Assembly (NCBI GenBank): GCA_002331145.1
Contig: DCYT01000002.1
Location: 23,337-87,336 of the forward strand
Source of the DNA: Candidatus Minusculum obligatum
GTDB lineage: Bacteria; Patescibacteriota; Minisyncoccia; Phycocordibacterales; Phycocordibacteraceae
Reading direction: 5' to 3'
Length of the DNA stretch: 64,000 bases
Part shown: positions 1 to 64,000 of the stretch, one piece after another
Layout of the letters: every line of letters begins with the position of its first letter
How positions within the stretch are numbered: the first letter of the stretch is position 1
Made by a program: the position numbers and the translations under genes
The notes under the pieces: model-generated
Database searches by the model: none
Told to the model about the DNA's origin: nothing
The model's input: the letters and a program-made list of their open reading frames with translations, nothing else

Positions 1-1092
1 CTCTCTGAGCACGGGGCTCGAGAATGTCTTGAGATGATTCTAGATCTTGCGGGTGGGGAAGTTGTTGGCATGAGCCGAGCAGGATCTGAGCTCCCAGAGC
101 ATGCAAAGGTAGAGCTTTCAATTGAGCGAGCAAATAACTTACTGGGACTTTCTCTATCTCGAGATGAGGTGCTCGATATTCTAAAGCGTATTGGAGCATC
201 TTACGATGGAGAAGATACTCTTACCGTTGAGATTCCTCATGAAAGGGTAGATTTACGTATTGAAGAAGATCTAATCGAGGAGATTGGAAGATTGTACGGA
301 TATGACAAACTTCCTGAGATGGATCTTCCTGCAGCTGATGCGCCAGAGGCACATAAAACATTTTTGGTATTTGAGATAATTCGGGACCTTCTAACAAAAG
401 AAGGGTTCTCTGAAATATATGGATACTCTCTAAGAGATAAAGGAGAAGAGAAGCTTCTTAATGCTCTTAATACAGAGAAGAGCTACATGCGAGTAAATCT
501 AAGTGATGGGCTCGAGGAAGCTATTATTTTAAATAAAAACAACTTACCCCTTCTTGGAAAAGAGCATGTAGATATATTTGAAATTGGAAATGTATTTGGG
601 AAGGACGAGAAGACGCACTTTGGTATTGCCACAAGCAGAAAAAAGAAAGAAAAGATTTTTGAAGAGATTCTAGGAAAACTTGAAGAAGTTCTTGGTGTGA
701 AAGTGGAGGGGAAAATAAATCAGAATGTTTTTGAAGCAGATCTAACTTCTGTTATTGAAAAGGTTGATGCTAAAGACCTTCCAGAGTATTCAGCGCCTGA
801 TGTTCAGTTTGCTATTCCATCGGCTTATCCATTTGCACTTCGAGATGTTGCGGTATGGACCCCAGAGGGAACAACAGAAGAATCTGTAAGAGCGCTTATA
901 GAAGATGAGGCAGGAGAGCTGTTATATCGAATTGATCTATTTGATGAATTTAGTAAAGACGGGCGAACATCATATGGATACCATCTAGTATTCCAGTCTG
1001 ATACTGAGACGCTCAAGGATGAAGAGGTAAACACCATTATGGATAGAGTGTACGAGATGTTGAAGGGTCAAGAAGGGTTTGAGATTCGGTAG
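1..1092 (+). CDS. pheT: Phenylalanine--tRNA ligase beta subunit, C-terminal part. The reading frame is open from base 1, so the 5' end lies upstream of the window.
   Basis: The frame is open from position 1 with no upstream stop. A B5-like segment (ERANNLLGLSLSRDEVLDILKRIG) is followed by a C-terminal FDX-ACB-like domain (AIPSAYPFALRDVAVWTPEG...YGYHLVFQSDTETL). Stop codon TAG at 1090-1092. Confidence 0.85.
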   Translation, partial: LSEHGARECLEMILDLAGGEVVGMSRAGSELPEHAKVELSIERANNLLGLSLSRDEVLDILKRIGASYDGEDTLTVEIPHERVDLRIEEDLIEEIGRLYGYDKLPEMDLPAADAPEAHKTFLVFEIIRDLLTKEGFSEIYGYSLRDKGEEKLLNALNTEKSYMRVNLSDGLEEAIILNKNNLPLLGKEHVDIFEIGNVFGKDEKTHFGIATSRKKKEKIFEEILGKLEEVLGVKVEGKINQNVFEADLTSVIEKVDAKDLPEYSAPDVQFAIPSAYPFALRDVAVWTPEGTTEESVRALIEDEAGELLYRIDLFDEFSKDGRTSYGYHLVFQSDTETLKDEEVNTIMDRVYEMLKGQEGFEIR

Positions 1093-1149
1093 TTGTTTAA
1101 AGGAGTTACTTCTGATACCTTCGAGATAGGAAACAGAAAGGATTGTGTC

Positions 1150-1443
1150 ATGCACACGATTTGCAACACAACGATTCTCAAAGGAGAGGTCGAAGGGCTT
1201 TGTCTTGCACACAAAGAACATAAACTTCTTCCTCCAGATATTCGCAGGTGGCTGAAAGAAATTGAGGATCGAATTTCTCCTTCAGTTTGGTCTTTGATCC
1301 AGGAGTATGGTCAGGATTCTGAGAATAATATTTTCTCTTTACCTTGGGTTCCAACCTCAACCACGGTAGACAAAAGGCTGCAGGCTCTGTATGCATTTTG
1401 TTTGCGTGTCTGGTACCGTGACCACGCAGAAAGAGTTCATTAA
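1150..1443 (+). CDS. Hypothetical protein of about 97 aa. The ORF track opens it at a TTG at 1093; an ATG at 1150 preceded by aaagga is the more likely start.
   Basis: ORF between pheT and gyrB. AAAGGA lies 6 nt upstream of ATG 1150. No recognisable domain. A strong hairpin follows the stop. Confidence 0.3.
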   Translation: MHTICNTTILKGEVEGLCLAHKEHKLLPPDIRRWLKEIEDRISPSVWSLIQEYGQDSENNIFSLPWVPTSTTVDKRLQALYAFCLRVWYRDHAERVH

Positions 1444-1446
1444 ATT

Positions 1447-1476
1447 ATGCGCGCAGATATTGCTATCTGCGCGCAT
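1447..1476 (+). terminator. Perfect inverted repeat with 13-bp arms (atgcgcgcagata-ttgc-tatctgcgcgcat) immediately after the stop of the small ORF. Candidate intrinsic terminator for the pheT transcription unit.
   Basis: GC-rich perfect 13-bp stem with a 4-nt loop, followed by tcttcagtt (weak U tract). Located upstream of gyrB. Confidence 0.4.
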
Positions 1477-1543
1477 TCTTCAGTTAATAACACCTGTTAA
1501 ACCGATAGTATTTATGCTAAAATACAGCTAACTAACAGGATAT

Positions 1544-3571
1544 ATGGCAAAAGGTAAGCAAGAAACAAAAGGCAGCTATGGCGCCAAGGATATTACTGTT
1601 CTCGAGGGGCTAGAGCCAGTACGAAAGCGTCCAGGTATGTACATTGGTACAACTGGTCCTGATGGACTTCATCACCTTATTTGGGAGGTTTTTGATAACT
1701 CTCGGGATGAGGCAATGGCAAATGAGGCGGATGATATTGAAGTTACACTTCTTCCAGATTCTACTATTCGTGTAGTTGATAACGGGCGAGGTATTCCTGT
1801 AGACAAGCATCCAAAGACAAAAGTTTCAGCTCTTGAAACTATTATGACGACACTCCATGCGGGAGGTAAGTTCGGTGGTGAAGGATACAAAGTGTCAGGA
1901 GGGCTTCATGGAGTGGGAGTGTCTGTAGTTAACGCGCTTTCAACAATGACGCGTGCTGAGGTGCACAAAGATGGAGATGTGCACATGCAGGAGTACAACA
2001 TTGGAAAAGCAAAGGCTGCAGTAAAGAAAGTTGGGAAGAGCAAAAATCGAGGAACGGTAATTACATTCCGAGCAGACGATACTATTTTTGAAACAGTTGA
2101 ATATTCTTGGGACAAGATCGTATCGCACCTTCGGCAGCAAGCATACCTTGTAAAAGGAACACGTATTTCAGTATTAGATGCACGAGAGACTAAAGATCTT
2201 GATCTTAAGAATGTTTTCTACCTTCGAGATCTTGGTCTTGAGATGCCATCACAGTCTTTTTACTTTGAGGAGGGACTGAGGTCTCTTATTGGTTTCCGAA
2301 ACCAATATCAGACTCCAGTACACAAAAATATTTTCTATATTGATCGATCTGTTGAGGATGTGCAGGTTGAAGTTGCACTTCAGTATGTAGATGACATCTC
2401 ATCACGACTTACTGCCTTTGCGAACAATACCTACAACCCAGAAGGAGGTACGCACGTAACAGGATTCAAGACTGCACTTACGCGAACACTAAACGCGTAC
2501 GCAAAGAAGAATAACCTCATGAAGGATGAGACCTTCACAGGAGACGATGTGCTTGAGGGTATTACTGCTGTTATCTCAGTAAAGCTTCCAGAGATTCAGT
2601 TTGAGGGACAGACAAAGGCAAAGCTTGGATCAGTTGAAGCTCGTGGTGCGGTAGAGACAGTGTTTGGAGAAGGGTTCTCAGATTTCCTAGAGGAGCACCC
2701 AGATGATGCAAAGCACATCATCTCTAAAATCACACTTGCCCTTAAGGCGCGAAAGGCTGCAAAAGCTGCTAAAGAGTCAGTGCTTCGAAAAGGAGCTCTC
2801 GAAGGAATGACACTTCCTGGAAAGCTTGCTGACTGTTCAAGCAAGAGCGCAGAGGATTCAGAGATCTTTATTGTAGAGGGAGACTCAGCGGGAGGATCTT
2901 CTAAGCAGGCGCGAGACAGGAAGACGCAAGCCATCCTTCCTCTTCGAGGAAAGATTCTAAATGTAGAGCGAGCGCGTATTGATCGAATGCTTGCCTCAGC
3001 TGAGATTAAAGCTCTTGTTATTGCTATGGGTACAGCAATTGGAGATGTATTTGATATTGAAAAACTTAGGTACCACAAGATTATTATCGCAACCGATGCC
3101 GATGTAGATGGAGCGCACATTCGTACGCTACTTCTTACTCTTTTCTATCGATACTTTAAGCCGGTAATTGAAGGAGGGTATTTGTATATTGCACAACCAC
3201 CACTCTATAAGATTCAGCAGGGGAAGAAGGTAAATTATGTATATACAGAAGAGGAGAAGGTAGAGCTTCTTGGAGAGGATGCTGATGTTGTAGAAGAGGA
3301 AGGAGGAGAGGAAGCTGAGGAGCAGGAAGCGGAAGAGACAGCAAAGAAATCACCAAAGGCTCGTATCCAGCGATACAAGGGACTTGGAGAGATGAACCCA
3401 GACGAGCTGTGGGAGACAACTATGGATCCTGAGAACAGGGTGTTGAAGCAAGTGACAATTGAAGATGCTGTTCAGGCGGACAAGATCTTCGACATTCTTA
3501 TGGGAACGGATGTTCCATCTCGAAAGAACTTTATTCAAACGAATGCAAAGCTTGCGAACGTAGACGTATAA
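1544..3571 (+). CDS. gyrB: DNA gyrase subunit B
   Basis: 675 aa. Canonical N-terminus (GLEPVRKRPGMYIGTTGPDGLHHLIWEVFDNSRDEAMA), a TOPRIM region (EGDSAGGS...ATDADVDGAHIRTLLLTLFY) and a C-terminal tail. Acidic insert EEEGGEEAEEQEAEE. Confidence 0.95.
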   Translation: MAKGKQETKGSYGAKDITVLEGLEPVRKRPGMYIGTTGPDGLHHLIWEVFDNSRDEAMANEADDIEVTLLPDSTIRVVDNGRGIPVDKHPKTKVSALETIMTTLHAGGKFGGEGYKVSGGLHGVGVSVVNALSTMTRAEVHKDGDVHMQEYNIGKAKAAVKKVGKSKNRGTVITFRADDTIFETVEYSWDKIVSHLRQQAYLVKGTRISVLDARETKDLDLKNVFYLRDLGLEMPSQSFYFEEGLRSLIGFRNQYQTPVHKNIFYIDRSVEDVQVEVALQYVDDISSRLTAFANNTYNPEGGTHVTGFKTALTRTLNAYAKKNNLMKDETFTGDDVLEGITAVISVKLPEIQFEGQTKAKLGSVEARGAVETVFGEGFSDFLEEHPDDAKHIISKITLALKARKAAKAAKESVLRKGALEGMTLPGKLADCSSKSAEDSEIFIVEGDSAGGSSKQARDRKTQAILPLRGKILNVERARIDRMLASAEIKALVIAMGTAIGDVFDIEKLRYHKIIIATDADVDGAHIRTLLLTLFYRYFKPVIEGGYLYIAQPPLYKIQQGKKVNYVYTEEEKVELLGEDADVVEEEGGEEAEEQEAEETAKKSPKARIQRYKGLGEMNPDELWETTMDPENRVLKQVTIEDAVQADKIFDILMGTDVPSRKNFIQTNAKLANVDV

Positions 3572-3572
3572 C

Positions 3573-3604
3573 AAAAGCGCCCCAGACGGGGCGCTTTTGT
3601 TATA
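3573..3604. terminator. Bidirectional intrinsic terminator between the convergent gyrB and the downstream minus-strand gene.
   Basis: aaaagcgcccc-agac-ggggcgctttt: an 11-bp stem with an A-run on one side and a T-run on the other. Sits right after the gyrB stop. Confidence 0.6.
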
Positions 3605-3619
3605 AGAGAATAGTAAGCG

Positions 3620-4366
3620 TTAGTTTGCTACGGTGATTTTTACAAATGCACCATTATTATCCTCAGCAGATTCAACAACTCCACTCTTGTGGTCAATTGC
3701 AACTGCAATCTGTAGATCAGTTCCAACCTTTGATCGGTCAAATCCGATTACGTACTCAATCTTTTCTCCAGGGAGAAGGTTCTGTACGTGCTCAGCTTTT
3801 CCTTCAAAGATGTAGGTTGTCTCAGTTGGCATTACAACATTGAATCGCCAATTAGTTCCTGTCTCTTTTGTTCCTTTATTCTCAACTGCAAACTTCACGG
3901 CAATTCGATCAGTTTTTGAAAGAGTTGATGTGGCAACAAAGTTATCTGCTGCATATCCACCAACAAGCTTTCCTGTTGCAAGAATAGTTGGCACAAGATC
4001 AGGAAGTCCGTTTGGATCTGATACTGGTGCTCCAGGATTCTGTTCAGTTACTTCTGTTGTTTCTCCTCCAGGTGTTGGAGTTACAGCAGGAGTCTCTACA
4101 ACAGGCTCCTCAACTTCCGGCTCAAGAACGATAGGGAAGTTGGTTGTTGGAGTTGTAGTGCTTGTCTCAACGACAATTACGTCTCCATCAGCTGGTACGA
4201 AGATGCTTGTTATACCTACGACAGCAGCTGAGAGTCCATTAACCGCACCGTTTACAACGGTAGGGATGAATCGAGCTGAATTTCCAGCAAGTACAACAGC
4301 AAGAGCAAGAAGGGTAATGAACCCAACTACTGCAAGACCATTGATTGCTGCGTTTTTTGTTTCCAT
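3620..4366 (-). CDS. Membrane-anchored secreted protein with an N-terminal TM helix, a Thr/Pro/Glu-rich linker and a C-terminal beta-rich adhesin-like (CARDB/DUF11-like) domain.
   Basis: N-terminal hydrophobic helix (LAVVGFITLLALAVVLAG), then a low-complexity linker (TSTTTPTTNFPIVLEPEVEEPVVETPAVTPTPGGETTEVTEQ), then a globular C-terminal domain (ENKGTKETGTNWRFNVV). Divergent from the sortase gene. Confidence 0.55.
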   Translation of the reverse strand: METKNAAINGLAVVGFITLLALAVVLAGNSARFIPTVVNGAVNGLSAAVVGITSIFVPADGDVIVVETSTTTPTTNFPIVLEPEVEEPVVETPAVTPTPGGETTEVTEQNPGAPVSDPNGLPDLVPTILATGKLVGGYAADNFVATSTLSKTDRIAVKFAVENKGTKETGTNWRFNVVMPTETTYIFEGKAEHVQNLLPGEKIEYVIGFDRSKVGTDLQIAVAIDHKSGVVESAEDNNGAFVKITVAN

Positions 4367-4449
4367 ATTGTTTACTAACGCTTACTAATAAGTGGCAGAT
4401 TTTTACCATAGACAGAGTCTAATGTCAAGCACAAGAGGAAGCGGTTCTC

Positions 4450-4478
4450 TTGACAAAAGAGTTCTTTTAGTGTACTAA
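4450..4478 (+). promoter_or_regulatory. Sigma-70-like promoter, TTGACA-17-TACTAA, directly abutting the first ATG of the sortase ORF. This implies a leaderless or very short-leader mRNA starting near 4485-4492.
   Basis: TTGACA at 4450-4455, a 17-nt spacer, TACTAA at 4473-4478. The first ATG is at 4480 and the second at 4492. Confidence 0.35.
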
Positions 4479-4491
4479 TATGCCAGTCAAT

Positions 4492-5172
4492 ATGACTGAG
4501 CGCAAGACAGTATTTGTACAGACAGTGCGAGTTATTCGCACAATCCTACGGAATAAGTGGAAATTCCTGGCAATTTTTGTAATTGCCTTTCTTACTTTTG
4601 TATGGATTCTTGGGCGTCTAGATTTGCTCCCAGAGCCAGACACTTCAAAGAGTCTAAGTACTATTACAATTTCAAAGGAAAAGAATTCTTTTCCTGCGGC
4701 AGCTGCAGTTGCACTAGCAAAAACAGCTGAAAAGCCAACTCGCGTTGTTATTGACTCAGTTGGTGTTGATGTTGAGGTAAATAATCCGTTTAAGACAGAT
4801 ATTGCCTCACTTGATAACTCACTACTCTCAGGAGCTGTGCGATATCCAACATCAGGAAAGCTTGGAGAGAATGGAAATGTTGTGATCTTTGGTCACAGTT
4901 CGTACCTTCCAGTTGTAAAGAATGAATACTTTAAGGCATTCAACGGACTTCAGAATCTAAAGCGTGGAGAGATTATTGAGGTGCATGGAGAAGGTCTTGT
5001 ATATGAGTATGAGGTAAGTCGTGTGTATGAGGCAGATGCCACAGATACACGGATTCCACTTACAAAAGATTCAAAGAAACTGACTCTTTCTACATGTAAT
5101 TCATTTGGTGATCTAAATGATCGACATGTGGTAGAGGCATATTTCGTGGGAAGCAAAAAGATTTCTTCGTAG
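4492..5172 (+). CDS. Sortase-family transpeptidase. The ORF track starts it at 4480; a start at 4492 is likelier given the promoter position.
   Basis: N-terminal TM anchor (FLAIFVIAFLTFVWILG), catalytic His in VVIFGHSSY, TLxTC Cys motif in LTLSTCNSFG, and a conserved Arg downstream. About 226 aa. Confidence 0.8.
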   Translation: MTERKTVFVQTVRVIRTILRNKWKFLAIFVIAFLTFVWILGRLDLLPEPDTSKSLSTITISKEKNSFPAAAAVALAKTAEKPTRVVIDSVGVDVEVNNPFKTDIASLDNSLLSGAVRYPTSGKLGENGNVVIFGHSSYLPVVKNEYFKAFNGLQNLKRGEIIEVHGEGLVYEYEVSRVYEADATDTRIPLTKDSKKLTLSTCNSFGDLNDRHVVEAYFVGSKKISS

Positions 5173-5246
5173 AAATTTCTTTGCTCTCTATGAGAGCGTG
5201 AACATTACAACCGTCGCTACGGCGACGCAACAGAGAGGAAAAGCCG

Positions 5247-6230
5247 ATGGTTATTCGAATCATCATTCTGGCTGCGTCGCTCATCTTCGGATCGGCGGCT
5301 CACGCTCAGACACCATGGACAAATTGGGGCTCAGCTCCATATGCGTCCAGTCAGGAAGAAGCTTTCGAGCTCCTGCCTGAAGCGCTTGTTGCGCTTGGGG
5401 TTCCGCAGGAACTTCACAGCGAATTCATTGATATGGTTTCCGAGAATCCGGATGGGGAAGAAATCTTCCTTGATCCGAATGATCGGCTCATCGCGATGAT
5501 GAGTGGGGGTGCAAACCCTCATGCCATGCATGACGTGCCTGTTGCAGCCATTCCGGTCAATGAGACTGGTACGGTTGTGCAGGCAGCGCGTGCGCGCAAA
5601 TGGGAGATTGAGTATGAAGGCGTCACGTACGTCCTCATCCTCCCGGAAATCTGTTTCAACTGGTCGTACAATACCTTCGAGGTTGAAGTACGAGAAGTTG
5701 AGGTGCCACCTCCTCCCGAGGAATGTGCCATTATCGTATTTCCGGCTCAAGAAGGCTGGGTTGTTCGAAACTTCTTCCTTGCGGAAGAGAGTCGACTGCC
5801 TGCTAGCAATTGCTGGGCACTGCTTGATGGCGTTGATCATGAAGATGGTGCACGTATAAGCTCCTTGCCTGGTCGTTGTGATAACTGCGATCTTGAGCCC
5901 TACTTGCGTTGGGCACGTCGTGAGCACGGTCTTCGTGGAAGTCCTGTGAACAGCGCTAAGTATGGCGCCGAACGTGGCAATGTGCATGCGGTAATCATTC
6001 CGATCTCGCAGATTGAAAACTACAATACGATCTGCGTGGGTCCAGATGAACAGCGCCAGCGCTATTCGCCGGTGACAGTCGAACCCAGTGATTGGGATTC
6101 GGCTCTCCGGGAAAACCCGTTCGCGATTGATTTGCCTCAAGGGCAAACAATTCTGATTACCCATCAAGTGAACATCGAGGGGCGGCACTTTGAGTCGCTT
6201 CCGCGACGTCGCACCTGGCTGTGGTGGTAG
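5247..6230 (+). CDS. Secreted hypothetical protein encoded in a GC-rich island of foreign composition (likely horizontally acquired).
   Basis: Sec-type signal peptide MVIRIIILAASLIFGSAAHA|QT. Codon usage is GC3-rich (ctg, gcg, ccg, cgt, ggc), unlike the aga/gga/ctt-rich flanking genes. SD-like gagga sits 9 nt upstream. No recognisable domain. The antisense ORF 5331..6188 is judged spurious. Confidence 0.55.
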   Translation: MVIRIIILAASLIFGSAAHAQTPWTNWGSAPYASSQEEAFELLPEALVALGVPQELHSEFIDMVSENPDGEEIFLDPNDRLIAMMSGGANPHAMHDVPVAAIPVNETGTVVQAARARKWEIEYEGVTYVLILPEICFNWSYNTFEVEVREVEVPPPPEECAIIVFPAQEGWVVRNFFLAEESRLPASNCWALLDGVDHEDGARISSLPGRCDNCDLEPYLRWARREHGLRGSPVNSAKYGAERGNVHAVIIPISQIENYNTICVGPDEQRQRYSPVTVEPSDWDSALRENPFAIDLPQGQTILITHQVNIEGRHFESLPRRRTWLWW

Positions 6231-6233
6231 GCA

Positions 6234-6277
6234 GTAGGAGAGTGCACTGCACTCTCCTACACACCTCTCTTTTTTAT
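6234..6277 (+). terminator. GC-rich hairpin plus T-tract terminating the GC-rich island gene.
   Basis: gtaggagagtgcactgcactctcctac is a near-perfect 12-13-bp stem. A ctcttttttat T-run lies 8 nt downstream. Confidence 0.45.
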
Positions 6278-6281
6278 ACTT

Positions 6282-9143
6282 ATGATTTCAAAACCAAAAA
6301 ATATCCTTGCATATGCAAAAGCACATCCGATTAAGTCGGCTGTTCTTGGTGCATTTACATTTTTTACAATTCTAGGTGCAGGCTTTGGAACATTTTATGC
6401 AATTGCACCTGAGAGTGCAGAGGCACTTATTACAGGTGGGCCTGGATGTTGCGGAGGAACTTATGATCCAATTATCGTTGATCCTTGGATTCCTGGCGGA
6501 GGAGGTGGCTTCGGCGGAGGAGGTGGCGGAGGAGGTGGATCTGCTCCTGCTCCAACATGTACGCTTTCTGCTAATCCAAACTCAATTCTTGCAGGAGGAA
6601 GCTCAACGCTCACTTGGACAACAAGTTATGCAAATGAGGTAACTATCGATAATGGTGTCGGAGGAGTTGCCATTGGTTCTGGGACAACAAGTGTAAGTCC
6701 ACCAAACACAACAACCTATAGGCTTTCTGCTACAAACACTATAACGGGACGAACTACTGTGTGTACTGCAGCAGTAACTGTTACTCCAGCTCCAGTAGCG
6801 CCAAGCTGTACGCTTGATATTGCGCCTGCAGTTGTTGAGCTTGGAAATTCAGCTTCAGCATCTTGGACAACAACAAACGGAAGCACTTTTAGTATTAGTG
6901 GAGGAATTGGGCCTGTAACACCAGTTGCAGCAGGAAGCACAACAATTACACCAACAGCTCTCGGTACGTATACATATATTGGAGTAGTAACGAGCGCCAC
7001 AGGAGAAACTGCGACGTGTACTGACTCACTTGAGGTCATTCCACCAATTGTGGTGAATGCGCCAAGTTGTGAACTCAATGTCATTCCAGAGACAATTACT
7101 ATTGGAGATACAGTATCTATTGAGTGGGACACTCGATTTGCTAACACATTTAGTATTGATAATGGAATTGGAGCAATTTCAATTCTTACAACACCAGTTG
7201 CGGGAGGAGTTGTAAAAACAGTGCCAACAACAGAAGGGACAATTACCTACACGGGAACAGTAACAGCGCTCGATGGAACTACTGTGACATGTTCTGATAC
7301 GGTAAACGTACTTCCTGTTGGAGTGGATGCTCCTGCATGTACCCTTACTACCGATGGACTTGGTGCTGGGGAAACTGAAACAACAATCTACTGGACACTC
7401 ATCAATGTAGTTTCAGCAACTCTAAATGGAAAGAGTATTGCTCCTGTTGATGGTTCACAAACTGTAGGGGCAGGAACCTACACTCTTACTGGATCAAATA
7501 CAGATGGAGTTGAGGTTACGTGTGGACTTGTAATCGAACCGCCGCTTGATGGACCTGCTTGTACGCTAACAGCAGACAAACTTTCTCTTGCTCCAGGTGA
7601 GACAACTACAATCAACTGGACAATTAACAACGCAACAGAAGCAACGCTACAGCACCTTGATGCAGTTTCTATCATTGATCCAACAGATGGATCACAGTCT
7701 GCGGTTGCAGGAACGTACACACTTTCTGTAGGGAATGGAGTACAGAGTGACACGTGTGAGGTAACAATTGCAACAGTAACTCCAGGAGTACTTAGTTGTA
7801 CGCTCGATATTGACGAGGGTGTTATTCGATCTGGACAGTCAGCGAATATGACGTGGAGTACCAATGAGGCTGTCTCATTTACTATCAATGGAGATGATAA
7901 GGATCTTTCAGGAACTGAAGTTATTCGTCCACTGGGAGTACAGATCTATACATACACAGGAATTGCGACAGACGCAGATGGAAACACTGTTGAGTGTGCA
8001 GATACTATTCAGGTAACAGGAGGATCAGGTGGAGGAGGTCTCTCATGTGCAATGAGCTTCACCGAGTCTAATATTAAGAGTGGAGGGAAATCAACACTTC
8101 GATGGGAGGTTAACAATGCTGATCCAAGCACCATTGAAATTAATCAGGGAATTGGAAGTGTAGATCCAATTGATAGTGCTGATGTTACCAAGAATGCTGT
8201 TGGAACACATGAGTATATTCTTACCGCTCGTGGAGATGGAGATCAGGTAACATGTCGAGCAACCCTAACTGTTTCAGGAGGATCAGGTGGATGTACAAGT
8301 GGTTGTGGAGGTGGAAGCCGCCTGCCACAGGTGACTATCGATTTCCTTAAGGGGCCAAATGAGCAGCCTCTTGCCTTTGTTACTCTTTCACAAATTCCAT
8401 ATACAGGAATTGAGCTTGGGCAATTTGGCACAGTTATTTACTGGCTATTCCTAACAATCTGGAGCGGTGCAGTTGCATACCTTGTATTGTTCAAGATTGT
8501 GCCATTTACAGGCCGAAAACTGGCTGCAGTTAAGAATGGTGTGTCTGAGGCGATAAATGCCACAGAAGAGGGTACAATGGATATAACTATGCATGAGGAA
8601 ATGGAAGATATTCAAATGGATGGATTCTCTCCAAAGCAAGGAGATGAAGCTCTTTCTGTTGAAGATATTGTTCGTGGTCTCTCACGAATGCATCAAGAGT
8701 CTCGACCTGTCGCATCTGAGATTGAGGTGGAGGAGGAAGAGCCTGAGGTGTATGAGGCCGATGTAGCGCGCGAGATGGAAACAGCTCCAGTACAAACAGC
8801 AACACCACACTCTACTGGAGAAGAGCTTCAGCTACTCAATGCTCTTATGAGTGGAGATCGAGACACAAGCTTTAGTTTGCTGCGACGTGCAACTCGAAAT
8901 GGAGGTCGTCCAGATCTATTGATTGAGAAAGTGCTTGTGCACCTTGATGCTGCATATCGAGCACGAATTGATGGAATTCCTTGTTCTGAGGATGTGCGAC
9001 GAGCAACTGCAGCTCTAGATACTGCGCTTCTTGAGGAGGTGATTAGTTCTCTTGCATCTGCAATTGATACAACATATTCACAGTCTCAAACTGGAGCAAA
9101 GCTAGCGCTCGCTAGGGCGCACGCGGTGATTGAGCGCGGATAA
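6282..9143 (+). CDS. Large surface protein. It has an N-terminal TM anchor, a Gly-rich segment, seven tandem Ig-like repeats of about 95 aa with two cysteines each, an internal sortase-like IPYTG motif followed by a TM helix and K/R, and a ~230-aa acidic/helical C-terminal tail.
   Basis: 953-aa continuous ORF. GGGGGFGGGGGGGGGS after TM1. Each repeat begins (P/L)(T/S/A)C(T/E/A)L...W(T/D)... and ends ...TC.. . Then SQIPYTGIELGQFGTVIYWLFLTIWSGAVAYLVLFKIVPFTGRK, followed by a cytoplasmic tail containing EIEVEEEEPEVYEAD. Confidence 0.8.
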   Translation: MISKPKNILAYAKAHPIKSAVLGAFTFFTILGAGFGTFYAIAPESAEALITGGPGCCGGTYDPIIVDPWIPGGGGGFGGGGGGGGGSAPAPTCTLSANPNSILAGGSSTLTWTTSYANEVTIDNGVGGVAIGSGTTSVSPPNTTTYRLSATNTITGRTTVCTAAVTVTPAPVAPSCTLDIAPAVVELGNSASASWTTTNGSTFSISGGIGPVTPVAAGSTTITPTALGTYTYIGVVTSATGETATCTDSLEVIPPIVVNAPSCELNVIPETITIGDTVSIEWDTRFANTFSIDNGIGAISILTTPVAGGVVKTVPTTEGTITYTGTVTALDGTTVTCSDTVNVLPVGVDAPACTLTTDGLGAGETETTIYWTLINVVSATLNGKSIAPVDGSQTVGAGTYTLTGSNTDGVEVTCGLVIEPPLDGPACTLTADKLSLAPGETTTINWTINNATEATLQHLDAVSIIDPTDGSQSAVAGTYTLSVGNGVQSDTCEVTIATVTPGVLSCTLDIDEGVIRSGQSANMTWSTNEAVSFTINGDDKDLSGTEVIRPLGVQIYTYTGIATDADGNTVECADTIQVTGGSGGGGLSCAMSFTESNIKSGGKSTLRWEVNNADPSTIEINQGIGSVDPIDSADVTKNAVGTHEYILTARGDGDQVTCRATLTVSGGSGGCTSGCGGGSRLPQVTIDFLKGPNEQPLAFVTLSQIPYTGIELGQFGTVIYWLFLTIWSGAVAYLVLFKIVPFTGRKLAAVKNGVSEAINATEEGTMDITMHEEMEDIQMDGFSPKQGDEALSVEDIVRGLSRMHQESRPVASEIEVEEEEPEVYEADVAREMETAPVQTATPHSTGEELQLLNALMSGDRDTSFSLLRRATRNGGRPDLLIEKVLVHLDAAYRARIDGIPCSEDVRRATAALDTALLEEVISSLASAIDTTYSQSQTGAKLALARAHAVIERG

Positions 9144-9170
9144 TACTCGATCATTTTTTACCGATGTATA

Positions 9171-9199
9171 AAAACAGCACTCGTATGAGTGCTGTTTTT
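9171..9199. terminator. Bidirectional intrinsic terminator downstream of the surface-protein gene
   Basis: aaaacagcactc-gtat-gagtgctgtttt: a perfect 12-bp stem flanked by A- and T-runs. Confidence 0.6.
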
Positions 9200-9201
9200 A
9201 T

Positions 9202-9237
9202 AACTACGTAGTTAATTACGTAATTAACTACGTAGTT
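9202..9237. repeat. Perfect 36-bp palindrome aactacgtagttaattacgtaattaactacgtagtt, with three TACGTA cores, overlapping the thrS stop codon.
   Basis: The sequence equals its own reverse complement, verified base by base. It sits exactly at a convergent gene junction. A sibling perfect palindrome at 39066-39101 shares the core ttaactacgtagttaa. Confidence 0.75.
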
Positions 9238-10982
9238 GGTGCAAGTGCTCGAGAGTCTCGCTCTTCTATAAGTTTTTGGATAAAGTCATCTACGTTTACT
9301 CCATCAAGTTTTCCAAGGTCTCGATGCTCAGGAGAAACTTCATTGCTCTCAACTTCTTTATCTCCAACAACAATTACATATGGAACTTTTTGTCCTTTGA
9401 ATCCATAGATACGCTTTCCAAGAGAAATGTTCTCAGCATTTACTTCAACTCGAATATTTTGCGCTTCAAGTTTTTCTTTTAGTTCTTGTGTGTATGCTGC
9501 ATGGTCTTCTGATACTGGCACAAGCCCAACTTGTATAGGTGAGAGCCATAGAGGGAATGCTCCTGCAAAATGCTCAATTGCAACTCCTAGGAATCGCTCA
9601 AGAGATCCTGAGATAGCTCGGTGGATCATAACAGGGCGCTTTTTCTTTCCATCACTGTCTGTATATTCAAGCTTAAATCGCTCAGGAAGGTTGAAATCAA
9701 GCTGTGCGGTAGCTAATTGCCACTCTCGTCCAATTGCGTCAGTTGCAACAAAATCAATTTTTGGACCATAGAATGCTGCCTCTCCAGGCTCAGTTACGTA
9801 CTCTTTTCCAATCTCTTCAATACAAGACTTCAAAGTGTTGATTGAATTTTCCCAAAGCTCAGGAGTTCCAAGGTACTTCTCTGGCTCCTCAGGATCATTG
9901 GTAGAAAGTCTTACTGCAAGTGGCATATCAAAGGCTTCGTAGAAGTTTTTGATGATGTCGTAGATTGCGAGCACCTCGTCTTTTACTTGATCTTCAGTAC
10001 AAAATACATGGGCATCGTCCTGTGTAATTGATCGAACTCGAGTGAGTCCTGCAAGTTGCCCTGTATTTTCGTCTCGATATACCGTTGTTACCTCAGAGTA
10101 CCTGATAGGGAGATCTTTGTATGAGCGAGGTTGTGAGGCAAAGATTTGTGTGTGGTGAGGACAGTTCATCGGCTTCATGATGAACTCGTCATCTGTCTTC
10201 TTGCTTTTTACAAAGAAAATATCATCTGCAAACTTGTCATAGTGTCCACTTGTTTTGTAGAGATCACACTTTGCCATATGAGGAATATTTACACGCTCAT
10301 ATCCATAAGGCTTTGCAAGTTCCCACACAAACTCTTCAAGCTCTTTACGCATGATATTTCCCTTGGGTGTAAATAGGGGAAGTCCAGAACCAACAAGAGG
10401 AGAGAATGCAAAGAGATCAAGCTCCTTTCCAATCTTTCGATGGTCTCGCTTTTTTGCCTCTTCTTGTTGTTCTTTGTATGCATCAAGATCAGCTTTAGAT
10501 TCAAATGCTATTCCATAGATACGAGTAAGCATTTGATTGTTCTCATCTCCCTGCCAGTATGCTCCAGCAACATTTGAGAGCATGAAGGCTTCGGGATCAA
10601 TGTCCTTTGAAGACTCTACGTGAGGTCCTTCACAAAGATCTGTGAAGTTTCCAATAGTGTATGTAGAAAGTTTCGCACCTTCGTCATTTAGCTTTTCAAT
10701 GAGTTCAAGCTTATGAGTCTGGTCCTTGAAGCGCTGCTTTGCATCCTCGTATGTAATTTCATGCATCTCAGGAGTAAATCCTTCTTTGAGTATTTCGCGC
10801 ATAAGTTCCTCCAGTTTTGGAAGATTCTCCTCATTTACAGGAGATGAGAGTTCAATATCGTAATAAAAACCATTGTCTGTTGCAGGTCCCGTTCCGAATT
10901 TTGCCTTATCATCGTGCTCGAGCACAGCGCCTGCAAGTATGTGTGCTAGAGAGTGTCGAATCTTCAAAAGTTTGTCATCCAT
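9228..10982 (-). CDS. thrS: Threonine--tRNA ligase, a short form without the N-terminal TGS domain
   Basis: 584 aa. Editing-domain His motif RHSLAHILAGAV, class II core (HRKIGKELDLF, MNCPHH, FYGPKIDF) and a C-terminal anticodon-binding domain. Confidence 0.9.
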   Translation of the reverse strand: MDDKLLKIRHSLAHILAGAVLEHDDKAKFGTGPATDNGFYYDIELSSPVNEENLPKLEELMREILKEGFTPEMHEITYEDAKQRFKDQTHKLELIEKLNDEGAKLSTYTIGNFTDLCEGPHVESSKDIDPEAFMLSNVAGAYWQGDENNQMLTRIYGIAFESKADLDAYKEQQEEAKKRDHRKIGKELDLFAFSPLVGSGLPLFTPKGNIMRKELEEFVWELAKPYGYERVNIPHMAKCDLYKTSGHYDKFADDIFFVKSKKTDDEFIMKPMNCPHHTQIFASQPRSYKDLPIRYSEVTTVYRDENTGQLAGLTRVRSITQDDAHVFCTEDQVKDEVLAIYDIIKNFYEAFDMPLAVRLSTNDPEEPEKYLGTPELWENSINTLKSCIEEIGKEYVTEPGEAAFYGPKIDFVATDAIGREWQLATAQLDFNLPERFKLEYTDSDGKKKRPVMIHRAISGSLERFLGVAIEHFAGAFPLWLSPIQVGLVPVSEDHAAYTQELKEKLEAQNIRVEVNAENISLGKRIYGFKGQKVPYVIVVGDKEVESNEVSPEHRDLGKLDGVNVDDFIQKLIEERDSRALAPTT

Positions 10983-11143
10983 ATAGCCTTACTATACAAC
11001 AAATGCGACCTATTGGGGCCGCATTTCATAATATAAACACAACCGCCAGAGAGCGCTTACCACGTTGTGGTTGTTGTGTTTGTTACGATCATAATAATAA
11101 ATAGAGAGTAGCAGATGGGTAAGGGAAGTCAATGTGAAAGGCG

Positions 11144-11326
11144 CTATGATTGTAGCGCCTTTTTCCTTTCCTTTCTTTTCTTCTCCAGTGCTCCAACTTT
11201 CTTTCGGAGTGATTTGCGAATGTTCACAACTTCTCTGTCGTCTGAGGTTTTCAGAACAATGATTTCAGTATTGATGCCTGCAATTTTTGCATCAAGAAGG
11301 AATATTTCCCGCTCTCGTTTTTCCAT
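11144..11326 (-). CDS. Small basic hypothetical protein (60 aa) downstream of dnaE, with a strong Shine-Dalgarno.
   Basis: GGGAGGaaaatATG: SD 6 nt upstream of the start. Lys/Arg-rich C-terminus KKVGALEKKRKERKKALQS. The 3' end contains an 8-bp stem hairpin. Confidence 0.4.
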   Translation of the reverse strand: MEKREREIFLLDAKIAGINTEIIVLKTSDDREVVNIRKSLRKKVGALEKKRKERKKALQS

Positions 11327-11355
11327 ATTTTCCTCCCACTTCTTGCTTCAAGATG

Positions 11356-14300
11356 CTACAAAGATTGTATTTTGTCAATGATAAGGCTTGTTTCGCCATT
11401 TCGGGCAGATAAACTTCCTTTTGTAACTACACATGAAGATTGGAAGAGAAGTCCATTGCACTGCTCATATAGTTTTGGAAATACAACACACTCAAGAGAC
11501 CCTGACTTATCTCCAATTTTTACAAAGGCCATTTTGTCTCCCTTCTTTGTTAGAAATGGTTTTACATCTTCAATCATTCCAGCAACTACTGTGGGGAGTG
11601 TGCTCTTGGGTCCATCAACTAATTGAGAAATATTCTTTTTTACATTCTTTAGTTTTTCTTCGTACTGATCAAGAGGGTGTCCGGATACATAAATTCCAAG
11701 AAGCTCTTTCTCCCATACAAGCTTGTCTTGCTTTGCTGCATCAGGTGCTTCTTCAAGATCAAGCCGGTGTGATGGGGTAAGAGATCCAAAGAGTGAGTCT
11801 TGAGCTCCTGCCTCAGCTCCTGCTTCTTTATGGAAGGTAAGCATTTGCTCAAGATTGTGAAGGAGTGTTCCTCGGTTTGCAAAAGAGTCTAGCGCACCAG
11901 ATTTGATAAGAGATTCAAGACCTTTCTTATTAAGAGCACTTGAAGTTACTCGAGAAAGGAAGTTTGCAAGACTCTCAAATTTTCCATTTGCTTCACGCTC
12001 TTCAATAATTGCATTGGCAACTCCTTCTCCAAAGTTTTTAATTGAAACTAATCCAAAGCGGATCTTTGTATTATTTTCAACAATCGTAAAGTCGGTATTA
12101 CTTTCATTTACATCAGGAGGAAGAACTGGAATTCCCATTCGCTCACACTCTGCAATTAGTATTGAAATTTTGTCGATTTCTCCCGCATCAGCGGTAAGGA
12201 GCGCTGTCATGTACGGAACAGGGTAGTTGGCCTTCATGTAGGCAGTTTGATAGGCAACACGTCCATAACTTGCGGCATGAGCTTTGTTAAATCCGTATCC
12301 GGCAAATGGGGCAATAAGTTCCCAAATTTGTGCAGCCTTTTCTGCAGTCATTCCATTTTCAACGCATCCCTTAAGGAATTTCTCATGCTGCCGTTCCATC
12401 TCTTCAGGAATTTTCTTTCCCATAGCCTTTCGGAGCTTGTCAGCCTCAAGCCATGAATATCCTGCAAGATGGATTGAAATAAGAAGCACGTCATCCTGGT
12501 AGGTAATCACTCCGTATGACATATCAAGAATGTCTTTCATTCGATCATCAAGATAAGTAATTTTCTGAGGGTTATATTTTCGCTCAATGTAATCGGGAAT
12601 AGATTCCATCGGACCTGGACGATACAGCGCTACCATCGCATTAATATCATTGATGTTTGTTGGCTTTAGTTCTTTAAGGAATCTTGTCATTCCAGAACCG
12701 TTCAATTGGAAGAGTCCTTCTGTTTGTCCTGTTGCAAGAAGTTTAAACGTCTTTTCATCATCGATAGGAACATTTTCAATATCAACGACATCACCAGTTT
12801 CTTCTTTTGCCATGCGCACAGCGTCCGCCAAGATCGCAAGGTTTTTAATACCAAGGAAATCAAATTTAAGAAGACCTGCATCTTCAACAGAGTGCATGTC
12901 GTACTGTGTGATAAGTTTTCCTCCTTTGGGATCGAGCTGAATCGGTGCCCAATCAATAAGTGGAGTAGGAGAGATCACAACTCCAGCAGCGTGCACTCCA
13001 GTTTGGCGAGCACACCCCTCAACTTTCTTTGCAAGATCAATAATCTCTTTTACATCCTCGTCTCCTTTATAGAGCTTCTTAAGTTCAGGCTCCATTTTAA
13101 GAGCAGTGTCGATTGTCATAGGGAATCCCTGGCTTCCAATAGGGATAAGCTTTGCAATACGGTCTCCAACCATATATGCGTGTCCTAGGGCTCGTGCTGT
13201 ATCTCGAACTGCAGCGCGGGCTGCCATAGTTCCAAATGTACCAATCTGCGCAACATGATCTTCTCCATACTTTTCTCGAGCGTAATTAATAGCTTCATCT
13301 CGTCTATTATCGGCAAAGTCCATGTCGATATCAGGAGCAGACGGTCGCTCTGGATTTAGGAATCGCTCAAACGGAAGTTTGTATTCAAGTGGGTTTACGT
13401 TTGTAATTCCAAGGAGGTAAGTGGTTAAAGACCCCGCAACAGATCCACGAATAGTCGTAAGGATTCCTTTCTCTCGTGCAAAGCGCAGAAGGTCTCCCAC
13501 TACAAGGAAATATGGCGCGTACCCTTTGTGCTTGATAATTCCAAGCTCATACTCAAGACGCTCTACAAGTTCGTCAGTCTTTTCTAAGTCTCGAGTTTTA
13601 ATTCCTTCATACGCTAGGCGAGAGAGCTCCTCCTGGTACCCAAGTCCACTTTCAATCTTAATGTCAGGGAATACCCAGTTTCCAAGTTCAAAATCTAGAT
13701 CAATACTATCCGCAATCTTTTTTGAGTTGGCAATTGCTTCAGGAATTTTTTTAAATGCTTTTTCAATATCTTTTGGTTTTTTAAATGAGAGATCTAGTCC
13801 TGTTGTTCCTGTTGCGTGCCGCCCTTCTCTGATTCGCATAAGCACCTCACGAGCCTCACGGTCCTCAGGCTTTAGGTAGTACACTTCCTGGTTTGCAACA
13901 ACAGGCACATCTTCTGCTTTCCCAAGTTCAATTATTTTTTCAACAAGAGCTCCCCGTTCTTTTTTCTCTGGGTGATCTGTTATCTCAAGGTAGAGATCAT
14001 CTTTAAAAATATCTTTGTATGAAGAAAGGAGTGCTGCGGCTTCTGTTGCATTTCCTTGATTTAAAAGAACAGAAGTTTCTCCTTGGTGTGTTGGGATAAT
14101 TGCTATTACACCCTCGCTACTTTCTTTGAGAAGCTCAAGGTCTACACGTGGTCGCTCGCAAAAACCAGTAAGGTATGAGTCAGTAATGATCTTTAGAAGG
14201 TTTTTATACCCTGTTTCGTTTTTTGCTAGGAGAATAATTCGGGCCAGGTCATGATCTCTTTCGTGATCCTCTTTTCGACTGCCGGGCGCTACATAGGTGT

Positions 14301-14499
14301 GGACACCGATAATTGGTTTGATGTCATTTTTTTTACACTCTTTATAAAACTCAATGGCACCGTGCAAGTTTCCTGTATCGGTAAGTGCCAAAGCCTTCAT
14401 TTCATACTTTTTTGCTGTTGCTACAAGCTCCTTCACTTTGGGGAGAGCGCGGAGGAAGCTATAGTGACTATGCGTATCAATCTGGACGTAATCGCTCAT
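11356..14499 (-). CDS. dnaE: DNA polymerase III alpha subunit
   Basis: 1047 aa. N-terminal PHP domain (IDTHSHYSFLRALPKVKELV...ALALTDTGNLHGAIEFY), polymerase core, and C-terminal OB-fold region. Confidence 0.95.
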   Translation of the reverse strand: MSDYVQIDTHSHYSFLRALPKVKELVATAKKYEMKALALTDTGNLHGAIEFYKECKKNDIKPIIGVHTYVAPGSRKEDHERDHDLARIILLAKNETGYKNLLKIITDSYLTGFCERPRVDLELLKESSEGVIAIIPTHQGETSVLLNQGNATEAAALLSSYKDIFKDDLYLEITDHPEKKERGALVEKIIELGKAEDVPVVANQEVYYLKPEDREAREVLMRIREGRHATGTTGLDLSFKKPKDIEKAFKKIPEAIANSKKIADSIDLDFELGNWVFPDIKIESGLGYQEELSRLAYEGIKTRDLEKTDELVERLEYELGIIKHKGYAPYFLVVGDLLRFAREKGILTTIRGSVAGSLTTYLLGITNVNPLEYKLPFERFLNPERPSAPDIDMDFADNRRDEAINYAREKYGEDHVAQIGTFGTMAARAAVRDTARALGHAYMVGDRIAKLIPIGSQGFPMTIDTALKMEPELKKLYKGDEDVKEIIDLAKKVEGCARQTGVHAAGVVISPTPLIDWAPIQLDPKGGKLITQYDMHSVEDAGLLKFDFLGIKNLAILADAVRMAKEETGDVVDIENVPIDDEKTFKLLATGQTEGLFQLNGSGMTRFLKELKPTNINDINAMVALYRPGPMESIPDYIERKYNPQKITYLDDRMKDILDMSYGVITYQDDVLLISIHLAGYSWLEADKLRKAMGKKIPEEMERQHEKFLKGCVENGMTAEKAAQIWELIAPFAGYGFNKAHAASYGRVAYQTAYMKANYPVPYMTALLTADAGEIDKISILIAECERMGIPVLPPDVNESNTDFTIVENNTKIRFGLVSIKNFGEGVANAIIEEREANGKFESLANFLSRVTSSALNKKGLESLIKSGALDSFANRGTLLHNLEQMLTFHKEAGAEAGAQDSLFGSLTPSHRLDLEEAPDAAKQDKLVWEKELLGIYVSGHPLDQYEEKLKNVKKNISQLVDGPKSTLPTVVAGMIEDVKPFLTKKGDKMAFVKIGDKSGSLECVVFPKLYEQCNGLLFQSSCVVTKGSLSARNGETSLIIDKIQSL

Positions 14500-14542
14500 T
14501 TAGACACTAGTATACCAAAACAGATGATATAGTGTCTTGTAT

Positions 14543-15007
14543 ATGAAAAAGGGATTTACTCTCATAGAGCTTTTGGTGGTAGTTGCCATTATTGGAATGC
14601 TTTCTTCTGTAGTTTTGGCATCTTTAAACACTGCACGGGGAAATGCACGAGACACACGACGTCAGTCAGATCTTAAGCAAATACAGACTGCTTTAGAGCT
14701 TTATTACAATGTAAATAATGCATATCCAAATGAGACAGGATGTGACTCAAGTCAGGGAACTTCTTCAGGAGGATGTCCATCAGGAGGACTTGGAGGAAGC
14801 GACTGGAACTCAAGCAGCTTTATCTATCAAGCTCTTGTACCCACGTACATTCAGGCTCTTCCAGTAGACCCTATGAACAGCGGAGTCTATTACTACACAT
14901 ATGAACCAGCAAATCCTGCAGGACAAAACTACTGTCTTGGTGTTCCGCTTGAAGGTGGAGGGAGGTTTAACTTAAAAGATGGAACACCACTTGCAGGAAG
15001 TTGTTAA
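14543..15007 (+). CDS. Type IV pilin or pseudopilin with a prepilin-peptidase cleavage/N-methylation motif
   Basis: MKKGFTLIELLVVVAIIGMLSSVV: a class III signal with G-F at the cleavage site and E+5. The C-terminal globular part has paired Cys residues. The ORF track start at 14537 is 2 codons upstream. Confidence 0.75.
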   Translation: MKKGFTLIELLVVVAIIGMLSSVVLASLNTARGNARDTRRQSDLKQIQTALELYYNVNNAYPNETGCDSSQGTSSGGCPSGGLGGSDWNSSSFIYQALVPTYIQALPVDPMNSGVYYYTYEPANPAGQNYCLGVPLEGGGRFNLKDGTPLAGSC

Positions 15008-15577
15008 ATGTATATTGCAGGCATAGATGAGGTTGGAAGAGGGCCACTTGCTGGTCCTGTTTCTATTGGAATTGTGTGGGTCAAAAAAGATCTTGATCTG
15101 AAGGAGAAATACCCAACCCTCAATGATTCAAAAAAGCTTTCTGAAAAGAAGCGAGAGGAAATATATAAATTAGCAAAGAAAGATTCTGATATTTCATATG
15201 TGGTTGTGAGTAATGCAGCAAAAGTTATAGATGAGAAGGGAATTGAGTTTGCAATTAGAGATGCAATTGCTAGGGGGTGTAAAAAACTTCCCGAAGATAC
15301 ATCTATATATTTAGATGGAAGACTTAAGGCTCCAGATAATTTTAAACAAGAGACTGTAGTTGGGGGAGATGCAAAAATTCCAGCAATTTCCTTAGCCTCT
15401 ATAATGGCGAAGGTAGAGCGGGATAGATATATGAAGAAAATATCAGAGGATTATCCTCAATATGGTTTTCATAAGCATAAAGGGTATGGAACAAAAGCTC
15501 ACATGGAAGCAATTGTTGATTGTGGGTTTTGTGAATTCCATAGGGAGAGTTTTTGTAGAAATTTGACCCAAGAATAG
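15008..15577 (+). CDS. rnhB: Ribonuclease HII
   Basis: N-terminus MYIAGIDEVGRGPLAGPVSIG with catalytic DE. 189 aa. The start codon immediately follows the pilin stop. Confidence 0.9.
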   Translation: MYIAGIDEVGRGPLAGPVSIGIVWVKKDLDLKEKYPTLNDSKKLSEKKREEIYKLAKKDSDISYVVVSNAAKVIDEKGIEFAIRDAIARGCKKLPEDTSIYLDGRLKAPDNFKQETVVGGDAKIPAISLASIMAKVERDRYMKKISEDYPQYGFHKHKGYGTKAHMEAIVDCGFCEFHRESFCRNLTQE

Positions 15578-15613
15578 ATTTCTTGTAGAACAAGTGAGGA
15601 AAAGGAGGTTCCA

Positions 15614-15802
15614 ATGGAGCTTTATTGGATTGGTTTTTCTCTTATGGTGGCTGGTGTTGTTATAGCGGGTATTTTGCCTGAGTATGTAACGAGAAAGCCG
15701 GCATGTCGGATGTCTCTTTATATAGGAGGCTCCATAATTGTATTTATTGGAGTGTTTCTTGCAGTCTATGCTGCACTTGATGAATGGCCCGCTGCTTTGT
15801 AG
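15614..15802 (+). CDS. Small hypothetical membrane protein (2 TM helices, 62 aa)
   Basis: Two hydrophobic helices: IGFSLMVAGVVIAGIL and LYIGGSIIVFIGVFLAVYAAL. No homolog recognised. Confidence 0.35.
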   Translation: MELYWIGFSLMVAGVVIAGILPEYVTRKPACRMSLYIGGSIIVFIGVFLAVYAALDEWPAAL

Positions 15803-15853
15803 CGGGCTTTCACTTGCCTTTTTATGCATATATGAGTATAGTGCTAGCCACAT

Positions 15854-16201
15854 ATGAGTTCACGAATGAAAATCACGCGAGGAAAGACGGGAAGCCGTCG
15901 AAGCCACCACGGCCTTACAGCGCCGCGTCTTTCGCATGACAAAGAGACTGACTCAACTCACAAGCGACACCATGTAGACCTTGAGACAGGAATGTACCGA
16001 GGAAAGCAGATTTTTGAACCTAAGGTGAAAACTCCAAAGGTAGAAGAAGTAGCAGAAGAGGTGGTAGAGAAAATTGAGGAGGTAGCAGAGGAAGTAAAAG
16101 AGGAGGTAAAGGAAATTGGAGAGGAGATTAAAGAAGATATTGAAGAGGTAATCGAAGCAGTTACAGAAGAGAAAGAAGAAAAGAAAGAGGAAGAGAAATA
16201 A
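15854..16201 (+). CDS. rpmF: Ribosomal protein bL32 that lacks the zinc-ribbon cysteines and carries a ~60-aa Glu/Lys-rich C-terminal extension
   Basis: RMKITRGKTGSRRSHHGLTAPRLS...HKRHHVDLETGMYRGKQI aligns to the bL32 core (RRSHxxLTAP ... HHV..CG.Y.G). It is followed by EEVAEEVVEKIEEVAEEVKEEVKEIGEEIKEDIEEV. Confidence 0.75.
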   Translation: MSSRMKITRGKTGSRRSHHGLTAPRLSHDKETDSTHKRHHVDLETGMYRGKQIFEPKVKTPKVEEVAEEVVEKIEEVAEEVKEEVKEIGEEIKEDIEEVIEAVTEEKEEKKEEEK

Positions 16202-16210
16202 ACAGAAAAC

Positions 16211-16238
16211 AAAAAGTCCCGCTTGTGCGGGACTTTTT
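16211..16238 (+). terminator. Intrinsic terminator after rpmF
   Basis: aaaaagtcccgc-ttgt-gcgggacttttt: a perfect 12-bp stem ending in T5. Confidence 0.7.
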
Positions 16239-16268
16239 GTATGCTACTTTTAACTCACGTTCTTTTAT

Positions 16269-17159
16269 ATGGCGAACCGACACCTTGCGCGATCAATTGT
16301 TCTTCAAACCCTCTTTGAGTGGGACTCTGTTGAAGGAGAAAAAGGAAATGCAAAAGAAATTTATGATCGAAACGTAGAGGAGTTTGCATCTGACAGTCGA
16401 GATGACAGGTTTATGCAGGAGCTTCTAGATGGAGTGCTCGCCAAACAAAAAGATATTGACCTCATTATAGTAAAAGCAGCACCTGATTGGCCGCTTGAAA
16501 AGATTTCAACCGTAGATCGGAATATTTTACGTATTGGACTATTTGAACTTCTCTTTGGAGATAGGGACCAAGTACCTGCAAAGGTGGCTATTAATGAAGC
16601 TATTGAATTAGCAAAGACATTTGGAGGAGATAGTAGCGGGCGATTTATAAATGGAGTACTTGGTGCTGTATATAAAGAAATTGGAGAGCCGGGGAAAAAT
16701 GACACAGGAAAAGGGAAGGGTGTAAAAGAGTTGCCAATTGAGAAGTATGGAGGAGCTGTTGTATATGCTGAGCATGAAGGACAGACATACCTTGCTCTTG
16801 TACATGATATTTTCGGACATTGGACATTGTCTAAGGGGCATATTCAAGATGATCCAAGCACGGAAGAGGGTGTAAAGAGAGTAATAAAGGAGGAATTGGA
16901 TCTTGATGTGGTGGTAGAAGAGCAGGTGGGAGAGAATGAATATGTAGCAAGTCATCCTGAAAAAGGGAAGACAAAGAAGATTGGAAAGTATCATTTAGCA
17001 AAAGCTGATTTTGCCCCGCTAACGCTAAAGAAATCGGGGGGATTAGATGATGCAAAGTGGTTTAAATTGCAGGATATCCTTGAGCTCAATTTCTATCGTG
17101 ATATGCTCCCTGTGGTAACTACTGCCGTGCAGAAGCTTGCCGCTAAGAAAGATTCATGA
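16269..17159 (+). CDS. nusB: Transcription antitermination factor NusB fused to a C-terminal Nudix hydrolase domain
   Basis: N-terminal NusB (RHLARSIVLQTLFEWD...NEAIELAKTFGGDSSGRFINGVLGAVYK, about 135 aa). Then a Nudix box GHIQDDPSTEEGVKRVIKEELDL matching Gx5Ex7REUxEExGU. 296 aa in total. The stop overlaps the rnc start (ATGA). Confidence 0.8.
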   Translation: MANRHLARSIVLQTLFEWDSVEGEKGNAKEIYDRNVEEFASDSRDDRFMQELLDGVLAKQKDIDLIIVKAAPDWPLEKISTVDRNILRIGLFELLFGDRDQVPAKVAINEAIELAKTFGGDSSGRFINGVLGAVYKEIGEPGKNDTGKGKGVKELPIEKYGGAVVYAEHEGQTYLALVHDIFGHWTLSKGHIQDDPSTEEGVKRVIKEELDLDVVVEEQVGENEYVASHPEKGKTKKIGKYHLAKADFAPLTLKKSGGLDDAKWFKLQDILELNFYRDMLPVVTTAVQKLAAKKDS

Positions 17160-17845
17160 GCACAATCAAAGATTTTCAAAATAAATTAGGAGTTACATTC
17201 TCTGATATTTCACTATTAGAAACGGCGCTAACACACCGGTCATTTTTGAATGAGAATAAATCAGACGGGCTTCAGCACAATGAACGTCTCGAATTTTTGG
17301 GAGACGCGGTACTTGAACTTGCCACAACAGACAGACTTTTTAAGAATTATCCAAAAGCGCCTGAGGGAGAGCTAACTGCCTATAGAGCAGCACTTGTGAA
17401 TACACTTTCTCTTGCTGCCATCTCAGAGGAGCTTGGGCTCAATGAATATATTCGACTTTCAAAGGGAGAGGCAAAAGATACAGGGCGCGCACGACAGTTT
17501 ATTCTTGCAAATGCAGTAGAGGCAATTATCGGAGCTCTATACTTAGATCAAGGGTATGAAGCAGCTGAGAAGTTTATCGCTACATATTTTTATCCAAAGC
17601 TTGATGAAGTTATTGAAAAGAGACTTTGGCAGGATGCCAAGAGTGCTTTTCAGGAGAAATCACAGGAGAGGGTTGGAATTACACCTCAGTACAACGTGAT
17701 AAGTGAAGAAGGACCAGATCATGACAAGACATTTACTGTTGCAGTAGTGCTTGGAGATGATGAAGTAGCACAAGGAACAGGACTTTCAAAACAGGAGGCA
17801 GAACAAAACGCAGCACGAGCTGGGCTTGATTCGAAGGGTTGGTAA
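17156..17845 (+). CDS. rnc: Ribonuclease III
   Basis: Signature ERLEFLGDAVLELATTDRLF and a C-terminal dsRBD. 229 aa. Confidence 0.9.
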   Translation: MSTIKDFQNKLGVTFSDISLLETALTHRSFLNENKSDGLQHNERLEFLGDAVLELATTDRLFKNYPKAPEGELTAYRAALVNTLSLAAISEELGLNEYIRLSKGEAKDTGRARQFILANAVEAIIGALYLDQGYEAAEKFIATYFYPKLDEVIEKRLWQDAKSAFQEKSQERVGITPQYNVISEEGPDHDKTFTVAVVLGDDEVAQGTGLSKQEAEQNAARAGLDSKGW

Positions 17846-17864
17846 AAAATGATACACTATCTCC

Positions 17865-20009
17865 ATGCAGCTAAAGGCGCTGGAGCTAACAGGATTTAAG
17901 TCGTTTGGTAAGAAAACGACTCTTTCTTTTACCAAGCCAATTACATCTATTGTGGGACCCAATGGGTCAGGAAAAAGTAATGTAGCAGAGGCATTTCGCT
18001 TTGCACTAGGTGAACAATCTATTAAAAGTCTTCGAGGGAAAAGAGGAGAGGATCTTATCTTCTCAGGAAGTGCGCAAACTCCTCGAAGTAACAAAGCGAG
18101 TGTAAAAGTAACGTTTGATAATTCAAATAAACTTTTTAATGTAGATTTTCCAGAGGTAACAATTGAACGAACAGTATTTCGAGATGGAGTAAATGAATAT
18201 TCTATAAATGGATCAAAGGTTCGCCTAAAAGATGTGCACGAACTTTTAGCCCATGCCAACATTGGTCAAACAGGACATCACATAATCTCTCAAGGAGAGG
18301 CAGATAGAATTCTGTCTTCAAATGCAAAAGAGCGAAGGAGTATGATCGAAGAAGCTCTTGGGCTTCGTGTATATAAATATAAAAAGGAAGAGGCACAGAA
18401 GAAGTTGGCAAAGACAGAAGAGAATATTGGAAATGTAGAGTCTCTACGAAAAGAAATTGCACCGCATCTGCGTTTCCTTAAGAAGCAGGTAGACAAGGTA
18501 GAGCGAGCAAAAGAACTCAAGGATGAGCTTGTTGGAGAGTATCAAGAGTATTTTGCACTTGAGGAAGCATGGCTCAAAGAAGAGGAGGGAAAGAATAAAG
18601 ACGCCCTCAATGAGCCAGAGAAACGTCTTGAAGAGATAGAGAAAGAAATCCAAGATCTTCCAGAAGATTCTCCGGTAGATACTTCAGATTTTGATACAAA
18701 GGTTCAAGAAAACGAATTTAAGCTCCGAGATCTTGAAGATGAGAGCCAGAATGCATTTCAGAAGCTATCTCGAATAGAAGGAGCTCTTGAGCTTACAAAA
18801 AAGAACCAAAGCACTGAAGAGAAGGTTTCAATTCATGCTGATACATTCTCTGAGTTTCGAAACAATGTACTTAAGGCAGGTGAAGAGGGAGAAAGAGCAG
18901 ATTCATTTGGAGACATGAGAAAAGCGTTTGATGGTCTTTTGAATGTTGTGCGCCCATTTGTAGATGCGTACAAAACAGCAGAAGTAGAGACTGAGGACAC
19001 AACAGAGCTTGAAGAAGAGCACGCACAGCTTAAAGAGGAGTATGAGAAAGCACGGTCTTCAGTACAGGAAATAAGGACAAGTATTTCAGAACTTCGCACA
19101 AAGAGAGAGGAAGTGCGAAATAAAACACAGGAGGGGCAGATAAAGCGTCTTGCACTTACTGCAGAGCAGGCAAAGCTCATTGCGCTCACCACATCACACA
19201 AAGAGCGTGCAGAGCGTCTTCGGGTTGAGCGTGAAGAGTTTGAACGCGAGCATAGAGAGGCTCTTGCGTTAATTGGAGAAGAGGCTGTTCGATATGAAAA
19301 GACTAAAGTAAGAGATGAGGCGCGAAGTGTACAGGAAGAGCGAAAGAGGAATATTCAGCGAATGAAGATTCGAGTCGAAGAGCTTGGCGGTGGTGGAGAG
19401 GAGGTTATGAAGGAGTTCTCTGAAGTGCAGCAAAGAGAAGAGTTCCTTGGAAATGAGGTGGAAGATTTGCAAACTTCGGCAGAGGCTCTTAAGGAACTTA
19501 TTGTAGAGCTCGAGAAAGAACTCACCTCTACATTCAATGAAGGTCTTGTGGCGATCAATACTGCCTTCAATGAATTTTTTGTAACAATGTTTGGTGGGGG
19601 ATCTGCACGTCTTGTTGCGGCAGATGCAAAAGACGAAGAAGAAGGAGTAGAAGATATTGGAATTGATGTGTCTGTATCAGTTCCTGGAAAGCGCGTGAAG
19701 GGACTCATGGCGCTTTCAGGTGGTGAGAGAGCCCTAACTTCAATTGCACTTATCTTTGCGATGAGTCAGGTGAACCCACCTCCTTTCCTTATTCTTGATG
19801 AGACGGACGCAGCCCTCGATGAAGCAAACAGTAAGCGTTATGCAGACATGATTGAGAATCTTGCAAAGCGATCACAGCTTATTCTTATCACACACAATAG
19901 AGAGACTATGAGTCGGGCGGGAGTACTCTACGGAGTAACTATGATGGGAGATGGAATTAGTAAACTCCTTTCTATTCAGTTTGAAGAGGCTGTGCAGGTT
20001 GCGAAGTAG
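17865..20009 (+). CDS. smc: SMC-family ATPase, unusually short (714 aa), with no recognisable hinge domain
   Basis: Walker A GPNGSGKSN, C-terminal signature LSGGERALTSIALIFAM and Walker B LILDETDAALD. The middle is an E/K/R-rich coiled coil of only about 400 aa. Confidence 0.8.
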   Translation: MQLKALELTGFKSFGKKTTLSFTKPITSIVGPNGSGKSNVAEAFRFALGEQSIKSLRGKRGEDLIFSGSAQTPRSNKASVKVTFDNSNKLFNVDFPEVTIERTVFRDGVNEYSINGSKVRLKDVHELLAHANIGQTGHHIISQGEADRILSSNAKERRSMIEEALGLRVYKYKKEEAQKKLAKTEENIGNVESLRKEIAPHLRFLKKQVDKVERAKELKDELVGEYQEYFALEEAWLKEEEGKNKDALNEPEKRLEEIEKEIQDLPEDSPVDTSDFDTKVQENEFKLRDLEDESQNAFQKLSRIEGALELTKKNQSTEEKVSIHADTFSEFRNNVLKAGEEGERADSFGDMRKAFDGLLNVVRPFVDAYKTAEVETEDTTELEEEHAQLKEEYEKARSSVQEIRTSISELRTKREEVRNKTQEGQIKRLALTAEQAKLIALTTSHKERAERLRVEREEFEREHREALALIGEEAVRYEKTKVRDEARSVQEERKRNIQRMKIRVEELGGGGEEVMKEFSEVQQREEFLGNEVEDLQTSAEALKELIVELEKELTSTFNEGLVAINTAFNEFFVTMFGGGSARLVAADAKDEEEGVEDIGIDVSVSVPGKRVKGLMALSGGERALTSIALIFAMSQVNPPPFLILDETDAALDEANSKRYADMIENLAKRSQLILITHNRETMSRAGVLYGVTMMGDGISKLLSIQFEEAVQVAK

Positions 20010-20052
20010 TGGTATATTCAGGGAAGTTGATCCAAGCAGAAAAGGGACTTCC

Positions 20053-20205
20053 ATGAATCTTGGAAATTATGGAAGATCACCACATGAGCTTGAAAGAGCT
20101 CGTGAGGAAGCTGAGCAGTTGATTCGTCGACGACCTCCGCCAATAGAAGATGTTCGTACTGCGCGTGAGCGTCGTCGCGGACGGAACCCTAAAGATGGCC
20201 ACTAG
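20053..20205 (+). CDS. Small Arg-rich hypothetical protein (50 aa)
   Basis: ATG at 20053 preceded by aaaggga. Locally GC-rich. Sits between the smc stop and the terminator. No homolog recognised. Confidence 0.25.
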   Translation: MNLGNYGRSPHELERAREEAEQLIRRRPPPIEDVRTARERRRGRNPKDGH

Positions 20206-20223
20206 AGCCTTTCAGCAACACAG

Positions 20224-20250
20224 AAAAGCCGCGTCCTTGGACGCGGCTTC
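20224..20250. terminator. Bidirectional terminator between convergent smc and rnr
   Basis: aagccgcgt-ccttgg-acgcggctt stem-loop with a cagaaaa A-run upstream and a ctttatttctttt T-run downstream. Confidence 0.6.
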
Positions 20251-20251
20251 T

Positions 20252-22189
20252 TTATTTCTTTTCTTCTGCAAGAGCAAAATCTAGAAGGCGATCAATAGTA
20301 TTTACTTTAATTAGTCGCACACGAACAGTGTCTCCAAGCTGATATGTCTTTCCTTTATTTTGTCCAACAAGTCGATACTTGCTCTCTTCGTATGAGTAGA
20401 AGTCATCTCCCATGCTTCGGATAGATACAAGTCCTTCAGATCGAGTATCTTGCTCCTCTACAAAGATTCCTCGCTCCATTACGCCTGTAATGATTGCATC
20501 AAATTCTTTCCCAACGAATTGCTCCATGAATTCAACTTGCTTTAGCTTGATTGAATCTCGCTCTGCTTCAGATGCTGAGATTTCTCTCTCAGTTGATCTA
20601 AGTGCGTCCTCATCAATACTTGCAATCTCAGCTTGTGAGAGCTTTCGTCCACTTGCAACTGCTTTTATCAACCTATGCGCTATAAGGTCTGGGTATCGCC
20701 TAATAGGAGAGGTGAAGTGAGAATAAAATTCAAACGCTAGTCCAAAGTGTCCAATATTTTTTGTGCTGTAGATAGCCTTGCTCATTGATCGAATAGCAGT
20801 TGTCTTTACAAGATATTCCTCCGGAGCTCCCTCGATTTCTTTAAATAATCTATTGAGATCTTTTCCAGTTATTCCTCCTTCTTTTTCTGTTGGAAGTTCG
20901 TGTCCAAGCACCTTCAGGAATTCTGCAAGGATTTTAATTTTTTCATCATTTGGTGTGTCGTGAATTCGGTAGATAAATGGTCGAGAACCACCACTGTCAT
21001 TTGCAATGTTAGTCATGTACTCAGACACCTTTTCATTTGCAAGAAGCATAAAGTCTTCAACAAGAAGGTTGGTATCTTGCCGCTCCTTTAGGTACACACG
21101 AACAGGAACACCGCTCTCATCTACTTCAATCTTCACCTCATCTCGATCAAAAGAAACAGCTCCTCGTTTTGTCCGCTTCAAGCGAAGCTTCTTTGCAAGA
21201 GTGTTAAGAGTATTTAGCTCCTCAAGGAACGGTCCATCTTGCTTATCAAGTACACCTTGAGCTTCTTCATATGTAAATCGTTTGTCTGAGTAGATTGCAG
21301 TTTCTCCATACCACTCATCATGAATATTTCCTTCTGCGTCGAGCACGAAGATTGCACTCATGGCGAGACGATCTTCCTCAGGCCGTAGTGAACAAAGATT
21401 TTCTGAAAGTACGTGTGGAAGCATGGGGATGGTTCGGTCTACAAGATAGACGCTTGTGGCACGTTTTCGTCCCTCATCATCAATTGCAGTTCCTGGAGTT
21501 ACAAAGTACGAAACGTCTGCAATATGAATCCCAATTTCGAACTTTCCATCATCAAGTTTTTTAACTGAGATGGCATCATCAAAATCTTTTGCGTCTACTG
21601 GGTCGATGGTGAAGGTTGTAATGCCTCGCATATCACGACGCCCTTCAATACCAGCTTTGAGAAGATCTGCTCCTTTTTCTTCAAGCTCTTCAGCTTCCTT
21701 TTGCACAGGAAGAGGGAAGTCAGCTTCAAATCCACCACGAAGAAGAAGTGCTCGCATCTCAACTTCATGATCTCCAACTGCTCCAAGCACTTCCATAATC
21801 TCTCCTTCAGGAAGGTTCTTTGCCTCATTCCATCCAGAGAAGTGAAGAATTGCTTTTACATTTTCTTTTTGTTCTCCCTTTGCAATAAAGAAGGGCACCT
21901 TTGTTCTTTTGTGATCTGCATAGAAAAGCCAATCTCCTTCCTCTTGTACGATTCGTCCCACGTACTTTTCTTGTCCGCGCTCAAGAATCTCTACCACCTT
22001 TGCAGCAGGCCGACCTCTCTCCATCCCAGCTTTTTCAAATCGCACCAAGTCCCCAGATAGGGCGGTACTCGTATCTCCAATTCGTACAACAAGTGACTCT
22101 TTGTCACCAAAATCAATAAAACCAACACCCTTGCGAGTGATGGAAATAATTCCCTGATCATCTTTTGGAGTTTTTTCGTCTGTTTTCAT
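20252..22189 (-). CDS. rnr: Ribonuclease R (RNB-family 3'-5' exoribonuclease with a C-terminal S1 domain)
   Basis: 645 aa. N-terminal cold-shock-like OB, an RNB catalytic domain (TIDPVDAKDFDDAISV, HFGLAFEFYSHFTSPIRRYPDLIAHR) and C-terminal S1 (GVMERGIFVE). Confidence 0.9.
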   Translation of the reverse strand: MKTDEKTPKDDQGIISITRKGVGFIDFGDKESLVVRIGDTSTALSGDLVRFEKAGMERGRPAAKVVEILERGQEKYVGRIVQEEGDWLFYADHKRTKVPFFIAKGEQKENVKAILHFSGWNEAKNLPEGEIMEVLGAVGDHEVEMRALLLRGGFEADFPLPVQKEAEELEEKGADLLKAGIEGRRDMRGITTFTIDPVDAKDFDDAISVKKLDDGKFEIGIHIADVSYFVTPGTAIDDEGRKRATSVYLVDRTIPMLPHVLSENLCSLRPEEDRLAMSAIFVLDAEGNIHDEWYGETAIYSDKRFTYEEAQGVLDKQDGPFLEELNTLNTLAKKLRLKRTKRGAVSFDRDEVKIEVDESGVPVRVYLKERQDTNLLVEDFMLLANEKVSEYMTNIANDSGGSRPFIYRIHDTPNDEKIKILAEFLKVLGHELPTEKEGGITGKDLNRLFKEIEGAPEEYLVKTTAIRSMSKAIYSTKNIGHFGLAFEFYSHFTSPIRRYPDLIAHRLIKAVASGRKLSQAEIASIDEDALRSTEREISASEAERDSIKLKQVEFMEQFVGKEFDAIITGVMERGIFVEEQDTRSEGLVSIRSMGDDFYSYEESKYRLVGQNKGKTYQLGDTVRVRLIKVNTIDRLLDFALAEEKK

Positions 22190-22211
22190 CCCATGACTAT
22201 AGCGTATTACC

Positions 22212-22240
22212 TTGACGAAATACAGCCCGCTTGCTATGTT
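22212..22240 (+). promoter_or_regulatory. Sigma-70-like promoter TTGACG-17-TATGTT, 6 nt upstream of the rpsP ATG (near-leaderless).
   Basis: TTGACG at 22212-22217, a 17-nt spacer, TATGTT at 22235-22240. The ATG is at 22247. The region is divergent from rnr. Confidence 0.35.
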
Positions 22241-22246
22241 TCCCGC

Positions 22247-22750
22247 ATGTTAGTAATTCGATATCAGAGGGTTGGACGTCGCAACGATGCGTCTTTTCGT
22301 ATTGTTGTAACAGAACATACAACTGGCCCAAAGAGTGGAAAGCATGTTGAGCAGCTTGGCTCATACAATCCAAAGACCAAGGCGGTAACTTTGAAGAAAG
22401 ACCGAATTGAGCATTGGATGAGTGTAGGAGCACAGACTTCAGATTCAGTACACAATCTTCTTGTAAAGGAAGGTGTGCTTGAAGGAGGAAAGATCAACGT
22501 ACTTCCAAAGAAATCTCCAATTGCAAAAGAAGTAGAAGAGGCAGAGGAGGCAGCACCAGCTGCAGAGGCTGCTCCTGAGGGAGAAGAAGCTCCTGCAGAG
22601 GAAGCTGTGGCAGAGGAAGCAGCTCCAGCTGAGGAGACTCCTGTAGTTGATGAGGCGCCCGCAGAAGAGGTGAAGGAGGAGGAAGCTCCTGCAGCAGAAG
22701 AGGCGCCAGAAGCACCAGCAGAAGAGGAAGAAAAGAAGGAGGACGCGTAA
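22247..22750 (+). CDS. rpsP: Ribosomal protein bS16 with an Ala/Glu/Pro-rich C-terminal extension
   Basis: MLVIRYQRVGRRNDASFRIVVTEHTTGPKSGKHVEQLGSYNP matches the bS16 core. The tail is EEAEEAAPAAEAAPEGEEAPAEEAVAEE. The ORF track start at 22193 is an upstream extension. Confidence 0.85.
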   Translation: MLVIRYQRVGRRNDASFRIVVTEHTTGPKSGKHVEQLGSYNPKTKAVTLKKDRIEHWMSVGAQTSDSVHNLLVKEGVLEGGKINVLPKKSPIAKEVEEAEEAAPAAEAAPEGEEAPAEEAVAEEAAPAEETPVVDEAPAEEVKEEEAPAAEEAPEAPAEEEEKKEDA

Positions 22751-22768
22751 GTAGTCCCCGTAAGGCCC

Positions 22769-22799
22769 TTGACGTAATTATCTAATCCTTAGATAATTC
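22769..22799 (+). promoter_or_regulatory. Promoter TTGACG-17-GATAAT overlapping a 10/11-bp inverted repeat (taattatctaa-tcc-ttagataatt[c]), a candidate operator. It lies upstream of the KH protein and trmD.
   Basis: TTGACG at 22769-22774 and GATAAT at 22792-22797. IR arms at 22775-22785 and 22789-22799. Confidence 0.35.
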
Positions 22800-22828
22800 A
22801 AGTAATCAGTAACGATAGTACGTTTTGT

Positions 22829-23134
22829 ATGGAAAGAGACCAGGAATTTCTCGAGCAAGTAATTAAAGCTATGGTAGAGCATCCGGAGGATGTTGTAGTT
22901 AGTCGTAGCGTTGATGAGATGGGAGTGCTGCTAACTCTTGATGTAAATCGAGGAGATATGGGTACTATCATTGGAAAAGACGGACAAACTGCAAAAGCAA
23001 TCCGGACACTTCTTCGAGTTGTTGGAATGAAGCACAATGCCCGAGTTAATCTAAAAATTAACGAGCCAGTAGGAGGGAAGCGTGCATCAGAGCAATTCCA
23101 GAGTGTAGATGAGGCAATCGATCAGATGGCATAG
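22829..23134 (+). CDS. KH-domain RNA-binding protein (UPF0109/YlqC family)
   Basis: GVLLTLDVNRGDMGTIIGKDGQTAKAIRTLLRVVG contains a GxxG KH motif. Sits in the conserved rpsP-KH-trmD neighbourhood. Confidence 0.8.
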   Translation: MERDQEFLEQVIKAMVEHPEDVVVSRSVDEMGVLLTLDVNRGDMGTIIGKDGQTAKAIRTLLRVVGMKHNARVNLKINEPVGGKRASEQFQSVDEAIDQMA

Positions 23135-23188
23135 TCATCTGTACGAAACAGCAAATGCGTGTATCTTTAGAGGTGTACGCATTTTTGT

Positions 23189-23824
23189 ATGAAGTATCAC
23201 ATCATTTCAGTTTTCCCAGAATCAACAAGCTCATACCTTGAGAGCTCGCTTCTTAAGCGCGCAAAAGAGAATGGGATTATTGATGTGTCTTTTTATAATA
23301 TTCGGGACTATACAGAAGATAAGCACAACAAAGTAGATGATCGTCCATATGGAGGAGGTCCAGGGATGGTTATCTCTGCTATGCCAGTTCTAAAGGCAGT
23401 AGAGGATGCAGTAGAGAAGTCAGAAAATCCTTTAATTGTTTTCTTTACGCCTCATGGAGAAGAGTTTTCAAATACAATGGCAGATGAGATTAAAGATGAA
23501 TACACAGATGCCATCTTCATTTGTGGGCACTATGAGGGAGTTGATGCGCGAGTGACACAAATTTTAAAAACAAAGAATGTTTCTATTGGAAACTATGTAC
23601 TTACAGGAGGGGAGCTTCCAGCTCTTGTAATGATTGATGCTATTACACGACGTATCCCTGGAGTATTGGGAGATGGCCTGTCAGTAGAAGAGAATAGGAT
23701 TGCACCAAAGGACCCATATACACGTCCTGAGTGTTTTGAATATCAAGGAGAAGAGTATTGTGTGCCAGAAGTACTTCGTTCTGGAAACCATGCAAAAATT
23801 GATGAATTTCGAAAAGAGAATTGA
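23189..23824 (+). CDS. trmD: tRNA (guanine37-N1)-methyltransferase
   Basis: MKYHIISVFPE...RPYGGGPGMVISAMPVLKAVE...FICGHYEGVDARV: SPOUT knot motifs. 211 aa. Confidence 0.9.
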   Translation: MKYHIISVFPESTSSYLESSLLKRAKENGIIDVSFYNIRDYTEDKHNKVDDRPYGGGPGMVISAMPVLKAVEDAVEKSENPLIVFFTPHGEEFSNTMADEIKDEYTDAIFICGHYEGVDARVTQILKTKNVSIGNYVLTGGELPALVMIDAITRRIPGVLGDGLSVEENRIAPKDPYTRPECFEYQGEEYCVPEVLRSGNHAKIDEFRKEN

Positions 23825-23874
23825 CGAATAGATTTTAGAGGAGCATAGTGAAGAAAGAAAAGGGAGGTAAAGAC

Positions 23875-24123
23875 ATGAGTTCTATTTCGCAGACAGAGAT
23901 ACTCACTTTGGGTGATCTTGAGAATGCTGTGGCGGTTGGAAATATTCAACTTGCGCAACATGCATTTGATAACAGCAATCAGGGTGTGGGAGATATCCCT
24001 CGCCTTGAAATGCTGATACCCAAACTCGAGAGTCTCAAAGAGGCTCCGGAAAAAGGTCCTCATTTTCACGAGATTAAAAATCTTATTGAAGGTATTCGGG
24101 ATCGAATTAGCTACCTCAAGTAG
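23875..24123 (+). CDS. Hypothetical small protein (82 aa)
   Basis: Strong SD GGGAGG 8 nt upstream of the ATG at 23875. No homolog recognised. Confidence 0.45.
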   Translation: MSSISQTEILTLGDLENAVAVGNIQLAQHAFDNSNQGVGDIPRLEMLIPKLESLKEAPEKGPHFHEIKNLIEGIRDRISYLK

Positions 24124-24200
24124 TGGCGATCAAACAGCTGTCAGAAATGGCAGCTGTTTTTCTATGGTACGATTTATATAGAAAAAGAAAGGAGTGTGTC

Positions 24201-24503
24201 ATGCCCGTTCCCGCACGTATAGAGGAACATGAGCTTCACGTCGCATATTGTGCATGCTGCCAATGCATTTGTGCTGCCGAGAAGTCCGGGTTAACCATGG
24301 AGGATGTGAAGAATATTGAGGACTACATTAAGTTCCTCACCGATTATTTCGCTTCCCCGCAAACGTTGTACGCTCTTCAAAACCAAATTGCCAACACCAT
24401 TGGTCTTTTGGAGCAAGAGCAGCCAAGCGGATGGGAAGAGGACTACTGTATTCTTTCCGAATTCCTTGTAACTTTGTCTGAGGTGATACATTGCACCTCT
24501 TAA
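24201..24503 (+). CDS. Hypothetical Cys-rich small protein (100 aa)
   Basis: SD AAAGGAG 6 nt upstream of the ATG at 24201. Motif HVAYCACCQCICAAE. Confidence 0.45.
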   Translation: MPVPARIEEHELHVAYCACCQCICAAEKSGLTMEDVKNIEDYIKFLTDYFASPQTLYALQNQIANTIGLLEQEQPSGWEEDYCILSEFLVTLSEVIHCTS

Positions 24504-24518
24504 GACACAAAATTTTAT

Positions 24519-24550
24519 AAAGGCGATGCTAAATAAGCGTCGCCTTTCCA
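24519..24550 (+). terminator. Hairpin after the Cys-rich ORF, a possible weak terminator
   Basis: aaaggcgatgc-taaataa-gcgtcgccttt: 11 bp including one G-U pair, followed by only a short T tract. Confidence 0.35.
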
Positions 24551-24740
24551 CAGCTTTGTTGACAGTAAACTAACAAAAGCATATACTCCTAGTGACGAAT
24601 TTACGACTGAGTTACGGGAGCAACGAGAGATTTTCGTACAATTAAAGAGATTACTAAATTGAGCGCACAGCGTAGCGCGAGCCCTTGTATATTGGGTTCA
24701 ATTTTTGCGTCTACCTGTTTAACAAAAACATAACTCGGCT

Positions 24741-27700
24741 ATGGCAGGACTAAACCAAAAGCATTTTGGGAAATACGTGGAGCCCCGCGTGGACTTCCCA
24801 GACTTGGTGCTTCACCAGCGTGAGTCATTCAAATGGCTTACAAAAGAGGGACTTGGAGAACTCTTCAATGAATTCTCACCAATCCCTGATTACTCAGGAA
24901 AGAAGTTCAATCTTTCATTTGAAAGTTTTGAAGTAGGAGAGCCAAAGTGCACTCCAGAACATGCTAAGGGAAATAAGCTAACGTACGATGCGCCACTACG
25001 TGCAACCGTAAAGCTAGAGAACAAGACATTTGGAGGAGAGAAGACTCAAGAACTCTTCCTTGCAGACATTCCGCTTATGACAGAGCAGGGTAGCTTTGTG
25101 ATTAATGGAGTGGAGCGAGTAATCGTTCCTCAGCTTGCTCGAAGTTTCGGAGTATTCTTCACAAGCGACATTGTTCGTGGACACGAGCAGTTTGGTGCCA
25201 AGATTATTCCAGCACGTGGTGCTTGGGCTGAGCTTGAGAGTGCTCCCGATGGAACAATTCACGTAAAAATTGATCGAAAACGAAAATTCCCCGTAACAAC
25301 ACTTCTTCGTGTATTTGGCGCAACTCGCGACAAAGACATGCTTGATCTTGTAGGAAAGAGTTCAGCTGCGAAGGAGGTTATCGCGAAGACTCTTGAGGAG
25401 GATCCAGCAAAGACTCCAGAGGATTCATTTATTGAGATCCATAAGCGACTTCGAGATGGAGACCTTGCAACAGCCGAGAACGCAAAGGAATTCATCAATT
25501 CAATCTTCTCAGATGAGCGGTACGATCTTTCACGAGTTGGACGATACCGATTCAACCACCGATTCAATCACTCTCTTGCCGAGAAGGAGCTTGATCGTCG
25601 AACACTATCTCTTGATGACCTTATCGACATTGTAATTAATATTGCGGAGCTAAATGCAGATCCAAATGCAACTCCTGACGATATTGATGACCTAGGATTC
25701 CGTCGAGTACGATTCATTGGAGAGCTACTCCAGCAGCGAATGCGAGTTGGAATGTCTCGAATGAAGCGAAACATTCAGGATCGAATGTCTACAATTGATG
25801 CTGAGACAACACTTCCAATGCAGATCATTAACCCGCGACCACTTGCGGCATCTGTAAAGGAATTCTTTACCGCAAACCAGCTATCTCAGTTCATGGATCA
25901 GCAGAATATCTTAGCTGAGCTTGAGCACCTTCGAACGCTTTCAGCGCTAGGGCCTGGAGGACTAAGTCGTGAGCGTGCTGGTATTGAGGTTCGAGACGTA
26001 CACCCATCTCACTATGGGCGACTTTGTCCTATTCACACACCTGAGGGACAGAACATTGGACTTATCCTGCGAATGGCAACACACGCACGAACAAATGACT
26101 TTGGAGTTATTGAGACTGCGTACGCAAAGGTGGAAAAGGGAATTGTACAAAAAGACGTTGTGTACCTAAATGCATTTGATGAGAAAGATTTCACAATTGC
26201 TCATGGTGCTATCAATGTAGATGATAAAGGGAAGATCTCAGATGAGTATGTAGAAGCCCGAAAGGGAGGAGAGCCTACACTTGTAGCTCGAAATGACATT
26301 GACCTTATTGATGTGTCTACGTACCAGATGTTCTCAATCGCAACAAACATGATTCCGTTTGTGGATCACGATGATGCTAACCGAGCGCTCATGGGGTCAA
26401 ACATGCAAAAGCAGGCGACTCCTTGTCTTATTCCTGAGGCACCACTTGTTTCAACAGGAATTGAGGAGCACGCTGCTCGAAATACAGGACGACTTGTGCT
26501 CGCACAAGAAGCTGGAGAAGTTGTGTTTGTGGATGCACGAAAGATTGAGGTGAAGAACAGTAAGGGAAAGAAGCAGGTATATCCTCTTACAACTCTTACT
26601 CAGACAAACCAGAACTCAGCATTTAACCACCGACCTTCTGTATCTCTTGGAGATAAGGTAAAGAAGGGAGATCTTCTGGCTGATGCTAGTTCATCAGATC
26701 ACGGACAGATGGCACTAGGACAGAATGCTCGAGTTGCCTTCATGACATGGTCAGGATGGAACTACGAGGATGCCATCATCATCTCAGAGAAACTTGTACA
26801 GGATCACAAATTCTCAACAATTCACATTGAGGACTTTGAGTCAGTAGTACGAGACACAAAGCTTGGAGCAGAAGTTACAACTCACGATATTCCAAACGTA
26901 GGAGAGCTACGACTTAAGAACCTTGATGAGGAGGGAATTATCCGTGTGGGAGCTGAAGTACGATCAGGAGATATCTTGGTTGGAAAGGTAACGCCTAAGG
27001 GAGAAACACAGCTAACACCTGAGGAGCGACTTCTTCGATCTATCTTTGGAGATAAAGCCAAGGATGTGAAGGACACATCACTTCGTCTTGAGGGAGGAAA
27101 GCGAGGACGAGTTATTGGCGTAAAGGTCTTCTCTCGAGAGCAGGGAGATAATCTTGAGAGTGGAATCATCAAGAAGATCGTTATTACCGTAGCGCAGGTT
27201 CGAAACGTAACAGTGGGAGATAAGCTTGCTGGACGTCACGGAAACAAGGGAGTTATCTCACGAGTACTTCCTGTTGAGGACATGCCGTACGACAAGAACG
27301 GAGATCCAGTTGATGTAATCCTTACACCTCTTGGAGTTCCTTCTCGAATGAACCTAGGACAGATTCTTGAGATGCACCTAGGACTTGCAGCGAATGCTGG
27401 AGGATATCAGGCTGTTGTTCCTGCCTTTGGAGGAGCGACTATGGCTGAGATTCAGGATGAGCTTGAAAAGGAAGGATTTGATCGTTCAGGAAAGCAGAAG
27501 CTATACGATGGACGAACAGGAGATTCCTTCGCGCAAGATATCGCGGTTGGATATATGTACATCTTGAAACTTCACCACATGGTGGAAGACAAGATTCACA
27601 TGCGTTCAATTGGACCTTACTCTCTTATTACGCAGCAGCCTCTTGGAGGAAAAGCGCAAAATGGAGGACAGCGATTCGGAGAGATGGAAGTGTGGGCACT

Positions 27701-27917
27701 TCTTGGATATGGATCAGCATATACGCTTCGCGAAATGCTAACCATCAAGTCAGATGACATTCAAGGACGATCAGCTGCCTTTGACGCAATCGTTAAGGGA
27801 GAGCCAATCACACAGCCAGGAACTCCAGCTTCATTCTCTGTATTGATGAATCAGCTGAAGGGACTTGCCCTAAATGTAGAGCTATTAGAAGAGGGCGATA
27901 GCGAAGAAACTAAGTAA
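24741..27917 (+). CDS. rpoB: DNA-directed RNA polymerase beta subunit, a short form (1058 aa)
   Basis: Conserved RpoB blocks throughout (RFGEMEVWAL, GRHGNKGVISRVLP, NMQRQA-like MGSNMQKQATP). Confidence 0.95.
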   Translation: MAGLNQKHFGKYVEPRVDFPDLVLHQRESFKWLTKEGLGELFNEFSPIPDYSGKKFNLSFESFEVGEPKCTPEHAKGNKLTYDAPLRATVKLENKTFGGEKTQELFLADIPLMTEQGSFVINGVERVIVPQLARSFGVFFTSDIVRGHEQFGAKIIPARGAWAELESAPDGTIHVKIDRKRKFPVTTLLRVFGATRDKDMLDLVGKSSAAKEVIAKTLEEDPAKTPEDSFIEIHKRLRDGDLATAENAKEFINSIFSDERYDLSRVGRYRFNHRFNHSLAEKELDRRTLSLDDLIDIVINIAELNADPNATPDDIDDLGFRRVRFIGELLQQRMRVGMSRMKRNIQDRMSTIDAETTLPMQIINPRPLAASVKEFFTANQLSQFMDQQNILAELEHLRTLSALGPGGLSRERAGIEVRDVHPSHYGRLCPIHTPEGQNIGLILRMATHARTNDFGVIETAYAKVEKGIVQKDVVYLNAFDEKDFTIAHGAINVDDKGKISDEYVEARKGGEPTLVARNDIDLIDVSTYQMFSIATNMIPFVDHDDANRALMGSNMQKQATPCLIPEAPLVSTGIEEHAARNTGRLVLAQEAGEVVFVDARKIEVKNSKGKKQVYPLTTLTQTNQNSAFNHRPSVSLGDKVKKGDLLADASSSDHGQMALGQNARVAFMTWSGWNYEDAIIISEKLVQDHKFSTIHIEDFESVVRDTKLGAEVTTHDIPNVGELRLKNLDEEGIIRVGAEVRSGDILVGKVTPKGETQLTPEERLLRSIFGDKAKDVKDTSLRLEGGKRGRVIGVKVFSREQGDNLESGIIKKIVITVAQVRNVTVGDKLAGRHGNKGVISRVLPVEDMPYDKNGDPVDVILTPLGVPSRMNLGQILEMHLGLAANAGGYQAVVPAFGGATMAEIQDELEKEGFDRSGKQKLYDGRTGDSFAQDIAVGYMYILKLHHMVEDKIHMRSIGPYSLITQQPLGGKAQNGGQRFGEMEVWALLGYGSAYTLREMLTIKSDDIQGRSAAFDAIVKGEPITQPGTPASFSVLMNQLKGLALNVELLEEGDSEETK

Positions 27918-27918
27918 T

Positions 27919-30900
27919 ATGCCTATGCGAAAACGAAATAATCTACATACCTTCGACACAATGGCGATTTCAATCGCACCGCCTGAGAAAATTCTTGAGT
28001 GGAGTCATGGAGAGGTAACAAAGCCAGAGACAATCAACTACCGAACACAGCGCTCAGAAAAGCATGGTCTTTTCGATGAGAAAATCTTCGGACCTGAGAA
28101 GGATTACGAGTGTTACTGTGGAAAGTACAAGGGAATTCGATACAAGGGAATTATCTGTGATAAGTGTGGAGTAGAAATCACACGATCAGTAGTACGACGT
28201 GAGCGAATGGGACACATTGAGCTTGCTACACCTGTATCACACATTTGGTTCTTGCGAGCCCTTCCATCACGAATGGCAACAGTGCTTGGAATGACATCAG
28301 CTGACCTTGAGAAGGTTGTCTACTTTGCAGGGTATATCGTTACTTCAGTTGCAGAGGCTGAGAAAAATCGACTTATCGCTGAACTTGATAACGAGTTCCA
28401 GACAAAGTTTGCTGCTGCAAAAGAAGCTGCAGAGAAGGATCGTCTAAAAGAACTTGCAACAAATACTCGAAATGAAATCGACGGAATTGTTGTGGGACGA
28501 GTTCTTGATGAGGTTGATTATCACCGATTCTCAGTAAAGTACTCAACTCTATTTGAGGCTGAGATTGGAGCTGAGGCCGTATTTGAGATCTTCAAGAAAC
28601 TTGATCTTGTAAAGCTTAAGGAGGATCTTGAAGAGCGATTCCCGAAAGCTGGAGCACAGGAGAAAGAGAAGCTTACAAAGCGGATCTCACTTATTTCAAG
28701 CATGATCAAGTCAGGTGTTAAGCCTGAGTGGATGTTCCTAACACGAATCCCAGTTATCCCGCCCGCAATCCGTCCAATGGTTGCACTCGAAGGAGGAAGG
28801 CACGCTACATCTGATGTAAACGACTTATACCGTCGTGTGATTAACCGAAACAATCGATTAAAGAAGTTGATGGATATTCACGCACCGGAGGTTATTCTTC
28901 GAAACGAGAAGCGAATTCTTCAAGAGGCTGTTGACGCACTTCTTGATAACTCAATCCGAAGGGGGACTGGAGGAGCACTAAATGCTAGTCAGCGACGACC
29001 GCTTAAGTCTCTTACTGACTACCTAAAGGGAAAGCACGGATACTTTAGGCAGAACCTTCTAGGAAAGCGAGTAGATTACTCAGGGCGATCTGTGATTGTG
29101 GTTGGACCATCTCTTGAGCTTGATGAGTGTGGACTTCCAAAGCACATGGCGCTTGAGCTATTTAGACCATTTATTATTGCGAAGCTTCTCGAGCGAGAGC
29201 TCGCCTTTAACATCCGAGGAGCAGGACGTCTTATTGAAGACTCTGTTCCTGAGGTATGGGAGATTCTTGAAGAGGTAATTGAAGGAAAGTACGTAATGCT
29301 TAACCGTGCTCCTACACTTCACCGTCAGGGAATCCAGGCATTCCGCCCAACTCTAATTGAGGGAAATGCTATCCAGCTTCACCCTCTAGTTTGTCCTGCG
29401 TTTAACGCGGACTTCGATGGAGACCAGATGGCGGTTCACGTACCGCTTTCAGAGGAGGCACAGATGGAGGCACGGGAAATTATTTCTGCAAAGAAGAACG
29501 TTCTTAAGCCTGGGTCTGGAGATCCTGTGATCTCAATGAGTCACGATATTGCACTTGGAATCTACTGGATGACACGTGCAGTTGAGGGTGCGAAGGGAGA
29601 AGGAAAAGCATTTGAATCTCCAAATGCTGCAATTACAGCACATGACTATGGCGTAATTGATTTCCGCGCAAAGGTACACGTACTTCCTACAGAGGATAAT
29701 CCAAAGTACGCAATCTTTAATGGGGAGCGATTTGAGACAACAGTTGGTAGGCTTCTTGCAAACTCAATCTTCCCTAAGGACTATGACTACATTAATGATG
29801 ACATCAACAAGAAGCGACTTGGACAAATCATCAACCAGCTTATTGAGCGATATGGTATCGACAAGATTCCAAGTATTGCTGACAAGATCAAGAAGTTTGG
29901 ATTCAAGTACGCAACCGATGGAGGAGTTACGTGGAGTCTAAGTGACATTAAGGTTCCTGAAGAGAAGGAAGGAATTGTTAATGAAGCTATCGAAAAGGTA
30001 CAGGAGCTTCGAGATCAGTACGATAACGGACTTATTACTCGAGATGAGCGAAAGCGAATGAGTACTGAGATCTGGTATAAGGTAAAGGAGGATATTGAGA
30101 AGACACTTCCTGCGACACTTGAGGAGCATGGTTCAGTTGCAACTATGATGAACTCAGGAGCGCGAGGAACAATCTCAAACCTTTCACAGATGGCAGGAAT
30201 GAAGGGACTTGTAACAAACCCCAAGGGAGAAGTTATTGAGTTCCCGATTATCTCATCTATGAGCGAAGGATTTACTCCGGTTGAGTACTTTATGAGTACC
30301 CACGGATCTCGAAAGGGACTTGCCGATACAGCCCTTGGAACAGCGAAGGCCGGATACCTTACACGTCGTCTCTTTGATGTGGCTCAAGACGCTATCATTT
30401 CTGAGGTTGATTGTAAGACAAAGCAGGGAATCAAGATCTCACGAGAGAGTGCTTCAGGAATCCAGAAAGACTTTGCAGAAAGTATTGTTGGACGGAATCT
30501 TCTTGAGGAGCTTAAGGATAAGAAGGGCAAGGTGCTATTCCCGAAGGGACACCTTATTACTCACCCTGATGCTCGTGTTATCGAGGAGTCAGATGTTGAC
30601 GAGCTAATGGCTCGGTCTCCAATGACATGTACTGCAAATCATGGAATTTGTCAGAAGTGTTATGGATCAGACCTAACTACTCGAGAAGAGATTGATCTTG
30701 GAGAGGCAGTAGGAACAATCGCCGCTCAAGCGATTGGAGAGCCAGGAACACAGCTAACCATGCGTACATTCCACGCCGGAGGTATTGCGGCAGCTGGAGG
30801 AGATATTACACAAGGACTTCCACGTGTAGAGGAGATGTTTGATAAGCGTCATCCAAAATCTCCTGCTGTTATCGCATCATGTTCTGGAACTGTTATTGAG

Positions 30901-31635
30901 GTAAATAACGAAGTTGGAGCAAAGACTATTGTTGTAGCTCCTGAGATTGGAGAGGAGAAGGGAGGAAAGAAGAACGACAGCGTTACCTTCAAGGTACTTC
31001 CTGCTCGTCTTCCTCTTGTGAAGGTTGGAGACAAGATTGAGAAGGGTCAGTTCCTAACTGACGGATCAGCTGATCTTCCAGATCTCTTCAAGTATGCAGG
31101 ACGTGAGGCAACACAAAACTATGTGATTTCTGAGGTAAGTAAGATTTACGAGCTTCAGGGAGCGCCAGTTTCTCACAAGCACATCGAGGTAATCATTCGT
31201 CAGATGTTCTCACGAATGAAGATTACCGAGGCAGGTGATGCGTCACTATCTCGAGGAGATGTGATCTCACAAGGTGAGTTTGCAGAACTTACTGCAAAAG
31301 CAAAGGAGGCAGGAACAGATGCGCCAAAGGCAGATCATCTTGTTTCTGGAATTACCGATGTAGCGCTTACAAGAAAGAGCTTCCTATCAGCTGCATCCTT
31401 CCAGCACACAACAAAGGTGCTTATCAACGCATCAGTGCGAGGGGCAACAGATACTCTACGAGGACTCAAAGAGAACGTTATTATCGGACGTCTTATCCCT
31501 GCAGGAACAGGATTCAAGGGATCTAAGAAGCAGGTGATGATCAAAGAGCTTCAGGACGAGAGAGACGTACGAGTAGCTCAAATACGAGCAGAGCGAGAGG
31601 CTCGAGAGGCAGAGGAGACAGAAACAACAAAGTAA
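27919..31635 (+). CDS. rpoC: DNA-directed RNA polymerase beta' subunit
   Basis: Zn-finger [22 protein letters not shown], catalytic [12 protein letters not shown], 1238 aa. The start is 1 nt after the rpoB stop. Confidence 0.95.
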
Positions 31636-31638
31636 TCT

Positions 31639-33306
31639 ATGGCATCAAAAACGATCGAAGACATCAAAAATAAACTTTCGATCGTTGATGTTGTAACGCC
31701 ATACGTAAAACTCATTAAGGCAGGGAGGTATCAGAAAGGACTTTCTCCTTTCACCAAAGAAAAGACACCGTCATTTTTTGTTTCTCCCGATAGAGGTACG
31801 TACCATTGCTTTAGCAGCAATCAAGGTGGCGACATATTCACGTTCATTGAAAAGATGGAAGGAGTGGACTTTAAGGGTGCGCTCAAGATCCTTGCAGATA
31901 AAGCAGGTGTTGAGATTGTGTACGAAGCAAAAGGAAAGAAAGATGCTCGAGACAATCTCTACCAAGCTGTTGCATTAGCTGAGCAGTTCTACAAAGAGCA
32001 GCTACAAGCAAGTGATACTGCAAAAGAGTATGCAAAGGGTCGTGGAATCACTGGAGAAACTGCACGTGACTGGGGGATAGGGTATGCGCCAGATGACTGG
32101 CGAACCTTCCTCACTTACGCTGAAGGAAAAGGAATAAGTATTCCAATTCTTCTTAATGCGGGTCTCATCAAAGAATCTGATGGAAAGAAAGGAACGTACT
32201 ATGACAGATTTCGGAACAGACTTATGTTTCCGATTCGTGACATAGCTGGACGTACAGTTGGATTCTCAGGACGTACTCTAAGTACTGACAAAGACGAAGC
32301 AAAGTACTTAAATAGTCCAGAAACAGATATCTACAAGAAATCAGAACTTCTCTATGGCTTGGATAAAGCCAAACAAGAAATTCGAACTCGTGGGTATGTG
32401 CTTGTTGTAGAGGGGCAGATGGATTTGATGCTTTGCCATCAGGCAGGGTTTCTAAATACCATCGCACTCTCAGGAACTGCATTTACACAGACGCAGATGA
32501 GTCTCATCATGCGCTTTGCAAAGAATGTAATGCTTGCGCTTGATAGCGATAAGGCAGGAATTACCTCGGCTGAAAAAAGTGCAGCGCTTGCAATCTCTAT
32601 GGGGTGCAAGGTGAAGGTGGTTCCTATGCCAGAGGGTGAGGATCCTGCAGACATAATCGTAAAAGATGAAAAAGTCTTTGCGGATATGGTGGCAAAATCA
32701 GTACATATTATTGATTTCCTCACAGCGCACTACATGCATCTTGGGAAAGACACACGGGGTGCCCTAGAGCTTGTAGAGCAACATGTGATTCCACTCATTA
32801 AGGCAATTCCAAGTCCTATTGAGCGAGAGCACTTCGTAAAAGAAGTTGCAGGCATGCTCGATGTCTCATCGACATCAGTACTTGAATCAGTGAATTCAGC
32901 AACTGTTACGCCAAATACACAAGCTGTAGAGGTGAATGTTGCGCCAGCTTCTGTGGAAGTTGAGGACCAGGCAACAAAGAGAGTTCTCACACTCTCAGCC
33001 CTAACTATCCTTTATAAAGAACACCCTGCTATTTCAAGAATAGAAGAGGTGCTCAAAAAGTATGGTGGGAAGGTTGAGACTCCAGAGAAAACTCTCTTTG
33101 AGACAGAACAAGTATTTGGAGAGAATCCAAAGGAAGAAGACATTGAACTTTTTGCCACAGAGTGTGAAAAGGAGTTCATAAAAAACGAACTTGCAGATGC
33201 AGTCCAGAAACTGCGTCTTGCAGAGAAGGAGAGAGATGAGAAGTTGGTTGATGAGCTTTCTGCAAAAGTTGCAGAGCTCACAGGTACACTTCGAACATAT
33301 TCATAA
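31639..33306 (+). CDS. dnaG: DNA primase with a degenerate zinc-binding domain
   Basis: TOPRIM motifs ([26 protein letters not shown]). The N-terminal Zn-ribbon region [35 protein letters not shown] retains only 1 of the 4 canonical C/H ligands. Starts 3 nt after the rpoC stop. Confidence 0.9.
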
Positions 33307-34583
33307 TGGCTACAAAGAAAACAACAAAAAAAGTAGTAAAAAAAAGCGTTACCAAAACGCCTAAAGCGGCAGCTGCACGTAAGTCAGCACCAAAAAAACC
33401 GGCAGCAACTAAAAAGACTGCGGTAAAGAAAACAACAACAAAGAAGGTAGTAAAGAAAGCAGCACCTAAGAAAGCTCCTGCTAAAAAACCAGCAGCTCCA
33501 AGAGGAAAAGCTGCAAAGATGCTCAAGCAGGCAGAGATGCTTGTAGACAAGGGGCGAGCGCGAGGATACGTAACATATAGCGAAATTCTTCGTGAGTTCC
33601 CAGAGATTGAGAAAGACATTGTCTTTCTTGAGGAACTGTATGAGCGATTTAATACAGTTGGTGTTGATGTGCTTGAAGGTGGAGGAATGCTTGAAAATGA
33701 TGCTGATGAGTATCTTCAGAATCGAAATGTATACAGAAAGGGAGAGGGGGGAGGATATGACTCAATTCAGATTTACCTTCGGGAAATCGGACAGTATCCA
33801 CTTCTAAATGCGGCGCAAGAGCGTGAACTTGCAAAGCGTATTGTAGAGGGCGATGAAGAAGCAAAGCATATTCTTGCACGAAGTAACCTACGTCTTGTAG
33901 TTTCTATTGCAAAGAAGTATGCAAACCGAAGTCCAGACCTTACACTTCTTGATCTTATTCAGGAAGGAAACATTGGACTATATAAGGCGGTAGAGAAGTT
34001 TGACTACACAAAGGGGTATAAGTTCTCAACATATGCTACTTGGTGGATTCGTCAGGCTATTACACGTGCGCTAGCCGATCAGTCACGAACCATTCGTATT
34101 CCGGTACACATGGTTGAGACAATTGCTAAGTACAAGCAGGTTTCTCGGCGTCTCTCACAGGCTCTTGGACGTGATCCTATGCCAGAGGAGATCTCAGTTG
34201 AGATGAATGTAGATGTAGAGAAGATTTATCAGATTGAGAAGATTAATCAAGACACTCTTTCACTTGAGAATCCTGTGGGGTCTGATGATGATGAGAAGTC
34301 TACACTCGGAGACTTTATCGCAGACGATAAACTTCCAACTCCAGATAAGGATACGTCAGAGCGAATCCTATCTGAGCAGCTTGAGGATATTCTCGATGAT
34401 CTTTCTGAGAAGGAGCGAAAGATTCTCGAGATGCGACACGGGCTAGCCGATGGTGTGTATCATACACTTGAGGAGGTAGGAAAAGAATTTGGTGTTACGC
34501 GAGAGCGTATTCGTCAGATTGAGGCCAAGGCACTTGAGAAGATTCGAAGTCATGAAAAATCTCGAAGACTAAAGAGTTATTAG
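33306..34583 (+). CDS. rpoD: RNA polymerase sigma-70 factor with a Lys/Ala/Pro-rich, histone-H1-like N-terminal extension
   Basis: Regions 1.2, 2, 3 and 4 present ([40 protein letters not shown]; [24 protein letters not shown]). The N-terminal ~75 aa are KKxxAxKK repeats. The start overlaps the dnaG stop (ATGA). Confidence 0.9.
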
Positions 34584-34600
34584 TCTCTGTAAAGAAGATA

Positions 34601-34630
34601 AGGAACAGCCACTTTTTAGTGGCTGTTCCT
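34601..34630 (+). terminator. Hairpin after rpoD, a likely terminator. A TATAAT box lies immediately downstream.
   Basis: aggaacagccact-tttt-agtggctgttcct: a perfect 13-bp stem. Confidence 0.45.
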
Positions 34631-34637
34631 GTATAAT
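34630..34637 (+). promoter_or_regulatory. -10 element (TG)TATAAT 9 nt upstream of the helicase-nuclease ATG. Suggests a leaderless transcript.
   Basis: tgtataat at 34630-34637. ATG at 34646. No SD is possible in the 8-nt gap. Confidence 0.35.
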
Positions 34638-34645
34638 GCCCCTAT

Positions 34646-37564
34646 ATGAATCTCTTTGAGGAGGCGTACAAAAGGCTTAATAAAGACCAGAAAAGGGCCG
34701 TGGATACGATTGAGGGGCCTGTAATGGTGATTGCAGGGCCTGGAACGGGAAAGACACAGATTCTTACCCTTCGTATTGCAAATATCCTCAAAAACACTGA
34801 TACACCTCCATCTGCTATTCTTGCTCTTACCTATACAGATGCGGGGGTAAATGCGATGCGAGAGCGCCTTGTGCAGTTTATTGGTACCGAAGCGTACCTT
34901 GTGCGTATCCATACATATCACTCATTTGCAGAGAGTTTAATAAAAGAATATGGAGAGCATCTAGAGCGTTTGCGAGATGGAATGCTTGCAGATGATGTGG
35001 ATCAAAGAGAAATACTTGAGAGGGCTTTTGATTCAGTCTCAGCACCACTTCTAACAAGTAGAGGAGATGCATACAGGGGAATAAAAGAAGTTGTAAGGTT
35101 TATCGATACTGCAAAGCGAGAGCTCTACACTCCAGAGAAACTTTTGAAGGAATATAAAGAAGATGAAGAGAGGATACGAAACCTGGAAGATTTTGAACAT
35201 GTAAAAGGTGCGCACAAAGGAAAGGTGAAGGCGGAATACTTAAAGGCACTCGCAAAGATTGAGAAAAATACTCAAGCTACAGAAATTTATAAAGCGTATG
35301 AAGATATTCTTCGAAGAGAAAATCGATATGATTATCAGGATCTTTTGCTTGAGTTAGTCGCAGCTCTAAAAGAGAATCAAGAATTTAAACAAATTCTTCA
35401 AGAGCAATTCTTATATTTCCTTGCAGATGAGCACCAGGATGCAAATGCAACACAGAATGAAATCTTGCTGGAGCTGGCAGACTTTCACGATTCACCAAAT
35501 GTATTTGTGGTGGGAGATGAGAAGCAGGCGATCTATAGATTTCAAGGAGCAGACCTTGATACCTTCCTAACACTCAAGGAGCGATATCAAAATGCAGAAG
35601 TTATTTTGCTTGAGACAAACTATCGATCAACCCAAGAGGTGCTTGATACAGCACATGAGCTTATATCAAAAGCTCCAATTCCAGATGAGAGTCTTCGAAA
35701 GGAACTTGGTGCACATCACGGAAGTGGAGCTAAGGTACGTGTGTGTAAAGCTCACGATGGTGAGGATGAGCTCTCACAAGTTGTTGGATATATAGAAAAG
35801 CTTCTAAAAGAAGGAGTAAGTGAGAAGGATGTTGCGGTACTTGTGCGAAACAATGCAGATGCATCTATTGTTGCTGGTGCATGTATGCGAGCAAAAATCC
35901 CTTTTACTATTATGGCGAAAGAGAATGTGCTAAAGAGTGCGTTTGCAAAACTCTACATTAATTTACTCCGTGCTATTTGGGATGGAGATACTATCGCACT
36001 AACTAAAGCACTCTTTCTCCCAGGGATTGTAAGCGATGGCACAGACAGGTTGAAACTCATCGAAGCTCTTAGGAAAACAAAGAAAAACCTTCTTAAAGAT
36101 ATAGATGAGAGCAAGTTCTCAGAAAAAGAAGAAATAAAGAAATTAAAAGAAGTGTTTGCTGAACTTCATGAAGAAGTGCACGCATTTCCTGCGGCCCGTG
36201 TAGTTCCGCATATTATTTCAAAACTAAACATTGTATCTGGAATAACGAAGAGACTTGATGCCCAAGAACTTTATGGAATTCTTCAGGCACTACTACACGA
36301 TGTAGAGAAATTTGCCGGCGCATATCCCGGATCTGACATAGGAGCATATCTTGAGAGGGTAGATTTAATTGAAAAGCATGAGCTTTCTGTTATCTCAACA
36401 AAGAAAGAGGTACGAGGTATTCAAATAATGACCGCGCATAGTTCAAAAGGTCTTGAGTTTCCATATGTAATTATTCCTTTTGCTACTGATAGAAGGTATG
36501 GAAAGAAGCGGGCGAATGAGCTATCAGTTCCAGGATCATTAATCCAAGAAGAGCACGATGAGCGAAGACTTTTGTATGTGGCACTTACCCGTGCAGAAAA
36601 AGAAGCGCTTATTACCTATGCTGCAAGGAATGCTTTGGGAAGAGAGGAAACTCCAACAAGGTTTATTCATGACATGGGTGAGCTGCTAGAGGATATGGAG
36701 AGTTTTGAAACAACACTGCCATTAGTTGCAGAGGAGGAGCGAACATCACTTATTGATACTTCATACATAAAAGACAGGCTTCTAGAATCTGGAATGTCAG
36801 CAACAGCATACGGAAACTACAAAGCATCTCCATGGAAGTATTTCTTTAGAAATCTTCTAAGGCTTCCAGAGGGGAAGACACTGCCACTTATTTATGGATC
36901 TGCAGTGCATGCTGCGCTGGAGGAAGCGGGAAATCAATCCCTTGCAAAGGGAGAGTTTGATATCAAAGAAGTAGAGAAGCTTTTTGAAGAGAAGATGCAG
37001 TCTTCTGATCTAACTGAAAAAGAAAGAAAAGAATATACGCCAATAGGAAAGAAAGTTCTGAAGGAATATTTAGAACAGACAACGCTTCCAAAAGAAGGGA
37101 AGACAGAGTTTTCAGTTTCAGCACCATTTGAGATTCCAGGAGTTGGGACGCTAACCATTCGAGGAAATCTCGATCGACTAGATATCGTTGATGGATCTTC
37201 TGTACGTGTAGTTGATTACAAGACAGGGAAGCCAAAGAGTGAGAATGAGATTAAAGGATTAACTGCAAATGGTGATCCTTCGTACTACGTGCAGCTTATG
37301 TTCTACGCATTGCTTCTAAAGCACGACCCATCACACTTATACAATATGAAAGAGGGGGTGCTTGAGTTTGTAGAGCCAAATGCAACAAGGAAGTATGTGT
37401 CTCGATCTTTTGTAATTGATGAGAAGGAGCTCTCAGAATTTGAGGAGGTCTTTAAGAAAGACCTTGCTGATATAGCAAGCGGCGCATTTTTGAATGCGCC
37501 GCTTAGCGATGACTACAAAGAGTTAGTCGAAATGATTAGCTTGAAGAAAGAATCTGGTCAATAA
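34646..37564 (+). CDS. UvrD/PcrA-type superfamily 1 helicase with a C-terminal PD-(D/E)xK (RecB/AddA-like) nuclease domain
   Basis: Walker A AGPGTGKTQ, DExQD-like FLADEHQDANATQ, helicase motifs through IMTAHSSKGLEFPYVIIP...VALTRAEK. C-terminal nuclease motifs GNLDRLDIVDGSSVRVVDYKTG...YYVQLMFY. 972 aa. Confidence 0.85.
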   Translation: MNLFEEAYKRLNKDQKRAVDTIEGPVMVIAGPGTGKTQILTLRIANILKNTDTPPSAILALTYTDAGVNAMRERLVQFIGTEAYLVRIHTYHSFAESLIKEYGEHLERLRDGMLADDVDQREILERAFDSVSAPLLTSRGDAYRGIKEVVRFIDTAKRELYTPEKLLKEYKEDEERIRNLEDFEHVKGAHKGKVKAEYLKALAKIEKNTQATEIYKAYEDILRRENRYDYQDLLLELVAALKENQEFKQILQEQFLYFLADEHQDANATQNEILLELADFHDSPNVFVVGDEKQAIYRFQGADLDTFLTLKERYQNAEVILLETNYRSTQEVLDTAHELISKAPIPDESLRKELGAHHGSGAKVRVCKAHDGEDELSQVVGYIEKLLKEGVSEKDVAVLVRNNADASIVAGACMRAKIPFTIMAKENVLKSAFAKLYINLLRAIWDGDTIALTKALFLPGIVSDGTDRLKLIEALRKTKKNLLKDIDESKFSEKEEIKKLKEVFAELHEEVHAFPAARVVPHIISKLNIVSGITKRLDAQELYGILQALLHDVEKFAGAYPGSDIGAYLERVDLIEKHELSVISTKKEVRGIQIMTAHSSKGLEFPYVIIPFATDRRYGKKRANELSVPGSLIQEEHDERRLLYVALTRAEKEALITYAARNALGREETPTRFIHDMGELLEDMESFETTLPLVAEEERTSLIDTSYIKDRLLESGMSATAYGNYKASPWKYFFRNLLRLPEGKTLPLIYGSAVHAALEEAGNQSLAKGEFDIKEVEKLFEEKMQSSDLTEKERKEYTPIGKKVLKEYLEQTTLPKEGKTEFSVSAPFEIPGVGTLTIRGNLDRLDIVDGSSVRVVDYKTGKPKSENEIKGLTANGDPSYYVQLMFYALLLKHDPSHLYNMKEGVLEFVEPNATRKYVSRSFVIDEKELSEFEEVFKKDLADIASGAFLNAPLSDDYKELVEMISLKKESGQ

Positions 37565-38225
37565 CTCCTTTCATTTGCTCATACGGTAGAGCGCTTGAGA
37601 AGCTAACTGGTTCCTCTCCTTCCATAATAACGATGTTAAATGGAGTTCCTGTTCCTCCAGCCTCAACTGCTGTGTTGAATGAGTTCTGTACTTTCTCTGT
37701 GTACTTTCCGCTTGCAACACATGCATCGAGTGCTTCTTTTGATACACCAACCTGTTCTGCGTACTCTCCGTACTTACTTGGATCGGTTTGTTGATTTCCT
37801 GGTGCGTTCTCAAATAGAACATCAAGGAAGCTCCAGAATGAATCATTTCCTCCAAGTTCCGCTACACACTCAGCAGCTTCTGCATGCTTTGCTGCATTTG
37901 GGTGAATAGATGATAGAGGGAAGTGTCGGTATACCCATGCCACGTCTCCTGATGGACCATACTCATCAATGATTTGCTTCATTGTCTCATGGAAGTTCTT
38001 ACAGAACGGACAATCAATATCTGAGTACTCAATAATAGTAATTTTCGCATTAGGACTTCCTAGGATGTGATCATCCTCTGTAATTGGAAGTACAACACTC
38101 ACATCAGCTTCCTGCTGATTATTTGGGTTTTGTGGAGCCTGTTCATTAAAGAATACTGCTCCTGCAATCAGCAGTCCTGCCACTACTATCGCTCCTGGAA
38201 TCGCAAATTTAGCCATATATTTCAA
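37536..38225 (-). CDS. DsbA-like thiol:disulfide oxidoreductase, membrane-anchored (paralog 1)
   Basis: N-terminal TM helix. CPFC active site in IIEYSDIDCPFCKNFHETM, and a VAWVYRHFPL motif shared with the other two paralogs. Overlaps the helicase 3' end by 29 nt (convergent). Confidence 0.85.
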   Translation of the reverse strand: MKYMAKFAIPGAIVVAGLLIAGAVFFNEQAPQNPNNQQEADVSVVLPITEDDHILGSPNAKITIIEYSDIDCPFCKNFHETMKQIIDEYGPSGDVAWVYRHFPLSSIHPNAAKHAEAAECVAELGGNDSFWSFLDVLFENAPGNQQTDPSKYGEYAEQVGVSKEALDACVASGKYTEKVQNSFNTAVEAGGTGTPFNIVIMEGEEPVSFSSALPYEQMKGVIDQILSSS

Positions 38226-38242
38226 TCTTATCGTGCTATTAT

Positions 38243-39067
38243 ATGGGCCAGTATACCATGGAAGTTTTTACAGCCATCATCCTTGGTCTTATCCAAGGAA
38301 TCACAGAATTTCTCCCAATTTCGTCAACCGGACACCTTGTTTTGGTGCAAGAATTCTTAGGAGTATCTGATATTTACGGGCTTTCTTTTGATGCAATCTT
38401 ACACCTTGCTACTGCCTTGGCTGTTGGAATCTACTTTTTTAAAGATTTTCTAAAGATTGCCTATGCATTTCTTTATAGAATTACAGGTCGTCCAGTTGTA
38501 AAAGAGGATGAGACAATGCTCTTGCTTCTCATTATCGGAACTATTCCAGCTGCAGCATTGGGATTTTATTTAGAAGATTACATGGATACCATCTTCCGGA
38601 ATCCTGTTTTGGTTGCCTGGACACTTATCTTGGGAGCCCTTATCTTCCTTTTGGCTGAGTGGGTGGGGAAGCGATATCAGGAGCAAGAAGAAGTTCCTAC
38701 AAAAATGAAAGCACTTTGGATTGGATTCTTCCAAGCGCTCGCCCTTATTCCAGGAATGAGTCGCTCTGGTATGACAATCTCAGGAGGATTGATGCTTGGT
38801 CTTACAAGAGAGGCTGCAGCACGCTTTGGATTTATGTTGGCTTTTCCAATTATCCTTGGATCTGGAGGAAAGAAGTTTCTCGATCTTCTAAATGCTGGAA
38901 CTTTTGATGCAAATATTGCTCCAATATTCTGGGGAGCAGTTGCAGCGTTTGTAAGTGGGCTTTTGGTTATTCATTACCTTCTAAAATTCCTGCGAAATCA
39001 TTCGCTTACTGTATTTGCGGTGTATAGAATACTATTGGCAATAGTTGTGCTTGTTTGGTTTGTCTAA
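38243..39067 (+). CDS. uppP: Undecaprenyl-diphosphate phosphatase
   Basis: ITEFLPISSTGHLVL and PGMSRSGMTISGGLMLGL signatures. 8 TM helices. Confidence 0.9.
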   Translation: MGQYTMEVFTAIILGLIQGITEFLPISSTGHLVLVQEFLGVSDIYGLSFDAILHLATALAVGIYFFKDFLKIAYAFLYRITGRPVVKEDETMLLLLIIGTIPAAALGFYLEDYMDTIFRNPVLVAWTLILGALIFLLAEWVGKRYQEQEEVPTKMKALWIGFFQALALIPGMSRSGMTISGGLMLGLTREAAARFGFMLAFPIILGSGGKKFLDLLNAGTFDANIAPIFWGAVAAFVSGLLVIHYLLKFLRNHSLTVFAVYRILLAIVVLVWFV

Positions 39068-39101
39068 CTACTGAGTTAACTACGTAGTTAACTCAGTAGT
39101 T
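39066..39101. repeat. Perfect 36-bp palindrome aactactgagttaactacgtagttaactcagtagtt, filling the gap between convergent uppP and the exonuclease gene
   Basis: Equals its own reverse complement. Overlaps the uppP stop (39065-39067) and ends 1 nt before the exonuclease stop. Shares the ttaactacgtagttaa core with the palindrome at 9202-9237. Confidence 0.75.
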
Positions 39102-39102
39102 G

Positions 39103-39678
39103 CTAAAGACCTAAAGTTTGCGTCACAGCCCCTCCATCTGATTTATCCCACTCTGAAGTATCGATTTTAATATCTCGAATCTCATTAAGGTCTTTCCACT
39201 TAATGATTCCGTTTTCTTTTGCATATTCAAAAATATCTTTTGTTACTTTCACGTCCTGAAGACAATACTCACGCACTTTGTCTACGAGTCCTTGCTGCCA
39301 CCATTCAATAGCCTTAAGTCCATCAGCACTTTTTCCTTCTCCAAGTGTTGCTTCAGCTAAGTTATTTAGACGAATACGTCGCCCAAGGGATTTATGTACA
39401 TCCTTTAGAAGATCAATGCTTTTAATATTTGTTAAATCACCAGGATAGTATTTGTTGAGGAGGGGAATATCGAACGTATCTGAGTTAAATCCAATAAGAG
39501 CATCAGTTGATTCAACTAGTGGCCAGAAGTTTATAAGCTCTTCTGCTGTGTAGCTTGTGTACTCGTCTGTTTTGCTGTTGTAGGCACCCAAAATGGCGAT
39601 ATCCAGTGTTGTTACCGTCTTCTCATTAATATACGGAAGAGTATCCGTTGTTTCGATATCGAATACTATGTAGTTCAT
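39103..39678 (-). CDS. DEDD-family 3'-5' exonuclease (DnaQ-like fold)
   Basis: Exo I IVFDIETTD, Exo II GFNSDTFDIPLL, Exo III YCLQDVKVT (DEDDy type). 191 aa. Confidence 0.7.
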   Translation of the reverse strand: MNYIVFDIETTDTLPYINEKTVTTLDIAILGAYNSKTDEYTSYTAEELINFWPLVESTDALIGFNSDTFDIPLLNKYYPGDLTNIKSIDLLKDVHKSLGRRIRLNNLAEATLGEGKSADGLKAIEWWQQGLVDKVREYCLQDVKVTKDIFEYAKENGIIKWKDLNEIRDIKIDTSEWDKSDGGAVTQTLGL

Positions 39679-40937
39679 AGACTCTCGTTTATAAGGTCGA
39701 GAATGTTCTCTTTCTTTGTTTCAAGCTCATCTCCAGTTTCAATATTTTTTAGCGTAACCATAGAGCTCTTCGCTTCATCCTCTCCATAGACAATGACATG
39801 CGTAATATTTCGCTTTTCTGCATCTTTGATTTGGTCTCCAATTTTCTTTCCTGAAAGATTTACGAATACCGAAAGGCCTTGCTCTCGCAATTCGTTTGCA
39901 AATGCTTGTGCAGCAGGAATATTCTCCTCACTTGGTGTTGCAAGGTATATGTGTGAGCTGAAATCCACTTCAGGAAGTAGATCATGTGTCTCTAGGAAGT
40001 CCTGAAGCGTTACGTCTCCAAAAGCAAATCCTACAGCTGGAATCTCATCATTTGAGAATAGGGAAAGGAGATTATCATATCGTCCTCCTCCAAAGAGAGC
40101 TCGTGCATTTGATGGATCAGTATCAAAGAACTCAAAGATAACTCCTGTGTAGTAATCAAAACCACGAACAAGTGTTGGATCGTACACGACATTTTCAATT
40201 CCGCGCTCTTTGAGTGTTGCGATAAATGTTTCAAGCTTTTCTTTCTCTTCTTTAACTGAAGGGTCATCAGCACCATCAATACAAGCAAGTGGATCTTTTC
40301 CGTCTCCTACAAGTTCTTTTTGCTTTTCTTCAAACTCAGAAGCTTCCATCTTGTTCTTTCGATCAAGAAGTCGCATGTATGAAGCATGATCTTCATCCTT
40401 AAGAGCAGAAGCTTTACATGCTGCAGTTAGGAGTTTTCGTGAGTTAATTCGAATTGAAAATGTCTCATCTCCTGCACCAAATGCTCGAAGCACATCTCGT
40501 CCTACGCGGATAACTTCAAGATCAGCTTCTCCTTCTGGTGCTCCTACAAGATCAACATCTACTTGATAGAACTCTCGAAGACGTCCTTTCTGTGGTCGTT
40601 CATATCGGAAACGGTTTCCAATTGAATACCATCGAAGTGGGAAGGGAATCTCTCGCCGCTTTGCGGCTGCCATACGAGCCAAGGTAGGAGTCATCTCAGG
40701 ACGAAGGGTTACCTTTCGATCTCCACGATCGGTAAAAGTGTAGGTTTGCTCATTCACAATCTCTTCACTCGTTTTTGATTCATAGAGCTCAGCTCGCTCA
40801 AGAGGAGATGCGTCATACTCAGAGTATCCATACTTTGCTAGTACATCCTGCACAATTGCAAAAAGAGCCGTAAGACGGGCTTTGTCATCTGGATAGAAGT
40901 CTCGAACTCCTTTATATGGATCTGTGTCTAATTTCAT
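39675..40937 (-). CDS. hisS: Histidine--tRNA ligase
   Basis: Class II motifs (RLREFYQVDVD, GGRYDNL) and a C-terminal anticodon-binding domain. 420 aa. The stop overlaps the exonuclease start. Confidence 0.9.
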   Translation of the reverse strand: MKLDTDPYKGVRDFYPDDKARLTALFAIVQDVLAKYGYSEYDASPLERAELYESKTSEEIVNEQTYTFTDRGDRKVTLRPEMTPTLARMAAAKRREIPFPLRWYSIGNRFRYERPQKGRLREFYQVDVDLVGAPEGEADLEVIRVGRDVLRAFGAGDETFSIRINSRKLLTAACKASALKDEDHASYMRLLDRKNKMEASEFEEKQKELVGDGKDPLACIDGADDPSVKEEKEKLETFIATLKERGIENVVYDPTLVRGFDYYTGVIFEFFDTDPSNARALFGGGRYDNLLSLFSNDEIPAVGFAFGDVTLQDFLETHDLLPEVDFSSHIYLATPSEENIPAAQAFANELREQGLSVFVNLSGKKIGDQIKDAEKRNITHVIVYGEDEAKSSMVTLKNIETGDELETKKENILDLINESL

Positions 40938-40958
40938 ATCTTTCTATTCTACGATCTC

Positions 40959-41498
40959 TTATACATCATGCAAACTTCCAGGGCGTTTTTTAATCTCCTC
41001 CATAATAAGTCGCCTTATTTTTCGAGGATTTCCAACAGTTTTCATTATTAAATCATGCTTATGTCCCGCGGTTTCTATGTGCACGTCTCCAATATTAAAG
41101 AGGGTTGGGAAGAAGCCATGAATATCTGTCTGTACATCCTGAATGCGCTCAATACGGAAACTATTTACCTGTCGACTAAAGAATCCGCGCTGCACGATTC
41201 CAACGATCCTCTGATTGCTAATAATCCAAGTATCAAGATAGAAGTCAGTTATAAAGTGCATCATTCCAAGCCATAGCAAAAGGAAGAGAAGGCCTGCGCC
41301 AAGCGTTACGATATCTTCAGGAAATCCCGGGAAACTCACATATCCTAATGGCGTCCAAATATTTCCGTCTATAAATGCAGCTTGCACAAGAGAGGTTAGG
41401 TATCCTGCAAAGATAAATGGCAGAACACCAACCAAAAATACAAGAGAGTGTCGACGTATTGTCTTTCGGTGCTTTTCTCCGCTTCCAAGATTAAACAT
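40959..41498 (-). CDS. Membrane protein with a bacterial PH-like domain (bPH_2/DUF304, YdbT-like)
   Basis: Two TM helices followed by WIISNQRIVGIVQRGFFSRQVNSFRIERIQDVQ...FNIGDVHIETAG. Confidence 0.65.
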   Translation of the reverse strand: MFNLGSGEKHRKTIRRHSLVFLVGVLPFIFAGYLTSLVQAAFIDGNIWTPLGYVSFPGFPEDIVTLGAGLLFLLLWLGMMHFITDFYLDTWIISNQRIVGIVQRGFFSRQVNSFRIERIQDVQTDIHGFFPTLFNIGDVHIETAGHKHDLIMKTVGNPRKIRRLIMEEIKKRPGSLHDV

Positions 41499-41715
41499 AA
41501 GGCATTTTACTTACTATCATTCCAATAAGGAAAAGAGACACTCCATAGTAGGCAATGAGTACAAGAATCGAAATGACAATATTTCGTCCATATACAAGCC
41601 AATGGTAGGTAATAGAGAAAGAGAAAATAATCCAGAAGAGAGCAACAATTCCGGAAACGAGTGAGACGATAGGGAGATCTTGAATATATTGAAGCAATAC
41701 TGACAGATCAGTCAT
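41491..41715 (-). CDS. Small hypothetical membrane protein (74 aa, 2 TM)
   Basis: Hydrophobic helices. Overlaps both neighbours by 8 nt (operon packing). Confidence 0.45.
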   Translation of the reverse strand: MTDLSVLLQYIQDLPIVSLVSGIVALFWIIFSFSITYHWLVYGRNIVISILVLIAYYGVSLFLIGMIVSKMPYV

Positions 41716-42439
41716 GCTTATAGTGTGCCACGGTATACCGGGCTACGCCATACTGATCAGTGCGTGGAGAAACAGTAAATGAGGAAGGGAAGAGCTCCAT
41801 AATTTCATCACTTTGGGTGCTGTCATGCTCCAAGTAAAGTGCTCCGCCAGGATTGAGGTGATCTTTTAATTTTTCTACAAGCTCTCGAATAAAAATAAGG
41901 CCATCATCTCCTGCAAAGAGAGCAATGAGAGGTTCAAAATTTATAACTCCTTTAGGAAGATCGCGATTCTGTGGAACGTACGGAGGATTTGCAAGGATAA
42001 TATCGAATGAACCTTCGATATTTTTAAACACATCACTCTGAAGGATTTCTACTTCATTTGTAATGCCATTCTCTTTTATATTCTTTTCAATTGTTGCTAG
42101 GTGATTCTCATCAAGCTCTGCAAAGGTGATAGAGTCCTGCGGACGTGCTTTTGCCCAGGCAATGCCAAGTGCTCCTGATCCTGCAAAGATGTCCAGAACT
42201 TTCTTTGGAGATTCGTCAGTTTCTTTAAGCGCTTGCTCAAGCCAGAACTCGCTTTCAACTCGTGGGATAAGAGGCTTTGAATCAAGATGGATTGTTGTAT
42301 TTAAAAAAGGTGCGTTCCCAATGATATAGGCTAGAGGTTCGCCATTGTCTAGGCGCTCCTTATCTATCTGAAACTCAGTGGTAGCTTTCCCGTTATATTT
42401 TTCCTGAAGCAATTGTTGCTCCTCTCTCGTATCTATCAT
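41708..42439 (-). CDS. prmC: Release-factor glutamine N5-methyltransferase (HemK/PrmC)
   Basis: SAM motif VLDIFAGSGALG and catalytic NPPY in ILANPPYVPQ. Confidence 0.85.
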   Translation of the reverse strand: MIDTREEQQLLQEKYNGKATTEFQIDKERLDNGEPLAYIIGNAPFLNTTIHLDSKPLIPRVESEFWLEQALKETDESPKKVLDIFAGSGALGIAWAKARPQDSITFAELDENHLATIEKNIKENGITNEVEILQSDVFKNIEGSFDIILANPPYVPQNRDLPKGVINFEPLIALFAGDDGLIFIRELVEKLKDHLNPGGALYLEHDSTQSDEIMELFPSSFTVSPRTDQYGVARYTVAHYKHD

Positions 42440-42549
42440 AAAAGTATGTGCACCATATAACCAAGAAGAATGAATCCAAGCAAGAGGAGAATGTAGGCAA
42501 GGTGTTGGTATGACATAGACGACTGTACTTTAAGAAGTATACTACGATC

Positions 42550-43242
42550 ATGTTTGGAGTTAGAAAGCGGGTCCTTGGTCTAGGACTTTTTCTTATTGCT
42601 ATGCTTGTTGTATGGTTTTTCCTCAAGGACGTAGTAACCCTTGAGGTATTGCAGGCAAAGCAAATGGAGCTAAAGGCATTTGTTGATACAAACTATTTTC
42701 TAGCACTCCTTATCTTCTCTGTTGTGTATGCGATCTCAGCGACAACCGCTTTCCCTCTAGGGGGTATTTTTGTACTTCTTGCAGGATTCCTCTTTGGCGT
42801 AATTGTGGGAACTGTAGTTACTGTGCTTGCTGCAACACTTGGAGGAGCTGCGCTTTTCCTTGTAACCAAGTATGGATTTAAAGAATGGGTAGAGAATCAC
42901 TATGGAAAGTACCTAGCACCCATTGAAAAGGAGTTAAGTGAGCATCCAGCCTCGTACATGCTTTTTTTGCGATTTATGCCGGTAGTTCCTTATGTTGTAA
43001 TTAATGTGGTGCCAGCTCTTGTAAATGTACGCTTCAGTACATTTTTATGGACAAGTATTATCGGTCTTTTGCCAGGAGCACTCATCTTTACGATAGCAGG
43101 GAAGGAGCTCTCCCGTATTGCTAGTACGGGTGATGTAATGACTCCATCATTTATCTTTGCACTCCTATTGCTTGGCGGGCTATCTCTTGTGCCGCTTGTA
43201 TATAGGAAATATCGTAAATATAAAGAACGCAACGTATCTTGA
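42550..43242 (+). CDS. TVP38/TMEM64 (DedA-related) family membrane protein
   Basis: LRFMPVVPYVVINVVPAL signature with multiple TM helices. Confidence 0.75.
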   Translation: MFGVRKRVLGLGLFLIAMLVVWFFLKDVVTLEVLQAKQMELKAFVDTNYFLALLIFSVVYAISATTAFPLGGIFVLLAGFLFGVIVGTVVTVLAATLGGAALFLVTKYGFKEWVENHYGKYLAPIEKELSEHPASYMLFLRFMPVVPYVVINVVPALVNVRFSTFLWTSIIGLLPGALIFTIAGKELSRIASTGDVMTPSFIFALLLLGGLSLVPLVYRKYRKYKERNVS

Positions 43243-43277
43243 CAAACTGTCAATAATAGTGCTATAATACGTTCGTT

Positions 43278-43538
43278 ATGAACGATAATCCAGCAGCACT
43301 TCGAGAGTGTCTTCAGGGAGATTGTAATAAGATCCTTCGAGAAACGCTTCATGCATTTGATGCAGAAGAGCAGCAGTCAAAGAATGTTTGTGATATTGAT
43401 GTCGATGCAGTGCTTGAGCGTCCGCTTACAAAGCTAAACTATGGACGAGTAGCAAAGCCAAAGACATCGTTTGTGATCCCACGAACTCCACAAGCTTCTG
43501 GCGCTCGAGGATTTATCAAAGATCTCCTTACGAAATAA
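43278..43538 (+). CDS. Hypothetical protein (86 aa)
   Basis: ORF only. No recognisable motif. Confidence 0.35.
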   Translation: MNDNPAALRECLQGDCNKILRETLHAFDAEEQQSKNVCDIDVDAVLERPLTKLNYGRVAKPKTSFVIPRTPQASGARGFIKDLLTK

Positions 43539-43556
43539 ACAATTTATTTATAGAAG

Positions 43557-43594
43557 AAAACGCATGCGCTTGATATACTTAGCGCATGCGTTTT
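43557..43594. terminator. Inverted repeat with 14-bp arms (aaaacgcatgcgct-tgatatactt-agcgcatgcgtttt). A terminator-like element. The annotated start of the next ORF lies inside the right arm.
   Basis: Perfect 14-bp arms with a 10-nt loop, flanked by an A-run and a T-run. Confidence 0.45.
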
Positions 43595-44044
43595 CATTTT
43601 TGGTATACAGTTTTTTCACTCTTCTTCTTTGTAGAGGCAGTTTTAGCGGTAATGCACTTAGGGTCACTGGGACTTATTCCTACGTGGATTCCTGTTTTTG
43701 ATTTTATTCTTCTTACACTTGCCACATTCAGGCTAACTCGACTGTTTGTATATGACAGTATTACAGCTTTCGTTCGGGGATGGTTCTACGGACAGCCTAA
43801 AAATAGTTTCCTAGGAACACTTAATACTCTTATTAACTGCCCATGGTGCACCGGTCTTTGGTTTGGTTTCCTTACCGCGTACTTCTATTTCCTAACACCA
43901 TACGCTTGGTTCTTCATTCTATTCCTTGCGGTTGCAGGACTCGGGACTATGGTTCAGATCTTCTGTAACTTGCTTGGTTGGAGCGCAGAAGCTGCAAAAC
44001 AGAAGGCAAGCAATGGGAATGGGCCACACGTTTGTGGAGGTTAA
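43586..44044 (+). CDS. DUF1360-like membrane protein with a CPWC motif. The true start may be the internal Met at 43652.
   Basis: ITAFVRGWFYG...LINCPWCTGLWFGF. Multiple TM helices. Confidence 0.5.
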   Translation: MRFHFWYTVFSLFFFVEAVLAVMHLGSLGLIPTWIPVFDFILLTLATFRLTRLFVYDSITAFVRGWFYGQPKNSFLGTLNTLINCPWCTGLWFGFLTAYFYFLTPYAWFFILFLAVAGLGTMVQIFCNLLGWSAEAAKQKASNGNGPHVCGG

Positions 44045-44046
44045 AT

Positions 44047-44078
44047 AAAAACAGTGGACAATATTGTCCACTGTTTTT
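44047..44078. terminator. Perfect 32-bp palindromic terminator (aaaaacagtggacaat|attgtccactgttttt)
   Basis: 16-bp arms with A5/T5 flanks built in. Follows the DUF1360 stop. Confidence 0.7.
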
Positions 44079-44097
44079 CTTATGTTAATATGAATGT

Positions 44098-44382
44098 ATG
44101 TTCATATCTTCAAACATCGAACAGTCAGCAGAGCTTCTAAAACTTTTAGGAGACACTACTCGATTGAAAATCCTTAATCTTCTTTTCTCTGAAGATCGAG
44201 ATATGTGTGTAAATGAAATTGCCTACGAAGTAGGAGCAAGTCAGTCAGCAACAAGTCATCAGCTTTCCAAATTAGAGGCACTTAATATAGTGTCTTGTTT
44301 TCGTGATGGTCAAAAGGTTTGTTATGAATTAACTGACAAGCCAATTGTCGATTCTATTAGAAATATTTTGAAAGTTGTATGA
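44098..44382 (+). CDS. ArsR/SmtB-family transcriptional regulator
   Basis: ELLKLLGDTTRLKILNLLFSEDRDMCVNEIAYEVGASQSATSHQLSKL is an HTH. 94 aa. Heads a 5-gene operon linked by 4-nt overlaps. Confidence 0.85.
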   Translation: MFISSNIEQSAELLKLLGDTTRLKILNLLFSEDRDMCVNEIAYEVGASQSATSHQLSKLEALNIVSCFRDGQKVCYELTDKPIVDSIRNILKVV

Positions 44383-45374
44383 GAAACCATGCTCAAATAG
44401 TCGCAATAGTAATTCTCTTTATTGTTGCAATACTTGGATACTTTTTATTTATACAAAATAGAGGTCCAGAGTTTACATTCGAGGAAAACCAAACTGATAC
44501 AATTATAGATACTCATACTATGGAAGAAATAAATACAACAGATGGAACAAAACATTCAATTCCACTTAATGAAATCCTCTCAGGAGGACCACCAAAAGAT
44601 GGAATTCCTTCAATTGACGATCCAAAATTTCTTTCAGCTGAGGATGCAGGTTTCCTTGCAGGAAGTGATGTAGGGCTTGGACTTTCAATTGGTGGAGAGG
44701 ATAGATTTTATCCATATCAGATTTTGGTATGGCATGAGATTGTAAACGATACTGTTGGAGATACTCCAGTGCTTGTAACGTACTGTCCTCTTTGCGCTAC
44801 AGGGATTGTATTTGAGCGGAAAGTAAAGGGAGAAGAACAGGAATTTGGAGTGTCAGGAAGGCTTTGGCAGAGCAATCTTCTTATGTATAACCGAGGAGAG
44901 GAAGAATCTCTGTGGTCTCAGGTGCTTGGGGAGGCTGTTGTGGGAGAGCATACAGGAGAGAAGCTTGCTGTGGTTCGCTCAAGTACCGTTAGGTGGGAGG
45001 ATTGGAAGCGTGAGCATCCGGATACAAAAGTGCTTTCAAAAGACACTGGTGCTGTGAGAGTATATGGACAGGACCCATATGGTGATTATTACACCAATGA
45101 GTCAGTATCTTTTGGTGCGTCATTTAGTGACACAAGACTTCATCCAAAAGCATTTGTGCTTGGAATAGAGGTGCAAAATCAATTTAAGGCATATCATAAG
45201 GATGCTCTTCCTGAAGGAGAGACAAAAGACTCCTTTGCAGGAGTGGAGGTGGTGATTAGTAAGAATAGTATCGGAGAGGTATCTATGAGCGTTGCAGGAG
45301 AAGAACTTCCATATGTTGGAGGATTCTGGTTTAGCTGGCTTGCAGTACACGAAGAAACGGAATTATATAAATAG
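44379..45374 (+). CDS. DUF3179-family protein with an N-terminal TM anchor
   Basis: YPYQILVWHEIVNDTVGDTPVLVTYCPLC and GVSGRLWQSNLLMYNR blocks. ATGA overlap with arsR. Confidence 0.7.
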   Translation: MRNHAQIVAIVILFIVAILGYFLFIQNRGPEFTFEENQTDTIIDTHTMEEINTTDGTKHSIPLNEILSGGPPKDGIPSIDDPKFLSAEDAGFLAGSDVGLGLSIGGEDRFYPYQILVWHEIVNDTVGDTPVLVTYCPLCATGIVFERKVKGEEQEFGVSGRLWQSNLLMYNRGEEESLWSQVLGEAVVGEHTGEKLAVVRSSTVRWEDWKREHPDTKVLSKDTGAVRVYGQDPYGDYYTNESVSFGASFSDTRLHPKAFVLGIEVQNQFKAYHKDALPEGETKDSFAGVEVVISKNSIGEVSMSVAGEELPYVGGFWFSWLAVHEETELYK

Positions 45375-45375
45375 T

Positions 45376-46017
45376 ATGAATCAAGGAACAACAATAGCAG
45401 GAGCACTTATTGCAGGAGCAGTAATCTTTAGTAATGGAAATACACAAGTAGCAGGTGGAGGTAACGAGAATCAAAACCAAGAAGTAAATATCGCTGAAAT
45501 AACAGAGAGAGATCATCTTTTTGGAAATCCAAATGCGCCAATAAAGATTGTGGAGTATTCAGATTTTGAATGTCCTTTCTGTTCACGATTCCATCCAACT
45601 GTAGAGCAGGTAGTACAAGAGTTTGATGGAGAGGTTGCGTGGGTATATAGGCACTTCCCATTAAACATTCATGCAAATGCAGAACCTGCTGCAGAGGCAA
45701 GTGAGTGTGTAGCAGAGCTTGGAGGGAACGATGCTTTCTGGAGTTTTTCAGAAGAGCTGTTTAATAATCAGAGAGGTCTTGGAGAGTCTCTATATCTACA
45801 ACTTGCAGCAGCTGAAGGTGTGAGTGAGTCAGCAATGCAAAGTTGTCTTGATAGTGATCGACACCTAGCAAAGGTGCGAAGTGACATGCAGGACGCTATC
45901 AATGCAGGAGGTCGAGGAACACCATTCTCTGTTGTTATTGGAGAGAATGGAGATATGGTTCCATTCTCAGGAGCGCTTCCGTATGAGAGCGTAGTGAGCG
46001 TTATCAATTCTCTATGA
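45376..46017 (+). CDS. DsbA-like thiol:disulfide oxidoreductase (paralog 2)
   Basis: IVEYSDFECPFCSRFHPTV and VAWVYRHFPL. N-terminal TM helix. The ORF track start at 45292 overlaps the upstream gene; the ATG at 45376 is preferred. Confidence 0.85.
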   Translation: MNQGTTIAGALIAGAVIFSNGNTQVAGGGNENQNQEVNIAEITERDHLFGNPNAPIKIVEYSDFECPFCSRFHPTVEQVVQEFDGEVAWVYRHFPLNIHANAEPAAEASECVAELGGNDAFWSFSEELFNNQRGLGESLYLQLAAAEGVSESAMQSCLDSDRHLAKVRSDMQDAINAGGRGTPFSVVIGENGDMVPFSGALPYESVVSVINSL

Positions 46018-46517
46018 AAGTAACCCTAGGAATTGTCGTCGTTATCCTAATAGCTCTTGGAGCGATACTTTTCTTTGCGGGTAGTAGTGAGAATACAGTG
46101 CGTGCACAGGTGCCAGATTTGGCACTAATACAGCATGGAGGTGAAGAGGTTGCGTTAGCAGAGATTAAAGGATTTGCTGTGCTTAATAGTTGGGCAACAT
46201 GGTGTCCATTTTGTGTGCAGGAAGTTCCAGATTTTGTAGAGCTACAGAAAGAATTTGAAAACGTATCTGTGGTTCTTATAAATCGTAGTGAGGACGCTGC
46301 CAAAGCAGAAGCTTTCTTGGAGGGTAGAGGAGTGAATCTTTCAGATCTTATATTCCTTGAAGATCCTAAAGATTCCTTCTATAAGGGAATTGGAGGGTTC
46401 TCAATGCCTGAGACACTCTTTGTAAAAGATGGAGAAGTAATCTTCCATAAGAGAGGATTCATAAACTTGTCTGAAATGAGAGATTTAACCACTAGCTTAA
46501 TAAATGGAACACTATGA
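46014..46517 (+). CDS. TlpA/ResA-like thioredoxin-fold thiol-disulfide oxidoreductase
   Basis: WATWCPFC active site. N-terminal TM helix. ATGA overlap with the upstream dsbA. Confidence 0.8.
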   Translation: MKVTLGIVVVILIALGAILFFAGSSENTVRAQVPDLALIQHGGEEVALAEIKGFAVLNSWATWCPFCVQEVPDFVELQKEFENVSVVLINRSEDAAKAEAFLEGRGVNLSDLIFLEDPKDSFYKGIGGFSMPETLFVKDGEVIFHKRGFINLSEMRDLTTSLINGTL

Positions 46518-47284
46518 TTGAAGTAGAAATAGGATTCATCATCTCAGCATTCATTGCAGGCCTTGTTATGTTCTTGGCACCCTGCACGCTTCCCATTGTT
46601 CCTGCATACCTTGGGTTCATTAGTGGTGTATCTCTTAAAGATCTTGCAAAGCTTGAGGGAGAAGAGCGAAGGAGGGTTCAAAGAAAGATTTTCCTAAACG
46701 GCGTTGCATTCATTCTTGGATTCACACTCATCTTTGTGCTCTTTGGAACGCTCGCTGGGCTTTTGGGAGAAGCGCTGGCGCCGGTTCGAATATGGCTTGC
46801 TCGAATAGGCGGGGTACTTGTAATACTCTTTGGACTTTTCATGCTTGGAGTATTTGATCTTAAATTCCTGCAGACAGAGAAGAGACTAAAACTTCCTTCA
46901 TTTATGAAGATTGGGTCTCCAACAACTTCATTTGGTATAGGATCAGCATTTGCATTTGGGTGGACTCCTTGTGTTGGTCCAATTCTTGCAAGTATTCTTC
47001 TTCTTGCTTCAACTTCCTCAACAGCATTCCAGGGAGGATTCCTGCTCCTTATCTTTTCTCTAGGGCTTGCAGTACCGTTTCTTATTGTTGCTGCAGCAAC
47101 AAGCTATGCAAGCTCATTTATTGAGAGGGGAGGGAAATTCTTAAAGTATGTCTCTATTATCGGAGGAATATTCCTTCTAGGTCTTGGAACACTGCTCCTC
47201 ACAGACAATTTTGGTCTTCTTATCCAGTATGGGTATCAGTATTTTGATTTCCTAAACTATGAAGCGCTACTAGATTATCTGTAG
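46514..47284 (+). CDS. ccdA: Cytochrome c biogenesis/thiol-disulfide transporter CcdA (DsbD transmembrane domain)
   Basis: LAPCTLPIVPAYLGF (TM1 Cys) and GWTPCVGPILASIL (TM4 Cys). ATGA overlap with tlpA. Confidence 0.85.
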   Translation: MIEVEIGFIISAFIAGLVMFLAPCTLPIVPAYLGFISGVSLKDLAKLEGEERRRVQRKIFLNGVAFILGFTLIFVLFGTLAGLLGEALAPVRIWLARIGGVLVILFGLFMLGVFDLKFLQTEKRLKLPSFMKIGSPTTSFGIGSAFAFGWTPCVGPILASILLLASTSSTAFQGGFLLLIFSLGLAVPFLIVAAATSYASSFIERGGKFLKYVSIIGGIFLLGLGTLLLTDNFGLLIQYGYQYFDFLNYEALLDYL

Positions 47285-47393
47285 AAGCTGAAATAGGGGA
47301 AATACACAATAACAGTACAAAAAACAATACAATGCAAGTATTCTAAAATGGCTCTACAAAGGGCCTTTTTTAGTATAAAAGAGGTCTAAACAC

Positions 47394-47423
47394 TTGACAA
47401 ATACTACATATATGTATTATAAT
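47394..47423 (+). promoter_or_regulatory. Sigma-70 promoter TTGACA-18-TATAAT upstream of the 3D-domain gene
   Basis: TTGACA at 47394-47399 and TATAAT at 47418-47423. Confidence 0.45.
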
Positions 47424-47468
47424 AGCGTCGCATTAATCTAATACGGTATATTAGTACCTTAATTCATT

Positions 47469-48029
47469 ATGATGCATCTTATTACTTCGATCGCTATTGC
47501 GAGTTTTTTATTTGGAGGAACGCCAGTTGCTCCAATCGCAGTAGACAATCTTAAGTCAGCTGAGGAAGGATACTTTCTCGCAGCGCACATTCCAAAAACA
47601 TATACGGTTAAGCTAACTGGATACAACGCTCTTGAGGCGCAAACTGATGAGGATCCATTTACGACTGCTAGTGGTCTATACTCTAATCCTGAGATTATTG
47701 TAGCCAAGAGTCGTGACATCGATCTTCCGTTTGGTACGGTTGTGAAAATTGATTCAAGCAATCGAGAGCTAACAGGAAGTTGTGGTGTAGAGGTGGTGTC
47801 TGAGCAGATTGGATACCGAGTGATCGGAGACGTAACACATGCACGTAAGTCGATGCAGATTGACGTTCTCCTAGATCATACAAAGCCTGTAGACCTAAAC
47901 GGTAAGTTACTAAACCCAAGTATTATTCTTGGAATCTGTGAAGGAGTACAGATTGAGGTTGTCGGAAAGATTGACCTTGATAAAGTCCCTTCAACGCAGA
48001 AAGAACTAGCCAAGCTGATTGAAGGTTAA
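47469..48029 (+). CDS. 3D-domain (MltA-like double-psi beta-barrel) protein with a signal peptide
   Basis: YTVKLTGYNALEAQTDEDPFTTASG...GTVVKIDS...IGDV...IDVLLD carries the conserved Asp residues typical of 3D domains. Confidence 0.65.
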   Translation: MMHLITSIAIASFLFGGTPVAPIAVDNLKSAEEGYFLAAHIPKTYTVKLTGYNALEAQTDEDPFTTASGLYSNPEIIVAKSRDIDLPFGTVVKIDSSNRELTGSCGVEVVSEQIGYRVIGDVTHARKSMQIDVLLDHTKPVDLNGKLLNPSIILGICEGVQIEVVGKIDLDKVPSTQKELAKLIEG

Positions 48030-48036
48030 ATCAAAT

Positions 48037-48066
48037 AAAAAACACCCCCTTGCGGGGGTGTTTTTT
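48037..48066. terminator. Bidirectional intrinsic terminator between the 3D-domain gene and convergent cspA
   Basis: aaaaaacaccccc-ttgc-gggggtgtttttt: a perfect 13-bp stem with A6/T6 flanks. Confidence 0.8.
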
Positions 48067-48069
48067 GAT

Positions 48070-48270
48070 TTATGCTCGAGCTACGTTTGTGGCGTTAGGT
48101 CCCTTAGGTCCGTCACTTACCTCAAATGTAACTGCGTCTCCTTCTCGAAGGTCGTTGAACTCTGTATCGTTAAGCTCGTTTGCGTGGAAGAAAAGATCCT
48201 TGTCTCCCTCATCCGGCTTAATGAATCCAAAACCTCGGTCAGTAACACGAGCGATTGTTCCTTTGTTCAT
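48070..48270 (-). CDS. cspA: Cold-shock protein
   Basis: GTIARVTDRGFGFIKPDEGDKDLFFHANEL carries RNP1/RNP2 motifs. 66 aa. Confidence 0.9.
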   Translation of the reverse strand: MNKGTIARVTDRGFGFIKPDEGDKDLFFHANELNDTEFNDLREGDAVTFEVSDGPKGPNATNVARA

Positions 48271-48369
48271 TTCTGCAAGAGAAATTATCTACTAACTCAA
48301 AACCTTGGTAGAAAAATTTCTCACCAGAATGCTTTGATTGGTGCACAGTAGTATGAAAGTCTCTGAATG

Positions 48370-49146
48370 TCAATAGAGTTTTGCCCAAAAGGGGATAGAG
48401 AAGAGTCTTCTATACAATCCAATTTTTGTTCGGTGAATAGAGAGAGCAAACGCCTTTGTTCCAAAAGTGCTTCCAAGACGCATGGCAAGGGTCCTCATGT
48501 ATGTTCCAGAGCCAACTACTGCTCGTATTTTGAGTACTTGGAAGCCTCTATGTGTATTAGGAAGGAGATTTTTCCATTCTTCACGTATTTCATCTTGCCT
48601 GAAATCTGCACCAAGAGCTTTTTCTGGAAGAGTTGAACGGGGGATAGAAGAGAGTCTATCTTGTATATAGTTTATAAGGTATGCAGATGAGATAAATCGC
48701 GTATCCATAAGTTCTAGGTGATAAACAGTTTCCTCATGTGTTGGAATTTCAATAGTGTCGAGTGTCTTTTCAAGTGCGTATACAAAAAGAGGTTTTCCAT
48801 TAACTGGTTTTGATGAAAAGTGCGGATATTCACGAACGTGAGTACCAAGCTCAGACCTCAGTGCTCTTTGAATAATATTATTTGAAAGCCGTGTTTCTTG
48901 TAGGGCTTCTTTGGGAAGGCCAAGCATGTCTCCTGTATCAGTTTCAATATCAAGAAGCACTTCGATAATGTACTCCTTATCAAGTCCTAAATATTTTTCC
49001 CTTCGCTTTGTTTCTTCTCCTGTTAGCACAAGAAGTTTTCCGCTTGCCATAGGGTCAAGACGTCCAGCATAGGTCGCTTTTTCTTTTGTAGACCGCCTGA
49101 TTGCTTCAAGTGGAGTTTCTCCAACTTTCTTATTAATAACTTTCAT
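48370..49146 (-). CDS. truB: tRNA pseudouridine synthase TruB-like
   Basis: YAGRLDPMASGKLLVL (catalytic Asp) and LDKEYIIEVLLDIETDTGD (KxY...TDTxD). Start set at the ATG at 49146, which overlaps the TGA of the upstream gene (ATGA). The ORF track gives a 26-codon upstream extension. Confidence 0.75.
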   Translation of the reverse strand: MKVINKKVGETPLEAIRRSTKEKATYAGRLDPMASGKLLVLTGEETKRREKYLGLDKEYIIEVLLDIETDTGDMLGLPKEALQETRLSNNIIQRALRSELGTHVREYPHFSSKPVNGKPLFVYALEKTLDTIEIPTHEETVYHLELMDTRFISSAYLINYIQDRLSSIPRSTLPEKALGADFRQDEIREEWKNLLPNTHRGFQVLKIRAVVGSGTYMRTLAMRLGSTFGTKAFALSIHRTKIGLYRRLFSIPFWAKLY

Positions 49147-49646
49147 AATTTTCTTGCATCGTATGCCCAATGAATGAGTGATTGGCGTTGTTTTGGTCTG
49201 CAAGAATAATCTTTTCTTCTGCAATTTTTAACAACTTGTGCAGCATGTCGCTTGTACGCTTCCCATCGCTTAATTTGTCGCTCATCATCTTCATGCCGTC
49301 GTCCCATATAGTATCTGCAATACCATTGGAACCATCCTCGAGGATCATCTTTATGTATCCAGCCTTTTTCTCTCCAAACAGAAAGAGGTTGTGATGCATT
49401 AAGCCCAAAGTAATTTAAATCTTTGTACCGTTTTTTATCCGGAGAGAGTTTTGCTTTTGTAAACCAGCTCTTTGGGAATTCTTTTCCACCATCTGTCATA
49501 TATAGTCCTCCAAAAGAACCAAGCTCCAACATTTCTTTTGGAGTAAGGTTTGGCTTAAAGTCTTTGTGAAAATTTTTCCCCTCGGGTTCTGTGAGGTAGT
49601 ACGTATAGTTTTGAAACATGTCACGCACAACAATCTTTTTTCTCAT
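49143..49646 (-). CDS. Hypothetical basic protein (167 aa) translationally coupled to truB
   Basis: Conserved-looking block GWIHKDDPRGWFQWYCRYYMGRRHEDDERQIKRWEAYKRH. No family assigned. Confidence 0.5.
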   Translation of the reverse strand: MRKKIVVRDMFQNYTYYLTEPEGKNFHKDFKPNLTPKEMLELGSFGGLYMTDGGKEFPKSWFTKAKLSPDKKRYKDLNYFGLNASQPLSVWREKGWIHKDDPRGWFQWYCRYYMGRRHEDDERQIKRWEAYKRHAAQVVKNCRRKDYSCRPKQRQSLIHWAYDARKL

Positions 49647-49687
49647 GCTTCTTAGTATACAAAAAATGGGCTAATAGCCCATTTGTT

Positions 49688-49879
49688 TTACTTACGCCCC
49701 ATTTGCCACCCGTTGAAAGCCATTACTGCGGCCACAACTCCGATAACAAGACTTGCCCACAGAGGGAGGTCATATGTTCCGATTGTTAGATCCCAAGATC
49801 GAAAGAATCGAAGAAGGTGTAGTGCACCACCGATTCCAAAAAGAATGGCAGCAAGATTAAAGAAATCTTTTCTTTTCAT
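49688..49879 (-). CDS. Small hypothetical membrane protein (63 aa, 2 TM)
   Basis: Helices LAAILFGIGGALHLL and LWASLVIGVVAAVMAF. Confidence 0.4.
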   Translation of the reverse strand: MKRKDFFNLAAILFGIGGALHLLRFFRSWDLTIGTYDLPLWASLVIGVVAAVMAFNGWQMGRK

Positions 49880-49903
49880 GTGAATTTTTATTACTTATAA
49901 ACT

Positions 49904-49963
49904 TTCTACGTATACTGAGTGTAGCAATAAAGTGTAGGTATTTCTGTAAATTACGTAGTTTTT
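49904..49963. repeat. Degenerate copy of the TACGTA palindrome family, in a divergent intergenic region
   Basis: ttctacgtatactgagtg ... aattacgtagttttt resembles aactactgagtt / aactacgtagtt from the two perfect palindromes. Confidence 0.35.
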
Positions 49964-49981
49964 GTTGATATACTTTTTTAT

Positions 49982-50389
49982 ATGACATTCATTCAAATAA
50001 TATATTTATATTTTCTTACCATTCCAGTCTTCTTTATTATTGATTTGTTATGGATTGGAGTGATTGCAAAAGATTTTTATCGTAATCAAATAGGATTTCT
50101 TTTAGGCCCAGTCAATTGGGTGGCAGCAATTGTTTTCTACCTTATTTTTATTGCTGGAATCTTAGTATTTGCAGTGCTGCCAGCGCTTGATGCAGGTTCC
50201 TTAATGAAAGCTGTTGTACTAGGTGCCTTCTTTGGTTTTGTTGCATATGCGACATATGATCTAACAAATCTTGCCTTAACAAAAAACTGGCCCCTCATGG
50301 TTACTGTCGTAGACATGATTTGGGGCGCAGTTATTGCAGGTTCAGTTGCAACAGCGAGTTATCTTATTGCAACAAAACTTTTCTCTTAA
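49982..50389 (+). CDS. DUF2177-like integral membrane protein
   Basis: Four TM helices. YDLTNLALTKNWP block. Confidence 0.55.
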   Translation: MTFIQIIYLYFLTIPVFFIIDLLWIGVIAKDFYRNQIGFLLGPVNWVAAIVFYLIFIAGILVFAVLPALDAGSLMKAVVLGAFFGFVAYATYDLTNLALTKNWPLMVTVVDMIWGAVIAGSVATASYLIATKLFS

Positions 50390-50544
50390 ATTCCTGGTGC
50401 AAAGAATTCTCCAAGGAAGAACGGCCAAAGAATGATTGCAAGAAGTCCTTTAAAGAAACTTAGCTGCAAGAACCCAATGGTAAATAGCCATGCAGCAAAC
50501 CAGAATCCTTCAAAGAAATAATGTGTAATTTTTATTTTTTGCAT
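50386..50544 (-). CDS. Small hypothetical membrane protein (about 52 aa from the internal Met)
   Basis: HYFFEGFWFAAWLFTIGFLQLSFFKGLLAIILWPFFLG. Confidence 0.3.
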   Translation of the reverse strand: MQKIKITHYFFEGFWFAAWLFTIGFLQLSFFKGLLAIILWPFFLGEFFAPGI

Positions 50545-50552
50545 ATGTTTTA

Positions 50553-50741
50553 TTATACACTTTCTGCTTTCTCCCACTCCTCATTAAATTTTCCCATCCA
50601 CTCTTTTTTATTTTCTGGCGTTGCTCCCTCAATAATTTCTTTATGATCAGACATATAGTGTGGATGCATTGCATCCATCATATTCTCTGGTGTATCTGCG
50701 GTAAATTCTTTATCACAGTCTGGACATGTCATTTTTTTCAT
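50553..50741 (-). CDS. DUF1059-like small metal-binding protein
   Basis: MTCPDCDKEF...MHPHYMSDH. 62 aa. Confidence 0.55.
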   Translation of the reverse strand: MKKMTCPDCDKEFTADTPENMMDAMHPHYMSDHKEIIEGATPENKKEWMGKFNEEWEKAESV

Positions 50742-50757
50742 ATGCGTTAATTATAAC

Positions 50758-50781
50758 AAAGCCCCGCATGTGCGGGGCTTT
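50758..50781 (-). terminator. Hairpin right after the stop of the minus-strand SurA-N-like gene
   Basis: aaagccccg-catgtg-cggggcttt: a 9-bp GC-rich stem. Confidence 0.5.
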
Positions 50782-50783
50782 GT

Positions 50784-51359
50784 TTACAGTTTGATATCAA
50801 TTTCTGCTCCTTCTCGAAGTTTTTGGATAACTGTTCCAAGGAATTGTTGCATTTTTCCTTGTCCGAGTTCCATTTTTAGTTGCGTTTTTATCTCGTCAAA
50901 TTTAGGCGCTCCTTCCTTTGAAGCAAGATGCTCATCATATAGTTTTTGCGCTTCCTCATCAGTTGCTTCAAGATCCTGTCCCTCAAAGATTTCTTTGTAG
51001 TACTGATCGATAGTTCGTTGCCTTGTGATTGTGTCTTTAAGACCTTCTTTTGTAAGGCTCATTCCTTCAAGTTGCTTTGCAAATGTTTCCTCATCTGGGA
51101 ATTTTGCTGCAATAGCATCAAATTCTTTTTGTACATCTTCATCCTTTACGCTGTATCCTTTCTCTTTTGCTGCAGCAAAGATAAGTTCATCATTTACAAG
51201 CTGCTGTGCCACCATCTTTTCAAACTGAGCGTACTTATCAGCATCAGTTTTATCTGGTGTTGGAATGTTTGGATTGTGAGAGAGCTGTGCCAGCTGTGCA
51301 TCAAGCATCTCGCGTGTAATTTCTGTTCCGTTTACGGTTGCAATAGTCATAGTCTGCAC
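50784..51359 (-). CDS. SurA N-terminal-domain-like chaperone protein with no PPIase domain
   Basis: IATVNGTEITREMLDAQLAQL ... ELIFAAAKEKGYSVKDEDVQKEFD follows the SurA_N / PpiD-N pattern. 191 aa. Confidence 0.6.
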   Translation of the reverse strand: MQTMTIATVNGTEITREMLDAQLAQLSHNPNIPTPDKTDADKYAQFEKMVAQQLVNDELIFAAAKEKGYSVKDEDVQKEFDAIAAKFPDEETFAKQLEGMSLTKEGLKDTITRQRTIDQYYKEIFEGQDLEATDEEAQKLYDEHLASKEGAPKFDEIKTQLKMELGQGKMQQFLGTVIQKLREGAEIDIKL

Positions 51360-51388
51360 AGGCTATCACGTAAGAAGCGCATGGTAAA

Positions 51389-53044
51389 ATGCCATCCATG
51401 ACTCAAAGAGAAGCTCTCGATATCCTAAAGGCTGGCCGAAATGTATACCTTACTGGTCCTGCTGGAAGTGGAAAAACATACGTATTAAATCAATACACAA
51501 AATACCTAAAAGAGCGGGGAGTTGTAACTGCAATTACCGCATCTACTGGTATAGCAGCAACACATATAGGAGGCATGACGATACATTCATGGAGTGGTAT
51601 TGGCATCAAAGATACGCTCTCAGATTCTGACATCGATCTTCTTGTACAAAAGGAACATCTTTTTAAGCGGTACGAAAAAACAAAGGTTCTTATCATTGAT
51701 GAAGTTTCCATGATGCATCCTGAGATGTTTGATGCACTTGATCGACTGGCCAGAGCAATGAAAATGAATGAGAAGCCTTTTGGAGGAATGCAAATTGTAT
51801 TATCTGGTGACTTCTTTCAGCTTCCACCAATAACAAAAGGAGGAGGGAGTATCTATGTAGATAGTTCAAAGGCTTGGAAAAGTATGGATATTCGAGTGTG
51901 TTATCTAGAAGAACAGCACAGACAGCAAGGAGGATCACTGGAAAATATCTTGTCTGAAATACGTGATGGAGAAATTTCATACAGTACACAAGAGATATTC
52001 GAAGAACTTCTCGAGAATAAACAAAGATTAAATGGAGAGCCAACTCGCTTGTATACACACAATGCAGATGTAGACGCTATTAATGAAGCAGAGCTTGAGA
52101 AGCTCGAGGGAGAGCTCTTTTCATACGAAATGGATTCAAGAGGGAAGGCAAATCTTGTAACAAGTCTTTCAAAGAGTATTTTGGCACCTCAATACCTAAA
52201 TATTAAAAAGGACGCAATTGTGATGTTTGTAAAAAACTCTTTTGAAGAAGGGTATGTAAATGGAACTCTTGGAAGAGTTGTTGATTTTGAAGAGGGTAGT
52301 CCTGTTGTAGAAACATACGAGGGAAAGAAAATAACAGTATCTCCTGCAACATGGGAGATTCAAGATGATGGAAAAGTATTAGCTGCGGTAGATCAACTGC
52401 CTATTCGTCTTGCTTGGGCCATAACGGTACACAAAAGCCAGGGAATGAGCCTTGATGCAGTGGAGATGGATCTTTCAAAATCTTTTGTGCCAGGACAAGG
52501 ATATGTAGCACTTTCAAGACTTCGTGATATTGAAGGGCTCACGCTCCTTGGGCTTAATCGCATGGCACTTACTGTGGATCCGTATGTAATTGAACTAAAC
52601 AAATGGCTTTTAGATGAATCTGCAAAATGGTCCAAAAGAATTGCGAAGTTTAGTAAAGAAGAGTTTGTAAAAATGCATGAGGAGTTTGTAGATAGGTGTG
52701 GCGGAACAAATGATGAGAGGGAGATAGAAAAGAACAAGGCAGCAAAAGAATATGAGGGTATGCAGGAGGTAATTCCATCTCACCACAAAACTCTTGTATT
52801 GCTTGAAGAGAAGATGAGTCTCAAAGATATGGCAAAAGAGCGGAAAGTAACAAAAGCAACAATCATTTCTCATCTAGAGAAGTTAAAGAGTGAAGGTGTT
52901 GGAGACTATGAGTATCTAAAACCCAAAGGTCTTGCAGCAATGAAAAAGGTAATAAAAGAAGAGGAGAAATTATCTTCTGCGCACAAGAAGCTGAGAGGGA
53001 AATATACGTACGAAGATTTGAGACTTGCGAGGTTATTTGCCTAG
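51389..53044 (+). CDS. Pif1/RecD-like superfamily 1B DNA helicase
   Basis: Walker A TGPAGSGKTY, LIIDEVSMM, GGMQIVLSGDFFQLPPI, C-terminal AITVHKSQGMSLDAVEMDL and a C-terminal HTH-like tail. 551 aa. Confidence 0.8.
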   Translation: MPSMTQREALDILKAGRNVYLTGPAGSGKTYVLNQYTKYLKERGVVTAITASTGIAATHIGGMTIHSWSGIGIKDTLSDSDIDLLVQKEHLFKRYEKTKVLIIDEVSMMHPEMFDALDRLARAMKMNEKPFGGMQIVLSGDFFQLPPITKGGGSIYVDSSKAWKSMDIRVCYLEEQHRQQGGSLENILSEIRDGEISYSTQEIFEELLENKQRLNGEPTRLYTHNADVDAINEAELEKLEGELFSYEMDSRGKANLVTSLSKSILAPQYLNIKKDAIVMFVKNSFEEGYVNGTLGRVVDFEEGSPVVETYEGKKITVSPATWEIQDDGKVLAAVDQLPIRLAWAITVHKSQGMSLDAVEMDLSKSFVPGQGYVALSRLRDIEGLTLLGLNRMALTVDPYVIELNKWLLDESAKWSKRIAKFSKEEFVKMHEEFVDRCGGTNDEREIEKNKAAKEYEGMQEVIPSHHKTLVLLEEKMSLKDMAKERKVTKATIISHLEKLKSEGVGDYEYLKPKGLAAMKKVIKEEEKLSSAHKKLRGKYTYEDLRLARLFA

Positions 53045-53060
53045 GTAGATGTTGCTATGA

Positions 53061-53090
53061 AAAATAGCCCGCAAAAGGGCTATTTTCTCT
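53061..53090 (+). terminator. Intrinsic terminator after the Pif1-like helicase
   Basis: aaaatagccc-gcaaaa-gggctatttt followed by ctcttg. Confidence 0.55.
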
Positions 53091-53094
53091 TGCT

Positions 53095-53465
53095 CCGTAT
53101 ATATGATGAAATCCGAATGTATTTCAGACGGAGTCTGAAATGAACGGCGAGAGCCGGTGGTGGCCCGTACATACACCTCCGCGAGGTGATCTCCACATAC
53201 TTTCCGCACCGACACGACAAGCTAACGCTCGCCGTGCACAAATAGAATCCTTCTTTGCACTTTTATCCTTTCCTGCGCCCCCATTTTTTGGGAAAGAAGA
53301 AAAGAAGTTTCTATTTGCCTTCTGCTCCGCAGAAGGGGTGCTTGTACCTCCAGGTATGTGTTTACTTCCCCTAGAGAAGCAAAAGGCACTTTCCAGAGCC
53401 TCTAGCGAGGCTTCCAAACGCTTCAATTACACCAATTGAAGCGTTTGAGGGGAAAGTGTGTAGAT
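53095..53465. ncRNA. Candidate structured non-coding RNA of about 370 nt. GC-rich and hairpin-dense. Strand and identity unresolved; RNase P RNA or another housekeeping RNA is possible.
   Basis: Locally GC-rich (about 55-60%) within an AT-rich genome. Lies between convergent genes. Contains at least 6 perfect 6-14-bp stems (for example tttcagac-ggag-tctgaaa, ccttctgc-tcc-gcagaagg, caaacgcttcaatt-acacc-aattgaagcgtttg, cacctc-cgc-gaggtg). The ORFs on both strands (53124..53426 -, 53140..53439 +) are low-complexity and non-protein-like. On the minus strand, GGAGCAGAAGGCAAAUAG and GGUGCGGAAAG resemble RNase P blocks, but their order is non-canonical. Confidence 0.3.
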
Positions 53466-53469
53466 ATTT

Positions 53470-53856
53470 CTAAGCAAGAGCATCAATGCTTTGTTTAAGT
53501 TGTTTTTCTACATCTTGAGCAACACCTTTAAGTATATCTGATTCAACCATACTCATTGCGGCAGAAGGAAGGATAGAAGAAACATATGTATTCTTGTTTT
53601 GTTCATACACAATCACATTACAAGGAAGAAGGAGTCCTATTTCTTTTTCTGCTGAAAGTGCTTTGTGCGCAAATGTAGGATTACATGCGCCAAGAATTGT
53701 GTAGCGATCATAATCAGCGCCAATTTTTTCTTTCATGGTTTTTTGTACATCAATAGTTGTAAGTACTCCAAAACCATTATCAGCGAGTGACTTTTTTACA
53801 GCACCAATTGCCTCATCAAAAGAAAGGGACGTCTTTACGGTGTGACTGTATTTCAT
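53470..53856 (-). CDS. DUF302-domain protein
   Basis: ILGACNPTFAHKALSAEKEIGLLLPCNVIVYE block. 128 aa. Confidence 0.65.
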   Translation of the reverse strand: MKYSHTVKTSLSFDEAIGAVKKSLADNGFGVLTTIDVQKTMKEKIGADYDRYTILGACNPTFAHKALSAEKEIGLLLPCNVIVYEQNKNTYVSSILPSAAMSMVESDILKGVAQDVEKQLKQSIDALA

Positions 53857-54092
53857 GCAAGTTTATTATATGTCACTGCAAACAGATAGAAGGCAATAAA
53901 TGACATAATTGCAGCTTCAATCATCCCTGTTAGTGTTCCAACAATAGTGGGGGAATAGAAGAGGTGCATTTCTTGCATTGCTGAAACTGCAATCGTATAA
54001 ATTCCCAGAGAGTTAAAGATAGTTAGAAGGAGCATGATAAGAGCAGAAACAATTCCTGCTGCATACCCAAGTGCTTTTGCATGTAATTTCAT
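53853..54092 (-). CDS. Small hypothetical membrane protein (79 aa), translationally coupled to the DUF302 gene
   Basis: Two TM helices. ATGA overlap. Confidence 0.45.
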   Translation of the reverse strand: MKLHAKALGYAAGIVSALIMLLLTIFNSLGIYTIAVSAMQEMHLFYSPTIVGTLTGMIEAAIMSFIAFYLFAVTYNKLA

Positions 54093-54170
54093 ATCAGAAA
54101 AGATTTACTTTAATAAAATAGGGGATAAAGAATTGACGTATAATACCCCCTAGGGGTATTATACCTTCTA

Positions 54171-54443
54171 ATGAAGAAAGATATCAAGAAGAGAGTTGTG
54201 CACAGGTTGAAAATCATCGAGGGGCAAGTGAAAGGTTTGCAAAGAATGGCAGAAGAAGAAGAGTATTGTATTAGCATCATTACTCAAGTTTCAGCAATGA
54301 GGCAAGCACTTTCTTCTGTAGAAGACTTAATGCTTGAAAATCACTTACTTACACATGTGGTGAGTCAAATGAAGAGCAAGAAAGGTCAAACGAAAGCAGT
54401 GGAGGAAATGTTGTCCATTTATAAACTTTCAAAGAAAAAGTAG
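54171..54443 (+). CDS. CsoR/RcnR/FrmR-family (DUF156) metal- or persulfide-sensing transcriptional repressor
   Basis: RLKIIEGQVKGLQRMAEEEEYCISIITQVSAMRQAL...LENHLLTHV: Cys in the YC motif, and an H-x-x-x-H where CsoR has H-x-x-x-C. Confidence 0.75.
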   Translation: MKKDIKKRVVHRLKIIEGQVKGLQRMAEEEEYCISIITQVSAMRQALSSVEDLMLENHLLTHVVSQMKSKKGQTKAVEEMLSIYKLSKKK

Positions 54444-54447
54444 ATAT

Positions 54448-55275
54448 ATGAATGCAAAAATACTTGGAATTGGAGCTTTTGTCGCACTACTCATTGCTGG
54501 CTTTGTGTTGGTGCAAGGTGGTGTTCCAGAATCTAAAATGGTTGAAGAGCACAGTGATTCTCTAGAATCATACGAAATGAGTCCTTCACAAGCTGTTAGC
54601 CGAATGCAAAGCAAAGATGATGTTGTGGTTCTTGATGTTCGAACAATTCAAGAATATGAAGAAATTCACCTTCAAAATGCTCTCTTGCTCCCCGTGCAGG
54701 AACTTTCTCAAGCTTCACTTGATGCGATTGGTCTTTCTGACAAAGATCAGGAAATAATTCTCTATTGCAGGAGTGGTGCTCGGAGTAAGACGGCTTTCGA
54801 TATCATGAATTCTCTTGGGTATACAAATATAAAAAGCGTTGCAGGAGGGATGATTCATTGGCAAGAAGATAATTACCCACTTACAGAGGTAGGAAAATTC
54901 AATGAATCAAAGAATATTCAGGAAAGTGACGAAAACACAATGGGTCCAAAGATAAGTGTCGATCGTAAGCTACATGATTTTGGAGAGATTCCTCAATTTG
55001 CAGGTGTAGTACAGACTATGTTTACTGTTACAAATTTGGGGACAGAAACTCTTACTGTTGGCGATATTACAACTAGTTGTAGCTGTACATCAGCAACACT
55101 GTCTTCATATTCTATTGGGGTGGGAGAGAGCGCTGAACTTACCGTTCTCTTTGACCCTGATTTACACGAAGAGCCAGAGGGTGTGTTTACACGAACGGTA
55201 TTTATCCCAAGTAATGACGTGAATACTCCAGAGGCAGAAGTTGCAGTACAAGTCGATATATTAGAAGGAGTTTAA
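54448..55275 (+). CDS. Membrane-anchored rhodanese (sulfurtransferase) domain fused to a DUF1573 Ig-like domain
   Basis: Rhodanese active-site loop ILYCRSGARSKTA. C-terminal DUF1573-like FGEIPQFAGVVQTMFTVTNLGTETLTVGDITTSCSCT. Confidence 0.7.
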   Translation: MNAKILGIGAFVALLIAGFVLVQGGVPESKMVEEHSDSLESYEMSPSQAVSRMQSKDDVVVLDVRTIQEYEEIHLQNALLLPVQELSQASLDAIGLSDKDQEIILYCRSGARSKTAFDIMNSLGYTNIKSVAGGMIHWQEDNYPLTEVGKFNESKNIQESDENTMGPKISVDRKLHDFGEIPQFAGVVQTMFTVTNLGTETLTVGDITTSCSCTSATLSSYSIGVGESAELTVLFDPDLHEEPEGVFTRTVFIPSNDVNTPEAEVAVQVDILEGV

Positions 55276-55286
55276 AATTAGATAAT

Positions 55287-55757
55287 ATGAATAATTACAT
55301 CGTAGGAGCACTAGTTATTGCAGGAGCACTTATTGCAGGAGCAATATTCTTTGTGGGTGGAGGTCCTGTTACAGAAAAGGTTGTGGCATCGGAGATTACT
55401 CTTGAGGCAAACGAGTATGATTTTGGTGACATTGATATTTTTGGTGGAAAGGTAAAAGCAACTTTCCCACTTACAAATACTGGAAGTGCTGATGTGACAG
55501 TGCTGTCTGGAGTTACAAGTTGTATCTGTACAGAAGGAGAAATAGATTCACTTTCCTTTGGCATGCATGGAAGTGATGGCGAGACAGTAATACCGGCAGG
55601 AGAGACAAGGGAGTTGGTTGCAATATATGATCCATTAGCACATGGTCCTGATGGAGTTGGGAAAATAAAGCGACAGTTGCAACTAAAGACAAACTCTTCG
55701 GTAACTGAGTACATCGACGTAAGTTTTACAGGAAATGTAGTAAAGAATGCTGAGTAA
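55287..55757 (+). CDS. DUF1573 Ig-like domain protein with a signal anchor
   Basis: YDFGDIDIFGGKVKATFPLTNTGSADVTVLSGVTSCICT: a paralogous fold to the C-terminus of the upstream protein. Confidence 0.6.
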   Translation: MNNYIVGALVIAGALIAGAIFFVGGGPVTEKVVASEITLEANEYDFGDIDIFGGKVKATFPLTNTGSADVTVLSGVTSCICTEGEIDSLSFGMHGSDGETVIPAGETRELVAIYDPLAHGPDGVGKIKRQLQLKTNSSVTEYIDVSFTGNVVKNAE

Positions 55758-55771
55758 TAAATAATATTCTC

Positions 55772-56725
55772 ATGGATAAAGTAAAAATAGCACTCGTAGG
55801 TATCGCATTCATTCTCTTGTCAATCATGCTTGTTGGAGGATTTAGTCTACTGACTTCTCCTACTATGGTTCCAGGATTTTCTCTGGCATTTTTGGCAGGG
55901 ATATCAATGATTGTGCTTCCGTGTACTTTTCCTCTTGTGTTTATCATTGTTCCTCTTGCGCTCTCAAAACAAAACGTGAAGAAAGGCATCATTATGGCAC
56001 TTCTTTTTGGTCTTGGTCTTACCGTTACATTTACGCTGTATGGTCTAGCACTCGGATGGCTGGGTGGTTTCGTTGGATTGTACAAAGTTGTCAGTGCAAT
56101 GCTTCTTATTGGAGGTATAGCAGCCCTCTTCTTTGGATTGGCAGAACTTGGTTTAGTGAACTTCTCTTTGCCATTTCGAAAAACTATTCTTCCACAGTCG
56201 CTCCAGCAAAAGAATGACTACATACGGAGCTTCTTTCTAGGCTTCTTCTTGGGAAACGCCGGAGTTGGTTGTCCAAATCCAGCCTTCTACATATTGTTTG
56301 GGTACGTTGCCACACTTGGAGATCCTATTACTGGGGCGTCTCTTGGAGCATTACATGGAATAGGAAGAATGGTTCCTCTTCTATTTCTAGTAGTTCTTGC
56401 AATTCTTGGAATAAATATGATGGAAAAGGTGAGTGCATATCAGGAAAGGGTAAAGCGTTGGGTTGCATGGTCGCTTGTTGTGCTTGGAGCATTCATACTT
56501 AACTATGGACTCTTTGGCATGGCATGGTTTGAAAAATCAGGTATTCATGAAGCATGGAATCAGTTCCTTCTTGCGGTAGTTCCAAAAATTGCAGAGTCAG
56601 CAGAGCTTGAGTCAGCTCTGCAGCTTCCGCAGGGTGTTGGTGGTATTATGCCCTGGATAGTTCTTGGTGCGGTTATAAGTGGGGTAATTGTATGGAGTGC
56701 GGTTAAGGCACGAAATAGTAAATAA
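55772..56725 (+). CDS. DsbD_2/CcdA-like thiol-disulfide transmembrane electron transporter (second copy in the window)
   Basis: Cys in TM1 (IVLPCTFPLV) and Cys in a later TM (GVGCPNPAFYIL). About 8 TM helices. Confidence 0.65.
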   Translation: MDKVKIALVGIAFILLSIMLVGGFSLLTSPTMVPGFSLAFLAGISMIVLPCTFPLVFIIVPLALSKQNVKKGIIMALLFGLGLTVTFTLYGLALGWLGGFVGLYKVVSAMLLIGGIAALFFGLAELGLVNFSLPFRKTILPQSLQQKNDYIRSFFLGFFLGNAGVGCPNPAFYILFGYVATLGDPITGASLGALHGIGRMVPLLFLVVLAILGINMMEKVSAYQERVKRWVAWSLVVLGAFILNYGLFGMAWFEKSGIHEAWNQFLLAVVPKIAESAELESALQLPQGVGGIMPWIVLGAVISGVIVWSAVKARNSK

Positions 56726-56727
56726 TT

Positions 56728-56880
56728 ATGACTAACTTTATACAAATAGCATATGCACATGGAGGAGAGGAAGTTGAAGCTGTAACAGCTCTTGATTTCT
56801 CAGGGCCACTTATTGCTCTGGGAATGATTGTTGCAGCAATTATTATTGCAAAAATTATTTCTAAGAAAAAAATAACATGA
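56728..56880 (+). CDS. Small membrane peptide (50 aa) whose stop overlaps the start of the Grx-like gene
   Basis: MTNFIQIAYAHGGEEVEAVTALDFSGPLIALGMIVAAIIIAKIISKKKIT. Not in the ORF track (under 60 aa). TGA/ATG overlap at 56877. Confidence 0.35.
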   Translation: MTNFIQIAYAHGGEEVEAVTALDFSGPLIALGMIVAAIIIAKIISKKKIT

Positions 56881-57134
56881 TTAAAGTAACACTTGTCCGC
56901 CCAGAAGGATGTCATCATTGTAAGGAGGTTAAAAACACACTTGAGGGAATGAGAGATGAATTTCCTGATATTTCAATTGAAGAAATTGATATGGTTACAC
57001 CTGAAGGAAGGGAGCTTGTTCAAAAATATCAGATGCTATCAAGCCCAGGGATTTTAATTAATGATGAATTCTTTGCTTTTGGCGGCGCTACTGAGGAACA
57101 GTTTAGAAAAAAGTTTAACGAAATTAATGGCTAG
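56877..57134 (+). CDS. Glutaredoxin/NrdH-like small thioredoxin-fold protein (CxxC = CHHC)
   Basis: VTLVRPEGCHHCKEVKNTLEGM. 85 aa. Confidence 0.6.
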   Translation: MIKVTLVRPEGCHHCKEVKNTLEGMRDEFPDISIEEIDMVTPEGRELVQKYQMLSSPGILINDEFFAFGGATEEQFRKKFNEING

Positions 57135-57155
57135 GCCTGGTAAAGAATAAAGAAA

Positions 57156-57869
57156 ATGTTGTTGGGAATTAAAAGTAAAAAAGTTGCACTCTTGCGCCAC
57201 TTAGCAATGGCTATTGTTGGGGGATTGCTTGTGTATTTGGTTTGGTCACTTAATGGTACGTGGAGTCCAGATATGCGGTTGTGGAAAGCATTTGGTGGAG
57301 CATCTTTTTTCCTCCTATGGTTTGCTGTTGTTATTGGGCCGTTAGCAAAGCTTCTTCCATCATTTAACTTAATGCTCTCGTATCGTCGCGAGGCAGGAGT
57401 TTGGTTTTTTATCATTGCATTGGTGCACGGATATCTCATTCTTGATGGCTGGGTGCGGTGGAATGTATGGGAATTTTTCGGCTATCAATACTTTACTGAA
57501 GTAGAGATGTATTTAAGAGTTGAGCCTGGGTTTGGATTAGCAAGTTTACTTGGACTTGTTGCTCTCATGTTTGCTCTTGCGCTTGCTGCAACATCTTTTG
57601 ATTGGGCAGTTAATCTTCTAGGTATTACTTCTTGGAAATGGTTGCATATGTTTGCGTACGTTGTGTTTTATTTGGCAGCAATGCATGTTGTATATTTTGC
57701 CTTTATTCATTACACACCTTCGTTTAATAGGCTTGCTATGGGGCTTCCAACAGATTATCCAGATAACCCATTGAAATATTATTATCTCAACGCACTTCTG
57801 AGTGTGTTTGTTTTGCAGACATCTGCTTTTATTGCAACGGTACGTAAAAATAAAAGAGCAAGCTGGTAG
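57156..57869 (+). CDS. Ferric-reductase-type (FRD/MsrQ-like) di-haem transmembrane protein
   Basis: His pair spaced 13 apart on one helix (LHMFAYVVFYLAAMH). His in an earlier helix (IIALVHGYLIL). Six TM helices. Confidence 0.65.
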   Translation: MLLGIKSKKVALLRHLAMAIVGGLLVYLVWSLNGTWSPDMRLWKAFGGASFFLLWFAVVIGPLAKLLPSFNLMLSYRREAGVWFFIIALVHGYLILDGWVRWNVWEFFGYQYFTEVEMYLRVEPGFGLASLLGLVALMFALALAATSFDWAVNLLGITSWKWLHMFAYVVFYLAAMHVVYFAFIHYTPSFNRLAMGLPTDYPDNPLKYYYLNALLSVFVLQTSAFIATVRKNKRASW

Positions 57870-57872
57870 CGT

Positions 57873-58553
57873 ATGGTATTTGAAACAATAATTAAAGGAC
57901 GTAAAAAAGTTGCAAAAGGTACTTGTGAAATAACTTTCAAAAGACCCGAGAAATTTGTATTTAAAGCAGGGCAATATATACAAATTGCCATACCAGAATT
58001 ACTTAGTCCGGATTTAAGGGGTAATTCACGGCTATTTTCTGTCACTTCGTCTCCGGACGATTTAGAAAATATCCGCGTAGTTTTTAGAGTCTCTACTAGT
58101 GGATTCAAACAAACATTGGTGAGTATGCCAGTTGGTGCAACAGTGCAAATTGAACAGGCTGCTGGCAGTTTTGTTTTACCGCAATCACCAAAACAGCAAC
58201 AAATTTTTGTTGCTGGCGGTGTTGGCATCTCTCCATTTATGAGCTACTTCAATCAAGAGAATACTCCATTTGAGAAAGGGCAGACTACTCTTTTTTATGG
58301 AAATCAAAACGAAGAGAGTGCCGCATATGTTACTGAGCTCCGCGCTTTTGCAAAGAGGTATCAATCTTTTTCACTTCAAGAGCTGTATGAAAGACCTTCC
58401 TCTGAATTCTTTAGGAGAAATGCGCAAATGTATAAAGATGCTACGTGGTGGGTGGTTGGGCCACCGGCAATGGTTGGAGTTGTTGTAAACGGACTTCAAT
58501 TAGGGGGTGTGGACCAAAATAATATTATAACTGAACCCTTTGAAGGATATTAG
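57873..58553 (+). CDS. FNR-fold FAD/NAD(P)H oxidoreductase (Fre-like flavin reductase), encoded separately from the FRD membrane domain
   Basis: RLFSVTSSP (RxYS FAD motif), IFVAGGVGISP (GGxGxxP NAD(P)H motif) and a C-terminal WWVVGPPAMV. Confidence 0.7.
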   Translation: MVFETIIKGRKKVAKGTCEITFKRPEKFVFKAGQYIQIAIPELLSPDLRGNSRLFSVTSSPDDLENIRVVFRVSTSGFKQTLVSMPVGATVQIEQAAGSFVLPQSPKQQQIFVAGGVGISPFMSYFNQENTPFEKGQTTLFYGNQNEESAAYVTELRAFAKRYQSFSLQELYERPSSEFFRRNAQMYKDATWWVVGPPAMVGVVVNGLQLGGVDQNNIITEPFEGY

Positions 58554-58557
58554 ACAT

Positions 58558-59328
58558 ATGAAAAATACTTTAGGATTAATTGTTTTTATTCTCGTACTTG
58601 TTGCACTAACTGCAATATTTTTTCTGAATGGTAGAAATACAGAAGTAACAATCGATGAAATATTTTCTGTATCTGCTCAGGATATTAAAGATCAAATTAC
58701 CATTGATCGTGTTGTTATGGACCAGCCAGGATTTATTGTGGCACGAGAAATTATAGATGGAAAACCGGGGCAGATAGTGGAAGTAAGTAAGTATTTAAAG
58801 GCGGGCGAAAATGTTGATGTTGTTATAGGTCTTGCACAACCATTAATTGAGGGGGTTGGTGTGAGCAGCGATCAATTTGATCAAGAAATTGTTGTTGCTG
58901 TGTATTATGATGATGGAGATAAGGGCTTTAATCCGTCTCTTGATTCTCTTGCATATCGTGAAGGGGAAGTGCTCGCACGGTTTGTCAAAACAGGAGTAAT
59001 GGCGCCTGAGTCAGCAGTGGTGCCAAACACTAAGGGTGAAAATATTGATGTTGCTCAAATAGTTACCTATACAGACAGTGGGTTTATTCCTCGGAACAGT
59101 GAAATTTCTTCTGGTGATACTGTTCGATTTATTAATAAGAGCAGTAATCAAATGTGGGTTGCCTCAAATGGGCATCCGGCACATATGATACTTCCAACAT
59201 TTGATCAGTTTAGTGCTTCTTCATATGGTGAAAGTTATGAATACACTTTTGAAAAAGAGGGGGTGTGGGAGTATCACGATCACATAAATGCTAGCCAGGT
59301 TGGTGTCATGTTAGTTCATTCAAATTAA
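58558..59328 (+). CDS. Membrane-anchored protein with a C-terminal cupredoxin-like domain that lacks the canonical type-1 copper cysteine (HDH in place of C..H)
   Basis: GDTVRFINKSSNQMWVASNGHPAHM...YEYTFEKEGVWEYHDHINASQVGVMLV follows the cupredoxin pattern (N.S....H....YEY.C..H..M.G...V) with Cys replaced by Asp. Confidence 0.55.
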   Translation: MKNTLGLIVFILVLVALTAIFFLNGRNTEVTIDEIFSVSAQDIKDQITIDRVVMDQPGFIVAREIIDGKPGQIVEVSKYLKAGENVDVVIGLAQPLIEGVGVSSDQFDQEIVVAVYYDDGDKGFNPSLDSLAYREGEVLARFVKTGVMAPESAVVPNTKGENIDVAQIVTYTDSGFIPRNSEISSGDTVRFINKSSNQMWVASNGHPAHMILPTFDQFSASSYGESYEYTFEKEGVWEYHDHINASQVGVMLVHSN

Positions 59329-59333
59329 ATTAC

Positions 59334-59804
59334 ATGCAAAATACAATAAATATTTGGGGAGTGTCTGCCATTATTGGCATAACGGTTTTGTTACTTGGTG
59401 GCGTTGCATTGTTGCCAAAAGCTCCTACAGGAGAGGGAGATGCTGTTGCTGCGGGACTCCATTGGCATCCTGAATTGCAAATTTTTGTTGATGAAGAAAA
59501 GCAGCAAATTCCAGCAAACATAAGGCTTGGTGGTGGCGGACATCAGCCAATACATACACACACAGAAGATGTTGAGGAAGGAGTACTTCACTTTGAGTTT
59601 GGAGGAGTTGCCTATACTGGAGATCTTCGTTTAGGAAACTTCTTCCGTATTTGGGGAAATAAAGATATGCAAACAGCGTTTGGCGTACTTGAACGAATGA
59701 TAGTAAATGGAGAAGAAAACAGTGAATTTGGAGAATATATTGTACAAAGTGAAGACAAAATAGAGCTCCACTACAACACTTTATTGCAGGGAGAGGTTAT
59801 GTAG
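59334..59804 (+). CDS. His-rich hypothetical exported protein (HWHP...HQPIHTHTED), a candidate metal binder
   Basis: Signal anchor, then LHWHPELQIFVD...GGGGHQPIHTHTEDVEEGVLHFEF. Confidence 0.5.
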   Translation: MQNTINIWGVSAIIGITVLLLGGVALLPKAPTGEGDAVAAGLHWHPELQIFVDEEKQQIPANIRLGGGGHQPIHTHTEDVEEGVLHFEFGGVAYTGDLRLGNFFRIWGNKDMQTAFGVLERMIVNGEENSEFGEYIVQSEDKIELHYNTLLQGEVM

Positions 59805-59847
59805 GCATGTTATTATTACTTAAATAAAAAAATAAAATATTGTTACT

Positions 59848-60573
59848 ATGGAAGAAAAAAAGAAAGAAGGGATGAATTTGGCAGTTCCGGGTGCGATTAT
59901 GTTTGCTGGAATACTCATTGCTGGCGCATTAGTGTTCTCCTCACTGCAAAGCAGTGGGGGACAGCAAGTAGCTGAAGAGGCTCCACAAGACGCAGGGTCT
60001 CTTGACGCAATGGATCCAGTGTCAGAAAAAGATCACGTTCGAGGGAATCCAAATGCTCCAGTTATGATTGTTGAGTATTCAGACTATGAATGTCCTTTCT
60101 GTAAGCGCTTCCATGAGACCATGAACCAGGTTATGGATACATATGGTGCTGAAGGAAAAGTTGCGTGGGTATATCGGCACTTTCCTCTTGACCAACTCCA
60201 TCCAGTAAAAGCTCGGCAAGAAGCTGCCGCAGCAGAATGTGTTGCTGAAATTGGCGGAGATGACATGTTTTGGAGGTTCTCAGATAGATTCTTTGAGCTT
60301 ACGCCATCTAACAATCAAACCGACCTCACCGTGGTTCTTCCACAAATTTATTCTGAACTAGGTCTTTCGCAAGCAAAGGTGAATGAGTGTGTTGCAAGTG
60401 GGAGGTATGATGATCATATTCAAGCTGAGTTTGAAAATGCTGTGGCAACAGGAGGTCGTGGTACGCCGTGGAGCATTCTTATAGCTGCAGACGGTACAAA
60501 GTACCCACTGTCTGGCGCACAACCTCTTAGTGCTATAAATCAGCTTATTGAACTTGGATTAGGAAACAACTAG
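59848..60573 (+). CDS. DsbA-like thiol:disulfide oxidoreductase (paralog 3)
   Basis: IVEYSDYECPFCKRFHETM and VAWVYRHFPL. N-terminal TM helix. About 50% identical by eye to paralogs 1 and 2. Confidence 0.85.
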   Translation: MEEKKKEGMNLAVPGAIMFAGILIAGALVFSSLQSSGGQQVAEEAPQDAGSLDAMDPVSEKDHVRGNPNAPVMIVEYSDYECPFCKRFHETMNQVMDTYGAEGKVAWVYRHFPLDQLHPVKARQEAAAAECVAEIGGDDMFWRFSDRFFELTPSNNQTDLTVVLPQIYSELGLSQAKVNECVASGRYDDHIQAEFENAVATGGRGTPWSILIAADGTKYPLSGAQPLSAINQLIELGLGNN

Positions 60574-60577
60574 TCTT

Positions 60578-61099
60578 ATGGAGAAGCAAAGAATATTCGC
60601 ATATATTCTTATTGGAGCCATCATTTCTTTCATTGTTTTTTCTCTTGCTGTATTTCTTCCAAACCTTACTCTTGTATGGACGATAGCAAATTCTCCTGCT
60701 TTGTTAGGTGAAAAATTTGCACTGCTTGTGAGTTTATATGGTGCTATTGGAACAAACTTTACATTTCTTGCAGCGGGGTACACCATTTTGATGTCTCTCT
60801 TGTTTGGCTTAAATGTCACACTGCTGATTTATCTTGTGCGTAGCAGGAGTGTTGGTGCTGTTGGTAAAAATGCCGCAGTTAGTATAGGGGGTCTTATAAG
60901 TGGAATACTGGGTGTTGGGTGTGCTGCTTGTGGAACATTTATCCTCTCAGCGGTACTTGGACTTGTAGGTGCAGCCGGGTTACTTACGCTTCTACCGCTT
61001 GGTGGAGAAGAGTTTGGAATAGTGGGTGTTCTTTTGCTAGCATATACAACATATGCACTGGTTAAAAAAATTCGTGAACCAAATGTTTGCAGCGCTTAG
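60578..61099 (+). CDS. Hypothetical polytopic membrane protein with an intramembrane GCAACG (CxxC) motif
   Basis: GILGVGCAACGTFILSAVLG. 4-5 TM helices. Confidence 0.5.
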   Translation: MEKQRIFAYILIGAIISFIVFSLAVFLPNLTLVWTIANSPALLGEKFALLVSLYGAIGTNFTFLAAGYTILMSLLFGLNVTLLIYLVRSRSVGAVGKNAAVSIGGLISGILGVGCAACGTFILSAVLGLVGAAGLLTLLPLGGEEFGIVGVLLLAYTTYALVKKIREPNVCSA

Positions 61100-61108
61100 A
61101 TAGCTAGT

Positions 61109-61570
61109 ATGGATACACTGATTATATTTCTTGGAAGCTATTTGCATTTCTTCATTATTGCAACAGCTTTATTAAGTGTTATTTTTGCATCTTCAAAAAT
61201 ACGTCTAGAATACATCTCTTTCTTAATTTTTGTTGGACTGCTTGCTTATTTGTTAGGAGAGTTAGTCGGTATGGTTGTATATAATCCACGACCCTTTGTT
61301 ATCTTAGAGGTTGTTCCACTTATTCCTCATGATCCAACAAACGGATTTCCTTCCACGCACGCACTTGTTTCTATAAGCATTGCTTTTGCTGTGTTTGTGT
61401 TTAATAAAAAACTTGGATTTGTACTTTTCTTGCTGGCAATCCTTGTTGGGGCTGGCCGTGTTTTTGCACAAATACACAGTGTTGAAGACGTTCTTGGGAG
61501 CATTGTTGTGGCGCTTGTGGCAGTATGTGTGGGGTTATTTGTCAAAAAGGTTTTTAAAAACCAATCCTAA
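61109..61570 (+). CDS. PAP2-superfamily membrane phosphatase
   Basis: PSTHALVSISIAF (PSGH-like) and AGRVFAQIHSVEDVLGS (SRxxxxxHxxxD) motifs. Confidence 0.65.
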   Translation: MDTLIIFLGSYLHFFIIATALLSVIFASSKIRLEYISFLIFVGLLAYLLGELVGMVVYNPRPFVILEVVPLIPHDPTNGFPSTHALVSISIAFAVFVFNKKLGFVLFLLAILVGAGRVFAQIHSVEDVLGSIVVALVAVCVGLFVKKVFKNQS

Positions 61571-61631
61571 TTTTAATGACATAACATTAATTAATGTGTA
61601 AGATTAACAAATAATTGACTAACAAAAATTT

Positions 61632-62372
61632 ATGGAAAAAAATACAGAGGAAGAATATAAAAAAAATCGAATGCAGACCAAACCTAAATCAAAAGCAGTT
61701 ACGTGGAGTCTAGCTGCCGTGGTTGTTCTTACAGGACTTATATGGGGTCTATCCTCTGGTTCAACAGATAATTCAACAGAAAAAAACTCGATAGCAAATA
61801 CGCTTACGGCAATTGTTGATGATGATTATATAGTTGGTCCAGCAAACGCACCTGTAACACTCATAGAGTACCTCGACTTTGAATGTGAAGCATGTGGTGC
61901 ATACTTTCCGCTAATAAAACAATTAGAGAAAGAGTTTCCAGATGATCTCCGGGTGGTGATGCGGTACTTCCCTCTACCAGGTCACAGAAATGGACTTACG
62001 GCAGCACTTGCCGTTGAAGCGGCAGCACAACAAGGAAAATACAACGAGATGCACGATCTATTATTTGAAGAACAGGAAAATTGGGGTGAGCGATCTGCAC
62101 CGGATCCTTTAATTTTCGAGGAATATGCAAAACAACTTGGGCTTGACACGGAACGATTCAAACAAGATGTATCTTTGCAATCTGTTAAGGATCGTATACA
62201 GCGTGATGTAGATTCAGGAAGAAAACTTGGCAATACTGGAACACCCTCATTCTTCCTAAATGGAAAAAAAATCAACAACCCGCGTAGCTATGAAACATTT
62301 CGACAATTAATTCTAGATGAAATTGAAATTGTTGGAGTGCAACATTCAACTTCTACCCAAATGCAGAATTAG
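61632..62372 (+). CDS. DsbA-like thioredoxin-fold oxidoreductase (divergent fourth paralog; CxxC = CEAC)
   Basis: LIEYLDFECEACGAYFPLI and VVMRYFPL. N-terminal TM helix. Confidence 0.75.
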   Translation: MEKNTEEEYKKNRMQTKPKSKAVTWSLAAVVVLTGLIWGLSSGSTDNSTEKNSIANTLTAIVDDDYIVGPANAPVTLIEYLDFECEACGAYFPLIKQLEKEFPDDLRVVMRYFPLPGHRNGLTAALAVEAAAQQGKYNEMHDLLFEEQENWGERSAPDPLIFEEYAKQLGLDTERFKQDVSLQSVKDRIQRDVDSGRKLGNTGTPSFFLNGKKINNPRSYETFRQLILDEIEIVGVQHSTSTQMQN

Positions 62373-62383
62373 TTAGCCATTGT

Positions 62384-62959
62384 ATGTCATTAGATCAATT
62401 CTCAACTTTGCTCACGCTTGGTTCTTCAGTACTTTTTGTAGGTCTAGCATTTATTGTGCTTGCTACTTGCACTTCAGAGAAGTTGCGTGAACATATGGCG
62501 CGTTTGGGGTACTTTTCTTACCTCTGGGTAATTGCTGGGGTATCGGCATTCTCTATAGCTAGCGCGTTTATTTATCAATTGGTTTATCTAACTCCTGTAT
62601 GTGAGCTATGTTGGATACAGCGTATTTTTTTCTACCCAATAGTTATTATAATGCTTGTCGCCATATGGCATCGTACGCGTGAGGCACACATCACCATAGC
62701 CATACTCTCTGCGCTTGGCCTGTTAGTGGCTATATATCATTACTATTATCAATTTCAGAAACTTGTTCTTGGAAATGTGCTGGCACTACCGTGTTCTTAC
62801 GGCGGACTTTTGCCAGCTTGTACGGATTCATCAATTCTTATATTCGGCTTTGTAACGATCCCTTTTATGGGCATACTTATGTTTGGAAGTTTTCTTTTAT
62901 TGGCCGGACTAGCTGAATTTGCTAAGAGACGCATGGATAGAATAATTAATAACAAATAA
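62384..62959 (+). CDS. Disulfide bond formation protein B (DsbB/BdbC-like)
   Basis: First loop Cys pair CELCWIQR. Second pair LPCSYGGLLPAC. Four TM helices. Confidence 0.7.
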   Translation: MSLDQFSTLLTLGSSVLFVGLAFIVLATCTSEKLREHMARLGYFSYLWVIAGVSAFSIASAFIYQLVYLTPVCELCWIQRIFFYPIVIIMLVAIWHRTREAHITIAILSALGLLVAIYHYYYQFQKLVLGNVLALPCSYGGLLPACTDSSILIFGFVTIPFMGILMFGSFLLLAGLAEFAKRRMDRIINNK

Positions 62960-62971
62960 TTATTCAGTATT

Positions 62972-64000
62972 ATGCAAAACAACAACTTTAAAATTGCCAG
63001 ATTGTTACTTGTAGGGGTGGTAATTTTAGCTGTTCTTATAATAGGAGGGAAGAATCTGGCACGTATTGATGCATATATATCATTGGTCATACAAGATAGT
63101 CAGGATGAGACATTAGAATATACAGAAAAAATAGAAATTGTTATCAAACCTGGTGATACGTTTGCGACAATCATGGAATCTGCTGGAGTGTCATATGATG
63201 AGACGGAGGCAATGCTTGCCTCAGCAAAAGATGTATATGATCTTACGAAACTACACTCTGGAAAGTTCCTGCACCTGTTCCTTGTAGAAGAGGCATTTGC
63301 CGCGGTTGATTACGACCTCAATGACGAGATGAAAATAGTCATCGAAAAATATGAGGACAGCTTTGAGGCACGAGAGGAGCCGATTGTTTACGATACCTAT
63401 CAAACAAGCGCTGAAGCTGTCATCACTTCTTCACTCTTTGTCGACGGAGCAGAGGCAGGTCTCTCTGATGTGACACTTCTCGCGCTTGCTGATATATTTG
63501 CTTGGGATATTGATTTCTTGACAGATATTCGTAAGGGAGATTCTTTCAATATTGTGTACAAGAAACGATTTCTCGACGGAGAAGAAGCTGGTCCGGGTAA
63601 CATACTTGCCGCCCGTTTTGATAACCAGGGAGTGACTCATGCCGCTTTTTATTATAAGGACGCCTTTGGAGAAGAAGGCTACTATGATCTTCAAGGTAAA
63701 TCCCTTTCTCGCCAATTCTTGAAGTCTCCACTTGATTATTCCTACATTAGCTCTGGATTCAGTTATAAACGCGTAAATCCTGTCACCAAACAACTGACTC
63801 CTCATCGTGCAATTGACTATGCAGCCGATACTGGAACACCGGTTATTGCGACTGCAGATGGCAAGGTAACTGCTGCCGGATCAAAGGGTGGTTTAGGGAT
63901 TACTGTGGAGATCAGGCATGGTAGTTACCTTACGCAATATGCTCATCTTTCACGTATTGCCAAAGGAGTAGAAAATGGGGCGGATGTCGCCCAAGGAGAT
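62972..64000 (+). CDS. M23-family metallopeptidase with an N-terminal TM anchor. 3' end beyond the window.
   Basis: HRAIDYAADTGTPVIATADGKV...GLGITVEIRHGSYLTQYAHLS (HxxxD ... HxH). Frame open to position 64000. Not in the ORF track because no stop is reached. Confidence 0.75.
   Translation, partial: MQNNNFKIARLLLVGVVILAVLIIGGKNLARIDAYISLVIQDSQDETLEYTEKIEIVIKPGDTFATIMESAGVSYDETEAMLASAKDVYDLTKLHSGKFLHLFLVEEAFAAVDYDLNDEMKIVIEKYEDSFEAREEPIVYDTYQTSAEAVITSSLFVDGAEAGLSDVTLLALADIFAWDIDFLTDIRKGDSFNIVYKKRFLDGEEAGPGNILAARFDNQGVTHAAFYYKDAFGEEGYYDLQGKSLSRQFLKSPLDYSYISSGFSYKRVNPVTKQLTPHRAIDYAADTGTPVIATADGKVTAAGSKGGLGITVEIRHGSYLTQYAHLSRIAKGVENGADVAQGD

Follow-up and report, generated by a model that had tools for sequence, protein, structure and literature searches.

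The window analyzed here, a 64-kb stretch of DNA from a marine Patescibacterium to which UBA2103 is closest, carries 15 tightly packed plus-strand ORFs between positions 54171 and 62959 (g1 to g15), neighbors overlapping by up to 4 nt or lying up to 61 nt apart. A preliminary description had reported 15 consecutive genes on this strand; all were recovered, and nearly all of its domain assignments exceed thresholds in HMM searches. Pfam profiles are matched above the gathering score by g1, g2, g3, g4, g6, g7, g8, g11, g13, g14, and g15; searches of Pfam and NCBIfam returned no family for g5, g10, and g12, all three of which are real conserved families. As also described, an M23 peptidase gene follows (Csd3_N2 and Peptidase_M23 in Pfam; 62972 to 64000, plus strand); it is cut by the window end, and its product has a length of 404 aa in locus L001. 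Comparisons were made with 110 related loci, comprising 78 genome loci anchored on g10 and 32 metagenome loci anchored on g7.

The first gene, g1 (54171 to 54443), codes for a 90-aa metal-sensing repressor of the CsoR family (Pfam Trns_repr_metal, 84 bits). Its ligand positions, C33/H58/H62, align with C36/H61/C65 of Mtb CsoR and with those of the C-H-H CsoR of T. thermophilus, and C-H-H and canonical C-H-C sets alternate among orthologs in the same context. The earlier label of a CsoR/RcnR-family sensor holds for the family but is imprecise, since g1, with its C-H-H ligand positions, is in this context like CsoR and not like RcnR. The C-H-H set has a lower copper specificity than C-H-C; several metals elicit a response from T. 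thermophilus CsoR in vitro. Divergent from g1, on the minus strand, lie a gene for a 79-aa two-TM protein with a weak DUF5676 match (53853 to 54092) and, second in the unit, a DUF302 gene (53470 to 53856; Pfam E = 1.3e-24). The L005 homolog of the two-TM protein matches DUF5676 with E = 8e-6 and sits between DUF302 and a CPH ATPase, and the family is also found near the g4 triad (below) in L119; DUF302 genes adjoin csoR in 9 of the 78 genome loci and in L090. A promoter scan placed a sigma-70-like promoter for g1 and the downstream genes at 54133 to 54162 on the plus strand (TTGACG-18-TATTAT, 10/12), with a -10 box that ends 8 nt ahead of the ATG, so that the g1 mRNA would be near-leaderless. 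The best match in the region, at 54158 to 54187 on the minus strand (TTGATA-18-TATAAT, 11/12), would serve the 2TM-DUF302 unit. Between the -35 and -10 boxes of both promoters is placed a predicted CsoR operator, ATACCCCCTAGGGGTAT (54143 to 54159), in a perfect palindrome that spans 54137 to 54165. It is the single match in 64 kb, where 0.06 would be expected, and its core, TACCCCCTAGGGGTA, is identical to that of the validated CsoR operators of S. lividans copZA1/copZA2 (PMC3902906). Across the 1.46 Mb of the window and related loci, 24 of 33 sites with this motif lie directly upstream of csoR and 4 more directly upstream of a copper ATPase.

Directly after g1, g2 (54448 to 55275) combines a membrane-anchored extracytoplasmic rhodanese (loop CRSGARS; Pfam 1.6e-16) with an Ig-like DUF1573 domain bearing a CxC motif (3.9e-16), and NCBIfam points to similarity with TsoB and the OS_HP2 (seleno)protein. 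Relatives have g9 (6 loci) or g10 (L005), rather than DUF1573, as the fusion partner of the rhodanese. A further membrane-anchored DUF1573 protein, g3 (55287 to 55757; Pfam 3.4e-11), has its CxC motif in TSCICT; DUF1573 genes turn up in the vicinity of g10/csoR (8 loci) and of the g4 triad (L119). The assignment of g4 (55772 to 56725) to DsbD_2 was right as to a CcdA/DsbD-type thiol-disulfide transporter, with both membrane cysteines present (LPCTFP and GCPNP), but DsbD_TM scores first (6e-10, 39 bits) and DsbD_2 second (3e-6). The 50-aa peptide g5 (56728 to 56880) aligns with small ORFs after the g4 homologs of L108, L119, and L120, an alignment in which A10, H11, G26, and P27 are invariant; besides a conserved A-H-(E/G) motif, g5 has an acidic stretch and is anchored by a TM segment at its C terminus. 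A small cytoplasmic thioredoxin-fold protein with CHHC, g6 (56877 to 57134; Pfam Thioredoxin_3, Glrx-like), has the family motif C-x-H-C by alignment and always comes after g4 and g5 in the loci examined. This triad is kept in L108, L119, and L120, and its neighbors include copA (L108), a YHS domain (L119), and ArsR with a disulfide reductase (L121).

The membrane protein g7 (57156 to 57869) has an MsrQ/STEAP-type ferric-reductase domain (Pfam Ferric_reduct 9e-8; best NCBIfam match MsrQ), and its R77, R78, H91, H164, and H177 align with R77, R78, H91, H151, and H164 of E. coli MsrQ. It had been taken for a di-haem protein; because it bears the MsrQ/STEAP signature, with the MsrQ residue set only, g7 is instead assigned one haem b and a flavin site, as in MsrQ (PMC12525009). 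The separate FNR-fold flavoprotein proposed beside it is borne out by g8 (57873 to 58553), a cytoplasmic Fre-like NAD(P)H flavoprotein with NAD_binding_1 above threshold (Pfam 3.8e-9), FAD_binding_6/8 just under the cut-off, the motifs RLFSVTS and GGVGISP, and NCBIfam matches that include NAD(P)H-flavin reductase; in 25 of the 32 metagenome loci, g8 is the gene immediately after g7. The membrane-anchored g9 (58540 to 59328; gene callers begin 6 codons into the ORF, at the ATG of 58558, which is the probable start) consists of an N-terminal DUF7282 half (Pfam 5e-10) and a C-terminal cupredoxin domain of 100 aa. The latter call required a family profile, which matches PDB type-1 copper domains (E = 3e-10 to 3e-8); of the 13 members of the family, 11 match Cupredoxin_1. 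The profile supports the earlier notion of a cupredoxin fold devoid of the copper cysteine: Asp stands in place of the T1 Cys and Asn in place of the T1 His, and HPxH and YHDH are conserved. Of 33 loci, 19 have the g9 gene immediately ahead of g7. A second membrane-anchored protein, g10 (59334 to 59804), has invariant H43, H45, H74, H76, H86, and E88 and a predicted beta-grasp-like fold, so that candidate metal-binding proteins are present as had been proposed.

The membrane-anchored DsbA-like g11 (59848 to 60573; CPFC; Pfam Thioredoxin_4 1.4e-22, DSBA 7.6e-14), with alpha-DsbA, MdbA, and BdbD as its nearest structures and ScsC more distant, is the partner of g12 (60578 to 61099), a four-TM protein with invariant GxGCxxCG in TM3, LPLxGxE, and a C-terminal Cys on the predicted cytoplasmic side. 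This CxxC membrane protein represents an undescribed family, always found after a DsbA-like gene, haloarchaea included. It is followed by g13 (61109 to 61570; Pfam PAP2 2.2e-15), an undecaprenyl-diphosphatase-like PAP2-family membrane phosphatase (NCBIfam: SepP, undecaprenyl-diphosphate phosphatase); PAP2 genes adjoin copA/csoR in L088, L089, and L096. Two more genes bear out the suggested oxidative folding by DsbA and DsbB: g14 (61632 to 62372; Thioredoxin_4 6e-26, DSBA 1.8e-15), a second membrane-anchored DsbA-like protein with CEAC, and g15 (62384 to 62959; Pfam DsbB 1.4e-9, NCBIfam PRK03113 2e-17), a protein of DsbB/BdbC type that has a further Cys pair besides the one in CELCWIQR. From g1 to g13 the gaps are at most 43 nt, and none of them holds a terminator-like site better than background; the gap before g14 is 61 nt long and has two promoter-like sites. 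Probably g14 opens a separate transcription unit, with DsbA2-DsbB-M23 as a separately transcribed housekeeping oxidative-folding unit that abuts the island. This gene is missing from the otherwise collinear L004, and the L102 island likewise ends in a DsbA-DsbA-DsbB run.

In the 110 loci, the same families are found in shuffled order beside genes for CsoR, CPC/CPH copper ATPases, DUF305, HMA, and cupredoxins. Their clustering is not a product of chance, as the same families co-occur in 78 genome and 32 metagenome loci. Among the genome loci, csoR is present in 30, DsbA in 28, g12 in 24, HMA-DsbD_2 in 14, and DUF305 and Cupredoxin_1 in 11 each; the ATPases typed across both sets include 20 with CPC and 19 with CPH motifs. 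The metagenome loci repeat a DsbA-g12-cupredoxin-g9-g7-g8 block (g8 in 25, g9 in 18, g12 in 14), often accompanied by csoR or an ATPase, and L102, L108, and L038 each have most of the window families together with copA. Gene content and the sub-blocks DsbA-g12, g9-g7-g8, and g4-g5-g6 are conserved, but the 15-gene order is not: it is seen only in the nearest relative, L004, minus DsbA2-DsbB there. In many relatives csoR and its operator lie downstream of the DsbA-g12-cupredoxin-g7-g8 block; that block is not generally under CsoR control. The locus had also been regarded as self-contained, yet a P1B ATPase (CopA or CopB) occurs in 36 of the 78 genome loci, and tblastn found no copper exporter, HMA, or DUF305 gene in the 64-kb window; L004, the closest genome, has none within 10 kb.

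These observations support an envelope thiol/metal redox island of operon-like layout, headed by a CsoR-family sensor, which we consider, with moderate confidence, to be a copper-stress island. Its g1 and operator have the form of a textbook CsoR copper switch, copper being assigned by orthology and association only, because the window and L004 show no exporter, HMA, or DUF305. We infer each step of the following mechanism from homology and gene association. A CsoR-type repressor, g1, would occupy one palindromic operator common to the two divergent promoters and leave it when Cu(I) binds C33/H58/H62. Derepression would extend leftwards to the 2TM-DUF302 pair and rightwards from g1 to at least g13, with products that would act on the outer face of the single membrane. 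The cytoplasm-to-outside electron import envisaged in the preliminary description could take two routes. In the CcdA-like plus Trx-like one, electrons from g6 (CxHC) would pass via g4, with peptide g5, to the anchored CxC/rhodanese proteins g2 and g3. In the MsrQ-like plus FNR-like one, they would move from NAD(P)H via g8 and g7 to an acceptor, the Cys-less His4-Asp cupredoxin g9. The preliminary description took the organism to lack a respiratory chain; Patescibacteria in general are not known to have one. The DsbA-like g11 would act with its dedicated new partner g12, and the His5-Glu protein g10 may bind metal. As a net effect, exported cysteines and metal sites would be held in the right redox state, and copper would be bound or re-speciated outside the cell. 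Two points speak against a copper-stress role: the lower copper specificity of the C-H-H ligand set, and the reduction of Cu(II) by electron import to Cu(I), the more toxic form, which is not what one would expect of detoxification.

Since the full order is restricted to L004 and shuffled elsewhere, the genes might be independent housekeeping envelope-redox units, arrayed by chance or simply compactly in a small, gene-dense, strand-biased genome, the sensor governing only g1 and perhaps g2-g3. The g4 protein is indeed housekeeping-like, with an identity of ~70% in many lineages of Parcubacteria, its triad is also found at sites without copper genes nearby, DsbA-g12 has a non-copper context in haloarchaea, promoter-like sites precede g14, and 8 kb upstream there is another CcdA/TlpA/DsbA operon. 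We nevertheless regard this as unlikely: the g1-g13 gaps are short and devoid of above-background terminator-like sites, rhodanese is tied to g9 and g10 by domain fusions, and the same dozen families come together around csoR/copA, each time in another order, in lineages independent of one another, which is the signature of selection for co-localization. Acquisition of copper (or iron) and cuproprotein maturation, rather than defense, is a decidedly unlikely role, because CsoR logic implies derepression at high, not low, copper, relatives have these genes beside exporters (CPC/CPH ATPases) and DUF305, not importers, and the window has no obvious cuproenzyme client. In such a scheme, the MsrQ/Fre-like pair would be an assimilatory cupric/ferric reductase comparable to yeast Fre1 or STEAP, with the cupredoxin, His-rich, and thiol proteins chaperoning Cu(I) to an importer or exported enzymes. 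The FRD superfamily does include assimilatory metal reductases, a link between MsrQ-like clusters and iron uptake has been drawn (PMC8238504), ZIP and CDF transporters lie inside the L038 and L108 islands, and the window lacks an exporter. A sensor of Ni/Co (RcnR), persulfide (CstR), or aldehyde (FrmR), heading a rhodanese-centered sulfur/persulfide or other-metal stress system, is suggested by the C-H-H positions, which equal the X-Y-Z positions of RcnR, by sub-threshold NCBIfam matches of g1 to RicR, FrmR, and RcnR alike, by the rhodanese and CxC proteins directly after g1, and by a second operator in L005 upstream of a rhodanese plus metallo-beta-lactamase pair. This is very improbable: a single Cys makes the CstR dithiol mechanism impossible in g1, its MKKD N-terminus has neither the Pro2 of FrmR nor the His3 of RcnR, the operator is of the G-tract TAC-N9-GTA CsoR type, and orthologs directly precede CPC/CPH copper ATPases.

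Compatible with any of these functional readings is the conceivable, if doubtful, view that the island is additionally a mobile or invertible segment beside integration-prone DNA. A structured repeat of ~200 to 230 nt, detected with blastn, brackets it in inverted orientation, with the left copy at 53092 to 53317 and the right one just past the window end. Copies 90 to 94% identical (blastn) lie in L001 (9807 to 10032, after the M23 gene, reversed) and L004 (1276 to 1644 and 12338 to 12563); in two genomes the island has inverted copies on either side. Alignment and folding of the repeat give invariant stems, with changes in the loops. Beside the right copy of L004 lies a large serine recombinase, and beside the left one a 2.5-kb block with four ORFs that the window lacks; the island ends differ between L004 and the window. 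Against mobility, the G+C of the island resembles that of its surroundings, there are no direct repeats, and the window has no transposase. The repeat may simply be a duplicated small RNA gene; neither covariation nor a match in Rfam supports this.

Returning to the copper-stress island, the switch logic is known from copper-stress systems of other bacteria, whereas several proteins here belong to undescribed families. The new elements are the g12 family, the His5-Glu protein g10, the Asp-for-Cys cupredoxin g9 coupled to an MsrQ/Fre-like pair, and a rhodanese domain that fuses to varied partners. The initial view that the genes match no described pathway was only half right, the CsoR switch, Scs, and MsrPQ being precedents. 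The island would be functionally analogous to two proteobacterial systems, both induced by copper: the Scs thiol oxidoreductases (PMC10907172), an accessory Dsb-like system that is the precedent for its thiol genes, and MsrPQ (PMC9302797), the precedent for its MsrQ-type electron supply.

The fifteen plus-strand ORFs of the island (54171-62959; here g1 to g15) are present exactly where the preliminary description placed them, with intergenic distances ranging from a 4-nt overlap to a 61-nt gap, and they are followed from 62972 by an M23 peptidase gene that extends past the end of the window. Searches with Pfam and NCBIfam profiles bore out the domains named there: Trns_repr_metal (g1), Rhodanese fused to DUF1573 (g2), DUF1573 (g3), DsbD_TM/DsbD_2 (g4), Thioredoxin_3 (g6), Ferric_reduct (g7), NAD_binding_1 with weaker FAD-binding matches (g8), two DSBA domains (g11 and g14), PAP2 (g13), and DsbB (g15). 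The 50-aa g5, the His-rich g10, and the CxxC membrane protein g12 belong to no family in either database. Homologues place the host in the Patescibacteria, with UBA2103 (CP174360.1) as the closest complete genome (g10 91% identical), and an exact-sequence look-up recovers the same locus from several metagenomes of marine origin, Tara and JGI samples among them. Mercury resistance was rejected as a function encoded in the window, where MerA and MerR are absent. Literature searches on Patescibacteria/CPR in connection with DsbA, copper, or CsoR yielded no account of such a system.

The g1 product matches Trns_repr_metal (PF02583, an all-helical domain) with 84.4 bits (cut-off 22.8) and Streptomyces lividans CsoR with E = 6e-13. 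Its C33, H58, and H62 align with C36, H61, and C65 of the Mycobacterium tuberculosis protein, the X-Y-Z positions of the Cu(I) ligands, for which Cys-His-Cys is the CsoR standard; the C-H-H set of g1 is that of Thermus thermophilus CsoR (3AAI), and the orthologues in related loci have either C-H-H or the canonical C-H-C. Identity with CstR, FrmR, or RcnR was rejected, because the single cysteine and the N-terminus MKKDIKK exclude their respective signatures of two reactive cysteines, Pro2, and His3. Upstream of g1 lie a divergent gene for a 79-aa protein with two transmembrane (TM) segments and a DUF302 gene; a literature search on DUF302 and copper gave passing mentions only. The 78-nt spacer holds a perfect palindrome (core ATACCCCCTAGGGGTAT, 54143-54159), the sole match in 64 kb, where 0.06 would be expected by chance, and it is situated between the -35 and -10 elements of the two best promoter-like sites of the region, one on each strand. 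The g1 operator is a G-tract pseudopalindrome of the form TAC-N9-GTA at the gene's own promoter. The experimentally characterized copZA1 and copZA2 operators of S. lividans CsoR have exactly its core, TACCCCCTAGGGGTA, which also fits the general rule TAC-N9-GTA (PMC3902906). Across 1.46 Mb of the window and related loci the palindrome occurs at 33 sites, 24 of them directly upstream of csoR and 4 more directly upstream of a copper ATPase.

Two further observations concern these regulators. As an apparent trend, C-H-C regulators tend to accompany ATPases of the CPC class, and C-H-H regulators tend to be found with DUF302 and ATPases of the CPH class; one related locus (L009) contains both regulator types. 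In UBA2163 (L005, 14612-16187), a second CsoR-type operator precedes two genes, one for a rhodanese that stands alone and one for a protein of the metallo-beta-lactamase fold that may be a persulfide dioxygenase, which hints at a copper-sulfur link within one regulon.

Two surveys of gene neighborhoods, with g10 as the anchor in 78 species-representative genomes (all from Patescibacteria) and g7 as the anchor in 32 metagenome contigs, scored each ORF against the proteins of the window. The full fifteen-gene order is found only in UBA2103, and even there a serine recombinase stands in place of DsbA2-DsbB-M23, whereas the gene content is strikingly recurrent. The 78 loci around g10 include a P1B ATPase in 36 cases, csoR in 30, DsbA in 28, g12 in 24, an HMA-DsbD_2 fusion in 14, and DUF305 and Cupredoxin_1 in 11 each. 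The ATPases of these relatives are of the CPC (CopA-type, with HMA) and CPH (CopB-type, with a His-rich N-terminus) kinds, both copper pumps. Around g7 (32 loci), g8 is found 25 times, g9 18 times, g12 14 times, and DsbA 11 times, typically in a block DsbA-g12-Cupredoxin_1-g9-g7-g8; g10, csoR, and an ATPase often come next. Individual contigs carry nearly the whole set of the window, reordered and accompanied by copA, as in copA...g4-g5-g6...DsbA-g12-cupredoxin-g9-g7-g8-g10 (L108) and DsbA-g12-g10-csoR-copA-...-g9-...-g7-g8 (L038). Another such contig (L102) even ends in DsbA-DsbA-DsbB. PAP2 adjoins copA/csoR in three loci (L088, L089, L096). In many relatives the redox block precedes csoR. 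In relatives (L025, 10342-11757; L018, L019, L026, L029, L037, L038, and L102), a membrane protein that fuses HMA to DsbD_2 is encoded ahead of a small Cupredoxin_1 protein, whose C...CxMxM motif would correspond to the Cu(I) site of the Streptococcus pneumoniae chaperone CupA, and marine relatives have a second small cupredoxin type (H...C...H) between g12 and g9. Neither small cupredoxin type nor the fusion, nor CopA, CopB, or DUF305, was found by tblastn in the 64-kb window.

The middle of the island encodes what appears to be a flavin- and heme-based electron conduit. The g7 product matches Ferric_reduct (32.7 bits, cut-off 28 in Pfam), and it had been described as a di-heme protein; the residues contradict this. 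The equivalent of TM3 has H91 only, and the position of the second NOX histidine is Arg77, so that a NOX-type di-heme ferric reductase, with two histidines each in TM3 and TM5, was rejected on the residue alignment. Instead, R77, R78, H91, H164, and H177 of g7 align with R77, R78, H91, H151, and H164 of E. coli MsrQ. The MsrQ/STEAP pattern comprises one outer bis-His heme (H91/H164) and an inner flavin site (R77, R78, H151) (PMC12525009), and on this alignment g7 belongs to that branch, with one heme and a flavin site predicted. As the soluble FNR-fold protein g8 nearly always follows it, the g7-g8 pair resembles MsrQ with a dedicated Fre. No molybdoenzyme such as MsrP, the periplasmic electron acceptor of MsrPQ, is encoded among the fifteen island ORFs and the HMM-scanned flanking genes. 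The best candidate for the electron acceptor of g7 is g9, since in 19 of 33 loci its gene immediately precedes that of g7. This protein combines an N-terminal DUF7282 with a C-terminal cupredoxin domain: its family profile matches type-1 (T1) domains with E = 3e-10 to 3e-8, and 11 of 13 members match Cupredoxin_1. A canonical type-1 copper site (His, Cys, His, Met) was nonetheless rejected, as the cysteine is replaced by an invariant aspartate (Asp90 of the family alignment) and a histidine by asparagine. HPxH and YHDH are conserved, however, and point to another kind of metal site, which may be type-2-like.

A second, thiol-based route would run through g4, which matches DsbD_TM (39.2 bits, cut-off 27.1) and has both membrane cysteines of the CcdA/DsbD transporters, in LPCTFP and GCPNP, one in each pseudo-symmetric TM helix. 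This protein is about 70% identical across Parcubacteria. Without exception its gene is succeeded by that of a small A-H-E peptide and then by that of a CxHC thioredoxin-fold protein, a triad whose neighbors include copA, a YHS domain, DUF1573, and ArsR with a pyridine-nucleotide disulfide reductase. A second envelope thiol-redox operon (44379-47284, plus strand), about 7 kb upstream of the island, encodes DUF3179, a third DsbA-like protein, a TlpA/ResA-like AhpC-TSA/Redoxin protein, and a second CcdA (DsbD_TM); its presence argues that g4 is a specialized paralogue and not the housekeeping one. The intervening peptide family (g5 at 56728-56880; L108, 3941-4192; L119, 6977-7174; L120, 6789-6944) begins with a signal-like segment that ends in the invariant A-H; an acidic stretch and a GP motif follow, and the C-terminus carries a TM anchor. 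In g5 itself the N-terminal segment is unusually short. Cleavage before the histidine, if real, would leave that residue at the N-terminus, where it might bind copper. In one locus (L121, 1451-4510), a g4 homologue with 52% identity belongs to an operon ArsR(HTH_5)-DsbD_TM-Thioredoxin_3-pyridine nucleotide disulfide oxidoreductase, upstream of which is a DsbD_TM-DUF3179 fusion. The arrangement resembles a thiophilic-metal (mercury-like) or disulfide-reductase module. Upstream of the triad, g2 scores 61 bits with Rhodanese and has the catalytic cysteine loop CRSGARS, making it a putative sulfurtransferase. The rhodanese domain is fused to DUF1573 in the window, whereas UBA2163 has it joined to g10 and six marine contigs have it joined to g9; these fusions are a Rosetta-stone link between sulfur transfer and metal-binding or electron-accepting proteins.

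The g10 and g12 families have no match in a profile search of PDB sequences. In g10, H43, H45, H74, H76, H86, and E88 are invariant, and a confident AF2 model (pLDDT 81) is beta-grasp-like, with no near relative among solved structures. In g12, the invariant features are GxGCxxCG in a Gly-rich TM helix and LPLxGxE, and a C-terminal cysteine is predicted to be cytoplasmic by the positive-inside rule; it has no relative in Pfam, NCBIfam, or the PDB, or by fold. At 50% identity the family falls into 1,940 clusters; it ranges over Patescibacteria and haloarchaea, and is encoded directly after a DsbA-like gene in 29 of 29 evaluable cases. This association, seen in copper islands and haloarchaea alike, suggests that g12 is a membrane redox partner dedicated to the DsbA-like protein. 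In Haloarculaceae (L115/L116, 6268-7591) and a metagenome pair (L117/L118, 6291-7546), the two genes occur with no copper genes nearby, suggesting that they form an autonomous module predating recruitment into copper islands. No DsbA fusion was found among the longer g12 homologues; one 381-aa member (P0356) has a C-terminal SAM-dependent methyltransferase, a fusion consistent with a cytoplasmic C-terminus, though it may be a gene-calling artefact. The DsbA-like proteins themselves, g11 (CPFC) and g14 (CEAC), are above the cut-offs of Thioredoxin_4 and DSBA and have N-terminal hydrophobic anchors, as befits the DsbA family of exported CxxC proteins, whose thioredoxin fold has an inserted helical domain; their similarity to ScsC structures is weak (E = 1e-5 to 5e-4). 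With 39 bits against DsbB (cut-off 22.1), CELCWIQR, and a second C...C pair (LPCSYGGLLPAC), g15 has the sequence attributes of DsbB/BdbC. Promoter-like sites precede g14, and the most economical reading of DsbA2-DsbB is a housekeeping unit that abuts the island.

Taken together, the locus is most economically read as a copper-stress island under CsoR control whose products act on the outer side of the membrane, with copper assigned on orthology, operator, and gene association. It would comprise two electron-import routes, one thiol-based and one flavin/heme-based; a DsbA-like protein paired with a new membrane partner; metal binding by the His-rich and cupredoxin proteins; and, as a fourth part, the adjoining housekeeping DsbA-DsbB unit. 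The observation behind the preliminary description is confirmed, and its interpretation is supported in part. Other readings retain some probability: the island could serve copper acquisition, its sensor could have an effector other than copper, or the genes could be a set of unrelated housekeeping units.

There is, finally, some probability that the locus is a mobile or invertible island between inverted structured repeats. In two genomes (window, 53092-53317, and a related locus, L001, 9807-10032; UBA2103, L004, 1276-1644 and 12338-12563), the island is flanked on either side by inverted copies, with 90-94% identity, of a highly structured repeat of about 200-230 nt. Its predicted stems are invariant and its substitutions fall in loops, with no compensatory base changes in support of an RNA; neither the window nor the 53.0-53.5 kb spacer has an Rfam family at gathering or E-value thresholds, and ARAGORN called no tRNA or tmRNA, the repeat included. 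Directly left of it is a gene for a Pif1-like helicase with a C-terminal HTH_40 (51389-53044, plus strand). The left flank differs in UBA2103, where a 2.5 kb block of four ORFs absent from the window abuts the left copy, and a large serine recombinase abuts the right one. This genome is collinear with the window from DUF302 to PAP2, after which the repeat and recombinase follow (L004, 11776-14164, versus window, 61109-64000). As these replace DsbA2-DsbB-M23, the island varies at its right end.

The g12 family may found a third class of membrane partners for DsbA-like proteins, unrelated to DsbB/VKOR, whose intramembrane CxxC and cytoplasmic cysteine could drive or reverse extracytoplasmic disulfide chemistry in presumably quinone-poor cells. 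Electrons passing from NAD(P)H through g8 and g7 to the Asp/His cupredoxin g9, with or without rhodanese, may act with the CcdA-fed proteins in extracellular copper detoxification; one possibility for the surface chemistry is that a rhodanese persulfide is reduced with release of sulfide, or that Cu(I) is captured. If such a detoxifying machine exists, the island would not be a repair system. That g12 is a new partner class and, at the same time, that g7-g8-g9 with the CcdA-fed rhodanese/CxC proteins form a new copper-detoxifying machine is a tentative conjunction, which we regard as rather doubtful. Patescibacteria are episymbionts of very small size and minimal metabolism, most of them uncultured, and to our knowledge the ways in which they deal with metals and oxidants at a single, exposed membrane have hardly been described. 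Here, about 2% of a genome of ~0.58 Mb may serve surface thiol and electron chemistry behind one copper switch. The locus offers as candidates a new DsbA partner family held in common with haloarchaea, a new His-rich metal-binding domain inside csoR-copA operons, a non-Moco acceptor for an MsrQ-type conduit, and a "wandering" rhodanese that connects copper handling with sulfur transfer. The DsbA-g12 pair is relevant to the old question of how DsbA is recycled without DsbB, VKOR, or quinones.

The island shares with the CsoR-copZA regulons of M. tuberculosis, B. subtilis, S. lividans, and T. thermophilus the repressor fold, the C-H-(H/C) positions, and a G-tract TAC-N9-GTA palindrome overlapping the promoter, and the orthologues in its relatives precede copA. 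In contrast to those regulons, its predicted targets are 12-14 extracytoplasmic redox/metal-binding genes rather than CopZ/CopA, and the window is without an exporter. A functional precedent is Scs, a set of copper-induced accessory thiol oxidoreductases in Salmonella (PMC10907172): like ScsB/ScsC/ScsD, the island adds to canonical DsbA/DsbB a copper-linked set with a membrane electron transporter and DsbA/DsbG-like partners. Unlike Scs, it lacks the fused periplasmic domains of ScsB and uses the minimal CcdA-like g4 and the unrelated four-TM g12, under presumed CsoR rather than CueR/CpxR control, in a single-membrane host. Membership in Scs was rejected for want of the ScsB architecture and for the weak ScsC similarity, although by analogy the island may work like it. 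E. coli msrPQ is likewise copper-induced and keeps copper-trafficking proteins reduced (PMC9302797). The island resembles MsrPQ with Fre, a two-component NOX-like system, in the MsrQ residues of g7 and in a Fre-like flavin reductase as electron source, and differs in having no MsrP, a reductase gene adjoining g7, and a Cys-less cupredoxin, sometimes rhodanese-fused, as presumed acceptor. With CcdA/ResA and DsbD, g4 shares the two membrane cysteines, the DsbD_TM fold, and an adjacent cytoplasmic thioredoxin-fold donor; its putative acceptors are instead DUF1573 CxC and rhodanese proteins rather than a ResA/TlpA thioredoxin, the peptide gene intervenes, and a canonical CcdA-TlpA-DsbA operon exists separately at 44379-47284. 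As with DsbB/VKOR, g12 is a small four-helix CxxC membrane protein encoded right after a DsbA-like gene, yet it has no sequence or fold match to them, its CxxC is mid-membrane in a Gly-rich helix, it has one further cysteine in its predicted cytoplasmic C-terminus, and it has no obvious quinone-site residues. The C-terminal domain of g9 is a cupredoxin by profile, like the type-1 proteins, with Asp for the T1 cysteine and Asn for the T1 histidine. Extracytosolic electron-transfer clusters based on MsrQ-like proteins and DsbD are, moreover, widespread (PMC8238504). Given the precedents of Scs, MsrPQ, and these clusters, the earlier statement of no match to any described pathway holds only in part, as the design is known and the parts list largely new: the island is of a known kind, the CsoR copper regulon, and what is new in it are at least two uncharacterized families (g10 and g12) and an undescribed association of MsrQ/Fre, cupredoxin, and rhodanese.

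Follow-up and report, generated by a model that had tools for sequence, protein, structure and literature searches.

The type-1 (blue) copper proteins plastocyanin, amicyanin, and Nmar_1307 of Nitrosopumilus (PDB 5fc9) share the ligand set His, Cys, His, and Met and are found in the context of respiration or photosynthesis. Multicopper oxidases are built from at least two cupredoxin domains and carry four His motifs (HxH, HxH, HxxHxH, and HCH), a trinuclear cluster, and a type-1 site, the last of which is absent from their domain 1. Cys-less cupredoxins have been described as well. One of them, FtrB, has a non-classical site for Cu2+ (PMC11966278), and both FtrB and the N-terminal domain of EfeO are Cup-II cupredoxins belonging to Fe2+ uptake operons (FtrABCD and EfeUOB). 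Among the copper resistance proteins, CopI keeps a Cys-containing copper site to which His/Met-rich regions have been added, and CupA binds Cu(I) with Cys and Met. In terms of transmembrane electron transfer, MsrQ-Fre passes electrons to a periplasmic partner, while it has not been established which proteins accept electrons from bacterial NOX physiologically (PMC11031084). Surface reduction of Cu(II) is carried out in eukaryotes by the Fre and STEAP metalloreductases (PMC11031084, PMC7558416), and the only specific cupric reductase described in bacteria is the Fe-S protein CcoG (PMC7558416). In a 64,000-nucleotide stretch of DNA from Candidatus Minusculum obligatum (hereafter the window), we examined two consecutive genes, referred to as A and B, that encode members of uncharacterized families, the copper handling of which probably differs from that of plastocyanin.

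Gene A (58558..59328, forward strand) encodes 256 amino acids plus stop. Its ATG at 58558 agrees with the N-termini of homologues, with an alternative TTG located at 58540. The product is membrane-anchored and outward-facing, beginning with a hydrophobic helix (residues 1–25, 58558..58632; residues 2–24 in the AF2 model) that provides a membrane anchor or signal sequence. This is followed by a DUF7282 domain (residues 37–122, 58666..58923; PF23951, E 4.7e-10, 40.1 bits with a cut-off of 27 bits), which is rich in beta strands in the AF2 model and for which a literature search returned nothing. The C-terminal domain (residues about 165–254, 59050..59319) adopts the cupredoxin Greek-key beta-sandwich fold, just as the preliminary description had proposed for the final ~90 residues. 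A profile of the A family matches plastocyanin (2.4e-6) and the NirK cupredoxin (1.6e-6) among PDB entries. The individual sequence scores below the cut-offs of PF00127 (14.9 vs. 21.2 bits), TIGR02656 (17.8 vs. 87.85 bits), and Cupredoxin_1 PF13473 (12 vs. 27 bits, gathering cut-off), and a precomputed PF13473 match is present on some A relatives.

The segment WEYHDHINASQVGVMLV, which comprises residues 237–253 of A, includes the position of the canonical Cys. Ungapped alignments place D241 upon the type-1 Cys, and the remaining ligand equivalents are M199 for the first His, N244 for the second His, and Q247 for Met. The His...Cys-x(n)-His-x(m)-Met arrangement of blue copper proteins is therefore missing in its entirety, and the translation of A contains zero Cys. 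Since all four type-1 ligand positions have been lost, no blue copper site is possible in A and a type-1 site is refuted by the sequence, in agreement with the preliminary description, which had reported the replacement of Cys by HDH. The same description had allowed for a sequencing error concealing a Cys, but this can be excluded, because the HDH or HNH triplet is conserved throughout the family. With at least 1512 relatives of A, almost all of them in the Patescibacteria, the Cys-less cupredoxin is a family trait rather than the oddity of one genome.

Unlike the type-1 cupredoxins, A exhibits new conserved His residues outside of the type-1 pocket, in addition to its DUF7282 fusion, its membrane anchor, and a gene context of copper stress. 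These residues occur in the motif H206-P-A-H209 (59173..59184, forward strand), located after strand 4, and in H240-D241-H242 (59275..59283, forward strand). All four His are invariant across 28 A orthologues, and among 36 wider relatives H209, H240, and H242 remain invariant, while H206 is at least 90% conserved. The residue between H240 and H242 is either Asp or Asn across the family and is Asn in most of the single-domain relatives, which makes an essential ligand role for D241 improbable. For the same reason, the notion that D241 serves as a natural equivalent of the C112D-azurin ligand is weakened. Four conserved His are most naturally read as a non-canonical metal site, and to this extent the original proposal of either such a site or a non-redox role holds up; the non-redox role is not favored, because in this and many other genomes A lies next to a split NOX-like/MsrQ-like pair of the electron-export type, which the preliminary description did not mention. 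Homology to the Tyr83/acidic-patch face of plastocyanin would place H206 and H209 near H240. In the AF2 model, the loop formed by residues 208–213 has a pLDDT below 50. Some A orthologues also contain Met-rich linkers.

The position of these His residues invites comparison with several copper sites. H240-x-H242 flank the former Cys position much like the His pairs in the 'HCH'/'WYHxH' motifs of multicopper oxidases (an L2/L4-like resemblance at the motif level only), and the His of the 'HC' in copper nitrite reductase, at its type-2 site, occupies the same flanking position. The YHDH of A can be aligned with both the domain-1 WYHPH and the domain-3 HCH of a neighboring Patescibacteria oxidase, again as a motif-level similarity only. 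In contrast, the spacing of HPxH differs from the HxH of oxidase motif L1, and the alignment between them is unreliable (hhalign probability 16%). A resembles oxidase domain 1 in lacking a type-1 site, but with one cupredoxin domain, one HxH, and one HxxH it falls outside the definition of a multicopper oxidase. Compared with the inter-domain sites of oxidases and NirK, A has no partner domain within its chain and supplies 3–4 His instead of 8. We also considered whether A and B might be a split multicopper oxidase (HPxH and HDH from one, HWH and HTH from the other). This was rejected for B, which is a predicted beta-grasp rather than a cupredoxin, and it is retained for A only at the motif level due to the unreliable L1 portion of the alignment. 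The other Cys-less cupredoxins also differ from A: FtrB and the EfeO N-terminal domain share no motif with A, the FtrB ligands are D118/H121 as opposed to a His cluster, and neither FtrA/C/D nor EfeU/B iron-uptake genes were found in the window operon or at 57 orthologous loci. Likewise, CopI and CupA rely upon Cys-containing or Cys/Met sites, whereas A has no Cys and conserved His, and both lack the HPxH...YH(D/N)H motif, the DUF7282 domain, and the NOX-like neighbor, all of which are seen with A.

Genes A and B both reside within a 15-gene array located behind a CsoR-type operator. Between the regulator and the divergent gene preceding it lies the best sigma-70-like promoter match in the area (TTGACG-18-TATTAT, 54133..54162, forward strand; 10/12 matches, consensus match only). 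Overlapping its -10 element is the operator, the perfect palindrome ATACCCCCTAGGGGTAT (54142..54160), an inverted repeat of the form ATACCCC-CTA-GGGGTAT with an exact core at 54144–54158, located 27 nt upstream of the regulator gene. It resembles the known CsoR boxes, which are of the GC-rich pseudo-palindromic type. The same box, TACCC-N3-7-GGGTA, precedes the CsoR orthologue by 25–51 nt in ~25 other loci. The regulator itself (54171..54443, forward strand) is a CsoR/RcnR-family metalloregulator of 90 aa encoded eight genes upstream of A on the same strand, with neighboring genes separated by no more than 21 nt. Its presence had been recognized in the preliminary description, and its linkage is conserved across genomes together with the operator. 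It matches the NCBIfam RicR model with E 1.2e-16 and 61 bits, below the 175-bit cut-off. In other genomes the orthologues adjoin CopB ATPase genes, and no copper ATPase was detected among the large ORFs tested in the window. Within this family of regulators, a C-H-C ligand set denotes the Cu(I) sensor CsoR and a C-H-H set denotes the Ni/Co sensor RcnR. The window regulator has the fingerprint x-C33-H58-H62, and x-C-H-H is common to its orthologues as well, in place of the Cu(I) x-C-H-C. This RcnR-like set counts against the copper-based explanation that we prefer below. Based upon their position behind a CsoR-type operator, A and B are probably members of a putative copper-responsive operon.

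Directly beside A in the window is a split NOX-like gene pair reminiscent of bacterial NOX and MsrPQ systems. The first gene (57156..57869, forward strand) encodes a ferric-reductase-domain (FRD) MsrQ-like haem membrane protein of 237 aa (PF01794, 32.7 bits with a cut-off of 28 bits), in which the haem-ligating His candidates H91 and H164 are invariant. Its best NCBIfam match is MsrQ, although at 35 bits (E 9.5e-9) it lies below the model cut-off of 130. The second gene (57873..58553, forward strand) encodes a 226-aa FNR-family FAD/NAD(P)H flavoprotein (PF00175, E 3.8e-9), which is closest to the dehydrogenase domain of a bacterial NOX (SpNOX DH 8qq5/8qq7, E 3e-13). Its translation includes the motifs RLFS and GGVGISP, and R53, S59, and G115-G116-x-G118-x-x-P121 are conserved. 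As with MsrP-MsrQ-Fre, an FRD haem membrane protein is thus combined with an FNR flavoprotein that could deliver electrons to an outside acceptor. Among 57 loci carrying full-length A, FRD is encoded directly downstream of A in 15, and in a census started from FRD, A is present in 33/48 of the closer FRD loci, mostly in the order A-FRD-FNR. In this order the candidate acceptor gene immediately precedes the FRD gene, in the same way that msrP precedes msrQ, except that MsrP is a molybdoenzyme and A is a cupredoxin-like His-cluster protein. In two FRD loci (L102 and L157), the place of A is taken by another cupredoxin. The first 13 loci had given the impression that the pair is not conserved beside A, which was overturned by the two larger censuses. 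At the same time, the FRD/FNR pair is absent from about two thirds of A loci and single-domain relatives of A occur in non-copper, housekeeping neighborhoods, both of which weigh against the explanation we prefer.

Gene B (59334..59804, forward strand) encodes a membrane-anchored protein of 156 aa plus stop. Both ORFs were found as the preliminary description had placed them and the strings it had quoted were present in the translations, including HWHPELQ and HQPIHTHTED in B. Its clustered histidines stand, but the product is not merely His-rich: it belongs to a large conserved family without assignment to any described family, with a predicted beta-grasp fold. Six residues forming a metal-ligand-like cluster, five His and one Glu (H43-W-H45, H74-T-H76, and H86-x-E88; 59460..59597, forward strand), are invariant in the family. 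The structure model is confident and the beta-grasp assignment derives from weak fold matches. Searches of B against Pfam and NCBIfam gave no significant match, the sole sub-threshold hit being Lactamase_B (17.8 vs. 22.7 bits), and the family profile had no match among PDB sequences. The closest beta-grasp proteins are PDB 3u7z ('putative metal binding protein RUMGNA_00854'), Mth1743, and the MoaD/ThiS/ubiquitin-like proteins, but the similarity is very weak (9–15% identity) with no sequence relation, and no counterpart of the HWH/HTH/HxE cluster was identified in them. Some B relatives are fused to type-1 and CuA-like cupredoxins, to a heavy-metal-binding domain (HMBD), or to rhodanese, and a search found no names for these fusion proteins.

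The wider neighborhood of A was surveyed across the same 57 loci. The most frequent companions are a DsbA-like protein (~38 loci), a protein with a GCAxCG motif (35), CopB (32), and CsoR (31), along with B (25), a multicopper oxidase (23), and FRD (19). The gene directly upstream of A encodes B in 11 loci, the multicopper oxidase in 8, and CsoR in 6. The neighboring CopB ATPases have CPH motifs and His-rich N-termini. In the window, the DsbA-like thiol oxidoreductase (59848..60573, forward strand; PF13462, E 1.4e-22) is a conserved neighbor of B and A, and it is always directly followed by a 173-aa membrane protein with an invariant GCAxCG and a C-terminal Cys (60578..61099, forward strand).

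In our assessment, there is an even chance that A and B serve a copper-stress regulon as non-blue copper proteins outside the cytoplasm, with the NOX-like pair probably passing its electrons to A. According to this explanation, the His cluster of A would bind copper as an exposed, type-2-like site, situated on the barrel face that carries the inter-domain copper sites of oxidases and nitrite reductases. A would take the place of MsrP beside MsrQ as the extracytoplasmic acceptor, with electrons from NAD(P)H passing through FAD and then haem b to Cu(II)-A, thereby yielding Cu(I). B would bind copper with its own His cluster and might hand it on to, or buffer it for, the oxidase and the envelope, a role that in other genomes may be assumed by a 130-aa Cys-containing cupredoxin. 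Together, the module would control copper binding and redox state outside of the membrane during copper stress. Generating Cu(I), the more toxic form, from extracellular Cu(II) is not an obvious way to resist copper, which counts against this explanation.

Another possibility, which we regard as real though rather improbable, is that A and B only sequester copper or pass it on in a non-redox manner, like CopC, CusF, CopI, and CupA, with the NOX-like pair serving some other acceptor (O2 or thiol systems) and being merely co-regulated. This would fit the many A loci devoid of FRD/FNR and the co-occurrence of B and A with DsbA, the multicopper oxidase, and CopB where the reductase is absent; the Met-rich linkers of some A orthologues are characteristic of resistance proteins that bind Cu(I), and the fusion of B to a heavy-metal-binding domain points in the same direction. 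However, the close adjacency of A, FRD, and FNR recurs whether the search starts from A or from FRD, and the substitution of A by another cupredoxin at L102 and L157 suggests that the haem protein works with a cupredoxin-type partner. We think it unlikely that the His residues of A bind another metal (Zn, Ni, or Co) or that the domain carries no metal and has a structural or interaction role. The cupredoxin fold is kept without copper in SufI/FtsP, CyoA, and the ephrins, all-His sites are not copper-specific, the C-H-H set of the regulator resembles that of RcnR, and the single-domain relatives occupy housekeeping neighborhoods. Against this, A adjoins a multicopper oxidase and CPH-type, His-rich CopB ATPases, the operator is of CsoR type, Met-rich linkers occur in A orthologues, and B is fused to canonical copper cupredoxins, while four invariant His at 35–50% overall identity speak against a metal-free role in particular. 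Finally, that A is an ordinary blue-copper electron carrier ('plastocyanin', pcy) to NirK or an oxidase is barely conceivable: JGI and NCBI pipelines do name A relatives 'plastocyanin' or 'cupredoxin domain-containing protein', and a survey treats single-cupredoxin 'pcy' of Patescibacteria, which may or may not include the A family, as electron carriers to NirK (PMC12931201), but A lacks any Cys, retains none of the four type-1 ligand positions, and scores far below the cut-offs of the Pfam and NCBIfam plastocyanin models.

Returning to the preferred explanation of A as an extracytoplasmic copper acceptor, a more specific version can be put forward tentatively, as one we consider doubtful. A, the MsrQ-like haem protein, and the SpNOX-like flavoprotein could constitute a three-component transmembrane chain ending in a copper centre on a cupredoxin without a type-1 site, with an oxidase/nitrite-reductase-style interface His site on a single domain, maybe completed by dimerization or by B. 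If true, this would give prokaryotes their first FRD-type (Fre/STEAP-like) surface copper reductase and would assign, for the first time, a partner beyond MsrP to a bacterial NOX-like system. A would then be a living analogue of the postulated single-domain ancestor of multicopper oxidases and could even reduce O2.

Several implications follow for the Patescibacteria and beyond. More than 1500 of their A-type proteins are labeled 'plastocyanin' or 'cupredoxin', and labels of this kind feed metabolic reconstructions with electron carriers to NirK, in organisms without respiratory chains. As A-type proteins cannot hold a blue copper centre, such schemes need rechecking. For the bacterial NOX-like/FRD systems, whose acceptors beyond MsrP are unassigned, the conserved cupredoxin-like neighbor is a concrete candidate, and the module is a candidate surface cupric reductase of the Fre/STEAP type, which bacteria have been thought to lack. 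A single cupredoxin with an oxidase-like HxH but no type-1 site also bears on the evolution of multicopper oxidases. Lastly, the neighborhoods define a conserved copper-stress gene set for ultra-small episymbiotic bacteria, including two uncharacterized families, namely that of B and that of the GCAxCG membrane protein accompanying DsbA.

Gene A, located at 58558-59328 on the + strand of this Patescibacteria (CPR) genome, encodes a membrane-anchored protein of 256 aa in which the ligands of a type-1 (blue) copper site are wholly lost. Its start codon (ATG at 58558) is backed by the N-termini of homologues, and across the locus shared with gene B the window is 97% identical at the protein level to Patescibacteria group bacterium UBA2103 (CP174360.1). 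Residues 37-122 of A form a DUF7282 domain (Pfam, E 4.7e-10, above the cut-off), and its C-terminal domain has a cupredoxin fold in the predicted model. The cupredoxin assignment made in the preliminary description holds for the fold and the ligand positions, whereas the single-sequence scores of the C-terminal 90 residues are all sub-threshold, both for family models (PF00127 E 0.036 and PF13473 E 0.22 in Pfam; NCBIfam plastocyanin and pseudoazurin E 0.003) and for PDB sequences (plastocyanin 1bxu E 0.002; cupredoxin 5fc9 E 0.003). In ungapped alignments of A to 5fc9 and to a NirK domain, both with a ligand loop equal in length to that of A, the first His ligand is replaced by M199, the Cys by D241, the second His by N244, and the axial Met by Q247. 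The gapped plastocyanin alignment differs, as it places H242 on the second His and the Cys within an insertion. Since the thiolate is absent in every alignment and the whole of A contains no Cys, a type-1 site is impossible, as had been claimed from the string WEYHDHINASQVGVMLV (residues 237-253).

The loss of the Cys and the His set of A are a family trait. Among 28 full-length relatives (34-93% identity), the invariant residues include the four His (H206, H209, H240, and H242) together with N193, S195, W200, A202, and S203, while conservation reaches at least 90% at M199, P207, Y239, and D241. When the cupredoxin domain alone was used for a profile search (E <= 1e-5), at least 1512 proteins matched, nearly all of them single-domain patescibacterial proteins of 120-180 aa with an N-terminal anchor, several of which carry the pipeline names "plastocyanin" or "cupredoxin domain-containing protein". 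In 36 of these matches, the motif MWVAS-x-HPxH-x2-LPxFDQ ... GxWxYH(N/D)H is present with H209, H240, and H242 invariant and H206 retained in at least 90%; at the centre of their HxH, Asn is more common than Asp.

The former Cys position of A is flanked by H240 and H242, the side chains of which, if the chain is extended, lie on the same side and point away from the type-1 pocket. The same arrangement, in the form of H-C-H and W-Y-H-x-H, lets multicopper oxidases (MCO) reach their inter-domain type-2/type-3 coppers, and the H-C of copper nitrite reductase likewise serves inter-domain coppers of these types. The A family profile aligns YHDH to both the domain-1 WYHPH and the domain-3 HCH of an MCO encoded beside an A orthologue. 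The conserved His set of A therefore includes an HxH that is oxidase-like and brackets the former Cys position. HPxH falls a few residues from the His motif L1 (HxH) of the oxidase, with differing HMMER and hhalign registers and an hhalign probability of 16%. In an ungapped hand alignment to poplar plastocyanin, H206-H209 match the "acidic patch" 42-47 around Tyr83, and H240 is the counterpart of Tyr83 itself. This mapping would plausibly put all four His on one surface; residues 208-213 are of low confidence in the predicted model.

Comparative gene context ties A to copper genes. We screened 80 A-family genome loci, taking as queries the window proteins plus CopB, MCO, and further proteins of the first loci. 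Full-length A is carried by 57 of the 80, which encode, no more than 10 kb from A, DsbA (~38 loci), a 173-aa GCAxCG protein (35), a P-type ATPase (32), CsoR (31), B (25), MCO (23), and FRD, an MsrQ-like ferric-reductase-domain haem membrane protein (19). A CPH motif and N-termini rich in His mark the ATPases as being of the CopB type. Directly upstream of A lies B in 11 loci, a 130-aa Cys-containing cupredoxin in 10, the oxidase in 8, and CsoR in 6. In the 23 loci with single-domain relatives, these neighbours are all but absent, and housekeeping genes surround all three members inspected. Both A and B belong to a conserved set of genes centred on a CsoR-type operator, a multicopper oxidase, and CopB.

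Several other features of these loci can be noted. The 130-aa cupredoxin (L001 7612-8004) is anchored and Cupredoxin_1-like, and it contains a single Cys and two His (SHG...VCGG...NHGE). It also lies directly upstream of A in L016-L021 and L094-L133, and in that position it alternates with B. Some A orthologues (e.g. P0023 and P0025) have a Met-rich linker before the cupredoxin domain (AIAMMEMGKNMPGMAMPME) that the window protein does not have, while a three-domain MCO beside an A orthologue (L005 6427-7995) has a Met-rich insert (MMGGMSGGMGGHRMPDGSMMGGMM). At L009 7549-8049, a stand-alone 166-aa DUF7282 protein directly follows a gene-B relative and a DUF305 protein, so that the association of DUF7282 with the copper gene set does not depend on the cupredoxin domain.

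A also shows tight, recurrent adjacency to a split NOX-like pair consisting of FRD (57156-57869) and an FNR-like flavoprotein (57873-58553). In 15 loci, FRD is the next gene downstream of A, which gives an A-FRD-FNR triad; the order in the window is FRD-FNR-A. In the reverse test, 80 metagenome loci were gathered from FRD (alignment A5), and A was present in 33 of the 48 with closer FRDs, mostly as A-FRD-FNR, with the 130-aa cupredoxin occupying A's own place next to FRD in two loci (L102 and L157). Of the other 32 loci, in which the FRDs are more distant, only L151 had A. The link is therefore confined to a single FRD subfamily, within which it is strong. FRD has two invariant histidines, H91 and H164, and its best NCBIfam match is MsrQ (E 9.5e-9, below the cut-off). 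The FNR-like protein retains FAD and NAD(P)H motifs and is closest to the Streptococcus pneumoniae NOX dehydrogenase domain (8qq5/8qq7, E 3e-13). The two resemble a NOX divided into separate proteins and can be compared to E. coli Fre-MsrQ, from which periplasmic MsrP receives electrons. Of the prokaryotic FRD proteins, MsrQ alone has a known physiological function, and acceptors other than O2 are possible for bacterial NOX (PMC11031084).

Gene B (59334-59804, + strand, 156 aa) encodes the clustered histidines first recognized as HWHPELQ and HQPIHTHTED, both of which are present in its translation, and its family has a conserved His/Glu cluster. B has no Pfam or NCBIfam family match, and its family profile found no relative among PDB sequences. 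It has 74 close relatives, and an exhaustive profile search (E <= 1e-3) matched 2449 cluster representatives. The domain fusions of the family are informative: partners include canonical type-1 cupredoxins (P0259, P0268), CuA/COX2-like cupredoxins (P0240, P0313), an N-terminal heavy-metal-binding domain (P0252), and rhodanese (P0034-37, P0241, P0265).

In the window, A and B are the ninth and tenth of 15 + strand genes (54171-62959, gaps of at most 61 nt), and this array begins with a CsoR-like gene (54171-54443), in agreement with their earlier placement downstream of a CsoR/RcnR-type regulator. Next come an exported rhodanese+DUF1573 protein (54448-55275; CxC motif TSCSCTS), a DUF1573 protein (55287-55757; TSCICTE), a DsbD/CcdA-like membrane protein, a 50-aa ORF, a thioredoxin-like protein, FRD, and FNR. 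B is followed by a DsbA-like protein, the 173-aa membrane protein (60578-61099), a PAP2 phosphatase, a second DsbA-like protein, and DsbB. Genes for DUF302 and one small membrane protein lie divergently upstream. The intergenic region upstream of the CsoR-like gene contains the best promoter-like matches and a perfect palindrome, ATACCCCCTAGGGGTAT, which resembles known CsoR operators; in ~25 loci, CsoR is preceded, at a distance of 25-51 nt, by a TACCC-N3-7-GGGTA box. The regulator itself has the RcnR-like ligand pattern x-Cys-His-His (C33, H58, H62) rather than the x-Cys-His-Cys of CsoR. Such regulators also occur at L001 9674-9943, L003 9986-10255, and L007 7635-7907, and they nonetheless sit behind a CsoR-type palindromic operator, adjoining CPH-type CopB ATPases.

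Gene-B relatives in sister genomes are also fused to rhodanese, as DUF1573 is in the window operon. These fusions, together with the rhodanese/DUF1573, DsbD/CcdA-like, and thioredoxin-like genes, suggest that a sulfur or thiol branch belongs to the same copper-stress operon. The polytopic 173-aa protein, encoded on the + strand, matches no family in Pfam or NCBIfam. One of its membrane helices contains an invariant G114-C115-A116-x-C118-G119 motif, and C171 is likewise invariant. Its steady place directly after the DsbA-like gene (35 of 57 loci) makes it a candidate membrane redox partner of that DsbA, and it may be an undescribed DsbB/VKOR analogue. At L001 13458-15002, adjoining the copper island in UBA2163, a second, CstR-like CsoR-family member precedes a rhodanese and a metallo-beta-lactamase-fold protein, an arrangement resembling the persulfide-sensing cst operon. 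A second envelope thiol-redox cluster in the window (44098-47284, + strand) encodes an ArsR-type regulator, DUF3179, and DsbA-like, TlpA-like thioredoxin, and CcdA proteins; taken with the 54-63 kb operon, it means that an unusually high proportion of a 0.58-Mb genome is given over to extracytoplasmic redox control.

Proteins with a Cys-less cupredoxin fold are already known, as are accessory proteins of copper islands, whereas the literature searched yielded no description of the His-cluster A family, of the B family, or of the pairing of a cupredoxin with a NOX-like system. The Cys-less cupredoxin FtrB is redox-active and binds Cu2+ at a non-classical site (PMC11966278), which provides a precedent for a non-blue copper site in a cupredoxin fold. 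A would presumably bind copper at an exposed, putative type-2-like site, with B as its putative copper-binding partner. By analogy with MsrP-MsrQ and with the eukaryotic Fre/STEAP cupric reductases (PMC7558416), A would take its electrons from the haem protein. It is conceivable, if rather unlikely, that these proteins constitute a three-component chain from NAD(P)H to extracytoplasmic copper, in which a single cupredoxin domain would carry an oxidase-like interface site.
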